A program made the position numbers and the translations under genes. A stretch of DNA of 64,000 nt from Pseudogymnoascus verrucosus (Eukaryota), in assembly GCA_001662655.1 (NCBI GenBank), contig KV460210.1; one strand, given 5' to 3'. How positions within the stretch are numbered: position 1 is the first letter of the stretch; each line of letters opens with the position of its first letter. Shown here one piece after another: positions 1 to 64,000 of the stretch. Under the pieces are notes generated by a model, which was not told the origin of the DNA, made no database searches, and saw only the letters and a list, made by a program, of their open reading frames with translations.

Positions 1-510
1 TACCAGACTACTCGAAAGCTCTCACCAGAAATCTATAATGAGATAATGATTTCCATCCTCTATCGACTCACAAACCTGTCATTTGAGAGCGACCCATTCC
101 AGGAGGCGCTTCGAGTCGGCTTGCTAGCAGTTTCTTCGACCCTCTTTATGCAGCGGCAATTTATGGAAAATCCTTACGATCACCTATTGAATCTGCACCG
201 CAATTCATTATGGAAACTGCGCGAATCTACTGACATTGGTATTCCCGTACCTATCGTGCTTTGGTTGACAATGTTGCTACACGTGGTGGAGAATAGGGAG
301 CCTTCTTCTTCGCCGGACTGGCTTAGTGTTTGGCTTGACGAGGTTATTTTTCGCGCTGGCATTGATTCATGGCACCAAGCGCACGAGATACTGCGATCTA
401 TGGTGTGGGTAAATTTTGTCCATGAAAGTTGCGGGATGCTAGCCTTTGAAGCGGCTATGCTTCGGCTGGAAAGAGGAGCGGGATCTGAAGTCGAAAAAGC
501 TTCTTCATAA
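1..510 (+). CDS. 3' end of a hypothetical fungal protein, possibly a transcription-factor C-terminal domain (partial, runs off window start)
   Basis: Open frame to stop at 508-510; helical Leu/Trp-rich C-terminus (VLWL...W..HEILRSMVWV..VH) resembling fungal TF C-terminal domains. Confidence 0.55.
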   Translation, partial: YQTTRKLSPEIYNEIMISILYRLTNLSFESDPFQEALRVGLLAVSSTLFMQRQFMENPYDHLLNLHRNSLWKLRESTDIGIPVPIVLWLTMLLHVVENREPSSSPDWLSVWLDEVIFRAGIDSWHQAHEILRSMVWVNFVHESCGMLAFEAAMLRLERGAGSEVEKASS

Positions 511-1118
511 CAGCATGCTTAATTTTAACTCCATGCCTAGATAGAAATGTAGCATAGCTAGTCGAAGTTTAGGCCCCATCAAGATTCTGCACAATTCTAG
601 TATTTTCTCCAGAGCTGTGCGGTGGCCTGGGGTCCAGGCACAGCTGGGGCATGCTGGCGGGTTCTTGCGGGTTGGGGATAGGGGTAGGCTTCGCAGCAGC
701 CAGCAGAGGCTAATCCGCCATTAAAAGGGACCATTAACAACGAAAAACATATATTTCAAAAATAGCAATGGGGTTTGACGATTCCATTTAGATTTTCTAC
801 AGCTAGGAAGAGAAAGACTTGTCAAAGCCAGAAGGGGCCGAGCAGAGAATCCATGCCCTACACCTAATAAGCCGCCTGTATCAACGGCCCCACTGTCTCG
901 ACTCCATATAACCCCTCCCGTACCAACACGTCAATCCACCAACCTTTCAACTTTAACCTCCCAGCCTAGGTTCCTCATCTCGCTATCCCAGATACCTGCG
1001 CTTCATCTCCCCTGCTTATGTTTTATCTTTTAGGTGCTGAAAACATCTCGATGCGTTTTAAATTATTTCTTCTCAACCTTGGGTCCTTCGCGTGGATTTA
1101 TGCAGGTTCGACTTCTCT

Positions 1119-1556
1119 CTACATGTTGCCATCATTCAGAACACACTGCCATTGTCCCTTGAACGACTCTCCAGCAATGCAGGCATTGTTTCCCGGAGCC
1201 CAATAGCAGTCCCCGACATTGTCAAGTCCATTCCTCATGATCCATAGACCATCGCCTCCACAGCCTTGCATGCTGTACTGGAAGTCGGTGTCGGGCACAG
1301 AGAAGCGGATATTGCAAGGATTTTGGTCGCCTGGCAGGCTTTGTCCTGTCGGTCCTGGGATGTAGGTCTTTCTCTTACATGGATCGACGCCGTTTGTCCA
1401 GGCTACCCAGAGGTTGTTGTAAGTTCCGAGGTTGATTTTGTTGGGGATTCGAGCCTGTCTTTTTGACAGGTTGGCGGAAGCAGGAAGTGTTGCTGCGGTG
1501 GCTAGGGATAGGCAGAGAAGTATTGCCTGCAGGCTGGTTGAAAAGTTGAGTTGCAT
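1119..1556 (-). CDS. Small secreted cysteine-rich protein (signal peptide, Kex2 pro-peptide, 6 Cys); effector-like
   Basis: MQLNFSTSLQAILLCLSLATAA signal-like N-terminus, LSKR Kex2 site, six Cys in the mature part, TATA-like element upstream. Confidence 0.8.
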   Translation of the reverse strand: MQLNFSTSLQAILLCLSLATAATLPASANLSKRQARIPNKINLGTYNNLWVAWTNGVDPCKRKTYIPGPTGQSLPGDQNPCNIRFSVPDTDFQYSMQGCGGDGLWIMRNGLDNVGDCYWAPGNNACIAGESFKGQWQCVLNDGNM

Positions 1557-3064
1557 GATGGTAAATATATTTTTATATGTTCTGATAGTTGAGGCGGGCA
1601 CACGGGTAGCAAGTTGGATGTAGGCGGGTACGGATGTATGGAGAAATTATAGTAGCGGGATCCTTGATATATATTCTTTTGAGGCCAAGTGGGTAGAGAG
1701 GCTATGACAACCTTATTATCTGTTGCCCGTCCGAAGTAGAGATTGGAGGTATCCATTCTCGTTTCCCATTACAGCGTCTTGAATTGACGATCTGAGAACT
1801 TTTGAAGCTACGATGATCCTTTCTGCTCGAATAGTATGTTCTTCAAGAAGACCTGCCTAATGGAACGACTCGGTGAGAAATATGCGGCACATGTTCCCAG
1901 ACCTCTGTGACCAGATTCTCGTATTCATCCCGTCCGCACTTTACTTGGAACGGGGCTGGTTTTAAATGCTATCGTTTCAAAGCAATCAACCCTTGGCCAA
2001 ATGCCATGAGACCAATTAAAGCTAGTCAAGTCTCCTGGAAGGAGCCCTAAGCTTCTTAAAAGTTGTAACGATCGGCAGATCTTCACTTAGTATACGTCAT
2101 GAAGCTGCTGACTGGTCGAATGCGGCTTACGCATGGCGCTTGGCGGATTCTATACTCGACCCAAGAGAGGAATTGAAGTGGCGCTCACTAGTATATACTC
2201 AATTCGGCTCTGTCGGCACAGCCCTCCAGAATTCTAAATTAAGTTGTTCTACGGCCCGCTAGCTCTATGTTCTTGCCGTTTGACGTCATTTGTACGCCTA
2301 ACGGTAACTAGGGTATAAAGCGAAGGATCTAGCTATTAGATCGGCACATGGTAATGATCTTATTATGCGGGAACAGCCGACGGTCAAGGAAATAAGCGTC
2401 CGAGTACGTATCAAATAAGAGAATGTCAACTCTCTGGCTTGTCGTGCTTGCTTCATTTGGTTTCATCATTGGCGTTCCTTCGATTTCAGCTTGACTACCT
2501 GGTATTGCCCCTGCTTTGTTGTGGTATCATGGGCGAGATGACGGGCCGCCAGTTGCGCGTTAAACTTCGACACAGTCATGTTTAGGTAACTCTAACTTGT
2601 TATCTTAAACCTGTATACACATTCTCGTGTATGTTCAGTCCTACCTATCGCTTTTGCCGTCATGACAGGCTCCACAAAAGAGGCCTTAGTAAACATCAAC
2701 AATCATTGTGAACCAAGCTGTTTAAAGCCGCTATACTCAAAAGGGATAGTGCTACTAGGTTTAGAGCGCCTTTTACTCCAGCTGACGAGTTCGGTGAGGA
2801 TTGTCATCCCTGTGGCATGGAAGAGGGCGTTTGGAAAAGCAAGTAGAAGCAAATTTGTGTCCCAGAATAATCTGGTAACAAGCTCATCTGAGGAAGGTGG
2901 GGCACATAAACGAATATCTGAGTACGAGATAGTTGACGATCAATGTATCGGCAGGATATATAAAAGGCAAGAGAAGGCGCTGAATTGGCTTACGATCAAC
3001 TCGGATTCCAGCTCATAATCACCACATCACTATTTATCTAAAATTCCACTTTACAACTGCAACA

Positions 3065-4265
3065 ATGGGAGACGTTCTTCAGGCCATCGGGTTTGTTAGC
3101 TCTGCGTTGGGAATCTTCGGCTTTTTTAAGGCCAACCTTCCTTCGAATGCACCCAATGGTGCTGTCATTCGAATGAAAGTTGGAAATCAGGACTATGACA
3201 GTGAAAGTTACGTAGGTCTTCTAGATCCGTATATGGGATGTTAGTAGCCACTGATATTTAAACTAGGGAGGAGGAATTGCGCGTGTGATCGGCTATGACC
3301 AGCAAAATAGAATTGTTGGCAATGCTTACAGTATGTTAGCGTCCAAGAATACAGACAGCCTCTGATATTAGATCGCAGATAAGAAAATCTCCAATGGTGA
3401 TTTCCAAGACATTACTCTTGATCAAGAGACAGACGGCATCCAGTCAAAATGTAAGTTATATTGATGTTTATTTGCTTTCAATCTTACGCAGTTATGGTTT
3501 GGCAATAAGCAGTTGTAAGCATCGTATCTAATTATCCTCATAGACATCGGTATCGTCAGCACTGGCGACGCCATCTGTCTTTCCTGGATAACTTTAAAAA
3601 ACCGAGATGGTGCAAGTGACTCTGCATGGATTGGCGATATTGGAAAGTCATGTGGTCAAAACTGGGCCTGGGGAAATCAAGAAGCTGGATATGTTCAGGA
3701 CACTGGCGAAAGAATCAGTCCATCATGCACGTGGCTAGACGCGGATCACACCAACGACATTGCATCAGGTGCTATGAAGATTAATTTTTCGGCCTATGCA
3801 GACAATTTGAATGATGCCATCAGCAGTGGCCGAGCATGCAGCGCGACATCGTTCTCGTACGGCGCTGGCGAAATCGATGGTACTTATTCCCACCAATCTT
3901 TACATGGTAACTAAGCTAGTGCTAATTTATGCTCAGGAGCCCCCGGGAAGAAGCGTGACGTTTCACTCAAGCCACGCCGTCCCGAATCGATGACCAAGCG
4001 CATTATCATCTCCACGGAAAATCCAACACATAATGCCACAGAATTGTGCACACACCCCATGAGTCATAGTTCAGATGTTGTTGGCTCAGATGGCTACTAC
4101 TGCAACATGGAGACCCGAGAGCTGCACCCGCTTTGTTCTTCGTTCAACGTTGACGGGTGTGTAACCGTCGACATTGAAAGCGGAAAGATCCAGAAGAGGA
4201 AATCACTCGGAAAGCGTACCGCTAATGTGCACTACCGGTCATACGAGAAAGTATCAGTATGGTAG
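3065..4265 (+). CDS. Uncharacterised 5-exon Cys-containing fungal protein with hydrophobic N-terminal helix and internal KKR site
   Basis: Manual splicing of four GT-AG introns gives a continuous ORF MGDVLQAIGFVSSALGIFGFF...DAICLSWIT...GDIGKSCGQ...CTWLDADH...GKKRD...ELCTHPMS...YCNMETRELHPLCS...VSVW; TATATAAAA at ~2956. Confidence 0.8.
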
Positions 4266-4796
4266 ACTGGGAGGCCAATTTTACAGATTGCAGAGCAAAG
4301 TCAAGGGGTGTGTAACCACACTATAGATGGTAGTCTGGGAACTTCGCGGCGCACCTATCTGAAGGGGCATACAGCAAACTCACTTGTACAAGGGTTGCTG
4401 TTGCATAATTACAATACATACTCTTAAAGTCTAAACACAAGAGCTCTGAAGATCCTCACTATCTCTCCTGCTCTACTGGTTGCGTTCTCTTATTTTATTC
4501 GACATGTACTCACCTCTATTTGCTCATGGGCAACTCCTATTCCCAGTCAAAACGACGAATAATGTTCTTCAGTTCAGATATAAAATCGACGTATCTACAG
4601 CATCTAAATTCCTACTATGCATGAGAGTCGTTAGGTCCAAGGACGATAACAGGCCTGCCATTTCCATTAACCGCCTTAGTATGTCAATCTAAACACAATC
4701 CCCCCCCCATTTCAGGCAAAGAAGGTATTGTCACTAAACCATCAATGGCCTACATATATCAATACTACTTGGCCCTTCTTTTTACAACCACGTAAT

Positions 4797-6494
4797 CTAC
4801 GTCATCCTCCTCCTGATACCCACCTCGCAACAAAACCCCTTCCTCAAGAACCCCTCCCAGGTCTCAAACCTCTCCTGATAGAGCTCAAAGTCATATCGCC
4901 GGACCAACGTAGCCATCGCGAGCGTCACTTCCATTTCCGCGACGTTGCGCCCCACGCACGACCGCGGCCCGTGACCAAAGGGCACAAACGCCTTCTTCTG
5001 GTCGTCGGTCAGGGACTCCCAGCGCTCGGGCCGGTACTGGTCGCTGTCGGCACCCCAGATGCTCTCGAGGCGGTGTATGGTGTAGTTGGGTACGGAGAGC
5101 ACAGTGCCGGGTTCGAACGTGCGACCGCAGATCTCGATGGCGGGGCCGTCGATGGGGACGACGCGGGGGAGGCCGAGAGCTGAGGTGGAGTGGATGCGCA
5201 TGCCTTCGTTCATGCAAGCTTTGAGACTGATGGATGTTGTTAGCTTGATCTGAATCCACGCAGGGAGGGAAGGATTCGTTACTATGGGAGGTTCTTGACG
5301 GTTTGAAAGGCGACCTCATCAGTTGGTGACAAAATAACAGTGTCGACTTCGGCTTGTAGCTTTGCAAGAACTCCTGGGCTCTTTAGAAGCCAATAGAAAA
5401 TGCTACGAATATTAGATTATCTGCCCAGAGATGGAAGATTGGAAAATCCTACCCAGTCAGAGTATTGGAGGTAGTGTCACTCCCGGCAATCAGTTGCGTT
5501 AGGGCCTCCGCCGTGAGTTCCTCACGCCCTAGAGGCTGACCTTTGACGTCCTTGCCCTCCATCAATCGAGTCAATATGTCCACACGTTCTGTCCCCTTCG
5601 TCGCCGTAGAAGCAAGGCGTTCGCCGACGCGCGCAATCGCAATCCCCGCGACCTGACTCCCGGAGCGGACGCCATTTCGTAGAAACGAATCAGGCAGGAG
5701 ATGGCCTATCTTCTTCAAAAACGGCAGGCAGCCCAGCACTGCAAAGGCTTCGCCGCGTCGGCTCAGCGCGTCGACGGCGTGCATGTACTTGGAAGGCCCG
5801 CCGGGATAGTCCATGTATTCAATGGTGTCCTGTCCATTCTTCAGCATCCCGAATGGCGAGCCGAAGGCGAGATCCCCGATGGTGTCAAAGGTGAGATAGG
5901 CAAACCATGGGAGACAGTCGAAGCGCGCAAACTTGGAGTTCGCTGGGGCTTTCTGGCAGATTAGGTCCCACTGACGGAGGAGCTCGTTCAGATTCTGATG
6001 CATATACTGCTCAAACTGCATCACGCTCTTGGCTGAGAAGGTATGGGCAACGATCTTGCGCTTGCGGGTGTGGTCGGCGCGGCTGCGAGTGCTGAAGAGA
6101 CCGCGAGACACTGCCACAAAGGCGTCATAAAAGTCGCTAACGTGGATATTAGTCATGTGGTATAGGAAATAGATTACGGGATATAGAGATCTTGCCTCTT
6201 AAGGAATCCATTTCCATGGCCATAGATGGCATTGATTGCATTGACATTGGCGATGGAGACATGATTAGGCTGGATTCTAACAAAATCTCCATGGGTCTTA
6301 TGTGCGTCGTCAACTGTAAGATAACGTCTCCCGAATCTTGCTTCCCGGACTAGCCAGAATCTCGTCAAAGCAGCCCATGGCGAAGCTGCCGGTATATCAG
6401 ACAAACTCCTATTCTGGAACAAGTATCCGCCGACATAGTAGACGACAAGGAGGCCGAGGGCCACCAAAGAAGCAATCATGACAAGAGGAAACAT
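4797..6494 (-). CDS. CYP53: Cytochrome P450, CYP53 (benzoate 4-monooxygenase) family, divergent member; 4 exons
   Basis: IYGHGNGFLK, DFYDAF, HTRKRK, AEALTQLIAGSDTTSN (I-helix), EGMR (ExxR), PERW, FGHGPRSCVG heme motif, EGFLRK; introns restore frame. Confidence 0.9.
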
Positions 6495-6749
6495 TGTGTA
6501 GGGAAAGAATACACAACGAAAGATAGAAAGCTATAGCCTATAATGACAAAAATGAAATCGAGAGGACTTATAATAATCAGTGATATGCTCATTGCCAACC
6601 CAGTGGGCCATCATATGCTCTATATCCACCCTTGCCGCATCAATTTACCAGAAGAAACTGGGGGTAGATCATAGCTACCCATCTAACGTCTCCCACACTT
6701 GTATACATATAGGTGATATTGACATGGATATCATCATAGTATCGGTATA

Positions 6750-6946
6750 CCCGGAATGGATGGTGCTCCCGAGTGGTGTGGGATGGTGTCGTGTATGCAC
6801 GGATGTTGCACCGGATAGTGCACCGAACCGGACACGGCGCTTTTTTCCGCCAATGCCGCCATGTAATACCGAGAGTAAGGAAGGCCCCCACTGATTTTAA
6901 ACGACCAATAAGGGTACGGCGCGGGGTAAGTACGGCGCGGGGTAAG
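6750..6946. promoter_or_regulatory. Divergent CYP53/pnbB-like promoter with clustered CGGA half-sites and a 16-bp tandem duplication carrying two GCGGGG (CreA-type SYGGRG) sites
   Basis: CGGAA 6752, CGGATG 6800, CGGATA 6812, CGGACA 6829; GTACGGCGCGGGGTAA at 6914-6929 and 6930-6945. Confidence 0.55.
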
Positions 6947-7226
6947 ATCTCCACAATGGAATCATAAGCCAGCCTCGTCTCTCGACATGCGATATGCAGG
7001 TCTACCGTGATCATTGCCGTGAGTTAACGTTATGTACAGCTGTGGATGTTGCAAGATGTAACTATAGCCGCAGTAACCTAATGATTTTACTTTTTTTCTC
7101 GTCTTATCTCGCGCACTATTTCAGCTTTCACGATATATATCCTTTCACGGCACTGATCAGTTTATTGTCGTGTTTCACCACCTTTGCGTTTCCCTTTCAT
7201 CGAATTCTTCGTAACATACCTCCAAC

Positions 7227-7836
7227 ATGTCAGCCGACGCCCAAACCAAGCCCATCCACCCCAATCAGCAGCGCCTCATCGACCTCGCACGCGAGTTCTT
7301 CGCCGAGGTCGAGAACCTGTAAGGCACGCATGTCTCCCTCTCTCGCTGACGCTAACCCCCCCCAAAGAACCCCCGGCAAAGACCTCGAGGCCCGTCTGAA
7401 CACCGATTACGGCCGCGGCAACCGCTACTATGATGGCTTCTGCTCGCTCATCCAGGGCGGGCTCACCAATAACGAGGGCTGGGTTGCCACCGACCCCCTC
7501 GATGGGCCCAAGTACCGCCGCTCCAAGGTTGCGTGGCCGAGCGAGGAGAACCGCTTCTTCAGCATCACCACGGTGTACATGGAGAGCATCGAAGAATACC
7601 GCGGCCAGTACCATCAGCATCCATATGGCGAGATTAACTGCGTCATCCAGCTGACGCCCGGCGCGGAGCTGATGGGCATGAATGGCTGGCAGGGAGAGGG
7701 CTGGACGAGCCCTGGCCCGGGGACGCACCATTATCCCGAGGTGAGGGGAGGGGCGCTCATAGCATTGTTTTTCTTGCCGGCGGGGAGGATTAGTTATGAG
7801 GCGAAGCCTGGGATGCCGCAGCCGATAAGCGTGTAA
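7227..7836 (+). CDS. pnbB: p-hydroxylaminobenzoate lyase-like protein (PnbB / DUF4863 family); 2 exons (7227-7318, 7368-7836)
   Basis: Spliced product MSADAQ...FFAEVENLTPGKDLEARLN...EGWVA...GPKYRRS...FSITTVYM...RGQYHQHPYGEINCV...GWTSPGPGTHHYPEVRGGALIALFFLPAGRISY matches the recalled PnbB/DUF4863 motifs; 49-nt intron GTAAGG...GCTAAC...AAG. Confidence 0.8.
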
Positions 7837-8092
7837 TACTTGACAATGCCATTGTCAGAATGGGGATGTTCTTGATTGTAGTAGCCTAGGCGAATTGGAA
7901 TTTAAAGGAAATTCACTTTAGAAATAGGTATACTATACGAACATTTTCTTTGGTTTTGTTTGGCAATAAGTAAATAAATATCACCCCTGGTAGTAGTTAT
8001 CCTGATCGCCTTGCTAATATGTGCACCGCGCCATCTTACACATAAACCACAAGGGGAATGAAAACTCGTACGTAGAATTCAACGCTCATAAT

Positions 8093-9999
8093 CTATGGCC
8101 TCCCCATGGCTTGCTCAATAACTTTTAAGATAGCCAAGCACTTCTCGTCCTCAAACCTCCTCGTCACAAGCTGCAGACCGATCGGCGCATCTACATACTG
8201 CTCCGGAGAATACAAGTCGTAATTGAACTTGTCCTGCTCATTCATCGGCAGATAAGTTGTATCCTTCACGTCAATTTCTGGGTCGACGACAGACACTGGG
8301 AACCCTACTCCTGGATATTCAAGCATGTTCCACTGGCTTGTATAGCTCCAATATTTTGAGTTACCATGGGGTGGCGCGCAACCAGGTGCCGCAGGGAGTA
8401 GGATGGCGTCAACAGGGTGCCCGTCATCTTTTCCTGTGCTCAACCATAGTTTGTTATACTTGAGACGGTATCTATCGCGACGGACCTTGAGCTGTTGAGA
8501 AGTGAGTGAGAAGGTATACGGAATGATAGAGGCAGTAGAAGACATACCGCACAAAGCGACTCAATACTCTGATACTTAACGTTTGGGTTATCCTTCACCA
8601 GCCATTCGGTGAGTGGTAGCATGTCCTCGCCACCTTCTGCGTTAACTCTATCCTCTGCTCGGCCACCATCCTCAAAATAGAGCGCTTGGGTAATGTTCCA
8701 GCATTCATCATGCTCTTCAGGAACCCAGTCTACGACTTCATGCCCAGCATCTCTGATAGACTTCGCTACTTCTCTTAGTGCTCGAGTTATCGGCGGATGT
8801 GGCGTGACGATCCTATCCGACCACATTACTGCAATCTTGAGCTTAGGCGGTAGTTTAACTGATCTCCACGGGATTGGAACAAGATAATCATCCTTTATCC
8901 ACGGTTCATAACTCAGATACGCATCCATAAATAGTGATAATCCAGACAGGGACGTAGACATGGGACCTCGCGTGGGCGGAATTCCTTCTTGTCCGAGCAT
9001 TGCTAGCTTTGTTCCCACTTTTGCCAGGCGACCAGGTGTGGGCTTAAAACCGTATATGCCCGTATGTGCTGCTGGACAGCGGATAGAACCGCCAACATCA
9101 CCACCGACACCCTGAATAATTAGTGATGACCAAGATATAATGTGTTGAGTCGGACGTACAAGTACACTGCCACGCATTGCAATCAATGCCGACTCGCCCC
9201 CCGAGCTTCCACCTGGGGTTAAGTCTGTATTGTGAGGATTGAGAGTAATTCCATATATATTAGAAGCTGTTTCCAGCTGCATAACTGCCTGTGGCTGGGT
9301 GGTACGTGCGTAAAAAACGCACCCAGCTTCCCAGAGAACGTCATTAACGCTGACATCTACGGCCTGTTGTTGTCCAATAAATGCAACATATGAGGCATGT
9401 GTTGTACATCCTTTCATGCCTTGGTGTTCTTTAACTGATATCGGAAGGCCATGGAGTGGTCCGATAGGCTCAGGGAGAGAATCGAGATATCTCGCCCGCT
9501 CAATGGCTCTCTCTGGAAGGAGTTCGGTGATGCAGTTGACCTGGATATTGATTAACTAACTATGCTTATAGAGTAATACGAAATATAGATGAGAAAGTGT
9601 AGTGAAGCCTCCTTGTAAGGATTATTTTGATGATTTATAACTCCATATCTAATATACTTAGAGAGGATTTACTGCAGCGCGATAACTTACAAGTTTCTGT
9701 GCTAGTGCAGCTCGACGCAGGAAGGCTCGAGTTACAGCCTCGCAGGTGTAGGACTTATCGCGTATTAGCTTAACCAACTCCGGCGCATCGAACGAGGTGA
9801 TTTTGAGTTCTTCATTAGTGAGAATATCATCTGCGATACGAGAGACATTCTTCGGAGGAGTATTAGGTATGCTGAATAGGGGAGGCTGGACGTCTGCTAC
9901 TGAAGCATCGCGAAAATGGAGAGCTTGGGCGATCAGCCTTGCAGACATGGAAGATCGTTCCTCTGGAGACAGCGATGATGCAGGTGGCGTTTTATCCAT
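8093..9999 (-). CDS. Amidase-signature family enzyme (acetamidase/general amidase-like); multi-exon
   Basis: GPLHGLPISVKEH (catalytic Lys), TPGGSSGGESAL, GGDVGGSIRCPA (Ser-cisSer), YTSQWNMLEYP, PIGLQLV; start ATG could be 9999 or 9948. Confidence 0.9.
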
Positions 10000-10194
10000 G
10001 TTAATGTTAGCCTTTGAGGGTTGTCGCTGGTGGCCTTAGCTTTTTTTTGGTTAACTGATTTGCGTCTACAACCAACTGTGGATTTAGAGCAGAATTATAG
10101 CTCCCTAAACACAATTAATCGATGAAGGCATTTTCGCAGATGATCGATACCTTGGTAATCGACACGCTGGTGAATTCCTAGCTTGTTTAGAAAG

Positions 10195-10250
10195 TGGCAG
10201 CGGATGTGTTCGGACATCGGATAAGGGCCGGGTAGGGACTCGGATGGGAC
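10195..10250. promoter_or_regulatory. Cluster of CGGA half-sites in the amidase/MFS divergent promoter
   Basis: CGGATG 10201, CGGACA 10211, CGGATA 10218, CGGATG 10241. Confidence 0.45.
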
Positions 10251-10869
10251 CTACGCACTGTACCTTACAAATACACGCTAGTTTTTCTAACCCACCGCAC
10301 CGGGTGGACACTACTGGCGAGACGAAGTATGTCCGGGTACATACTAGTATCATGGGGTCGTATTCCGTTGATTTTTGTTAGTATGGGGTAAATATAGAGC
10401 AAGGATGATCATTGTTAACTTCAGCCGTAGTTCAGATAAGGAGATCGGAATAGGTTACATACATGCGTTCATTAGAATGAGCTTTGTTGCTACAGTTTGC
10501 TCATGGCCCCCCTGTTCACCAACCTGACACATACCTTATCCGTCCCGACTTTGGTGGCTTTCTTAAGTCGCAAACTGACCCACAGCCCCATGGCATTATT
10601 GGATATCGTATGTGAGCTGGTCCCTTATCGGTTTTCACTCTTTTAGCACTAAGGGTCTGGTCTCGGATACAGAATCCCCTGCTATATTTCCCCTCATTTC
10701 TAATATCTAATCTTAATAATTGTACAGTATGTAGATTTCCTTGATAACTGTAACTAGAGTCCGCCACACTTTATTGAGCGGTCGTATTTTATTATATATG
10801 AGACTACGTCGGTCTCATCCTTACCTGTAGCAAGTTATTATCTATTCTATTCTAGCTAAGTTACTTAAA

Positions 10870-12586
10870 ATGTCTGCTACAGATCCGGATTTTATGGCGG
10901 TCGTTCCACCAAAGACGTGGGTTAGACTCAACAATCCTGCTATACAAAACTTTATCACTGGGCTTGTTATTGCCTGCTCAGCTGGTATTTACCTTGCCCT
11001 CACTGGTCTTGGCGCCGGTGGCGGCAAACCCAGCTCACAGTATCTTGCGTCGACATCAAACTCGTGAGTAACTTCTTGCATGTCCCAATCTTCCGATACT
11101 TGTCTAAATGTCAAAGGATCCTGTACGCCCTGTTTGCAGTCTCAGGATGGGTCTCAGCTGGGTTTCTGAATGCCTTCGGGCCTAAAATTACAATGTAAGT
11201 ATTGCCCCCCGATATACACGGATGTAACCTAACAAGAATTCACAGGGCTATCGGTGTTCTTGGATATCCTTTATATGCTGCAGGATTGTGGTATTTTGAT
11301 GTTTCCGGAAATGAGTGGTTTGCTCTTTTCGGTGCCGTCATGAACGGTATTGGAGCCGGCCTCTTGTTTACAGGTGCCGGGTTCGTTCAATTCGCATACG
11401 CCGAGGAGAAGGAGAAGGGCATGGTGAGAGATTTTTCAACTTCTATAGGCGAAAATATATTTACCCTCCTCCATAGTACATTTTCTGGCAACACACTATG
11501 CTCAGTGGCGGAGCCATTGTTGGAGCCATTGTTACATTTGCTATCAATTTCCACAGGGCGAAGCCGAGTGTTCCAACCTCAGTATATGCAATCTTCGTTG
11601 CAATCATGACTTCTGCCAGTCTTCTTGCATTGGCATTTATCATCTCGCCAAAGAAAATCATTCGCCATGATGGTACACACCTTGCGGAATTCAAGAAAAC
11701 TACTGTGAAGGAGGAGCTTGTAGGCATGTGGCGAGCAGCATCAACGCCCAAAGTCTTCCTCATGCTGTTCCCAATGTTTGTTTCTGAGTTCGCTCTTGGG
11801 ATCCAAACGAGTTTCAATGGCATGGCAACCTTCGGTGGCTCTTCTAGATAATCCATGCTAACTTTGTCTAGGATATTACTTCTCTCTCCGCACTCGAGCT
11901 CTGAATACAATTCTATACAACGTTCTCCAGATCATTCTTCCCGCCATCCTTGCAGCGCTCCTAGATGCACAATGGATCGGCATTCGCAAAGTTCGCGGAA
12001 TTATTGGCGTTATCTTCACTGCTGCCACGACGATCTCTCTCGCGACCGCCGAGCTCATTTATTTTAAGCAAAAGGTAGATCGGACGAAACCCGGGCCATC
12101 TATGGACTGGTCGGATCCAGGGTATGCAAACATCATGATTCTCCATCTGCTCTGGGGTGGCTGCTTCTGCTGCTGGACTTTCATGGTGCAGTGGATCATG
12201 GGTTCAATGTCGAACAAGCCAGAGGTCCTCTCCCGATACGCTGGACTATTTAAAGGCACCTCAGCTCTCGGTGTTTGCGTCGCCTTTGCAATTGACGCTA
12301 GGAAGCCACAGTATTGGGTTGAAATGGCTATTCATTTCGCGTAAGTAATTTATACATCTCTATAGATTAAGGGACATGCTGACATGATATGCCGAACAGT
12401 CTCTATATGGTCGCAATTTTCATCATGTTCTACGTAGTCTGGTTTTCTATTACAGATACAGACTATCTAAAGGAGGACGGGGTTATTGTGCCTACGAAGG
12501 TGGCTGAAGAGCTCATTGGCCCGGACGGAGTCTCTTTGGATACAAATAAGAGCTATCAGACTGAGTTCGTTGAAGAGAGGAAGTAA
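10870..12586 (+). CDS. UNC-93-like MFS transporter; multi-exon
   Basis: GIYLALTGLGAGGG, GYPLYAAGLWY, GIGAGLLFTG, YAEEKEKG, IIRHDGT, FSLRTRALN, SRYAGLFKG motifs; many hydrophobic segments. Confidence 0.85.
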
Positions 12587-13075
12587 ACGTATTTACGAGC
12601 AAAATTAATAATTTTGGTGCCTCGTTTCGTATAGTTTCAGACCCGTTTATTTATCTTAATCTAATCTATCTGAGATGTAACAATGGACCATACTCGCATT
12701 CTCAGTCATGCTTTGAACCTTTAAATTCTATTTTTGGCTAAACAGTGTAATTTGGGCCGTAGACTCTCCATTTTATTCCACGTCCATGTCTGTGGGAGGT
12801 GAGATGTGGGCAATGGTATCTCCAATTGGCTACTAGTGTAGAATTGGACTTGACCCCATTCGTACCCCACACCCCACATCCTCGGCCGTCATTTAGCTAG
12901 TCCAACCCAAGGCAAGGTAAGATAACGCGTGCCCCCGCCTCCGGTAGCAGACGCGGGGATCTAATACCTGGACAGACGTCCGCCAAACGCATCCAAACCA
13001 GTTTTTATTATTCTAATGATCTGTCCAGGAGACTAATTATATTATGTGAGGAAACCGTTAAATGCCTAATCATCT

Positions 13076-15657
13076 ATGCCCCGTCCCAAGGTCGACCCCG
13101 CATCTCGACGGCGGGTAGCGCGTGCTTGTTGCTATTGTAGGGTCTCGAAGCAGAAGTGCGATGGCCTGACGCCTTGCTCTCAGTGCGTGAAACGGAAGCG
13201 ACCAGAAGCCTGTAAACGCCTTGCTTCCGACGACAACAAGGAAGAAGCCCGCCCCCAGCCAGATCACGCATCCCCAGCCTTGAACCAGGCCGAACCATCC
13301 CCCCCAGGTATATCAGATGTGGTTACATCGACCCCGTCCGCGCCTGTAGCAATCTCGGGGGATAGCGAGACGCCGTCGTCGGTACCTTGCCCGAGAGGTT
13401 TGCAGGCCAGAACCACGGTGCCAGAGCTTCTTGTGCCTCGAATGTCTGGGATGATGTATGATATGAAAGGAAAAGCGGGTATGTATCGTAACTTGTTTAA
13501 ATCATCATCATATTCACGTACTCTGACACCCTGAAAATACAGTTTACCTAGGCAATTGTGCAACACTACACTTTCTACAGAATATCCAGCAGCTGATAGC
13601 CGATCAGTCGAACGACGTATTCTCATCCTTGAACTCGGATGTCGCCAATATGTCATTGATGGAGGAGCTACCTCCCTTCGAGCTACAAGATATGGAGCCT
13701 CATCTACCTAGTGATGTCGGAGACCTTAAAGACTTGGTTGATGCCTACTTTACTTCTGTGAGCCGCTCCTACCATGTGGCTAGACCACGCCGAGAAATGT
13801 AAAGGAGTCTGGGCCGCTAACATGAATATTCAGACTTGCGGTATTATTGATATTTTTGATGTAGCCCAGTTCATGTCTGAATTTAGGCACTGGATAAACG
13901 GTCTCATCCCCCCAAAATGTGGGACAGCTGCAGTCATTTACCTAGTCGTTGCCCTCGGGGCACAAGCAAGGGGATCAAGCCTGCTCGACAGTCGACGAGC
14001 ACAGTCGTTCTATCATCATGGGCGGCTGATAGCGCTCCAGGAACTAACTAACGATCCAACACTGGAGACGATTCAGGCATTTTTACTCATTAGCATGTAT
14101 ATGCTAGGATGCAGCCGAAGGAACGGCTCGTACTTGAATTTGGGAACTGCAGTTAGCGCTGCGAAATCTCTAGGACTCCACAGAGACGAGGCCAATGCAG
14201 CATTTAGTAAGGAGGAACAGCAATTAAGGTAAGTTTTGAAAGCCGAGGCTTTTTGGGTTTATCAGTTACTAAAATCATATCTCAGGTGTCGCATTTGGAA
14301 GACACTTCGCTTCCACGACTTATTTTTCAGTGCCATGATGGGCCGGACATCTGCCATATCAGCCCGAGAATCTAATATTTCCCATGCTCAACATCCAGTG
14401 CCAGAATCACCGAGCCTAGAATTCCTCCGCGCAATATCCCTTGAGGAATCCGCCCGTGCCTTCCTAATCATTGAGAGGATCATCAACGAAGTGTACACCA
14501 AGCGCACCGTACCTATAGCGCTCCTCCAATCAATTGGCGGCGAGTTGAAAGAATGGAGTTATCGTCTTCCTGCGGCCTTAAGAACGTCCGTCAATCCGCG
14601 GCATCCGAGAGAGTCGATCTTTCTCTCACGTGAAGTCGTGCTAAGAAATACGCACGTTGCCTGCTCGTATTATTTCGCGATGATGCTTCTCATGAGGCCA
14701 TTTCTTATTGCGCATCTCAAGGCTAAGTCGATGAGTTCAGGCCTGGGGCGGAGTGCTGCGGAAGAAAGAGAAACAGACGTGTCTCCCGAGATTTATGATG
14801 GAGCAATCGCCTGCATCGACTCAGCAATCTATACGCTGCAGTTGCTCCGCGAGCTTCTCGTCGCCGATATGCTCTTCAAAAACATGCCACTCGCAATGTG
14901 AGTTTCATGGATTGTCGACGCTTTGCCCCTTGAAACTAACTGAGAGAATAGTGCATGGATCTTCGTAGCAGCCCTTGTTGTCAGCTCATCTCACTTTGGC
15001 GGCATAGGCCCAGAGAAAGAAATTGAGCAAGCTATTCGGAATACCGACGAACTGCTACATTGCTTTGCTGCGAATAGCCCACAGGCGGCGCGTTACCACC
15101 ATATTGTGAAGAGGCTGTTTAAAGCTGGCGTAGACCACCAAAACAGGCTTAAACAGAGAGCCCGACTATCACGAACGACAGTGGTAGCAGAGCTGTTTCG
15201 ACTGAGCCCTAGAGAATCGACGGAGAATGCGACAGACGGGGTCGCTCCGAAGGATTCGGAGGATGAAGAGGTGGCGTATCAAAACCTTTGGTCCACACCA
15301 CCGGAGAACGAACTCCCAATCTACACATCTACATATAAGGGGCAAATGACTCCAGGGGCGTCGAATATAGCCCCGGATGGGGCGAGCGGCCAGTTTATTG
15401 GATCCGGGGGAACCTCGTTGCAGGGCGGCGAATACCCTGTTAGGCGGCAAATGCCCGGATTCGTTGCACAGACGCCTGGCCTTGCAGTGCACGAGCAGGA
15501 GGATGCCCGTGCTCGTATGGCAAACTTTGAACACTTGTTTTCCGGGCCGATTGACTTCGGACCTATGCTGGATCATAACTCCCTGATGCTCACGGGGAGC
15601 GGGAACGGGAACGGGAATGGGAATGGGAACGACATATTTGATTTTCATTGGGTTTGA
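13076..15657 (+). CDS. Zn(II)2Cys6 transcription factor with fungal-specific TF domain
   Basis: RVARACCYCRVSKQKCDGLTPCSQCVKRKRPEAC; middle homology region AVSAAKSLGLHRD...RIWKTL...D...SAMMGR. Confidence 0.9.
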
Positions 15658-16277
15658 CTGGACATGGAGGCGAGATCGCTGTAGGCGGCGGTAACCTGAT
15701 TACCGATGGCGGAGTGATGCCGCTCAAGGCTGCGCCGAGCGCTACTCTGCTCATCCTTGAGGCGGAAAGGGGCTCAGATTCCACGTTATGCCCATTGAGA
15801 GTAATAGACAAGTGGATTACAAGCATGTGTATGGCAGAGAATACGGGATGCCCAATTCTCTTGAGTATGTAACTATTCTCCCCTTAGATGGGAGAAAATA
15901 TCTTAAAAATGATGAGAACTTAAACCTCGAACGCAACCCCATTCAGCTTCAAACGCACTATTAGCATTCGTGAATAGTATGACCATTGTTAGGCATATGT
16001 TTTGTTCTATATCATCTAGGTCTATTATCTAAGTCTATTATCGAAGTACAGATCCTTATTGAACACGTACACAAAGGTTACCCTGACCCCCCGTACATCC
16101 TTCCTCCCTCCAAACCCCTTTTCCATACCTACACCGCGCCACCAACATTCCCAATCGACAGCGACCGACGCTTTGCAGCATACCGAGCACTTTACCGCAT
16201 AATTGCAGACCCAAAATCCCAGGACGACGTCGTGCACTAGTAGTATGGGAAGCTGTGGCGCGAAGTATTCATGACCA

Positions 16278-19200
16278 CTATGCCTTCCTCCCCTTCGGCA
16301 CCCGACAAAGCCAGTAAAGAAACACCGCAGCCGCAACATTGAACACAACGTATACCCACAGCAGACCAAAGTCTCTCCAGCGGGTAGCCCAGTCGACATT
16401 TATGCGCTCTAGAAATTGGTTGGTGCTGTTCAGCTGGCAATAATCACACTCGCCGGTAGCCTGCGGATCGCGAAGAAAACCACCCGCTACTGAGATATAT
16501 TCTCGCATGTACTCTTCGCAGCTCTGAGCCGCTGGTGCGAAGAAGGTCTGGAACTCTGTGCTGTCGCATGAGACTGGCGCTTGACCTAGTGTTGATGACA
16601 TGAAGCTTGAGACAAGATATGTGAATGGATTCACCTAATATCATGTTAGTGTATGCTCGTAAAATCCGGGATATGATACAACATACGCGATACATAAAGA
16701 TCCAGAACCGTGGCAAGGCGCTCGGCCCTGCTAGAATGCCACAGAAAGCGTACAGCATGATTGAAGCCAGTGTCGCGACAGCGCCCGCAATCGGTTCATT
16801 TGGTAAACCAGCAATAATCATATGTGCTAGCGAACTTGCAAAGAGAAACGCAGCAACGATAATCAGGAGTGTCTGGAAAGCACGGATGTTTACGGAATCA
16901 GTCCACTCAGCGTTTCGGTAGAGGCCAACTGGGTAATACCAGACAAGGAAGCAGAAAATGGCCATGAACTGTGTATAATGTGAGCCTGACATCCTTCAAG
17001 TGGGTTTTAGGTGCAACTTACAGCGTTCCAAGCCATCTCTACCGCAATATTAGAGAATACAAACGTTTGCCAAGCATATGTTTTTGACTGTCTTTCGCGA
17101 GCCTCGTAGAGCGTCCTTTGACTAACGAACATGGGCATGATCTGGAACAATAGCTGGATGAGGACGAAGAGAAAGATAAAAACGCCATACATCTGGTTTT
17201 GAAGTCCTTGCATGGTGTTGTCACCCTTGAAAAAAGAGAAGCCAATTAAGAGAGAACAACCGATTGTGAGGAGTGCCTTCGAGTAGATGTAAGATGGTGT
17301 CCTCCAATATTGTTGGGCGCAGCGCAGGGTGACTGCTCGTAGCTGGGTCATGAAGGTTGCTGCGAATTCTTGATGGCTTCCATGGGATGAGTCCATGGTA
17401 GCGGAGGGTTGGCTGGCAAGGTCTCGTAGTCTAGCAAGCTCTATTTGCACGTTGGTGTACTCTTTGCTCTCTTTCCAGACTGCAGGCCAGTCGGTAGGTG
17501 TATGGGCCCCGGGGGCTGCACCTATCGCCTCAAGCATATACTCGCCAGGGTTAGTGCCAACAGGGCATTCCGGTGCACCATTCCGAGCGAAATAGTCAAG
17601 GAGCACCTCGGAGTTGCGACCAATATCACCAAAGTAGACTGTACGACCACCTTTAGCAAGAAGTAGCAGTCGGTCAAAGCGTTGGAAGAGCAACGATGAT
17701 GGCTGATGGATCGTGCACAAGATGGCCTGGCCGTTCCGGGTAAGCTTTTCCATTAAGTCGCAGATAGACCAAGACGTCTGACTGTCCAGGCCAGATGTCG
17801 GTTCATCAAGAAACAGAAGGAGCTTGGGGCGGGCTGCAAGTTCGACACCAATGGTCAGGCGCTTGCGTTCTGTAGGCGATTAGTATGTGATGATGGAGCA
17901 GGTATAATAAAAAACGTACGCTCCACATTCAGACCTGATCCGGGTACACCAACAACAGCGTCTGCGTACTGTTCCATATCCAGCAAGCAGATGACATGGT
18001 TGACATATGACAGCCTCTCCTCGCGCTTGTATTCCGGTGGTTGTCGCAGAAGAGCCGAGAATTCAAGTGCCTCTCGTACCGTGGCAGTCTCTAAATGGAT
18101 GTCTTGCTGCATAGCATAGCCGGTTTTTCTCTGGAAAGACTCGTCCCGCCCTCGTCCGTCTACCAGCATGTTTCCAGAAATCACACCCATGGTGGTTCGG
18201 CTAGCAAGAACGTCGAGCAACGTGGTTTTGCCTGCGCCCGACACACCCTGTTAGTGAGTTAGCATTTATCTTACTCTGTTCTGCCTAATAAAGCTCACCA
18301 TGAGTGCTGTCAGAGTCCCTGGCTTGATCCAACCATCGACAGAGTCTAGGATTGTACGAGACTCGCCCTTGATTTCAACTTCATAGTTCACCTTCTCCCA
18401 ATGGAAGATCGATGCCTGCTTTTCTACGTTGTGCTCCGGGCGATCGCTATTGCTGATCTTCTCGCCATCGTGAGCAGACGCACTACCGGTTTCTTCATCT
18501 CCTGTGTCTCGTTTTCTCTTCGTCTTCATGCTGGATCGTCGGAAGACAAGGACTTCGCCCTTTGAGCGCTCCGAGGCAACAAGCTCACTCATCACGAGAT
18601 GTGCGATAAGTAAAGCGAATGTAATCACAACGATTATTCCGTAATTGCGCCATCTGTTTCCGTACTGGTACTGAAATGCAGTCTCAACAAATGCGGTACC
18701 ACTAACAAATTCCGCACCAGGCTGAGAGCCCTGGACAGCGCATGCTCTTTGATTTGCAGCAATATTTTCGTAGAAGGGGCCACTTGGAACAAATGCAGAG
18801 CAATTAAATTGACGTCCGTGAAACTCATTGACCATCACGCTTTCGAATCCATAGGAAATGGGGTTGATCCAACGAAACCAGCTCGCCCATCTATAACAAT
18901 TAGTAAAGACTTGACGAGAAGGAGGCTTGCAAGGTTAATGTCCTGCAAATATCTCCAAGGACCATTTTCCCACTTCAGTTGCAGTAAGAGGCCGGGAGAA
19001 TACGCACCCTCTCATATATTGTACAGGAATGGCGAATCCAGTATACATAACGAGCAATATAAGGATAATCGAACTTGGAGCCAGAGCTTGTGCGATGGTC
19101 TTCGTCATCGAGGCAAAAAGACGGAAAAACATGCTCATTGATAGTGTCATAGTAAAGGCAACAAGAAGGAAGAAAAAGAAGGGACCTGGCTCGCGGCGTA

Positions 19201-21263
19201 AGTTCGCCATGAAATATAGCGTAGAGTTGACAATGAGCGAATTCGTAATCTTGTAAGGCATATCCACTATCATCGAGGAGAATGCTTCGGCACTTGGGTG
19301 GTACAGGGCGTATCGGTTGTGCTAGTGTTTATATTAGCAGTGTAGTCGGCGAAGCCAATGTGCGTTTTCACCTTTTCAACAATCGTTCGTTTCGCATAAA
19401 GAGAAAATATTTCTAACAAGCTGCCAAATGCGTTGAGGAGGACCTGGTGCAGATATTAGTCACCCTATAGGGATTGAACGACATGCCTAAAAGGCAATGC
19501 GAGTTGGGAATAACTGACCATCATGAAGAGAACACCGCCACGCATAAAGAACGATTCTGTTGTTTCTTTCAGATTGTAGTATACGCTAGCAATAATGAGG
19601 GCCTCGAAGAAGTTGATCGTTAACATGGCTAATGGTACGGAAGGGTCGTTCTTGATCTTCCGAATGTCGCGCCACATGCAAAGTCTTATCTGTCCCCAGT
19701 ATGAAAGCGTGTATGGTGATTTCTGTCGCTGCTTTCGAGACTTCTCGAGTGTTCTTGCTTCAGCGAATTTTTCAAGGTTGTCTCCACTAAGTGGATGGTC
19801 CTGGCCGTACTTCTCAATTTCATGGAGCAGAATTTGCTTTTCGGGGCTCTCCTTCCAGCACCGAGAAAAGTCGTCCGAAGTCCGTGGTGTTGTGTTTTCA
19901 TACCCAGCTTTGATCCGGCGTTCTGATGGTGAGGTCATCGAAGTTAGAAAGTCCGGAGTGGTTTGTGACGCAGGACACTCGAAACCAAGGCGCTCGAAAT
20001 AGCTACGTGCGGCGTTCGCAGGACCAAAGAATATCTGACGACCCTCATATAGGACAATAACCTTGTCAAAGACCTATTGAAACTTAGTCGAGTTCTAATC
20101 TTCATCGGTGTATCACGAACCTCGTAAGCAGCTTGTGGCGCCTGGTAGATAGCAACACAAGTAGACGCACCAAACACATCGCATTGTGTACGCAATGTCT
20201 TGCAAAACTCGACTGAGTTGGCTGAATCGAGGCCGCGCGTGGAGTTATCCCAGCATTGCAACGGAGCAAAGCTTAGGGCAGCTTCTGCAATCGTCACTCT
20301 CTTGCGTTCGCCTCCGCTAACACCTCGTACAAAATCGTTGCCCACTTTGGTGTTCACAGTATGGCCCAGACCGAACATCGCCATGATGACCTACACGTAG
20401 TTAGCACAGAATACGAAGACAAGCATGGGCAGCGTACATCACGGAGGTGTTCGGCGTAGCATGTTCGACTAACACCACCAGGTATCAGACGAGGGGCACG
20501 AGCCAGGGCGGCGAAATAGAGCGTGTCCCCAACACTCAGTTCAGCAAAATGCGCGTCTACCTCCGCTGTGTAGATAGCCTCGCCCCTAAACTCGGTGTTC
20601 ATCTTCCTAGCTGGAATACCCTGAAAATTTAGGTAGGATTCTGGACTGACTTGAAAGCCATGGGTCTCGCCAGCAATCGTCTTCAGCAGCGTAGAGCATC
20701 CGGAACTGCTAGGTATTAGTGATGTAGGAAGATAATAATAGGCGGATGAAATACCCAGGTGGACCTAGAACGCAAAGCTGCTCGCCAGGAAGTAGCAGTC
20801 CGTCGAGATCTTGCAAGATCTCTATTTTCTGAGTACCGCGTCCGAACAATGATGGCAGCTTCAAAATGTAGTTGCCTACAGTAGACTGAAAATCCGTAGG
20901 AGATCCTTTGCCCCAAACATTGAGGCCTCTAAAGGCAACACCAGCAACGCGAGGAATGGCTTCCTGGCTGCTATAGCGCAAGTCATAGAACGCCTTAGCC
21001 CAGTCTCTCGCTCGAAACCGGTCGCTGTTAGGGTTTAATCGGCTATTCTCGGCAGCAGAAAATGGTGATTCAAGGTAATGTTGTTCTGCCTGGGACGTAA
21101 ACTTTCGGACAAGCTCGAGGACTTCCTGATCTTGTAGCCTCTCATGTTTGATCTCGTCCCTGTTTTCATGCTCCGAACTCGAGCTTGAATAGACGTTGAT
21201 ATGTTTAACGATTGGAGTTTCGAGACGAGATGTCTTCTCTGCAGCATCTGGCGCATCGGGCAT
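16278..21263 (-). CDS. Full-size PDR-type (ABCG) ABC multidrug transporter; many introns
   Basis: NBD1 [39 protein letters not shown]2 [36 protein letters not shown]; two TM domains. Confidence 0.95.
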
Positions 21264-22093
21264 GCTGAACTTGTCTAGGGCCCGTAGCGGTCCACGATGG
21301 ATATATCCTGAGCGATTTCAATAGCTAATAGGTCTCGTGAAATAGCACAGCAAGGGTATGATGATTATATGATTTCATGGAGGGTATATGCCTTATATTT
21401 GTCTGAAGATAGACGTTGTGAACCGACCTGAATGGAAGGCTGACGCAGTCGCAGCCGCGTCCTTTTAAATATTCTCATCTTCACACTTTGAAGAGAGCCC
21501 CCCTTCCGGAGTCTTTCAACCCCGAATGTCCAGTACCCAATCCTAGCTAGGCATGACACCATTGCAATGCCCAAATGCCAATGCGGAGCCTTCGCTGCGG
21601 CTAAGAAGCTAATTTGCATGTCGTAACAAGGCACCAGCCTAGAACTTCGCCTTCCATATCGTGCAAAGCTCTGCATTCATTCTGTCCGAATGTCCGTACG
21701 CTGGTACATAATCGATGGTCGTGTGTCCGGACTTTCGGCTTCCGGAGTCCGGCGAACCACCTCAACCTTTACACTAGTCAAAGAATAGTCAAGCGTTTTG
21801 TCTTGGGCCCGGGTGGGGCTCATTAGCGCCTGAACTCATTGACAGTACGAGTACGAGTACCAGTCACGTTCTAGCATTGCACGTATAATCCCATGCCCTG
21901 TATTACGAAGATTGAATGCTGAGAGACCCCCCTGAGGAGGCGTCCATTTATTCGCATATCTCTCGCAACTTCGGTCATCAGTATCCCCGGACTCAATCTC
22001 GATTTAGCAGCCAACTTTTATCATAGCACGTGAGCAACTGTAACCTCTTACGGAGGTGAAGAATACGTCAATCCGGGACACCCTTGAATCACG

Positions 22094-24575
22094 ATGAAAC
22101 TTGCCGTACCGTACCCGAATTCTTTCTTTGACAACTTGGTGCTGATCATGATCTCAGTGCATGCGCTGTAAGCGGAAAAAGGTACGTGTAGTACTCGCGA
22201 GCATACTTCTAATATAAAAGCATGCTGGTCTGGTGGTTAGATATACTGGCAGGATCTCAGCATCACACAGTTCCCTTTAGATCGATTGTGCCAGGACCCA
22301 ACTCCTAACGATGCTAGATCAAATGCGACAAAATAGAGCCGATCTGCCATCAATGCATTACCGCAAAGACAGAATGCCAGTATGGCGAAAGACGACAAAG
22401 ATCAAGGATGCCACAGCAGCATGGGTCAATGCAACACTTAAGTGAACGACTTGAGCTGCTGGAGAGGCAGATAAGCCGTCCTGGTACTGAATGCTCACTG
22501 TAAGCCTTTGTACTTGCGCGGCACTGCAAGCTCTGCTAACAGCTTGCTAATGATATAGTCCTACGACCTCACCGCCACACGAATGTAACCCGCCGTTTGT
22601 GGCAACCACTGGCATAGATCCAGTACTCTCTCCCACAGCGTCGTTGATGACTGGCGATGGTCAAGAATGTGAGTGTCCCCCTGAGCGTAATCTAATCATA
22701 TCTGTTGTCTTGTGTCAAGACTCAAGGGTGCTTTATATGAGTACTAACAAACTGTAGCATGGGTATACCGCATGGTCTCGGACGTCAGGCGTAATTTGCA
22801 GAGTCAGGAAACCCCTATTAGTACGCCAACGCCACGGATAGACGATGCAATGTTATCTCTCAACGAAGCCCTCGACGATTTAGGCAAGCTTCGAATACGG
22901 ACTGATGCCCGTGAAGTTGACTCAAACCTCTCTTCTAAGGAAGTTAGGGCAAGCATCGACGCATTCGTCGAACTCATGGGCAATATGGTCGTACCAGGAA
23001 TATTCGCCGTAGCCATCGATGCCGATCTACTCCGTGTGTTACCCGACATCATCAAGTCATCGTATGTCAAGGTAGATCCGGGTGTGTACGTTATGTATTA
23101 CAATGCCTTGTATTATGGTCTTCATCAAATCCGCGGTCCCGGAGATGCCCTTGCTCAAAGTATGTATCTAAAGGTGTTAGAAGCTGTACCGGCGTGGCTC
23201 GATGCCTCAGCCAATACAGACTTGGACGGCCATACGGCTGCCCTAACAGCCTGGACAGCAATCGTCAACAACGATTATCAGCTTTCATGGAAGTTCCACT
23301 GCAAGTCATGCCATTATATCAAGATTAGGGGAATCGATACACTAGATGTTATACCAGCGAAGACATTTGAAGAGGAGGACAAAAGGGACTCCCTACGATA
23401 TTTGTACTGGCACATCCTGTCCACTGATGCATTATATCGCCTAATATACGGCAAACCTACAGTGGTATGTCTACTCCCGATGGTACCTTAAGAGATCCGT
23501 GTCCTTACACCCTTTCATTCCTACCACAAAATTGAGCTATACTCCCTTTAATTATTGAGCTCCTTTCTTGCAACTTATATTGATTAACACTGATCCACAT
23601 TGATATTGGCAAAGGTTCGATGGGCACCACACAAGATTCGACCACCAGCTATTCTTAGTACAGAGAACATGCATCCATCCGTCTCTCGGGTTATGGTGTC
23701 AGTGGTATGGATCAGGTACACACAAATGACTGCAGAAATGCTTAATGAGATTGACAACAATCTTTCTCGCGAGCGAGACGGAGGGATTCAGAATAAAGTC
23801 GATGATTTCTGCATACAGCTTGAGAACCTAATGGCAGAGTGGAAGATGGAATCAATCATGAGAGACAATGACATGCCGCAAACTCTTCGCTATCTCATAG
23901 CAGATCATGTTATGAACATCTATGCCACCATCATAGGAATCAAGCGACTAATCAAACCGGCACCAAACACAAATCCTGTCGATGATATCACACTTCGCGC
24001 AGCTCGAAAAGTTGCTCAGATCACTATAGATTTCACCATAGATCCGGTGCCTGCGGATACAGCTCAGTCTGTTTACTTTTAGTACGTCTAGTGCCATATC
24101 TAAGTGGTGTATTTAAACCCCCATACTGACCCTGCCCCGCCACAGCTTCATAACCTTCTACCCGTTCTGTGCAGTATTCTCACTGTACGAGAATATCTTA
24201 GCATGTGCCAACCTTGAAGAGTGCGAACAAGACCTCCGGCTTCTGGAAAGCATTGGCGCGACCATGGCAGAAGCATCTACTCTACGAACCGACTTTGTAC
24301 CATTCGCAAGAACTATCAATGCGTTAAACAAAGTGTTACGAACGATTCAAGACGAGCGGCGCAAAACAGGGAGTCGAGATGATGCAACGGGAGAAACAGC
24401 CAATACTATGCCTGAGTTTGACATGTCGGCTTTGGCATCCTTTTCAGAGTTTCCCTCCAACCTTGAAGAGTATAATCAGCCATTGGGCTTCATTAGAGCC
24501 CTAGAGAATGACTTTACTTCACGGAATTGGAATGAAGGGTGGTGGGATGTAGGTTCTGATCTAACTCATACGTAG
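22094..24575 (+). CDS. Zn(II)2Cys6 transcription factor divergent from the ABC transporter; N-terminus encoded on micro-exons
   Basis: Exons MKLA (22094-22105), CMRCKRKK (22158-22181), IKCDKIEPICHQCITAKTECQY (from 22318); downstream TF domain YLYWHILSTD...YGKP; FYPFCAVFSLY. Confidence 0.85.
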
Positions 24576-25084
24576 AGGTAGTAGGAGTATCCGATCCAGA
24601 AGAAGTTAGGTAGCACTAATGGCACGATGGAATCTAGTGGTTGAGGATGGCTCTGCGGCAGGGGCATGGTGAAGGGGAACATAACTACTTTCCCATACGG
24701 GTGCTGCATCCGATTTAGCTGGGACCTTGTGTCTTCTATTTTGTGATCTACAAACAGCGCTACTGTAATCACACAATGTCTCACTTTGAAAAGAAACCAG
24801 GGTATACCATACCTGGTGAAAGTATCCACGTAGTCGGTCGTGACGCAAAACGGCCTCTACGAGATTGGCAAGTGAAACAATTAAAACCCGTAAGGCTTTT
24901 GTGCGACTAACTATGGGCTTCTGCTTCAGCTATACCTGTAACCGCTGTCAGGTGTATGTGTTCACAATAGTAACTAAAGGTATTTAAACAGACAATTGCC
25001 TCCCGTCTACTAAGGCATCTCCCTATACTCCTTTACCTCACTCCCTTCGGCGCATGCTACAACACTTTGTCACCTATACCGAAA

Positions 25085-25481
25085 ATGCAGCTCCTCCTTC
25101 CTGCCTTATACATGGCTGCGATTGCAGCTGCTCAACAATGCGAGGGGGCTATGGAGTGTTGCGATTCCCTGCAAAATAGTGACAGCCCCGAAGTTATTCA
25201 ACTTGCTAGCCTCCTTGGCATAGTTATACCAGACGCTCAAGTTGTTCAAGTTGGACTTACCTGTGCGTTTCCACAAAAGCACCTCAAATAAATCCTAACC
25301 AAATATTATGCAGGCAGCACAATGACAGCGAGTGGCAACACCTGCGATAGACAACAGGCCTGTTGCACAGGCTCTAGTGTGGTACGAATCCAACTAACCT
25401 TATTTTGGAAACCTGTCTAATAACTACGTTGTACAGAACGGCGGCACTCTCGTTTTGGGTTGCACTCCTGTCAACGAGTAA
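25085..25481 (+). CDS. Class I hydrophobin; 3 exons
   Basis: Signal peptide plus 8-Cys pattern C-X5-CC-X33-C-X9-C-X5-CC-X13-C after removing two GT-AG introns. Confidence 0.9.
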
Positions 25482-25903
25482 CACACTACGTACCAGAGGA
25501 ATAGATTATGGTATAGTATGCTACATGAAAAGGTGTTCTACGACAAGGGAACCGCAGCAAAATTTTAACAGGGTATCTATTCAGTTAACAATGGGGAAAT
25601 CAATCGTAGCTGAATGTATACAGAATGATTAAATTTAGACTGAGATCATATTACGTTGGTGGGCGATTGCTGTACGAGGATACGGATCTTTGTTCTAATT
25701 CAGTATATAAACATTGATTTTGAGGATAGCAAGGCTTACCTGACCTCATCGTAGGCGCTTAGGTTCAGATTCAATTCAATATCAGGTTCTTCTGCAATGG
25801 ATATATCACTTAATTGGCGCTACAGAAGTTAGAGGTTGGTTGACTTCATCATCAATTCCTACTTTTAAGTCTTTAAAAAGGCCTCTTATTATTATAGTAT
25901 CAG

Positions 25904-27412
25904 TTATGTCTTAGGACTAATAAAGGACATATCTTCGATCTCTCCAAATGGCCACTTAACAATATGATGCCAGCGCCTATCAAGACAAGACATTACTGCA
26001 AAGAGCAGTCTCTTAGCTCTCCCTTCAAAGTACCAGTGAGAGTCTAATCGTTGCAACAGAATGCAATAGTGCGCCACTAGAATAAGCGCACCAGGATGCC
26101 GTTGGCTGAGCAAGTTCAAGTATGCTTCAGATATGCGCATAGGCCATATACGTAGGGCATCCCAGGCAGTAAAGCTAACACTCGAGTCCTGTGTGCACGA
26201 GAACGCCACGCCAAGTTCAGTGGCAGCATCCCGATATATTTCACAGACATCTTCTGACCAAGAATCCTCAAAGCCCTGTAAGGGTATAGCTGATAAAAGC
26301 GAATCCATGAGGGGCTCCTGTTCGGCCTCTGAGAAAGTGATAGGAATCTCCCATACTGAGACAAGAGACCCGACCGGGCCCGACTCAACCTGATCCCATA
26401 CATCGCAGAGCATAGAGCAGCCATTTCGGATAAAATAAAGCCAACTTGGTAACACTTCCAAGGTGTTGGATTCAACGAGAAAGAGTTGCTCGTCTTCCCT
26501 TTCTGCTGCGAACGAGTATATCACAAGGAGGTGGGAAAATGCAAAAACCGCATCGCAATTATCCTTATTTGGATTTTCAATCGCAGATCGGAAGAGGGGC
26601 ATTGCTCGGTCTTGGTGTACTCTTCCTCTGATCATAAGCTCCCTCCCTTGGCTAGGATCGAGATAAGCAAGATGCAACGCGGCGCAGGCCAAAATTCCGT
26701 GAAATAAAAATGGAAATTGGCTAGCAATATGCGGCACTGTAACTTGCCACACGGTTTTCGTTCTGGCATCGGTAGCTAGACTTAATGATGTGGACGTAAT
26801 ATAGTGATGTAGAAGGGTGGAATCACTCTCATCGAGCTGGCTTTGCAGAAGTAGCCTACTGATCGACGGGGGATCAGTGTCATCGACTTCACCTCCGTTC
26901 CAATTTAACTTCTCAGTATATCTGTCGCAGGTATTTATGGGGATGTTACTCCGCGTAGAGTCAGTAGCGGGGTACCCATGGGAATTCGTAAAGTATCGCA
27001 GAAGATTGCCTCTAAAGAAAGTCTGCAGAGCGACTGGATGCCAGTCAAAATCGATCTGGCCGGAGCGGCCGTGGACAGAAAGCCAGTGGCCCTTCATGCG
27101 CTTCGCAGACACACAGAGATGCATACATCCTTCGTGCATGCATTGCAGCCCATCATGCACAGGAAGGAGCGGCACAGGGGATTCGGTATTGCGGATTTCC
27201 CTTACTTTATCTGGTAAGTTGAGGTCGAGTTTTGAGATATACTGCATGAATGGGCGGCGATGGTCACGACGGAATTTATGCAGTTCTTTTAGGTGGCGTT
27301 CAATAGCATTTGGCTGGATCGCATAGCGGCAAGTCGCACAGATCACCACCTTGTAGGCAGGCAGGTACTGCAGTAGTTCGGCGGTGTTGGTAGCGGGACT
27401 GAGTACGGCCAT
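25904..27412 (-). CDS. DUF3505/OrsD-type zinc-binding domain fused to a Upc2-like fungal TF C-terminal domain; intronless
   Basis: N-term VVICATCRYAI...HLKELH and LQCMHEGC...HWLSVH...LQTFF; C-term LLHHYITST, FPFLFHGILACAALHLA, LILVAHYCILL..LDSHWY. Confidence 0.8.
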   Translation of the reverse strand: MAVLSPATNTAELLQYLPAYKVVICATCRYAIQPNAIERHLKELHKFRRDHRRPFMQYISKLDLNLPDKVREIRNTESPVPLLPVHDGLQCMHEGCMHLCVSAKRMKGHWLSVHGRSGQIDFDWHPVALQTFFRGNLLRYFTNSHGYPATDSTRSNIPINTCDRYTEKLNWNGGEVDDTDPPSISRLLLQSQLDESDSTLLHHYITSTSLSLATDARTKTVWQVTVPHIASQFPFLFHGILACAALHLAYLDPSQGRELMIRGRVHQDRAMPLFRSAIENPNKDNCDAVFAFSHLLVIYSFAAEREDEQLFLVESNTLEVLPSWLYFIRNGCSMLCDVWDQVESGPVGSLVSVWEIPITFSEAEQEPLMDSLLSAIPLQGFEDSWSEDVCEIYRDAATELGVAFSCTQDSSVSFTAWDALRIWPMRISEAYLNLLSQRHPGALILVAHYCILLQRLDSHWYFEGRAKRLLFAVMSCLDRRWHHIVKWPFGEIEDMSFISPKT

Positions 27413-27841
27413 TTAAAGCGATCCCAATAGGAAGCGTGTCGATGGTCAATCTGAACACAAGGTGCCGGACAGTTTGTGTGGCGTGCTTTATGTGTGGTGT
27501 GTAGGACGGAGCACTCATCCCAACACAGCAACGGATTGATTACACACCAGCAATCGCGTCACCCGAAAATATCCAGGACCGTGCCTCGACCACCAATCGT
27601 GGGGCAACAATAAGGTAAGTAAAGCGTTTTAATTATTGTAGTTTCATGTGTTTTATAATATATGAGATAATTTCTAATAGATTTAACAAAGCTAAGAAAT
27701 ACTAATAGCCATTATTAGGAGAATGGAATCTGTTGTAGTTCTAAGAATGCAGAGTATTGTAGCAAGATATTGATTCTGATACGCGACGGGATAATTTATA
27801 TAAATTAAAATCTATTATTACACGCAAATACTCATAAATAA

Positions 27842-28804
27842 TCAGTTCATGAGCTCAAACTCTCTTCGGTCACCCTCGCTAGTTGCAGTAGCCTTAATTG
27901 TCCACTCCCATAGGTCTTCTTGCTTACTCTCATCATAGCTATCCTTGCTCGACTTGATAATCTCCTTTCCCTCAAAATAGACACCACTCTTGCCCTCAAC
28001 GTCGGCACCAACTGCAAGGCGTGTCAAGTTTGCACCAGACTCTTGCGGGGTGTGGATATTCGGACTGATGATAAAGCGCAGAAGTGGAAGAATGCGAGGC
28101 AGCAATCGAAACCATAGAAACTTCTCCAGGGAATTACCATCTCGAGCAAGACCTGTGCCAGGCATAAGACCTGGATCGAATGCAACAACAGTCAAGTTTC
28201 TTTTCGGCATAGCTGAAAGCCGTCGGTGAAGAGCGTATGTCCACATGACGTTGGCTAGCTTGCTGCTTGCGTAGCGTTGACGGCCAGCGCTTTTGGCAGA
28301 GTCTGGTGTCGGATGGGCTAACTGTTCGGCAGTGACATATTCAGCATCTGGAAGGCCAGTCTTCTGAGCCGGGTCGTGGGTGCCACTTGAAGTGATTGCG
28401 ATGCGGGCTTTGTCGGCGAGGTGGGGAAAGAGCAGATGAAATAAGAGCGCATGGCCAACGTGGTTGATTGCAAACGTTGACTCTATTCCATCGCCCGACA
28501 TTTGAACTTCGCCCGGGAACTGTAGCCCGGCATTGAGAACAAGGGCAATGATGGTAGGGAATTGCTTGGCTTTCCAAGATTCAGCGAAAGCCCGAACATT
28601 TGCGAGGCTAGAAAGGTCTATTGGGAGAAATATGACGTTCTTCTGGTGGGTAGTTTCGTTTATCGATGCCGCAGCGGAGTCGGGGTCAGAACGTGAACAA
28701 ATCACGACGAGGTACTCGGGGTGTTGTTGAGCTATACCGAGGGCACATTGGAAGCCCAAATTGGCAGTTCCGCCAGTGATGAGAGCCGTATGGGTGAAGG
28801 ACAT
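27842..28804 (-). CDS. Short-chain dehydrogenase/reductase (WWOX/retinol-dehydrogenase-like)
   Basis: ITGGTANLG Rossmann motif, LNAG, INHVGH, SSGTHDP, YASSK catalytic motif, DPGLMPGTGL. Confidence 0.9.
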   Translation of the reverse strand: MSFTHTALITGGTANLGFQCALGIAQQHPEYLVVICSRSDPDSAAASINETTHQKNVIFLPIDLSSLANVRAFAESWKAKQFPTIIALVLNAGLQFPGEVQMSGDGIESTFAINHVGHALLFHLLFPHLADKARIAITSSGTHDPAQKTGLPDAEYVTAEQLAHPTPDSAKSAGRQRYASSKLANVMWTYALHRRLSAMPKRNLTVVAFDPGLMPGTGLARDGNSLEKFLWFRLLPRILPLLRFIISPNIHTPQESGANLTRLAVGADVEGKSGVYFEGKEIIKSSKDSYDESKQEDLWEWTIKATATSEGDRREFELMN

Positions 28805-29621
28805 GATGGTTAACGAGGGACTATGAGTAGAATCCAAAGCAGCGCGAACCTACTCGAGTCTCCGGGAGGTAGGGCACCCCTTATATAAATTTACGTTCAG
28901 AAACAACAGAGGTGCACTCGAGTTGTGAGCCAATAGTTTTAGGAATGGGAAGTCATCATGATCAGTCACATAACTAGGCAAGCATGTTGACGCGTCATTT
29001 GAGTAGGCACAATCCATATTAATCGTCTAGTAGAGGTCGAGTTGAACGGCGCCATTGACCATTGTTGATATTCCGTGGGAACGGCACCGTCGATTTCTTG
29101 TGCTACTTGCGCTTGCAACCGACGGTGCCGTTCTGCGCTAGGACAAGAATGGATGTCGCACCCCCCCACCAAGATATATTTCCCGCGACATAGCGGACCT
29201 CCCTGGATATATACGGACTGGACAAATACACGAGGGACTCCCCTTAGCTTAATCTTACTCCTTTGTCTAGCTGGGATGCTTCAAGACGGGGTAATGAGAG
29301 AGATAGCGAGATTCGCAATTCGTAATGGTGTCGGTTGGTCGTAATTTGAAGTCGTGGGCACTTATAATGCCCCACTTCTCATTCTCGCTTTCATTCTGAC
29401 AACTAACCTGGGCTGGTAGAGTCTTCGGAAGGATGGACTTAGTACAGTACTATACTAACTTATTGAAAAGTACAGATGTAACTTCTCTTTTCACAATATT
29501 TGGCTGCAAGTATCACTTCAAAGCGGCTCGTAAAATCGTTTATCCGCAGCCGAATAGCTTCAAAGTCAACCTCTCCATGCTCAATTCAAATACATGCCCC
29601 TCCATATAGCGCATCTTGGAT

Positions 29622-32254
29622 ATGCGTCGTGCAGCTAGACCTCCTACCCGCGTCAGCAAGGCCTGCGATAGGTGTAGGAACCAGAAAAAACGCGTGAGTA
29701 CAGTAATAACGTCGTAAAAAGTTCATGACGATTGATTGTAGCCACACAGTGCGACTTCGAACGCCCCTGCCAACATTGTATACATGCGCGGACGGAATGT
29801 GTCACGAATACGGCACCAGTCACAAAGTATAAAACCCCTTTTCAAGGTAACCCAAGCTCCAAGCTGAACTCGCACTAGAAAGCCGCGACTATGTAGACAT
29901 ATCGACGCAGAGGTGCCCAGCCAGACCGTGGGCGGCCGGAAGACCTCGTCTCACCCCCACGTATCTGAACAGCAAAGTGCATCAAGCTATCGTAGCAGCG
30001 TCTCAACTCACGACGAGCCCGAGGAGATGGGCCAAGCTGAACTGACCTGGGATACGCCGAACGCCTTGGATGCGGGCGACAACTACGCGCCTCCGAACCA
30101 AAATCCACGGAAACGAGGGAATTCCCATTTGTCCGACTTCGATGCTGATTCCGCGTTGGCAATAACTCGAAAGGTACAGTTTTCTCCCGGAGTGGTAAAG
30201 GCTAGTTGCAATTGCTGACGGTGAACAGATCTTTGGGTCTCAGAAATCGCGGGCTTTCATTCACAGAGCTACCTCTGCGATTCCTGGAGGGGGATGTCGG
30301 GATACCAGCGGCACAAGGACCTTAAACAATGTGTTGTCTCCGCTGGTCCCCGTTTTCGAGATAATTGGAATTGAGCTACCAACATACGAAGTTTGCAACA
30401 AGCTCTTGGAAACGTACTTCTCCGCTGTTCACTGGTTCTCTCTGGTGGTCTATGAGCCGAAGTTTAGAGGTCGATATAATGCAATTGTGCAGACAGGATT
30501 GGCCAGCCGCAGCGACCATGGGTTTTTGTTACTACTGCTCATGGTTCTAACCATGGGTTGTTGGTATACCCCCAAGAACAAGTCCAGTGACCTTGGTCTC
30601 TCTGTAAATGACATGGAGGGTATGCGAAGCCAGTTTTTAAAAGTTGTACAACGGGATTTCATGGAACTTATGGACGAGGATTGCCTAGAGTTTGTGCAGC
30701 TCTGCGCACTCCTCGGGTCATTCTACCTCTACCATGGCCGGCCACGATCGTCTTTCTCCATATTGGGCGCTGCAACAAAAACTGCACAGGCGATGGACTT
30801 GCATCGCGATTCTGAAATAAGATGGAACTTCGAGGACAGAGAAGAGCGAAAACGAGTCTGGTGGACAGTGTATACGTGGGATAGGTATATCTGCATTGTC
30901 CTTGAGTCTAGCACGGATCTAACCTTCATATAGATTTGCTACTATAACTTACGGAAGACCTCTCGGCATCAATGATAGAGATTGCAACGTTCAAACACCA
31001 TCTGAAATTTTAGAGAATGTCCATTTTTACCCACCCTTACAAGCAACACAGATATGTCTATCAACGTATCAATGCCAGCTCAATTTAGTATACAAGATTG
31101 CATCTCCGCTTCTAGAAGACATATATGGGATGCGCACTTCGCACAATATGGATCGCTGTTCCCAGCAGAAAATGGTGGCAGAAGCGAACCAAGCCTTGTT
31201 GAAGTGGCAGCAAGATTTGCCACCTCATCTCTCATTTGACAGACTTAGCGATCTGACGACTTATTCTTCGACGGAAGAAAAGATGCACAGCCTACAGGCT
31301 TTATCATTACAGTTGACATATGACAATATCATGGTAGTATTACATCGCCCACTGCTGGCTGGCCGTGGATCCCTCGAACGATCGGTAGCACCGGAGACGA
31401 TGTCTCCAATCTCTCCATTTTCAGATGATATGCGGGATATCAGCTTCAAACGATGCTTGAGATCCGCCCTTCGAATCTCAAACCTTCAACAAAAGCCGAA
31501 CCTGCTCTCGCTCGCCCGTACGACGCACCTAGTGTCGTTTTTGGGCATGAATTTGTTCACTGCCTCCGTCGTCTTATTTATATGCGCCCTGTCGGACACC
31601 CTTTCTGATACAGCGCAGGAGGCGAAACGTGGCTTAAAAAGGACATTGCAGATGCAGAAGTCTCTCTCGAACCATGCATCTTTATCCATGCAGTGCACCA
31701 CGATCTTGGAGGACTTGGTGCAACTCATCTTGAGAAAGGAGATGGAGGAAATGCTGCTCGACAATTCCACGAGCGACGACAATGCCCCCACTGGCTCCGC
31801 GACCCGGAATGAGGAGCTTCATAATGCGGGGATGAATGATAGAATGAATGAGGAGATGGCGCCGAACAGATCGGAATCTCACACTGCAATACACTCAACC
31901 GAGTTCGACATTACTAGCCAAGAGGCGGCACCTGCTGAAGGCTCTAATTTTAACCAGAGCTTGAGAACTCTACAGAAAGGTATGCATTTGTACCAGACTG
32001 CGAAGCTCATGCTACTCATGGGATACTGACTATTTTAAGTTTTCTACGATAGCAGTCTCCTACGACACCAGGGTGATGCGGATGTTGATCTAGGTGCCCG
32101 CAAGGACTACGAGAATTACGTGGCAACTGAACATAGTTCCAATCCGGAAGGGATGATCGGCTCACAGGACATTGGATTCAATGACGGCGGCTTCACTGGC
32201 GTTGAGGACCTTGGCCAATTCTGGTTGTGGAATCTTGAAGACTTTAATTATTGA
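29622..32254 (+). CDS. Zn(II)2Cys6 transcription factor with fungal-specific TF domain
   Basis: RVSKACDRCRNQKKR|CDFERPCQHCIHARTEC; AQAMDLHRD...EERKRVWWTVYTWDR; ends FWLWNLEDFNY*. Confidence 0.88.
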
Positions 32255-32308
32255 GATTAATCACATCTCCAGCTTCTACAGCGCATGCGTCCACCCCAGC
32301 CTGCGGAT

Positions 32309-33549
32309 TCATTTACGAGGACCATATATAATGCTCTTTATTCCTTCCTGCCTCCCTGCTCCTACAAACGCTTGCTCAGCACAGTCGAACTCGAACGAGT
32401 GAGTTATCAGCTCCTTCAGACTGATTTTCCTAGACTTGAGAAGCTCGATTGCAAGCTCGTAGTCTCCTGGACCATATCGGAAACTTGTCTTGTATACTCC
32501 TTCCTTGGCACATAATTCACCCACTGGAAAGATAATGTTCGAATTTCCAAGCCCGGCTTGAATGAATGTACCGCCTTTCTTCATCGCAAATATTCCACTA
32601 CTAATGCAACTCTCTACCCCCGTGGCGTCGATGATGACGTCTGCACCAGCTGGGATGTCGCATCTTGACATGATGGTCTTTGCGTTCTGTTCCGGTGCTA
32701 GTTGTTGCATCTTGTAGGTATGAGTTGCCGCGTATGTTTGAGCAAATTCTAGTCGAGAATCTACGATGTCTGTTGCGACGACGGTGGATGCGCCGAACGC
32801 TTTAGCCACAGCACAACATAAGAGACCGATCGGGCCTGCTCCCATCACCACCACCGTCTGCCCGATGGTGATGGATGCGAGTTTCGTGCAGTGCACAGCA
32901 ATGCTTAGCGGCTCAACTAGCGCTCCCTCCTCTATCGAGATATGTGGTGGAAGGATGAAGCAGAAATCTTCAGGCACGGTGTAGTACGTCGCCAAGGTCC
33001 CGTCGATTGGGGGGGTTGCTGCGAATCGCATCTCGTCGCAGAGATTGTACTTTCCAACGCGACAGAATCCGCAGGTCCGGCATGGGACGCCTGGTTCCAA
33101 GGCTACGCGATCGCCTACTTGGACAGTCTTGACGTCTGTCCCGCATCTGATGATAATACCGGCGGATTCGTGGCCGAGCACAAGTGGTTCGCGCACCACA
33201 AATGGGCCAACCTCGCCATGCTTCCAGTAATGGATCTATGAGAACGTTTAGCATCAGCTAGAGCCCCGTCTGTCTTAATTGTATGTTACGTACATCGCTT
33301 CCACATATTCCAGTTGCCATTATCCTCACGAGTACATGTCGGCTTGTAGGTAATTCTGGTGTAGGTCGTGTCTCATAGTGGAACTCGCCTTTACGTCGCA
33401 GAACGAAGACTCGATTTTCCTGCAAAGTAAATTGTCAGCTGTGGTGAGCCTTAAAAAATGTGAACTCGTGGATGCACCTCAGAAACATGTAGAGTACTGC
33501 CGTCCGTGCTAGAGGTCATTATGGACGGAGATGGTAGTGAGACAGGCAT
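32309..33549 (-). CDS. Zn-dependent polyol dehydrogenase (xylitol/sorbitol dehydrogenase family); 3 exons
   Basis: TGICGSD|IHYWKHG, LGHESAG, structural Zn CRTCGFCRVGKYNLC, FAATPP, GAGPIG, SFRYGPGDY. Confidence 0.92.
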
Positions 33550-33748
33550 GGTTGCTTTGTGCATGTATCTGTACGAACGACAGAAATACAGACGGAAAAA
33601 TAGGCCATGAGGATTATGTTCTCTTGCTACAATAATCACAGCTATATCTGAATTTATCAACCCCCATGCCTGGCTAAGGGCCGGATAAGAGATTCCAACA
33701 ATGATCGGAGCCAGATTCTTGTTGCGGATGCAGATCGGATCTCAGTTG

Positions 33749-33870
33749 TCGGAACCGACATCGTCGGAACCGATCCTCAAGGCACATTTTTTTCCCGAAA
33801 GACGTTCATTTATTGGCCCACAAATATGGGTCTAGTTTTCGCGGGAGGTGTAAGGAGTTATCGGAACCGA
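33749..33870. promoter_or_regulatory. Three copies of the palindrome TCGGAACCGA (CGG-N2-CCG) in the dehydrogenase/sugar-porter divergent promoter
   Basis: Exact copies at 33749-33758, 33764-33773 and 33861-33870. Confidence 0.7.
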
Positions 33871-34308
33871 CAATTTCACCCATCTCAATTTTGATGCTCT
33901 ACAGCGATGAGTGAATTTCACCCATCGGGATTCACTCATCATACTTCATTGGGTACCGTACGGCGAAAATCGTATTATACGGGCCTATGCACCAGCTACA
34001 GCAAAATTAAGCAAGTTTTACGACTGTTTGTACCCAGCCCGTATGGATACTTTCGTGTCGTACTTCTCACCCCATGGGGCGGAGATACTCTCCATACTTT
34101 TCCCCGCAGCGGCAGGGTGAAAACGTAGTTCGTCCTATACTGTGATGTGGGGTAGCGTGAATAGGAAGATCTCATAACTTATAAGTATTTCTATGCCCCT
34201 CTTGCAAAAATCTCCTTGCCTTCCCTACTCAAGCTTCTACCCTAAATGTAGTCAAGCACTGCTCTCGACTTCTCCATTTACTATATTATCTCCACCATCC
34301 CTCTCAAC

Positions 34309-36305
34309 ATGGAAAAGGAGGATATCCCCAAAAGCAGCGAGCATGAAACCATGGCGTCTTTGAGCGACAACCAGCGGCCCATTGAATTCCCTTCACCAAC
34401 CAAACTCACTTTCTTAGAGCGAGCTCTTAAACCAACCGTCTACATCCCCCGTTATCCCAAATGGATGATTGGCAAACGTCTTCTATGGGCAACGTGCTTA
34501 TTTGGATCATTGGGAGATGCCCTCTTTGGTTATGACCAGGGTGAGATCTATAGTATCTAGACGGGCTGATTGCCTAAGCTAATACGCAATTTCTTAATAG
34601 GTATAATGTCAGGGCTTCTCGTGAATGAAGTCTTCGTGAAACGGTTCTTTGGTGCTTACGGAGGGCTCCATGGAAATGCAGGCACGGTCAATCCATCTCT
34701 CATTGGTACGTTATAATTATTGCTACTACTGCGGCTTTCACTGATATCACATTAGGAATTACGGTATCCTGCCTTCAACTCGCTGCCGCCATAGGATCAC
34801 TTCTCGCTGGTGTTCTCGGCGACATTATGGGGAGGAAACGATGTGTTAGAGTCGGTGGTTTTATCTACCTCAGCATGGCTTTTGTTCAAGCATTTGCCCC
34901 AAATCTTGCCTGCTTTATTGCAGGACGAACGATTCAAGGCCTTGGTGTTGGGTTTCTTTCCATGACCGTGCCGGTCATCCAGACCGAGATAGCTGCTCCT
35001 CATAGGGTATGTCCGTTCACTGAACTGATGCATCTTTATAATACTAATCGTCTGCACAGCGTGGCTTGATGGTGGGCGTAGAGTACACGTTTTTGATTGG
35101 TGGCTATATGCTCTCCTGCTGGGTGGATTACGGCTTCAACTTTCTGCTTCCAGACAACGTTTCATGGCAAGGCCCCTATTTCGTCCAGATGGGCTTGTCT
35201 TTCATCTTATTCGCGATGTCATTTTTCCTTCCAGAGACGCCTCGGTGGTTAGCACGGAATGGATTTACACAAGAAGCCTTAAGAACCGTTGCGGATCTCC
35301 ATTCAGGGGGTGACACCAGTGATAAAGACGTCCAGCATGTCTTTTTGGAGATACAGGAAGCCGTACGCTATGAAGCGACGCTAGGCAAAGTTACATTCCG
35401 GGTAAGCTGACTTTACCCCCCTTCCCTTATGTATCCTGTATTAACCCTTGGTGGTAGGAAATGTTCACCACATATCGGAAGCGGACAATTGTCGGTATTA
35501 CTGCTCAGATGTTTGCACAGTTAAATGGAATTAACGTCATCTCATTCTATCTGCCAAGCTCTCTTGCTGCAGCCGGGTTTGATAACCGGCGGTCACTGCT
35601 TTTCACGGCTGCGAATGCCGTCATCTATACTTCTGCTACAGTTCCAGTCTGGTGGCTTGCAGATAGATGGGGGAGACGCCCACTTTTGATATTTGGAGGT
35701 AAGTGCCGCTCGCTATCTCCACGAGGGAGAGAGAACATTAGATACTGACAGGTGTCGCTTCCAGGAATTGCCATGGCGGTGGCTCTCAGCATCGTTTGCG
35801 TTTTCAATCAAGTGCCGGGACTCGACGTGCATGTTCGAGCCAACGGTATCTACAGTTTTGTTGTCATATATAATTCCCTGTACGGTGCTACCTGGGGTCC
35901 TATGCCTTGGCTGCTGCCAGCTGAGATTTTCCCCCTTCGAGCAAGAAGCAAGGGCATGGCTCTTTCGACATGTTCCAACTGGTACGGAATAACATGGCAC
36001 CCACGGTTGTCTTCCTCCTAATGACGTATGCTAACTGAAAGTTCAGGATATTCAACTTCATCATCGGCATGTCGTCCCCAGATGCATTTGCGGGCATTCA
36101 TGGTTACTACTACGTTGTCATTGCGGGATTCTGCCTATGCTCTGTTGCCCTGGTAAAATTCTACTACGTGGAGACCGCCAACCATACCTTGGAGGAAGTG
36201 GCTGTGGCATTTGGGGACAAGGCTTTCTTACGCCAAGACGACCACGTTATGGCCTCTGCTCAATTATCCCGGCGCGTTTCTGTAAAAGACGGCGTTGACG
36301 TATAG
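34309..36305 (+). CDS. MFS sugar porter (polyol/monosaccharide:H+ symporter-like); multi-exon
   Basis: LFGYDQG, DIMGRK, GRTIQGLGVG, PETPRWL, AQLNGINVISFY, DRWGRR, WGPMPWLLPAEIFP, VETANHTLEE. Confidence 0.92.
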
Positions 36306-36963
36306 ATAGGATTAGAGTAGCCGTTATGGAAACTAGGATTTCGTAACAAGTAGGATCAGAATGCTAATTATGGCTATTTTAAAACGAACAAGTTGGTTGG
36401 AGATGTGGAGTTATGTAGGTGCGGGAAGATCAACGGGGTTAATTTTCCCACTGTCGCACATAGGGGATGTTGGATTGGCTAGATAGAGGCACAGACCGAC
36501 GACCCGGACCAATGATACGCATCATTCACCTCTGTCAAAGCTGCGACATGCTGCGGCCCGTTCCCATACCTTTGATTCTTTTTCCGTCGAAGTTTCAAAA
36601 CTACTACGGGAGGTGCCTAATTACCGTACACGGTATGATTTGGGATTCAAAGTGAGGTGGTCAGCGGTTATCGAGTGGTTGGTTGAGTATGCACACAGTC
36701 CTGACGTTTCATCTCAATTGGGACATAGTTGCAAGGGTACGATGTTGGATTCATATGATTTTGGCTCAACCAACAATCACGGAGCCTTTCCATGGAGTGC
36801 ACAGCCACCTCTAGTTTCATTGACAACAACGCTCTTATACCATTATAAGGCCATCATAATGCGTCCTTACACATAGTTCTTGACGTGCACATTAACCTTT
36901 GTCTACTATTGAATTATTTTCGACTTCTACAGCACTACATCGACATACTATAGTGTAATAACC

Positions 36964-39900
36964 ATGACACAACACACTGAGGGTGGCGGCCCCTCTAATG
37001 CTACAAACGGAAGCTTATCTCTCAGGCAAAGAGGCCAAGAAGCGCTCTTTCCGACTTCACGTCGGGATATTGACCTCTTCATCGAAAATGCCGTATCCAC
37101 GGGTAGAACCATCAGTGAAACATTGGCCGATGAATTGAGGCACGGCGATTTTGCGAACAATGAAGAGAATAATCTTCGCCCTATTCTAACGCTTGCCGAA
37201 GAACTTCGTAACTATCAGTCTCCAGTTGAGTTTACGATAGGCGTGGTTGGTGATTCCGGCGTTGGTAAGTGTCTCTCTCTTACATGGTTGCCAATTCTAA
37301 TCGTTTTGTAGGGAAAAGTAGCTTGATTAATTCGCTACTTAATGTACAGCGTCTAGCAAAAGCAGTAAGATTATGGGTTTGTGATTTCTATGCAACCTTT
37401 TAACAGTAATAGGGTGCGGATGGGACGGCTTGCACATCAGCTGCAACAGAATATAGGAAAAAACGCACGAGTGATCCTGACGCCTACAACGTCGAAATCG
37501 AATGTATGGATGACGGAGAGATTGACGGTTTGTTACGACAGTGCGTCGTGGATTACAGGCAGTACCATCTTCGAGACCTAGATCATCCTCTCGCCAACTC
37601 GGAGGAAGAGGTACTTCAAAAAAAAGCCAAGGTTGCTTGGGATACTCTCATGGCCGCATTTGGAAACACTCCTGGCTGTACCGAAGTGAGATTCCAAGAT
37701 CAGGCCATCTCCATTGATTACATACAGCGAGAAGTTCGTGCATGGAAAGATGGCATTCAGTGGCCAGTTGGATTCAACGCTCCAGGAGTTCTCATCCACT
37801 CCGCAGTTCCTGAAGACTGCGTCAGCGGGATTGATACCTTTTTAAGGGGGCGTATCTGGCCATTTGTGAAAGTAGTACGGTAAGAAGCGATGGCTATTAT
37901 TATATACGATCCACTGACACTGGTTAAAAGAATCTATCTTGATGCAGAGGTATTGAACAGCGGCCTTGTACTTGTTGATTTGCCTGGCAAGTTTTTGTGA
38001 CATATATTTGGCATACCGACTAACTTTAACAGGTTTCCATGACGCTAACTCAGCCCGCGTCAGCATAGCGGAAACGAGGCTATACCGGTGTGACAACATA
38101 TTTGTAGTCACTGATATTGGTCGTGCTTCTGCTAACCAGGGCGTCAATCAACTTGTTCGACAACTAGGGGCAAAGTTCAACAGTCTTAGGCGATCCCAAG
38201 GGATTGCTATTGTTTGCACCAAATCCGAGGTACGACAGAAATTGCGGGTTCGTTTCTCGATTCGATTAACATATAAATAGGTTTCTAGAACACAGGAGGC
38301 GGAGATTCTTCGGGATGTTCCAAGCACTGCAGAATTTAATACACAGATCACAGACCGTCTCTGGAATGATATAGCGGATGAAAGGGATGATAATAGACCA
38401 ACTTTGCACCTTGAAGCCAGGTATTCGCCCCAAGGCATCTAAATTACTTCAATATCTGACGAATGGTAGACGCACAAATCTATTTATATTTGCACGCAAC
38501 CAGCATGTACGCAGACTACTCAGAACCACCTATGAGACCAGAACACAAACTCGTCGAATTGAGATTTTTTGTGTATCCAATAATCTTTACGGTGAAGCTC
38601 AGGCTGAGGGTCGGGAGCTCGACGCTCGGATCAAGCGACCAGGCCGGCGTACTACAAACGCTACAGAACAGAACCAAGCCATACAAGCCAAGCTAGATGG
38701 GTCAGGGATTGACCAACTGCGGGACTTTTGCCAAGGTATTCCGTCGAGGTCTCAAATCGCAGAGACGAGGCACTTTCTAAACACAAGAGTGCTAGACCTT
38801 TTACAAAAGGTTGAGCTCTGGTGTAATGCGCGGAGCGCTTCTGAGGATCATCGACAGGCCCCAGTTGAGCTACTGCGTGCACTTCAAGCAAAGCTTAGAA
38901 ACGTAAGTTTTCTGTGTCTTACATGGCTTGAGACTAAACAGAATTAGGATTTTGATGCCTCGTTAGCAACAACCTATGACGAGTTATATGATGCTAAAGT
39001 AGAGATGCTCAGACGACCCTTTTGTTAGTTTTGCCATTGTACACATATTAGAGAAATGAGCTGATTGAAGTGTAGCTCAAGGTGTTAACAGCAGACTTTG
39101 GGAGCTGAAGGCAATTTCCTTCACTGAAACTTTATCAGGAGTTCGTCTTTAAGGGTTCTATATGGAAAATGTATGGCTAATGATTGTGTAGTGGGCCGTT
39201 CGTATGTGAATTGATACATACCGTTAGATAATTTCAACTAACAGACATACAGCGACCTTAGATGCATTCTGGAGGCAAGATGGTGCTTATCGAACTCAAG
39301 CTTCTCAGGGGTATGTCGACTGGAACGCAAACTTTATACAGGCAATGGTAGAGCGCTTTGAACCAACTGAGGCCTCATTCCAGTCCCGGAGCAACGAAAT
39401 ATTTGAAGACTTGGAGATATTAGTTCGCAGCAATCTGTCAGAACTAGAGGTTGGTCTACGGGGTATGTTACAGTAACAGAGCCGTCATCATTCAACAATT
39501 AACCACATTATAGGACTTGAAGGGGTGGAGTTCTTCATGCAAACTTTTCGCCGTCGACGCCGAAATCTTGCCTATGAGATAGAGCAAGTAACGACAGTAT
39601 TCTGCAGCCAGCTACAGTATATATAGTCCCCATCGTTGTAATCAAATCCGCTAACCTCCATTTCCCAGACTTGTCTTCCACGATCTCCTTAAGACTCATG
39701 GAACATCGTATGTGCGGCGTCACATGCTCCCAATGTATCAGTCAGTTGTTGAACCAGGGAGCGGCAAAAGAATTCGAATCATCCAGAAGCTGCGCACTAC
39801 AATCAGGGGTAATCGCGAAGACCGAAAACTCTTTAGTGTGATGAGTGATTTATTCCTCACAGAAATGGACAATCTACTCAATGAGACCAACGAGAAGATT

Positions 39901-40092
39901 AGAGCAGCTACGGATAGGTGCTGTGAGGACATTCGGATTGATCTTAGACTGTTGGATGTGGCTGCTCCGGCCGTTGATCAGGGATTCTTTATTCGAACAT
40001 TGTCCAGTTTATTAGAGCGATCAAAGACCGATAGAGATCAAGCTCAGAGCGAGTTTGATTCTCAATTCCCAGAGCCTGCATCGTCTGTTTGA
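36964..40092 (+). CDS. Dynamin-superfamily GTPase (SLIP-GC-like / Dynamin_N domain); ~12 exons including a 10-nt micro-exon
   Basis: G1 GVVGDSGVGKSSLINSLL, GTACT, IWPFVKVVR, G3 LVLVDLPGFHDANSAR, VCTKSE; helical C-terminus. Confidence 0.75.
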
Positions 40093-40419
40093 ACAAATAT
40101 AGATGGTAGAATGAGGTCGATTACATGGGTCCCGCTAGCTAGTTGTGAATTTTATTTTGTGGTTGTTCCTTTCAGATGCCAAGGGTCTGGTGACACGAAC
40201 GCATTCCAAACCTGTTGGGACTGTTCGGATCAGTGACACCATGATTGATGATATCCACCGAATATACTATCACGCCAAAAAAAAGGGGGGGGGGGGGAGG
40301 GAGGAGGGTGGGGGGTAACCTGTACAACTCTATTCCCGACTGACGTAGCTACGGACATCACAATTACAAGCGTGAGAAAGCATCACTATAGAATTAAGCT
40401 TCTATGGAGAGACGAATAT

Positions 40420-42845
40420 TTACAGCCCATGACCGCTATCTAATCCGTAGAAAAAATTTAAGCCCTCATCGTCAAGGTTTGGCCATTGATACAGTGGCAC
40501 CCCCTCCCCTGTGTTGCTCATCAACGCGCACCACGCGTCATATCCATTCATTACCGAGGCTGCCTCGCCATCCGCCAGACTAGGAAGAAACGCCGTGTCG
40601 TCGTTGTAGAACTGGGTTCCTTCCTCTTGCAAGTGCGGCCAGCAGAGCTTCAGGCTGATTTCTCGACATTTAGAGCTGTTGGGGCTTAGTTCTGACATGG
40701 CGTCCATGACAGCTAACGAAGCTCGTATTTGAGAGCGCCAGTCAGGGGCCAGTGGATGCCGTGGGTTGTGTCTTAAACAATGGATGGGGACCAAAGTGGC
40801 GTGGAACAAGAAGTACCTGTAGACGATTGTTAGTTTGGCTCAAGCGTCCGTTTACCTGAAGATGATGACAACTTACAAGACATACCACGCCGCGAGTCTG
40901 AAGTGTGACCGAGACATCCAATACTCTTCGACGGACAAGATAGTCTCCTTTGCTGCGTCAAGACATCTGAAAACAGCTAAACTTTCGGTGCTTGATGAGG
41001 CTTGCTGATCGTATAGTGACGAGCTTAGGGCCCATCTAACTAGGAATGGGCGATACATAACAATTCTGAGATTTCGGTATCGCCACTTCGAAATTCCAAC
41101 GCCGAGCGCATGTTTTGATCCCGCTGGAGGAAAGTCGACGTAGTAGTGTGGCCATTGTGCGAGCCAGGCGCCAATGTTTTCATCGTCCAGAGTGATCAGT
41201 TCCGCAGCATTTGGGAAAGATCCGGTAATAAGGCGATTATAGATGCCCATCGTCCTAAGATGGTACGACGACTGGATCCGAAGATACGTATATAAAGTCA
41301 GGCCGTCGGCCTCTGGCGGGTATGGTGCTGAGTCCGAAACCAGATCCTACGAGGCATTAGTGTTAAAAGACTATTAGAATTCATCAATTTCCACTGACCT
41401 CTTCATGTATGCTCATCGGGAGGGCCGTCTCAACTCCGGCCTGAGGCCAGTTCAGGGGCCGCCCATAGGTTACGGTGGCACCAACATCAAGAACACAGAG
41501 GGTCCACCATACCCTGCGGCGAATTTCCATCTGCAGCGGGGGGAGATTTCCCTGTTCAAACTCTTTATGAAGACCCAGCCCGATGCCCAGACGGAGGGCT
41601 ACTCCACCATAGTTGTAGCCCGTGTTCGGCTTGTTCCTTTTTTGAAGGTAGGTAGCTGACAGGCCGAATGCCTGGACAAGAGTTAGGTTCCCAACCTCGA
41701 GATTGTCAGCGAACAAGCTTTTCTGTGCCGCTTGGAATATGGGCAGGTCCGTGGCATCGGAGCAGTTGCTGCTGGCAAACGAACCAAGCGCAGCAAGAAT
41801 ATTGGCGAGGGTGTTCCAATTCTCCTTATCAGGGCGAGGCAGGGTGCCATCATATTGCGCCCGGAAAGTCGGCTCGTGTACGATTGGGAAGGTAGGATGA
41901 TAAAATGAGAAGAAGGCGTCGATGAGATTTCCAACTACTACCCGGGTTAGTATGGATTGCGAACGATACCACTGGGTCTGGTCCGTCTGCTGCTGGAATA
42001 GGGACTCTAAATGCTGTGGTTGAACTCCAGCCTCAGCCCCTTCCCCATCCTTACGGGCTGATAATATCTGGCGCAGGAGAGCAGCTCCGGAAACAGCACC
42101 TAGGTAGCCTCTGTGGTCGCCCACAGACAGCGAAGCCATGCCATCCACAATATCTTGTGGAGCCTCGCTGTCCCCAGCATCCATAGCTGGCCCATACGCG
42201 GACCATGACGACTCATTCCACTCGAAGTCGTTAGCTAGGGAGGGTGCAAGCTCATAAGATCCGGCCGAGTGTCCAGCTCCAGAGAGCGGCTCTACCCCCA
42301 GTTCAATACCGTGTACGAGCTGTGAGGTCCCGGCTAAATATGACGATGAAGTCGCCTCACTTGATCCGGAGGGAAGAGCTTCAGGTGCGGGGATGTTGTT
42401 GTGGGACGACGGCGTCGCAGAACTGCTGCTGGGATACAGAGGTAAGCTGCCTAGGGCTGGCCTTACAGCAGCTGCTCCGTCCATCATTTCTGCAAGCTGC
42501 GCCTCCGTAAAGTGGCTCCTTAAGAGGGCTTCTGCTTTTTCAAGTCGCTCCTCTAGGATCGTGAGTTGCCTACAGTTATCCATATCAGCAGGCGGAGCTT
42601 TGGGTCCAGAAGCTGACAACACATGTCGCCAGAAGGATTGCCTACTTTCTTGTCAAGCGGGTTTTACTATGCTTGTCGTATAGACAATGGCGTCTATACT
42701 TCTGGCATACTGCGCAGACAGGCATAGTGCCGTCGCACTCGACTCTCCGCCGACGGCATTCTCGACACGAAGTTGGCGCCTCCGCCACGGATCCTCTTGC
42801 TACGCTTGCTCCTGGAGGAGAGAATACAGGAGGTTTGGTGTCCAT
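40420..42845 (-). CDS. Zn(II)2Cys6 transcription factor (resembles the RhaR/GaaR-like sugar regulator group)
   Basis: SCRECRRRRVECDGTMPVCAVCQKYRRHCLY; YLQKRNKPNTGYNY...LGLHKEF...EIRRRVWW; WRYRNLRIVMYRPF. Confidence 0.88.
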
Positions 42846-43488
42846 AATTCACGTAGATCAAACATGAAGAGTCTTTTCACTGGGTTTCTTTTGTCATGTG
42901 CCGAGTTTTCATAACTCGTTCCATGTAGGCATCTTAAAAAAACCGCCTCCGCAATCCCCGATATTAACCCCACAACATCTAGAGCCGATGGGTGGGGCAA
43001 ATCAGGAGTTGTGTGGAGGGCTTTGAGTGGCGCACCAATGTAAGTGGCGCAGTCAACACCATTCATCCACATTAGGTCTAGGCAGTCTCCGCACTCTTTA
43101 CAATATTTGGGTTACTTTCAACGATCCGGTTCATGGTTTAGCCGTGGTCGAAAGCAAAGGGCGTTCGCGAGGCGATGTGGAAGCAAGATGTGTTCGCGAC
43201 CACCAAATATTATAGGTACATTTACATAGTAAATTGTATATAACGTGACTTATGGTAACAAAAAGAGAAATGTAGTAGAATTGTTCTAATAAAAACATAT
43301 ATTTATAATTTTGTATTCCATACTATTGTGCTTACTCTAGAGTCTAGATTTGTAACTCCAAGGGTGACCATTGGCCTACAACATACTGGATGGCTATGGT
43401 ATAGCGTCCGCGGGTATCATCGGTGTCGATGGTCTTGAACAATTTAACTCCACCAGGCCATAGTATTGCCTAGCAACCCATTCTAGGC

Positions 43489-45306
43489 TTATACCAGGTA
43501 TCTAAATCCCCTCTGCATCCTCATAGACTCGTCAGGCTGGTTCATCACCTCCTTAACAAAGTCAGGCTCGGTATCCAAGGCCCTCTCCTGCTCCTCGAGC
43601 TTCTTGTTGAGGTTGGTAAGGACAAAACGGAAGATGAAGCAGCCGACGATGGTAATGCCAAACATGGCCGTCACGATACCGTAGCTCTTGCGGAACCCAT
43701 TCGCCGGGAGATTCCAGACGTACGAGCCGGCAACATTACCAAGCTGACTAAATGCGTTGACCATTGCGATTGCAACGGCGCGCTTAGCAGGTGGGCGCGG
43801 GAACGATGAGCTGATCCAAGAGTACAAAACAATAAACCTAGTGATTTATCCTCGTTAGTACTTCGTAGACAGTTTCTGGTTTCCACCGGGAAAAGATGAA
43901 AAGGGGGGGTTGTGGTATTTCTGACGGGAAAGGACTAACCCTGCGTAAGAAGATGCTTGCAAGAAGAGAGCGACATATCGAGCAGCGACATTCAATGTAC
44001 TCATGCTGATCACGAAACCAACTAATCCAACACAGATCGGTCCGACAATGTGCCAGAACTAGACAAGTCTGTTAGTTACCCATGGGTAAATCTTTAGGAT
44101 AATTTTCGACTAACCTTCTCTTGATGCCTATCGGAGCTCCAGGCAACGATCAGAGAGAAAATACAAGAACACACCCACGGTGGCGCACTCATGAGTAGAG
44201 TTGGCACATAGCCGAAGCCGAGTGTTTTGGTAAGAGTAGGCTGCAACAGAGTTAGAACCATGGGGTACTGGAGGCGAGCGAGAAGGAGATACTTACGAAG
44301 AAAGCGTTGAAGGAAAGGCCAACAACGTAGGCGGTTAAAGTCAACATCAGAATGTACATCTTAGTGTCTTTCAAAGCCATGAGCAGTCCACCGAAGGCCC
44401 CTTGGTCCTCGGAATCTGTGTCAGCCTCGCCAACATCCTCGGTCATCCGCAGTTGGGCTAGTTCAAGCTCCTCCTTCGTGAAGCCACGAGTGTTGTGGGG
44501 CAGGTCAGGGAGAATAAAGGCAGCAGAAAGGGCGATGCCCATAGTGATGGCTCCCTCGACTAAAAAGATAAAACGGTCAGCAATTGGTCTAGCGACGACT
44601 AAATCAAGGTGGCAATAGACTTACTCCAGAACAGCCAACGCCAAGCAGCATGACCCAGCACACCTTGCATGTTTGAGAGCACTCCAGCACCGATAAGAGC
44701 CGAAAAGGCATTTGAGATGAGATTTCCACAGAAAAGGATGGCATTCCTTGTCGTCAGCTCTCGGCGGGTATACCACTTCGACAGGATGAGTAAAGCTCCC
44801 GGAAGGAAAGCAGCCTCAATAAAACCGAGGAAGAAACGGATCAACACCATGCCGGCAAAGTTGTTCACCACACCCGATAGGGTTGATACAAGGCCCCAGA
44901 CAATCATTACTGCGGAGATGTAGAGCGAGGGGCGCTGGATTTTGTTCATGAACATGTTGGAGGGGACCTGCATGAGAATGTACCCAACGTAGAGGATACT
45001 GAGGCAGGTTGCGTATTGGTTGTTATCCAAGTGAAGATCATCTTGAAGACCCTTTAGTCGCGCAGCAGCAATGTTGTTGCGATCAAGGTAGTTCATAATG
45101 TAGATGAGGACGAAGAGCGCGCATCGAGAATCGAGTTTCCGCTTCAGGCTCTTCTCAACACGCGCGCGATGCTCAGGGTCGGCGAGCGAGGATAGCCCGA
45201 CAGCATTCTCGTTGGGCGCCGTCTTCTGGAAGTTTTCGATTCCTTCAGAAGTCGGCTTGTCGACCTGGGCCGCATGTGCGCCCTCTTTAGATAATTGGTC
45301 TGCCAT
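43489..45306 (-). CDS. MFS transporter, anion:cation symporter (Dal5/Tna1-like) family; multi-exon
   Basis: NYLDRNNIAAARL, SILYVGYILMQVPSN, RFFLGFIEAAFLPG, WYTRREL, AWRWLF, LPDLP, KRAVAIAMVN. Confidence 0.92.
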
Positions 45307-46579
45307 TGTGTCGTTTCTCAGCTTGACCGGCAGCTTAAGAGAGGCGACAACGAGTGATTGGGATGAAAGAGCAAGAGAAAAGCATTCAACAGAAACTCTC
45401 AAAAGATCCCCACGAATCTGGGGTATGGGGTAATTATAGTTATAGTTTTCTGTACATCACCTGGTGAAATTATTTGCCGGTGACTTCAATGGAGAACTCA
45501 CTTCCATGTCGATCTCAAATCTCAACGGAGGCTCAACTAACTGGCCCCTCTGGGGTCCATTACGCCTTGCTAGTTGGAGTCTAGTTGGTAAAAATTCATG
45601 TGGGTAGGCTGACTGTCAGCCACCTATCAACGTGCCCGATCGTGCAGAACTCGCCCCAAGACGAAAGCGCGAGCTTAACATGACGTTTCGTTCCAGGGGC
45701 CTGCAACTGCTGTGGGACCAAAGGGACCACTAATTCAGATCATCAGATGGCAAGTAAAAGTCTCGGCCAAATTGTTTCAAATATTTATATAATATTTCAC
45801 CGAAATCCCCACGATCGAACCATGCTGTTCCCCGTATTCAAGTAGACAGTCGACCTCACACGTGGGGTAAAATGAGGGGTGATCTTAGGATTGGGGAAAC
45901 CCCAGCTCGAAAAAGCGAAGTGGTCGAGGAATTCCAGGTGTTTTCTGTGGTCGCCACCCTTTAAATGCGCGAGCAGGGGCAACTGGCCAATCAAATACGC
46001 GACTACATAATTCTAGGTACATCGGCCTCGTTGCCAAGCCCATCGTGGCTTTTTAACGTATGTTGCCCCTGTATAACTATGTAGGCTTGGCATATATTAT
46101 AGCGGCATTCTCTATATAACACCCACAGTAGCAATAATTAGTTTATCAGCGCCGTTAGTTTATTAAGACGTTGTATAGAGGCTGGGGAGGTTGACCGGGA
46201 GGCTGACTGGGAGGCGGTCAGGGCGGGGAGAGCGGTGAGGCGGGGATGTAGGATATTGTGCTGGGAGTGCAGAAATATTATGTCTGTGGATTGAAGGCCC
46301 ACTCAAGGGGTATCTAGAGGGGATTGTAGTGAATGACTATATCTGCAGTCTTAAACGATCTATTTGTGAACAATGTAATAGGTGCGGGGGTGAGATGAGA
46401 TGAAATGGCGTGGCGTGGCATTTCCTGTGCTGTTCGCGAAGTGATGTCGTTATAATTGATTCCTAGTGAACAATCGCTGTTAGTCAAATTTTAGCATGTT
46501 ATCTTTCATGTACCCAAAGGCTTATATAGTAACTGCTCATGATTCAATATCTCCGAGGAGGCAGGTGCCACGTTTCATC

Positions 46580-46832
46580 TAGGGTGCCCCATGGGGAATC
46601 GGTGGTCCCAGACCGCCGGTTCGGAGGATTTCCAACCCAGGCCGCGGTCTGGGTTGGAACTCCAGGGCAAGCCGTCCAGACCACTGTGGTCCCCCACCGG
46701 TTTCTTGGCAGACCGGTGGGGGACCGTGAGTTATTGGCTTCAAACCGGCCATGGGTCGGTCTGGGTCGGTCTGGGTCGGTCCCCCGCTGGGGTCGGTTCC
46801 CCGCTGGGGTCGGCTCCCCATGACACACCCTA
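46580..46832. mobile_element. Non-autonomous hAT-type MITE (253 bp)
   Basis: Imperfect TIRs TAGGGTGCCCCATGGGGA / reverse complement TAGGGTGTGTCATGGGGA; 8-bp TSD GTTTCATC (46572-46579) / GTCTCATC (46833-46840); GC-rich subterminal repeats TGGGTCGGTC x3 and CCCCGCTGGGGTCGG x2. Confidence 0.8.
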
Positions 46833-47594
46833 GTCTCATCGCCGAACGCGTACCTCGCCAGGTGACCTATCTGTTGCTCGATATTTCTTTGCGCTCTACG
46901 AAAATAGAATGGATTCAATCTCTAGTGGGGATGTGTATTGCCCTCCACTGCGTCAATACTTAAAAATATCCTGCCAGGGGACTGTGGCTTCTCGTCGAAC
47001 ATTAAATGAAACAGCAAAAGCCTGATCACTCTCGACGAGCTGATCTTCGTATTGTCACAACTATCCATGGACCCCTTATAAAGTACTTACTGCTGGCGAA
47101 TGTACCATGGCTATGTGCTTCGCAACAAACTTATAGATACGAATGGTTTAAATGAAACCCCTCCAAACGGGCCGCAAGGCAATGTGAGCAATCGTATGTG
47201 GACTACGATGCGTCTCATGGTGCGCCATATAGTCTCAAGTATAAGTAAATTTATTCTCATGATATCCCTAGGGAAACCCCCAATACCTCGTATTTTCTTC
47301 TCTGCGCTCAATGAGGAACGATATCTCTCAATATTACTTGTAATCCAATCGACCGGTAAAAATACCTCCGCACCCTCGACAATCTCTTTCTGGATACAGT
47401 AGCTCCCGCAACTTTCAAAGTCACTCCAAGTGATCTTGCTTCAAATAAGAGAAGAGGTGTTGACCTGCTTCGGCGCATAAAATATATTAAATAGAAGATG
47501 GATAAACGAGTCGAAACTTTTAAATTAAGGTTATATTATAATAAGGTCGTAATATGACATGACGTGGCATAACAAGCGAGGCGAACACAGCAAC

Positions 47595-49035
47595 CTAGTT
47601 CCCCCTTAAATCAACCATACTCTCCGACTTGCTCTCCGGGGTGCCGGTGCCCATGACAGTCCGCCTAGGTAGATCCGTGAGGGCGATGAAGCTGCGCCGA
47701 GGCGGGGAGATGAGGGCCTTGAACGCGGGGATGGAGGTGGATATGTAGATTACGGCGTTCCAGAAGCCCTGGAGGGGCAGGAAGATCGACTCGATAAAGT
47801 TAAGGGGGAAGCTAACGAGCTCGGGGTTCACGAGGGTGGCGACTCGATTAATGGTTGCCGGAACCTAAGGGGGAAAGATGTTAGCTTGGGCGGGGGAGAT
47901 TTAGATGAAGGAGACAGCTCACCCAAGTTATTAGCAACGCGAAGAAGAACAGTAAGGCACACTTGAGGTAGGCCCAGGCAGCCCGGTCGGCGGTCGACGT
48001 GGTGCGCCGCTGCGGCGCCTGGCCATCATTCCTTGCCGTGGGCTCGATGGAGGATTCGATATTAACCGCGTAGCGGGGGTATTTCTCGGCGCTGGGGCGG
48101 GCCTTAAAGTTGTCGCGGTCGCTGTCAAAGGCAGTGTCAAAGCCAGATTCGAGCACGGACTCGCTGGTGATGTGCACCTCAGTCGTCTTGGAATTGACGG
48201 GCGCGTCACCGCTGTCGGCGCCGTCGTTAGGGATGGCGGTCGTGGTCGCGTTATCGGTCGTTGTGTGGAGGTTGCGGAATTGGCGGTGGTTCTTATAGAC
48301 GACCTTGCCGACGAAGGCGTAGATGGTCATGGTGATGAGGAGGACGACCCTGGAACGATTAGAATCCTGCTTGGTGAGAAGGGTGTAAGGATGCACATAC
48401 CAGACGGGCCCATAGAAGATCGCAATGCGCAGAGCGTTCCACTCAACGGTGATCCAGCACCAGAGCTACGCGGAACAGTTAACAGCCGAATGAAGCACAG
48501 GAACATGCCAGACTCACTGTCGCGGATCCGAAAATCCTTCCCTTGTCCTCAGTCCCAGCGAATACGAAGGCGATGGCAGGAACGAAGGGGACGCCATAGC
48601 AAAACAACAGATATTTCAACTCTAGGGAGCGAAGTTGACTTGCTGAGTAGCGGTGAAAAAATGTGAGGTAGACGTTGAATGCCATAGCCAACGTCCAGAG
48701 GGAATCAGCGGGCATGAACCTTTAGAGAGTCAGCAGGTAGATTAAAAAGGCGGAAAGGCAACAGAGAAGCCCACTCACATCTGGATAATAAAGGCCTGAA
48801 GCTGGCATAGGGGGGAAGTGACGCCTGCAGCTATGCCTGACCGAGATATGAGAGTAGCAACGTTGGTGGCCATGTTGCCCCATGATGCATAGAAGACGAG
48901 GCGGTTGATAGGCTTGTGGAAGGCCTCTGAGTAGAGGTAAGTGCTAATAACGAAGACGCTCCCAACTACTGAAAAAACAGAGGAGACACGCTCTGCGGTC
49001 TGAAGGGCCCCAAGCTGGTAATTGGTGAGCGACAT
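47595..49035 (-). CDS. cAMP-receptor-like G-protein-coupled receptor (fungal CRL class); 4 exons
   Basis: FHKPINRLVFYASWGN, LCQLQAFIIQ, MPADSLWTLAMAFNVYLTF, CYGVPF, WCWI, FYGPVW, AAWAYLKCALLFF, LPLQGFWN. Confidence 0.9.
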
Positions 49036-51864
49036 GATGGCTGGTGATATAGGCCGCAACGAGTATTATACAAATACTGTGCCGGAGGTCGTCTGGGGGA
49101 AATACTGCTGTTACAACTCAAACATGAAGCTTAGCTGGCAAGAAAAGGCGCGCCAGGGAGATATACGTCGATGACAATGTTTGCGAGGTGAGGAGGTGGT
49201 CGGCGCGAAGGTTCTCCTCGGGCATTGGAGCGCTCGGTCAGTCGCCGACGAGACACTATTGGAAGCAGACGATCGTGGAGAAGAGATAGATGGAGCTAGT
49301 GGCTTGCTAATGCGATAGATGCCGGTTAGATGCACGGCACGGCAGTTAAGAAACGGATAGTACGAGCTAGTATCTCGGTCTCCTACTCGGCGGTGGCATG
49401 TCGGACGGAGATGCGCTCGGAGGGGCAACGAGAAAGGAGAGAAATCATGGCGATGATGTCTGCGTTGAGTTCGCGGGATGAAAAATCGCATAGCGGACAT
49501 GCTTTGCAGGGTTGATAAGGGTGTGTGTGGCGCGCGGGGGGTTCAGACAGCGGAGTTGAGACAGTGGTCGTGTGTGTGGGCGTCGCATGAATCAAAACAC
49601 CAGGGTCCCTTGAGGCCGCTTGCTCGGTGATGCTCGCTCACATTGGTTACGGTGGCTGATGTTCAGGAGAGGGTGGATACAGTAAGTGGGCTCGAGTCAG
49701 AGATCTCCGTTGGATGATGGGGGTCGAGCTGAGGAGCGTGAGGGGTTAAAGGGAGGTCGGCGATGCTACTCCAGTACAACGTACACAACATATGGCGGGT
49801 GTACTGTAGAATAAGCTGACGTGGGACGGCTGGTGCGTGCCTGGCCGAAGATAGCGCCGTAAACCACATGCAAACCAACACCAACGCGCAAACCAACGCG
49901 CGCGCAAACCCACATGCAAGCCCACACGCAGGCCGCCCTGTCCCGTCCCTCTGTCAATCGACGCCTCCCGGCGTTTTCTGTGTAAAATCTTACTTCGGAC
50001 CGCATCTTATAGGCTGCCAAAGGACCTCTTATACCTGTTGTTGCAGTCCTTCCCATCCCTCTCCCCCGCCTTAAATCACGAATTGCTTGTGTAGAATGCA
50101 ACTAATATACTATACTCTGCACTATAGCAATTGGCAAAGCTTGTTGTCAAATCTCATCGTGCCGTCTCCTCCGCCGATCCGTCTGTCGATCCCTCGATTT
50201 ATTGACCGATTATTGATATCGATTCTCCCGGCTTACACATAAAGCCCACTTATTCCGCCACTGCAAATTAGCGACCGTTAATAGCCATCCTCGCCACTCC
50301 CCAAAGTGGCTAAACTAGAAACCGCCCTCCCAAAGTAGTCCACATCCCCGGATTCTACACATCAGCCTAAACACCTGCTAAATTGTAACAGAAGACGCCA
50401 CCTCCTGATTTGAGGGCGACTCGTCCCCCCTGTAGAACTAATCCTACGCCCCTAGTTCCCCTGTGGAACTAATCCTACCCCTAATTCCCGAGCCCACCCA
50501 CGATTCTTACACTATAATTCCCGCGGCTACAACTCGTGCAATTCCTACGCAAGCACCTAGATTACGATTCTCACGCCTTCAATTCACATCCCTATAATTT
50601 TTGCCCCTTCGCGTTCTCGCCTTTGTAAGTTATTAGGTCCCACAGATCGACCACGGGCTTAGTTGGTCCTGAAACGAGAACGAGTACCAGGTCAATGGCA
50701 CCACACCCATCTCATCTTCACCCTGCCACGTTCTCTCGATTCCCCTCCATCACCTCCCGTCAATGCTCGCCATCCCCACCTACCAATATCAAATTCTCTA
50801 TTTTCCAGCGAGATCCTAACAATACTATCATCCCCACAATTTACAGTCAGGTGAAGCCTTGTCCGCTGCTCGTCCTATACATATTGGCGTTCGCTCCGTA
50901 TTCAAGTAACCTCACCTTGCTTGACGAGTATATCCTAATTACAATGTGAAGAAGGGTCCACACATCGGTATTTTGAGCATTGGGCTCCAACCCTCTTTCG
51001 AGCAAAACTCTCCGCACCTCATCCTCTAATCGTGGGGGGAAGCAATATGCGCCACCTCAAAGCGAGAGGAAAGTAGCAGGAGGGTTTGGGCTCAAAACCT
51101 AGTGCGTCGGCGTTCTGAGGTAACCGGCTCACGCTAAGCACCAATTGGGGAGCCCGACGGTAACACTGGGAAAAGCCGTCATTTTAGGGCCAAAATGCTA
51201 CCGTATCTCACTCTGCCAGTCCTCTTTTCCCCAACACAACACATGCGATGTGGTGAGGGCCCGTGCGTGATATCATCCGTGTTAGCTTTGACGCCGATGA
51301 CCGGTGGCGCGGAAGGAATCATGCTATTGTACGACTCTGTTGTACGCAGACGTAGACCGGACTTGTATTATTGAAGTTATCCCACTGAGTTAACTACTAA
51401 CGTTACCCTTCAAGTCCAAGCGTGCACTGCCTTGAGGCTAAGGAACATTTATAATTGAGCTCTCCACGTCAGGTACCTCGATTCGAAGTCTTCTCAGTCT
51501 AACTTGAGTAGCATCAGCAATTAGAACTTCAAGAAGATTAGAACGATCCTCTCTCTATCGGCCTTTATCTCCAGTTGACACATAGTAGTCCACCCTGACG
51601 AAACTTACTTGACTATCGAGAATGTAACTGCAATGAACTTCACCTGCGTCAATTTCTCACCGAGGGAACATGCAGCGACGACGGCGCTACCGAGAACACC
51701 GAGCAGACAGACTTGGTGAAGTAAAAACAGTCATATCGTAGTCACTTTGATCAGTTCGTCCACTATCAGGCAAATAACAGCTGTAACAGACTGTTTTGTT
51801 GCATTCTACCGTTTAACTTAGAGCACTTTTGTGACGTTATATCTATATCCTCCTATGAGTTTAT

Positions 51865-53876
51865 TCATACCACAACCTTTTCGTTAGGAACGTCACTCTT
51901 ATCGTTCTCTAATTGAACAGCTTTCCCGCTATGCTTCGCCTTTAGATCAATGCTGCTCGTGCAGGCACTAGCAATAATTGCCATCACACCAAACGCGATG
52001 GCCACCAAGTATGTTGTGCTGAACGCGCTAACATACGCCTGCTTCACAGCCAAACCAGACGCATCGATTATACTCTGGGTGATTCCTGGAATGTTCTTGT
52101 ATGCTGCTGCGGTGTTGAGCTCTGCAGCCTTGAGAAAGGCTGGCCAAGTGCTCGAAGCTGGCGTGATCCCGAATACCTCGAGATTGGATTCAAGGTCTCC
52201 TGCAATCGCAGAGGAAAATCCGTTGTTGATGACTGCGGTATAGACTGCCGTTGCGATAGCGCCACCCAGAAGGCGGAAGGTACCAGCAAGGCCCACGGCG
52301 ATACCGCTAGGAGGTTTGTCAGCTGCTGACCGCTGTATACAAAAACAGAGGAGTACTTACATGTCAGTTTGATCGTCGATACCTAAACTCAACATGGTGA
52401 AGCTCATAAGCTGTGGTGGAGTTACCGTGCTGGAAAGACAGATTATGGTAGCGATGGCTTGCTTCTTGCTATCCAACCCAACCGTGGAGAGAGATCCGAT
52501 CAGGGCAGTCTGGATAATGGTAAATGCAACAAGTTGCCAGCGTTCATGGCCAACGTTTGCGCAGATAAATATAGTGATGAATGCGGATATCGTTGTGCCC
52601 AGAGGAATCATCTCGGCGTAGAGACCCTTCTGGATTGGATCTGGACCAGTGTATAACAGCTGAGATTGACGAGGCCACAGGACATTCATCGAATAGTACA
52701 GCATACCACCGACGAAGCAGACAATGAGAACCATGGTGAACCTAACGAGCAAAAGTCAGCACCATTGCATAGCGAATGAGAGGGGAAAAAGAGAATGAGC
52801 ACCTACTGTCTCCATCTTTTGAACAGTCTCGGTGGCATGAGTGGATATGCGAGATCTGCATAAGCCTCCCAGAAACCCAGAGCAACCAGGGAAAGCACAC
52901 CAGTGACGATCGGTGCAATCACATGTGCATCCTTCCATGGATACTGTTTCCCGCCGTAGTTGATACCAAGGAGAAAAAGAATGCAGCCCCCAGCAAATAG
53001 GAACAACCCAACGAAGTCCATCTCCTTGACCAACTGAAGCTTCGTTTTGCCATCGATGCGATGCTTGGTCTGGAAGGTTGGAGGGTGGTATGCAAAGAAA
53101 AGAAGGACAAGGGCTGCGGCGTGGAAACCTGTCATAAAGTAGTACGCGCCGCGCCATCCAACTGAAGTTGTGCCGATAAAACTCCAAGCTATGAGGGGCC
53201 CACAGAAAGAGATGATGGCCATGAGATCGAATAAACCTATTGATAAATGATGAGCTTCATATCCATGCAGCAAGTGGTCCACGAAGGAAACATACCTATA
53301 GCGTATAATCTCCACGAATTCGGCACAATCTCCTGAATACACGCGTAGGCCATCTCCTGAATACCGCTTCCAGTACCAAGGATGACGCCGCTGGCAATCA
53401 TCTGATTGATGTTCTGTCCAGTGGCGCCAACGATACATCCAACAAGAGCAATGCATGCTCCACCAAGCATGAAATATCTGCGGCCAAAGATATCACTAAG
53501 ACGTCCGCTGACTGAGACAGTAATGCTGGCAGCCAGGGTCCAGGAGATGGTGACCCATGAGTAATTTAGGCTAGGACCAATCGACCGATTGATCTCGGCC
53601 AGTGTCGTGGATGGAATCAGGAGCGTCAGGATGTAGGCATTGAATTGCATAGTAAGTGCCTATGAAAAGTAAGTATCAAATCCGTATCGATCAGAATGTT
53701 GTATTTCAACGTACGATAAAAGCAAGTGCCATCTGCCATGTTAACCTAGGCTTTATTTCATCCTCATAGTCTGGCAGCGCATCAGAGGGACTGTCCGAGG
53801 TCGAATTGGCAGACTCCTTCTGTACAACCTCAATCTTCTCGCTGGCCAACTCATCATTGCTAGAGGCTGTCTTCAT
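51865..53876 (-). CDS. TRI12-like (fungal trichothecene efflux pump family) 14-TM MFS transporter
   Basis: GRLSDIFGRRYF, GWRGAYY, YHPPTF, MDFVGLFLF, GGKQYPW, GGMLYYSMNVLWP, GTFRLLGGAIATAVY. Confidence 0.88.
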
Positions 53877-55114
53877 CGTTTCGCCTTAATAGTATAACTG
53901 ATGGGCGATTCTATGCTATAACGATTTAACACAACCCACTAGGCTACTATCACTATATATATTGTTTTCATAGCGACCTTGGAGCTCGCAAGTCTCTTAA
54001 GTAAAGGCAAGGTGCAAGAATACTGCGGAGTATCTTAGTGATTCGTGGTCCAGAACTTGCGACAGTCGAGTGACATCCATGCACGATCCCCCCCGTATTT
54101 CCGTGTACATACAATGCATGTATCAGATATCTATGTAGTATACAGCAAAAATCGTGCCTATCTCCAGGCTCTTGGGACTTCAGAAGCATCCGTACGTCAA
54201 CGGGCAGGACTGAAAACCTGGGTTTCGTTATCCGGGGTAAGGAGAAGGTTTTGCGGATAAGTACGTATCGTTATATGGTTGGTTTACACAGAAAACATTG
54301 GTTGTGCGGGGAAGTGGGTCTAGGGAGATGCCGAGAAAAGAATAATGGGGGGAAGGGCTGTCCGAGGAATAATCCGGGGTTAATACCCCACTATCTAACT
54401 GACTTTACATAGAAATGCGGTGCTGTTGACAGTCGTTCTCCGTTCTCCGTAGCCATCCCATTTTAAAAAGCATTTTTTGTTATTAAGTGGCGTTGTATAC
54501 GAGTTTGTTGAGGTGTTGCAAAAGCGATGTTGAGGCCTAACCACGGTACCTGTGACCACCGCCACAACAGTCCACTTCGGCCAGATGCTGTCCTGCCATC
54601 TTCCGTCCCGTATATTTCCAAGCTCACCTCTACAGCTCTTGAGCTTTACTTGAGTTTTTTGGCCATTACATAGCTATCATTACCCTTAGCAATTCTCGGG
54701 AACCTTTTATTTCGTTCAAGTACGGAGATCCACGGTTATAGCACGGTAGTTGGTTAGGGTGGTAACTCCCTGCATACAGCTCGCTCTCCATAATATCTTA
54801 AGGAGTAGTAACGTTAATTATCATATCCGCATTACAAGACTGTCTAAGCGGCAGAACTGTCAGTGTTAGCCCACCTAAGAGACGCGGTCATTTAAGCTGT
54901 AGTTATAATTAAATAGGGCAAAAACTCCATATACCTAGTAAAACAGTAAATAAATTCTATGTACCTAGTTCCATCCTACGTGACCCAAACCCTAAGTATT
55001 TTATGTCTTTTCCCTCTTAATGTTATAAATTACATAAGTTCTGTTAAAAATAGGACCTTTACACTAACGAAAAAGCTCCATAAATAAAAGCTGTGTTTTT
55101 TAAGGTTTAATGTA

Positions 55115-56962
55115 ACGTATTTCACATATGAGTTGGCTACACGGACTAGTTGGCCACCAAAACACTAGAATTGACAATTACTACTACTACACTACCACCA
55201 CCCTACATAATGACCCTTATTCAATTGTAATTGATTCCTCGTGCCTCTGGCACGTACGGGAATTATGGCCTATAATACCACATAAGCCACAGCGCTTCTG
55301 TCGGCCTGTAGAACCCACCCGCCGACTACTTTCACTTACCACCTCTGTACGGAGTTGAGCATCAACCTCAGCACTCTGAAGGATATCCTCTCCCTCTCAT
55401 ACGGAGAGACTACCCCCTTGCATTATACGCCTCTTACGCTTCCTTTCCCTCCTCTTTTTCTGTTCATTTGCCGCTTGTAGAGCCTTAACTTCTGCCTTAA
55501 GTAGAATAGTAGAATGCATCATAACTTAAGCCCCCTTAACAAGGCAGCTAATAGCATCATTAATTAAGGTAGGAGAGCTATTCTGATGTTGTACGACACG
55601 GTTCTTAATATGCTCTGTTTGAAAATTAAGCTCCCTTATAGTTTGGGGAGTCTTTGAAGTCTAATTGTTACTCTTAACTATAGGAGGAGTTAGAGTCCTC
55701 AACTGTAGATTTAAGTGAGAGAGGACACTCTATGGCTCGTACGGAACTAGCCCTATAGCTCGGAAGCCGCTCTTAATGTTCTGCTCTGTAAATGTAGCTT
55801 TAAATGCTTCTTTAAATGTAGAGAGAAACTCGAGTTTCGTAATATGGTTTAGCCTATTCCGTACGAAGGTTTCAATCTAACGTCTATACGAAAGCTTTAG
55901 TAGAGTAAAGTAGCTAACGTTAAGTAGTTAAAGAATGTGCAAGGAGTGTAGTAGTATATAGAGGGTGATTATCTTCCGTTCTATGTAGTAGTGTTGAAAT
56001 TAAGCAGAGAGGTGACTCTTATGCCCGTTAAGAATAAGAAGGCGATAGGATCTAATCGTACGAGTGCTTATATGTCGATCGAAGTGTTAAATCTACTCGT
56101 ACCCAATTAAATTTAAAGTCTACCCATTCTCACTTAATGTAATCACCTAATCGTCTAGTAATCCTAAGTCCTTGTACTAAGCAGAGAGGTGAATCTACGC
56201 CTTAAAAATGATAAATGGCGGAAGTGCCTATCCGTACGAATTAACACCTTAGATAATTAACACCCACTCTCTATTTCCTAGCTGTATAGTCTTTAGACGA
56301 CTCTTTGCTTCTAAGCTTGTAACTACCTTTGCAGTAGCAATAACTCCCATTAAAAACCCTACTTCATCAAAGTTGTAGATGTCCTGCTCTAAGATTCTGT
56401 ATTTTACAACTATGTTTCGTACGAGAGAGAACTACTCTTGAATTATCTTTAGATCTTCGCATTTTGCGCGTTTATAGTCATACTTCTAACTAAACTTTGC
56501 TTTGATTTCCGTACGACGCTTAATGAAGGTAGTAGTCCAGTTCTTTCTAATAGGACTCTTACCTCGTTCGGAAAGTAGAAGGTCTGCCATTTCTCGTACA
56601 GCTTGTGGCCAGGGTGGAAATCCACGTGAATCTAGGTCGAGGATATACTGAACAAGAGCTGACTCTTCGTATAGAGTCAACTTCTGTAAGCTAGGGGTAG
56701 AATCGCGTCGGGAAGGCATTCCATTCATTCTGTTGCTAAGGGTTGACCGTGTTACATCGTACAATTCTGCAGCTTGGCGGACACTCTTAAAGTGTCCATT
56801 TTTAATTGCTTGGATAGCCTTTAGTATTCTATCCTCTTTATTAGAGTCTTGGGCTTGTGTTGGTCGCAGCATTGTCAATTGTAGTCTAGTCGACGCGTTT
56901 TGGTGTTTTTAGTGTTTTGGTGGCCAACTGGTCCGTGTGGCCAACTCATATGTGAAATACGT
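55115..56962 (-). mobile_element. Fot1/pogo-like Tc1-mariner DNA transposon, RIP-inactivated (~1.85 kb)
   Basis: ~53-bp TIRs ACGTATTTCACATATGAGTTGGC...; TA TSD at 55113-55114 and 56963-56964; internal transposase remnants. Confidence 0.95.
55217..56872 (-). pseudogene. DDE transposase pseudogene (HTH_psq/CENP-B, DDE_1, C-terminal CCHC knuckle)
   Basis: SVRQAAELYDVTRSTL, DIYNFDEVGF, RLLILNGHKSH (family LDGHESH), HIL*LLNVSYF (family LQPLDV), RCGLCGIIGHNSRTC; many TAA/TAG stops. Confidence 0.92.
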
Positions 56963-57521
56963 TAATAGAAAAATTAAAACTTAAACTATCAACTAGGAAC
57001 AAGGAAAGAGAGGAAATTAACCTTAGCTTAGTGTTCTGTATCGCCTTCTAATTTGCTATTGAGTCTAGATTTCGAATGCAAATTATTCGCAACCTATTCA
57101 TACTCTGCTTCAGCAACCAGTTTACCCTCCATGTCCGCATTGCGTAATCTAGTCTATAAAAATTGCCTGGGTTTCCAGTGGCTCATCTCTTTCGCCGCGT
57201 GTCTATGTATTTTACGCCAGGGTTTTACTCGGAGAAGCTTGTATCCTTTCTTTCCGTGGTGACATGGCTTCGAGAAGAGAATATTTTGCTTCGTAATCCA
57301 TAGGCGTGAAATCCGTTACATAGAATAATCCAAATCAATGTGCGTAATCAGTTGACGTTCAAAATTCAAGTGATTGATCTCCCGCGATTTTCAGTTTCAA
57401 TGTTCACTCAACCCAGACAAACGTCTCACATTACTTTTATTAAATTCTGATATGTATGGTGAACCCAAGTGCGAAAGCATCCACTGACAACCCAGCAGAG
57501 TAAATCACAGCACCCCACCCC

Positions 57522-59317
57522 TCACCTTTTCACAGGCACAACCTTGACATTCAAATCCGGCTTCTCCCACGTCATATACGCGCGCGCCCTGCCCATCTCC
57601 CCCGCAGGATTCCAATTCGGCGCCCCGTCCACGCTGACAAGGTCGAAGTTCCAGAGAAGCCGAGCTAGGATAATGCGCATTTCCATGTACGACAAGCTGC
57701 AAAGAAAAAATGTTTTAGCATCGCGCTGTTGTTTTGGGAATTAAATGTTAAGTGTTGGAATGGAACTTACTTCCTACCGATGCATCCACGCGGTCCTAGC
57801 GAGAATGGCTGCGCGGCTTTTTTGAGATCGCTGTCGTACTCGTTCCCGATCCAGCGCTCGGGGATGAAGGTGTCGCAGTCGCGGAAGTTGGCTTCGTTGT
57901 GGCAGGCTGCCCAGCTGCCGACGGAGACGGCGGTCTAAAGTTGTGACAGTTAGAAATGTATTCGGATAAACGATAACGTTGCGGAAGTGAAGATTTAACT
58001 TACTCCACCGGGGATCCAGAGCCCGTCTACCGTGTCGCCATCCTTTGGAACCGTGCGTAACAGTCCGGTTGGCACTGGAGGATGGATGCGGAGACCCTCT
58101 TCCAGGACCGCATTCAGATAAGTCAAGTCGCTCAGTGTCGAGAAGTTCATATCCTTTTCGTCGGCAAAGGTTGACCTGATTTCATGCACGAGTTTCTGAT
58201 ACTTCTCTTTATTGTAGACGAGGCGTGCAAGGATCCCAGATAGAGCGTTGGCGGTGGTTTCCGAACCAGCGACGATGAAGAGCGCAGAGTTGACAATGAT
58301 CTCGTCCTGTGCAAGCGAGTACTTCTCAGCCTGTTTCAAGATGTACCAGATGAAATCCCTATGCTCCGTCTTCGTCGCCAATCTTCGCATGACCTTCTCC
58401 CTCGAGAACTCAAGATGCTGTCTCCGCATCTTGCGGATCCTATCCGGGATCATGCTCAGCAAGAAATTCTGCGCCGTCGTCCCCGCAGTCGCCATCCTGC
58501 GCGTCGCCTGCTCGATCGCGCCTGCCTTGACAGTCTCGAAGATGAGGGACACCCAGAAGTGGAATTCCCCGTCCTCGAGGCACCCAAAGGGCTCGCCGAA
58601 GGCCAGGTCGCCGATGATGTCAAACGTCGTAAAGTTGAGCCAGTCAACCATGTTGAACTTTTCATCCCTTGCAGACATCTTGCCCAGCTGCGCGATGAAT
58701 GTGCTGACGTAGCCCTGGATGATGTGTTCCTGCTCCGACAGCGCCTTCAGCGAGAACGAATGCGCCAGAGCTCGTCGCTGGCGAGCATGGTTCTCGTCGT
58801 CGGACATGGTGAGCGTGGAAACGCCGATGACGGGCTCGACGGAGCCAACGTGAATGGGATCCTTGTGGAAGTTGACATGGCCATTGCGGTGTCCGTAGAT
58901 ATCCTGCCAGGACTGCGCGGTGTTGAAGTGCAACTCGTTGGGCGAGACACGGACGACGGGGCCATATTTGTCGTGCATGAGCTTGGTGTCGAAGGGACCG
59001 CGGCCGCTGAGCAGAGATATGATGGACGGGATTGGAGAGATGGCATTGAGCTTGGGGCCGGGGAACTTTGAGAGAGGGCTGAAGTAGAGGCGGTATACCG
59101 ACTGTGTTTGTATCAGCATAACGTTATTGCAGGAATGGCTCAGAATTTCACATACCAATACAACAAAATACGTGACTGTCTGTAAATATGATATTGTCAG
59201 TGTAAGCGTTCTCAACAAAGTCAGTCGCAAGCCAAAATTACTTACAAGACCTGCGGAGAGAACACAAAACATCCCTAGCGCGCCTAGAAGGGGTTTTGGC
59301 TGTATGGCGGGGTCCAT
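57522..59317 (-). CDS. Cytochrome P450, CYP65-like clan (TRI11-like); multi-exon
   Basis: PLSKFPGP, YGPVVRVSPNEL, WQDIYG, FDIIGDLAFGEPFGCL, AGSETTA, EGLR, PERW, PFSLGPRGCIG; stop at 57522-57524. Confidence 0.9.
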
Positions 59318-59977
59318 GATTATTGTCTGTCTAATATGGCTTTAATTGTTATAGCAAAACGAAGGTGGTTGCGAGTGATAACTTTAATGCTATTCATGCC
59401 TTCAAGAAAGAAGATTGCTATATATGACAAATCGAGATTCCAGAAGGATTAACGTTACTATCGTGCCATCTGCTATCTAGAATGACGATATGGATGCGAT
59501 AAGCATCAGAGTAACTCATAGGTAAGGTAGTTAGTCGTGAAGCAAGCTCAAAGATGGGAGTCAAATGGTGGATGCATCCATGTGTGTGCATGCGTATCGC
59601 GCGGGTATCGTTTCCCGCATCCTGCTAACATCGGTTTTCCCCGCTAAGTCGAAAAAGTACATCTCTTTCCCCGCTCCCCAGATGGTTTCAGGGACATAAA
59701 AAGTGGGAGAGGCTCCACTTAGAATGCTTACAGGGACTACATGGTCGTGTAAACCTTTAGTAGCACTAGCAATAAGAGATTGCTCAGTCTAGCTTAATTG
59801 CTTTTGTCGATCAGGTGTAGTCTACGCAGAAAAGCCTCGCTTCTGTGCTAGAGCAAGCTAATCTTCATTAGTAAGGGTTTTCCGTCCCATTATAGCAGAT
59901 ATTGAAAAAATAGACCCAGTTGCAGACAGAGGACCTTGAAATGTGAAGGCGGGAGACTGGCCCTTTATACCATTTTC

Positions 59978-60075
59978 CTAGCTCAGCCGTACTCACCTTC
60001 CTCACCCATCTAGCTCACCCTACTTACCTTGCTCACCCTGCTCACCTTGCTCACCAACTCACCTAGCTCACCGGC
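59978..60075. repeat. Degenerate tandem array of (G)CTCACC units
   Basis: About nine CTCACC-like units separated by 1-5 nt; further copies at ~60184 and ~60497. Confidence 0.6.
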
Positions 60076-60232
60076 GTGCATCCAATGTCGCGGTGCAATG
60101 CGTCGTCAAAATTAACCCACTTTTAGATGGTCGAGGTGGTCGAGATGGTAACGATCACAAAATAAGGGGCAAGGGCGGCGAGGCTCACCTACTAGGCCGG
60201 ATAGCACCGATTTAAGTATTATCCATATGTTT

Positions 60233-60295
60233 GCTGGAGATCGGTGGATTAGTAGTTAGGTGGGTGACCACCAGCGAATACCCACTGTTGTATGT
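60233..60295 (+). pseudogene. 5'-truncated 5S rRNA gene copy (3' half plus oligo-T Pol III terminator)
   Basis: GATCGGTGGATTAGTAGTTAGGTGGGTGACCACCAGCGAATACCCACTGTTGTATGT followed by a T run matches the recalled 3' half of filamentous-ascomycete 5S; no ACATACG 5' end upstream. Confidence 0.8.
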
Positions 60296-61121
60296 TTTTT
60301 TTTTTGCCGTTTTTATATGGTAAATTTTGGCCCCCGACCAATATAATCTAGTTCTATGGTTCATAGTGTTTTTGTTCTCTCTTCATGGAGAGAACAGAAC
60401 AAATGCCATGGCTTTTTGATTCGGATATACGTTATATTGTCAATTAGCTAGCACCTTGGCAGCCTCGAACGTCTGCCCAAGAAACCATTGCTTCAGCTCA
60501 CCCTGCTCGCACCCCGCATCACCCAAAGACCACCCTTGAGATGGCAAGAAGCACAGATTCTATCAGAGGCCTGTTGTCACGATTGAAAGTATTAAGCATA
60601 AATTACAAACGTGTGTATGACAGAGCGGACGGGATGCACAATTTTTTAGAGTCAGTGGCCGGACGTGATAGTAACTCTCATGTTTCGGTAAAACTAATAG
60701 TTGAATCCAAACTGCTAGGATTGGTTCACTTTCACGGAAAAACTTTCCTTTAGACTAACATTGGCATATGGTTGGATATACTTCCACGAATCTACAAGTG
60801 GCATTCCTGCACCCTTGCTGACATTTTGACATCCCCGCATAAGCTTCGATTTAGCCTAAGAGAAGCATACAGTAGGTATCACGAATCACGAACAGCATTC
60901 ACCAAGGTGGTATGAGTAGGTGGGACAATAATACATCAATGAGATGTGAATTAGTAATAGTTGGATAGCTAGTTCATTCAAAACATATATGGGAAAGGAA
61001 TGCCCATCTTCGAGGAGAATTCTGTAAGCTCAACACACTGACTCGTTCTCCAATACAGCAATTCACTGTCTCATAATACATTATACTTCCAGTCGCCATA
61101 TCTTATAATTGCACCTTCCTA

Positions 61122-62741
61122 ATGGAGCATACAACACAACCCGTTTCCGATGGTCTTAATCCCGAAAAGCCTCGTGATGCACAAGTCGAAAATTCTGAAC
61201 CATTACAAGCCTATGCCAACACCAAGGCTCTAAAGCAAGATGCCAAACAGGCCACGGCTGCGGAACACAGCCTTAGTTTCTGGAAAGCTATAGTTACCTA
61301 CCGCAAGGCCGTGTTCTGGTCTGTCATGGTATCCACGTCAATCATAATGGAGGGTTACGACGTGACACTTATTGGCAGCTTCTACGCCTATCCCACCTTC
61401 CGAAAGAAATACGGACACGATTATGGAGGGGAGGCAGGCTACCAGCTGTCTAGTGCATGGCAGGCTGGCCTTTCAGATATGGGAGAGATTGGAAAAATTA
61501 TTGGAGCTATATCAAACGGCTATTTCACTGATATCTACGGTCACAGAGCTGTCATGCTCACCAGCCTCACTGCTCTAACTGCTTCCATCTTCATAGTCTT
61601 CTTCGCTCCGAACACGCCGGTACTCCTTGTTGGAGAGTTCTTTTGTGGTATTCCATGGGGAGTCTTTGCTACTATGGGCCCTGCATTTGCTGCAGAAGTC
61701 TGTCCTTTAGCTCTACGTGGACATCTGGCAGCGTTTGTCAATATATGTTGGGTGATAGGGCAGTTCCTCTCCGCTGCCGTACTAAAAGCATTAGTGAACA
61801 ATACAACCCAGTGGGGCTATCGGATTCCATTCGCTCTTCAGTGGATGTTTCCGCTTCCACTCGCCATAACATTGTGGTTTTGTCCTGACTCGCCGTGGTG
61901 GTTGGTGCGTGCGAATCGTCTAGATGATGCTGAGAAGTCACTGCAGCGTCTGTCTAGCAATGCAGATGCGGATGACATTAGACAGTCGGTTGCGCTGATG
62001 GTCCACACTACAAACCTCGAGAAGGATATGCAATCTGGCGCTACTTACAAAGCTTGCTTCCAGGGAACTAATCTTCGCCGCACGGAAATAGCTTGCATGG
62101 CCTTCCTGTCACAAGTCACGAATGGGGGTGCGCTGGTGTACAGCGCAGTGTACTTTTTTCAACAGGCGGGTATCAAAACAGATGCATCGTTTGCGATCAA
62201 TCTCGGCGGAAAAGGTATAGCGTTTGTTGGCACGGTGATATCGTGGTTTTTCATCCCAATATTTGGACGCAGGACGATATATCTAACGGGATTTACTATC
62301 CTCGTGTGCGCCTTATGGATAATTGCCATCCTAGCTTGTGTTCCACAATTCGCAGCCATTAAGTTTGTGCAAGCTTCTCTCTGCCTCGTCTGGCTAGGCT
62401 CATACTCAATGACTGTCGGGCCCATTGTGTATACGATTGTTGCAGAGATTGGATCCACGCAACTGCGCACCAAAACGGTCGTCTTGGGGCGGACTACGTA
62501 CTACATTGGAAACATTATAGGACAGGTCTTGGAACCACATATGATGAACCCAACAGGGTGGAATTGGAAGGGCAAAACCGCTTTCTTCTGGGGAGCTCTG
62601 GCCCTGTTAACTAACATCTGGGCATACTTTCGACTCCCTGAGACCAAAGACCGCACTTACGAAGAACTCGATATCATGTTCGACAAAGGGATTAAGGCAA
62701 GACACTTTAGTAAATACGAGTTCAGGGATGACGAAGATTAA
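61122..62741 (+). CDS. MFS alpha-glucoside/maltose permease-like sugar porter; intronless
   Basis: IIMEGYD, CGIPWGVF, AEVCPLALRG, YRIPFALQW, PDSPWWLVR, CFQGTNLRRTEI, AEIGSTQLR, LPETKDRTYEELD. Confidence 0.95.
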   Translation: MEHTTQPVSDGLNPEKPRDAQVENSEPLQAYANTKALKQDAKQATAAEHSLSFWKAIVTYRKAVFWSVMVSTSIIMEGYDVTLIGSFYAYPTFRKKYGHDYGGEAGYQLSSAWQAGLSDMGEIGKIIGAISNGYFTDIYGHRAVMLTSLTALTASIFIVFFAPNTPVLLVGEFFCGIPWGVFATMGPAFAAEVCPLALRGHLAAFVNICWVIGQFLSAAVLKALVNNTTQWGYRIPFALQWMFPLPLAITLWFCPDSPWWLVRANRLDDAEKSLQRLSSNADADDIRQSVALMVHTTNLEKDMQSGATYKACFQGTNLRRTEIACMAFLSQVTNGGALVYSAVYFFQQAGIKTDASFAINLGGKGIAFVGTVISWFFIPIFGRRTIYLTGFTILVCALWIIAILACVPQFAAIKFVQASLCLVWLGSYSMTVGPIVYTIVAEIGSTQLRTKTVVLGRTTYYIGNIIGQVLEPHMMNPTGWNWKGKTAFFWGALALLTNIWAYFRLPETKDRTYEELDIMFDKGIKARHFSKYEFRDDED

Positions 62742-62989
62742 TTTATAAGGCCGGAATAAACCCACGAGCAGCACAAGACTGGATACAGCAGTAATACAAA
62801 CAATATATTGCTTGTAGCAAAGGGAATTTGGATTTGTTTCATGGACGTTAAGGGAGATTCATGGAGTTATTTAGCTGGTGAAGAACCTTTATTGCCATAT
62901 GATTTCCTTGCGCCCTATTCAAAAGCCCCAAGAGTTAGTAAACATACATATATATTTACAATTGACACCTCTGACAGCCATGCTTTGTT

Positions 62990-63858
62990 TTATAAGTTTG
63001 AACTTTCTATAATAAAGCTAGGGCAAATCATATTCTCGTTGATGTGATCCGCATTTGGCAAATCATTTTCCTCCGCACGCAGGGCTGCCGCTTCTGTGGT
63101 TGTTTCTATGCCTGCCTCGAGATGACGCTTGACCAGTCTATCCATTGCGGTTTCACGTGAAATAGAAACAAACCAGCTGCATATGGTGTTAGCATGGCCC
63201 AAATCGGTTGGTTGGCTACGGGGTGAGAAGAATGGGGATACGGACGATTCGTCGACTAAATGCTGGATTTGATCCCACGGATGCTCGTTTAAGAGAAGGT
63301 AGTTTCCCTCTAGAATCACGATTCGTTGTGATGAGGGAATGTAGATGTCGTTCTCGATCGGATCTTTGACGGCGTGGTCGAAGCTGGGTGCGTGGAAGGA
63401 TTGAGCGGGGTCGTCCACTTCTGTGACTGGATTCTCTCGCAGGGCCTTCACTAGCTCCACAAAGGCTTCGCCATCAAATGTGAAGGGGGCTCCTCGCCGT
63501 CGGAACGCGCACTCAGGGTCTTGAAACGTTCTAAGGGTGGATTTGGGGTAATGGAACCCATCCTGTGTGTTTTGTACATGGTTAGTGGGTGTCGTGACTG
63601 AAGGAAGGAAACAGTTCTATAAATGACCTGCGACGGAAAATATATGAGAAGAGTTGGACGTACCATGGGAAGAACAGTTATACTGGAATTGGGAGTACAT
63701 TTCGCATTCCATATTTTGGTTAAAGCAGCTGATATCGTCGTCTTCCCAGACCCGGGAGTTCCGGCAAAAGCTACCAGAATTCGTCGATGTGATGAGGCAG
63801 GATTCTTTTCTAGGAGCACTCTTAACCTCTCGCATAATGTGGTAATAGTTTCGTCCAT
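62990..63858 (-). CDS. P-loop kinase, phosphoribulokinase/uridine kinase family (YFH7-like); 3 exons
   Basis: AGTPGSGKTT Walker A, PM|DGFH, RRGAPFTFD, PSFDHAVKDP, ILEGNYLLL, RLVKRH, NDLPN. Confidence 0.9.
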
Positions 63859-64000
63859 ATTTGTTTTAGCAAGGATAGATGTCGTCGAAAAAAAGGTCGG
63901 TCGCTCTATTATCAGGGGAAGATCAACTAGAATATTGCACCATACTCTGGTACCCCCAACTAATATACAATCTCTTCACGTAGTGGATACAGAAAATGGC

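Follow-up and report, generated by a model that had tools for sequence, protein, structure and literature searches.

The window analysed here is a stretch of 64,000 nucleotides from the soil fungus Pseudogymnoascus verrucosus. We studied five neighbouring genes in it: a divergent CYP53-family cytochrome P450 (4797..6494, minus strand, ~510 aa), a PnbB-family (PF16155) cupin that is a predicted 4-hydroxylaminobenzoate lyase (7227..7836, plus strand, ~186 aa), an amidase-signature (PF01425) amidase of the fungal acetamidase/FAAH-like group (8093..9999, minus strand, ~550 aa), an UNC-93-like major facilitator (MFS) transporter with several exons (10870..12630, plus strand, 3' end approximate) and a Zn2Cys6/Fungal_trans transcription factor (13076..15657, plus strand), a candidate regulator of PnbB. 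The first four genes form two divergent pairs; the intergenic span is 732 bp long in the first pair (6495-7226) and 870 bp long in the second (10000-10869). Gene content, order and strands as obtained with Pfam on the window ORFs agree with the original prediction, which had read the five genes as one cluster for aminobenzoate catabolism. It had also reported that the window lacks a nitroreductase, and we found no PF00881 match on ORFs of at least 120 aa, while tblastn with 57 bacterial nitroreductase ORFs reached PnbB only. The contigs of two related strains span all five genes (X3 record 10; X4 record 14). In run X15 there are spliced contigs for PnbB, the amidase, the MFS transporter and the transcription factor, so that four of the five genes are transcribed; the P450 appeared in this run as an unspliced 254-nt piece only. 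The window as a whole is dense in transporters, transcription factors and oxidoreductases.

The P450 gene was identified by Pfam, tblastn and a tree. It consists of four exon blocks (6494-6183, 6138-5452, 5416-5285 and 5225-4800, with the stop at 4797-4799), which were delimited by tblastn of the orthologs P0122 and P0123, and two of its exons match the Pfam p450 model with E-values of 6e-29 and 9e-20. The motifs AGSDTT, ExxR and FGHGPRSCVG were found in P0122, which is 93% identical to the window P450. Close relatives (86-95% identity) among the matches listed come only from Pseudogymnoascus, Penicillium fimorum, P. concentricum and P. coprophilum, the Pseudogymnoascus and Penicillium copies being 88% identical to each other, and identity drops to 62% at the next match listed. 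The closest matches beyond this clade are labelled benzoate 4-monooxygenase bphA, and hence the earlier label 'CYP53-like' holds. Compared with canonical bphA-type proteins, which carry this label from their own sources and stand in for a curated CYP53A1 reference, identity is 54-59% over the full length and 55-62% over exon 2. By the 40% rule this places the window P450 in the same family as CYP53A/BphA, with the same length and the same catalytic motifs. It is nevertheless not an ortholog of these proteins. In the tree the canonical proteins fall into class-level clades and the window P450 clade lies outside them, on a stem of 0.61; within this clade, which covers two fungal classes, distances are 0.18-0.25. 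In 107 canonical sequences 200 columns have a conservation of 95% or more, and at 21 of them the paralogue has a different, fixed residue, while its catalytic motifs are intact. Most ascomycetes have one highly conserved CYP53A according to the accessible part of PMC4164535, whereas the distribution of the window P450 clade is sporadic. On these sequence comparisons the gene is a divergent CYP53 paralogue and not the housekeeping ortholog, in agreement with the CYP53 paralog of the original prediction. A changed function is suggested by the 21 replaced positions together with the long stem.

The PnbB gene starts with an ATG at 7227 and is composed of exon 1 (7227-7318), an intron (7319-7367) and exon 2 (7368-7836, with the stop at 7836). 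The intron is backed by a spliced contig with GT..AG ends in run X15 (7178-7318^7368-7948). The gene matches PF16155 with an E-value of 1.4e-62 and a score of 210.6 bits (cut-off 26.9), and the structure model shows a cupin fold (pLDDT 85). The protein is 96% identical to a Pseudogymnoascus protein and 43-57% identical to bacterial family members. A PnbA/PnbB pathway for 4-nitrobenzoate is described for strains of Pseudomonas, Ralstonia and Comamonas. It combines a nitroreductase with a 4-hydroxylaminobenzoate lyase, as set out in the accessible part of PMC9590159. Comparing 20 fungal PnbBs with 41 bacterial ones linked to a nitroreductase, we found 51 positions with a conservation of 95% or more in each group, among them H113, H115, E119, H151 and H152 of the cupin-type site. 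Only four fixed differences separate the two groups, and all of them are conservative. The lyase step of the original prediction is supported as far as the conserved core is concerned: the sequences indicate that the lyase chemistry is likely retained, with protocatechuate and ammonium as the same expected product. A literature search found no paper on the function of any fungal PF16155 protein.

The protein could instead have a role in benzoate metabolism apart from hydroxylamines, of the kind suspected for family members in bacterial box operons, e.g. by rearranging or detoxifying a reactive product of the P450. According to the accessible part of PMC6449761, PF16155 cupins occur in benzoyl-CoA (box) operons of Betaproteobacteria, where they are tied to benzoate oxidation genes with neither nitrogen chemistry nor a nitroreductase, although the oxygenase system described there is a different one, the bacterial BoxAB acting on a CoA thioester. 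Ring hydroxylases also accompany PnbB in several bacterial and fungal loci (HpaB or Rieske proteins in L039, L051 and L061, a phenol hydroxylase in L016 and FAD_binding_3 in L041). We nevertheless regard this role as very unlikely, given the 51 conserved positions, the conservative nature of the four fixed differences and the fact that 56 of the 80 closest bacterial relatives are linked to a nitroreductase.

We then compared the P450-PnbB pair with its counterparts in other fungi. In P. fimorum, PnbB (N7463_002617) and the P450 (N7463_002618) have adjacent locus tags on one 8.02-Mb contig; adjacency in Penicillium is known from the locus tags of this one species. N7463_002617 is also the closest PnbB outside Pseudogymnoascus among the matches listed (85% identity). 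In the PnbB tree the P. fimorum protein joins those of the window and Pseudogymnoascus with an SH-aLRT of 99; this group falls into a Eurotiales-rich clade, away from four other Leotiomycetes, and monophyly of the Leotiomycete PnbBs was rejected by the AU test (p-AU 0.004). The GC3 of the P450 is 0.66 and that of PnbB 0.81, compared with 0.45-0.54 in eight of the nine other window genes. Trees, AU test and GC3 together suggest that the pair moved horizontally. The grouping of P450 and PnbB is beyond chance. One could still argue that the two are neighbours carried on one transferred DNA fragment with no functional link, and that the remaining grouping is chance: adjacency was directly seen in one genome outside Pseudogymnoascus only, and in a window of this composition such mixtures of genes are easily found. 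This explanation appears improbable to a high degree. The head-to-head order and the common 732-bp promoter have survived a transfer between classes, both proteins are strongly conserved (85-90% identity between classes), and both families act on para-substituted benzoates.

The transcription factor also speaks against a chance grouping. It matches Fungal_trans with 53.6 bits and Zn_clus with 20.3 bits, the latter just below the cut-off of 21, and its translation contains the complete CX2CX6CX5CX2CX8C pattern; the intron at 14898-14951 has a GT..AG joint in run X15. Among all loci fetched its sole strong relative lies 1.6-2 kb upstream of PnbB on an unrelated fungal contig, L020. The two share 40-47% identity (E 1e-17 to 1e-48), which is ortholog-grade, and the three other transcription factor genes of the window had no matches in this comparison. 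By a rough estimate (14 neighbourhoods with ~5 genes each) such a recurrence beside PnbB has a chance probability below 1%. The grouping of the factor with PnbB is thus probably beyond chance, and we infer that this factor, at a distance of 5 kb, probably regulates the P450-PnbB module. Motif scans of the shared P450/PnbB promoter region (6495..7226) revealed clustered CGG half-sites between 6743 and 6860, including the tandem CGGATGTTGCACCG / CGGATAGTGCACCG at 6800-6825; the motif was defined post hoc from that region and is a lead only. The amidase/MFS promoter region (10000..10869) contains the densest CGGA[TC][GA] cluster of the window, with 5 sites within 130 bp starting at 10201, a density reached in 1 of 300 random placements; the motif had been picked after viewing both regions. 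In both divergent promoters the half-sites CGGATG, CGGATA and CGGACA are clustered on the same strand.

For the amidase, found with Pfam and tblastn of P0242, the coding span is 9999-8096. The gene matches PF01425 with an E-value of 1.3e-66, its translation shows the GGSSGG signature, its nearest solved chains are 8wv2_A and 6kvr_A, and its spliced joints in run X15 have CT..AC ends. The transporter starts with an ATG at 10870 and is covered by a spliced contig in the same run (12134-12340^12400-12628). Its exons in the window remain below the Pfam threshold for UNC-93 (16.4 against 22.9 bits), which was passed by all six full-length homologues tested. In the full pathway that was originally proposed, the MFS transporter would import an amide such as acetamidobenzoate, aminobenzamide, p-aminohippurate or p-aminobenzoyl-glutamate, the amidase would free 4-aminobenzoate, the P450 would N-hydroxylate it, the lyase would yield protocatechuate and the adjacent factor would control all genes. 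The two genes sit between PnbB and a factor whose relative is PnbB-linked elsewhere, and the same-strand half-site clusters, the contigs bridging the five genes and the spliced transcripts of four of them are in favour of this proposal. The evolutionary evidence points the other way. The distribution of the amidase is vertical, with identities of 95% in P. verrucosus, 61-71% in other Leotiomycetes and ~50% elsewhere, and no close Penicillium counterpart was found among 120 matches listed. Homologues of the amidase or the MFS transporter were absent near PnbB in all 80 metagenomic PnbB loci, and PF01425 was absent from the 14 other fungal PnbB neighbourhoods; for these two genes the grouping with PnbB may be due to chance. 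Their GC3 values (0.45 and 0.49) are of the resident type and unlike those of the P450-PnbB pair. The amidase group consists of broad general amidases and gives no indication of the substrate. We therefore consider the five-gene pathway quite unlikely. By its distribution and composition the amidase is a resident Leotiomycete gene and a candidate pathway member by position only; amidase and transporter could supply substrate from an amide conjugate, a tie to the module that is likewise positional. Rather than one conserved cluster, the locus is a composite in which only two genes hold together as an evolutionary unit.

We also compared the neighbours of PnbB in bacteria and fungi. A nitroreductase adjoins PnbB in 56 of 80 bacterial genome loci and a LysR regulator is present in 60 of 80, whereas at the window the partner is a P450 and the regulator would be a Zn2Cys6 factor. 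Neither the window nor any of the 14 neighbourhoods, which derive from 18 long metagenome loci of fungal type, has a nitroreductase. In 3 of these 14 an FMO-type flavin monooxygenase lies within 1-4.3 kb of PnbB, and the three belong to one subfamily with 47-51% mutual identity; in 10 of 14 an oxygenase beside PnbB is absent. The only other PnbB-adjacent P450, in L016, is just 30-37% identical and was rejected as a CYP53. In each of the six species for which both clusters are single-member, single-contig records (P. argentinense, Rhizodiscina, Pseudovirgaria, Tricladium, Halenospora and Lophiotrema), canonical bphA and PnbB were on separate contigs, unlike the linked P450 of the window.

These neighbourhoods bear on an alternative explanation, in which the P450 simply adds to or replaces the usual benzoate 4-hydroxylase, the substrate of the lyase is 4-hydroxylaminobenzoate formed from 4-nitrobenzoate by unlinked general nitroreductases, as in bacteria by reduction, and the two genes are neighbours for no other reason than their common regulator and their common outlet, the protocatechuate branch. 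The identity of the P450 to canonical CYP53 and the retention of all catalytic motifs fit such a P450, the lyase shares its core with nitroreductase-linked bacterial PnbBs, and fungal catabolic genes are often unlinked, so that a missing neighbouring nitroreductase proves little. Furthermore the 120 P450 matches listed include none that is named as a canonical bphA of Pseudogymnoascus; if the genus has none, the window P450 may simply be its benzoate 4-hydroxylase. The replaced invariant positions and the long stem argue for a changed function instead, the separate contigs in all six species indicate that feeding protocatechuate alone does not join the two families, and the recurrent FMO partner points to oxygenation upstream of the lyase. 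We rate this explanation as somewhat unlikely, though one to be taken seriously. Given a CYP53 paralogue next to a conserved lyase core, the recurrence of the pair and fungal loci free of nitroreductases, several of them with monooxygenases, it is plausible that the hydroxylamine arises by oxidation. The entry to the lyase would then be oxidative from an amine, whereas in bacteria it is reductive from a nitro compound.

Our preferred reading, with a probability of roughly 0.4, is a mobile two-gene module of a neofunctionalised CYP53-family P450 and a PnbB-type aryl-hydroxylamine lyase that would form an N-hydroxylation route. Pseudogymnoascus and a few Penicillium species would have exchanged this module by horizontal transfer, and here it would be set among resident genes. 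We infer the substrate and the reaction as follows: the P450 would bind a para-substituted benzoate as CYP53 binds benzoate and would oxygenate the para substituent rather than C4. Most parsimoniously, 4-aminobenzoate would be N-hydroxylated by the P450, and the lyase would convert 4-hydroxylaminobenzoate to protocatechuate and ammonium, followed by the beta-ketoadipate route. An aromatic amine could also bind the haem iron of the P450 as an inhibitor rather than be oxidised. A literature search found no precedent for N-hydroxylation by a CYP53, and in the accessible part of PMC4164535 the CYP53 enzymes are C-hydroxylases and O-demethylases of benzoates. With respect to the first step, a comparison can be made with AurF of aureothin biosynthesis. 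AurF is a di-iron arylamine N-oxygenase that acts on 4-aminobenzoate and proceeds to the nitro compound, and enzymes of this type show that 4-aminobenzoate is oxidised enzymatically to 4-hydroxylaminobenzoate in nature. In contrast to this biosynthetic di-iron enzyme, the oxygenase proposed here is a P450, or an FMO in the case of other fungi, and the hydroxylamine would be an intermediate of catabolism. The P450-PnbB pair may thus be an undescribed route for the breakdown of aromatic amines.

The stretch is fungal: short GT..AG introns interrupt its open reading frames (ORFs), and at the protein level it is best matched by Pseudogymnoascus (Leotiomycetes). Pfam bore out the five genes of the original prediction with their order and strands. 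We found a P450 (4797-6494, minus strand), the PF16155 protein PnbB, a predicted 4-hydroxylaminobenzoate lyase (7227-7836, plus), an amidase-signature enzyme (8093-9999, minus), an MFS transporter (10870 to ~12630, plus), whose own exons score below the Pfam threshold and which its homologues mark as putatively UNC-93-like, and a Zn2Cys6/Fungal_trans transcription factor (TF; 13076-15657, plus). They include two head-to-head pairs with common intergenic regions of 732 bp (P450/PnbB) and 870 bp (amidase/MFS). The five genes are followed downstream by a PDR-type ABC transporter (16025-21317, minus), and the remainder of the window is dense in transporters, transcription factors and oxidoreductases. 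The predicted lack of a nitroreductase also held: Pfam returned none in window ORFs of at least 120 aa, and tblastn of 57 bacterial nitroreductase ORFs against the window gave a single match, inside PnbB itself. The same ORFs (at least 120 aa) contain no PKS, NRPS or terpene synthase domain, and therefore we set a secondary-metabolite reading aside. A second P450 at 57995-59341 (minus, ~29% identity to the first, GC3 0.69) is unrelated to the CYP53-family gene and adjoins a Tc5/pogo-type transposase DNA-binding remnant (56486-56908). Just 3' of the TF stop, related strains show a summed contig depth of 600-900x and many loose ends over the segment 15750-15866, which looks like a dispersed short repeat.

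To follow the transcripts we used the contigs of X15, a run that we guessed to be RNA and that is not recorded as such; its spliced contigs are near-identical to the window. These contigs give no expression ranking, and window stretches that they leave uncovered are no indication of silence. For PnbB a spliced contig joins 7178-7318 to 7368-7948 (GT..AG) and for the MFS gene 12134-12340 is joined to 12400-12628. The amidase shows two joints, CT..AC as expected for GT..AG on the minus strand, and the TF one joint from 14897 to 14952. The P450 is represented by an unspliced 254-nt piece only, which is no proof of its transcription. Contigs of two related strains span all five genes at ~98.8% identity to the window (X3 record 10, 4490-17045; X4 record 14, 4490-20000), which shows conservation of the five-gene arrangement within the genus only. 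Both strain contigs break at window 4487-4490; to the left the identity to the window is ~89-94% and to the right ~98.8% through 20000. In P0121, a fused P450+MFS gene model of another strain, the MFS part is unmatched anywhere in the window. From the contig break and the unmatched MFS part we conclude that the flank past the P450 3' end differs among Pseudogymnoascus strains.

PnbB scored 210.6 bits against the PF16155 profile (cut-off 26.9), covering profile positions 12-153 of 153. Its exon 2 matches a protein of Pseudogymnoascus sp. 23342-1-I1 at 96% identity, and among the best 120 of 915 matches the family occurs across Ascomycota at 66-85% identity. A PDB sequence search gave no match, NCBIfam holds no model covering PnbB, and a literature search on the function of fungal PF16155 proteins found no paper. 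An AlphaFold model computed from an alignment of 20 fungal sequences (pLDDT 85) predicts a cupin barrel with three N-terminal helices; the nearest solved folds to this model are metal cupins, among them TM1459 and the DMSP lyase DddQ. We then compared the 20 fungal PnbBs with 41 nitroreductase-linked bacterial ORFs: 51 positions reach at least 95% conservation in the one set as in the other, including the cupin-type H113-x-H115-x3-E119, H151/H152, several Arg/Tyr/Trp and the FFLPAGRI motif. Going by the cupin motif, H113, H115, E119, H151 and H152 are putative metal-binding residues. Between the two sets there are four fixed differences only, all conservative. The shared positions and the few conservative differences are good evidence that the fungal lyase would catalyse the same reaction on the same type of substrate as the nitroreductase-linked bacterial PnbB, and by its conserved core that substrate should be an aryl hydroxylamine with a carboxylate.

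The bacterial neighbourhoods were scanned with one genome per species, which gave 80 loci at 43-57% identity to PnbB. Neighbours were identified by GC3-guided gene calling, neighbour clustering and tblastn and counted within 4 kb. A nitroreductase-family gene lies near PnbB in 56 of the 80 loci with a median gap of 57 nt, a LysR regulator in 60/80 and an MFS transporter in 30/80. Nitroreductase plus PnbB is the classical pnbA-pnbB arrangement, the chemistry of which is summarised in PMC9590159. Thus the bacterial gene is nitroreductase-linked in 56/80 loci, whereas we observed no nitroreductase in the window and none in 18 long loci of fungal type. Apparent PnbB-nitroreductase fusions in L065 and L074 were ruled out, as they are separate adjoining ORFs. 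In some bacterial loci (L039, L051, L061, L066) PnbB is followed by a GST_C_3 protein and an HpaB-type or Rieske oxygenase, in place of a nitroreductase.

The window P450 exceeds the >40% identity by which the CYP53 family is delimited. The AGSDTT, ExxR and FGHGPRSCVG motifs are present in its 93%-identical ortholog P0122, so that the I-helix, ExxR and haem-binding motifs are intact. The P450 exon shows 94-95% identity to two other Pseudogymnoascus strains. For exon 2, five matches at 86-95% stand out among the best 120 of 1017, from two Pseudogymnoascus clusters and three Penicillium species (P. fimorum N7463_002618, P. concentricum N7517_001325, P. coprophilum N7500_006436); beyond these five, identity within the same 120 falls to at most 62% and most proteins are labelled benzoate 4-monooxygenase bphA by their sources. 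Over the full length, this paralogue is 88% identical between Pseudogymnoascus and Penicillium and 54-59% identical to the canonical bphA-type proteins, the bphA labels being the sources' own and not curated CYP53A1; canonical proteins of different classes are 61-71% identical to each other. The tree that we computed comprises 42 rows, namely the window protein, an outgroup and 40 of the 120 listed matches. The canonical sequences form Leotiomycete, Sordariomycete, Eurotiomycete and Dothideomycete/Lecanoromycete clades, and the window clade is separate on a stem of 0.61 (SH-aLRT 90), with internal path lengths of 0.18-0.25 although it spans two classes. In addition, the four paralogue sequences carry a fixed replacement at 21 of the 200 columns in which 107 canonical sequences show at least 95% conservation; judging from their position, several of the 21 may fall in regions that usually form substrate-recognition sites. 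The tree and these columns speak against orthology of the window P450 to the single conserved ascomycete CYP53A/bphA. Such a second, divergent lineage is unusual because most ascomycetes hold one highly conserved CYP53A, as stated in PMC4164535. We conclude from these comparisons that the window P450 is to be seen as a CYP53-family member other than the housekeeping gene.

Outside the genus, evidence for linkage of the pair comes from P. fimorum, the one species in which adjacency is documented: its PnbB (N7463_002617, 85%) and P450 (N7463_002618, 90%) have consecutive locus tags, and the contigs recorded for the two are equal in length. Canonical bphA and PnbB are on separate contigs in all six species with single-member, single-contig clusters; P. 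herquei, with several-member clusters, was left out of this comparison. The PnbB tree has 52 rows: 47 named matches of 120 listed, the window and four bacterial outgroups. In it the window and Pseudogymnoascus form a group with P. fimorum (SH-aLRT 99); the clade around this group consists mainly of Aspergillus, Penicillium, Talaromyces and Trichoderma, and the four other Leotiomycetes lie elsewhere. An AU test rejects Leotiomycete monophyly of PnbB with p 0.004, a result that is weaker for having been chosen after seeing the tree. The pair also differs in GC3, with 0.66 for the P450 and 0.81 for PnbB vs 0.45 for the amidase, 0.49 for the MFS gene and 0.53 for the TF; other window genes range from 0.50 to 0.54, except for the second P450 near the transposase remnant (0.69). 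Together the locus tags, the PnbB tree with its AU test and the GC3 values point to horizontal exchange of P450 and PnbB as a putative two-gene cassette. Three Trichoderma sequences lie within the Eurotiales-dominated clade of the same tree and not with the other Sordariomycetes, which hints at possible further transfers of the gene.

The amidase and the transporter have a different record. The amidase reached 225.9 bits against PF01425, carries the GGSSGG signature and has 8wv2_A and 6kvr_A as its nearest solved chains. Its matches track taxonomy: 95% identity (exon) in Pseudogymnoascus (P. verrucosus VE01_01749), 61-71% in other Leotiomycetes and ~50% elsewhere, with a sole Penicillium among the 120 listed matches, at 54%. 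The MFS exons of the window gave 16.4 bits against UNC-93 (PF05978; threshold 22.9), and all six full-length homologues found by a one-exon search (32-41% identical to that exon) are above the threshold. We scanned metagenome contigs with the PnbB alignment, kept 80 loci and searched them by tblastn with 14 window exon translations. Relatives of the window amidase or MFS gene occurred in none of the 80; a P450 relative was detected only in L016/L017 and a TF relative only in L020. There are 18 long loci with fungal-type GC (0.46-0.55) and fungal-type domains, which collapse to 14 neighbourhoods, and neither a PF01425 amidase nor a nitroreductase is present in any of these 14. On these patterns we prefer to regard the amidase and the transporter as resident neighbours, recruited or otherwise. 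The five-gene pathway that had been proposed as one unit is not borne out, as amidase and MFS gene do not share the history of the pair. What stands of the original prediction is the two-gene core and probably the regulator; accordingly, among the records compared, linkage in other fungi extends to P450 with PnbB in P. fimorum and to TF with PnbB in L020, and not to amidase or MFS gene.

For the TF, the translation contains the pattern CX2CX6CX5CX2CX8C; Zn_clus scored 20.3 bits (cut-off 21) and Fungal_trans 53.6 bits (cut-off 23). The other 48 kb of the window hold three more Zn2Cys6-type genes, none of which is matched by this TF in tblastn at E < 1e-3. The only match of the TF among the 80 loci is the gene in L020, 40-47% identical over three segments (E 1e-17 to 1e-48), whose end is 1.6-2 kb upstream of PnbB; the FMO is found on this contig too. 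We roughly estimate at below 1% the chance that one of 14 neighbourhoods has a relative of one particular TF only a few genes away from PnbB, and we therefore regard the TF as probably linked to PnbB. Both divergent promoters hold same-strand clusters of CGGATG, CGGATA and CGGACA. The cluster between amidase and MFS gene is the densest in the window (5 sites in 130 bp, reached by 1 of 300 random placements); as the motif was derived from these two regions themselves, it may serve only as a lead. The P450-PnbB promoter contains two overlapping near-identical 14-mers at 6800-6825, CGGATGTTGCACCG and CGGATAGTGCACCG, with no other exact copy within the window and no counterpart in the amidase-MFS promoter. 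The two promoters have no k-mer of 11 or more in common.

We next consider the oxygenases beside fungal PnbB. An FMO-type flavin monooxygenase lies near PnbB in three different neighbourhoods of the 14 (L008, L019/L020, L030), at gaps of 1-4.3 kb. In L008 the FMO (2991-4805, minus) stands head to head with PnbB (5811-6269, plus) at a distance of 1 kb; the positions are 5944-7677 (plus) and 1143-1622 (plus) in L019, and 5956-7674 (minus) and 10001-10634 (plus) in L030. Full-length comparison of the three proteins gives 47-51% mutual identity, and a protein atlas places them with fungal FMO families. A P450 beside PnbB occurs in one neighbourhood, a FAD_binding_3 hydroxylase in two and an MFS gene in two, and the FMO-PnbB pairing is more general than the P450-PnbB pairing. 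The P450 adjoining PnbB in L016 was ruled out as a CYP53, having 30-37% identity to the window P450; L016 also carries a phenol hydroxylase adjoining PnbB. A quinone-oxidoreductase-like zinc-ADH gene is divergent from PnbB in two of the 14 (L016, 8294-9427, minus; L027, 21-1433, minus; 42% mutual identity). In one fungal lineage (L033, L040, L043) PnbB is flanked by an MFS gene on one side and an acyl-CoA dehydrogenase/family III CoA-transferase pair on the other, and a carbamoylase-type M20 amidohydrolase lies close by. We rejected the M20 peptidase of L033 and L040 as a p-aminobenzoyl-glutamate hydrolase, since it falls in the carbamoylase/allantoate amidohydrolase group.

The recurrent fungal PnbB neighbours that could make a hydroxylamine are monooxygenases of two unrelated classes, the FMO and the CYP53 paralogue. 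FMOs are classical N-oxygenases, and the CYP53 ancestor binds benzoate so that the para carbon lies above the haem. In bacteria the hydroxylamine is reached by reduction of a nitro group, and in fungi it would be reached by a monooxygenase acting on the amine: the CYP53 paralogue would N-hydroxylate 4-aminobenzoate and the lyase would then convert the hydroxylamine to protocatechuate and ammonium. 4-Aminobenzoate is a ubiquitous folate fragment and far commoner in nature than 4-nitrobenzoate, and its N-hydroxylation would explain the wide and strong conservation of the lyase in fungi. N-hydroxylation by the P450 followed by the lyase was the core of the original prediction and appears to be the best single explanation. 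In its general form, ascomycetes would deaminate aromatic amines, above all 4-aminobenzoate, oxidatively, by a route not described in any organism. The N-oxygenase would be the CYP53 paralogue in Pseudogymnoascus and some Penicillium and an FMO in other lineages, a PnbB-type cupin would release protocatechuate and ammonium, and P450-PnbB would be a self-contained cassette spreading between classes. We consider this general reading tentative, with a probability of roughly one in four. Several points count against N-hydroxylation by the P450 as the explanation: we found no N-hydroxylation by any CYP53 in the literature, most fungal PnbB genes are without an adjoining oxygenase, PF16155 proteins are also found in bacterial box operons according to PMC6449761, and the window P450 may simply be the Pseudogymnoascus benzoate hydroxylase. 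Literature searches on CYP53 with aminobenzoate and on Pseudogymnoascus with CYP53 returned nothing bearing on the question.

If the pairing with monooxygenases reflects an oxidative route, it would give a function to PF16155, a widespread orphan family in Ascomycota, and a new entry into the beta-ketoadipate pathway from arylamine to protocatechuate. It would also be the first role other than C-hydroxylation for a CYP53 enzyme and provide a compact two-gene cassette for the biocatalysis or bioremediation of aromatic amines. The P450 and PnbB would in addition illustrate neatly how a two-gene metabolic module passes from one fungal class to another.
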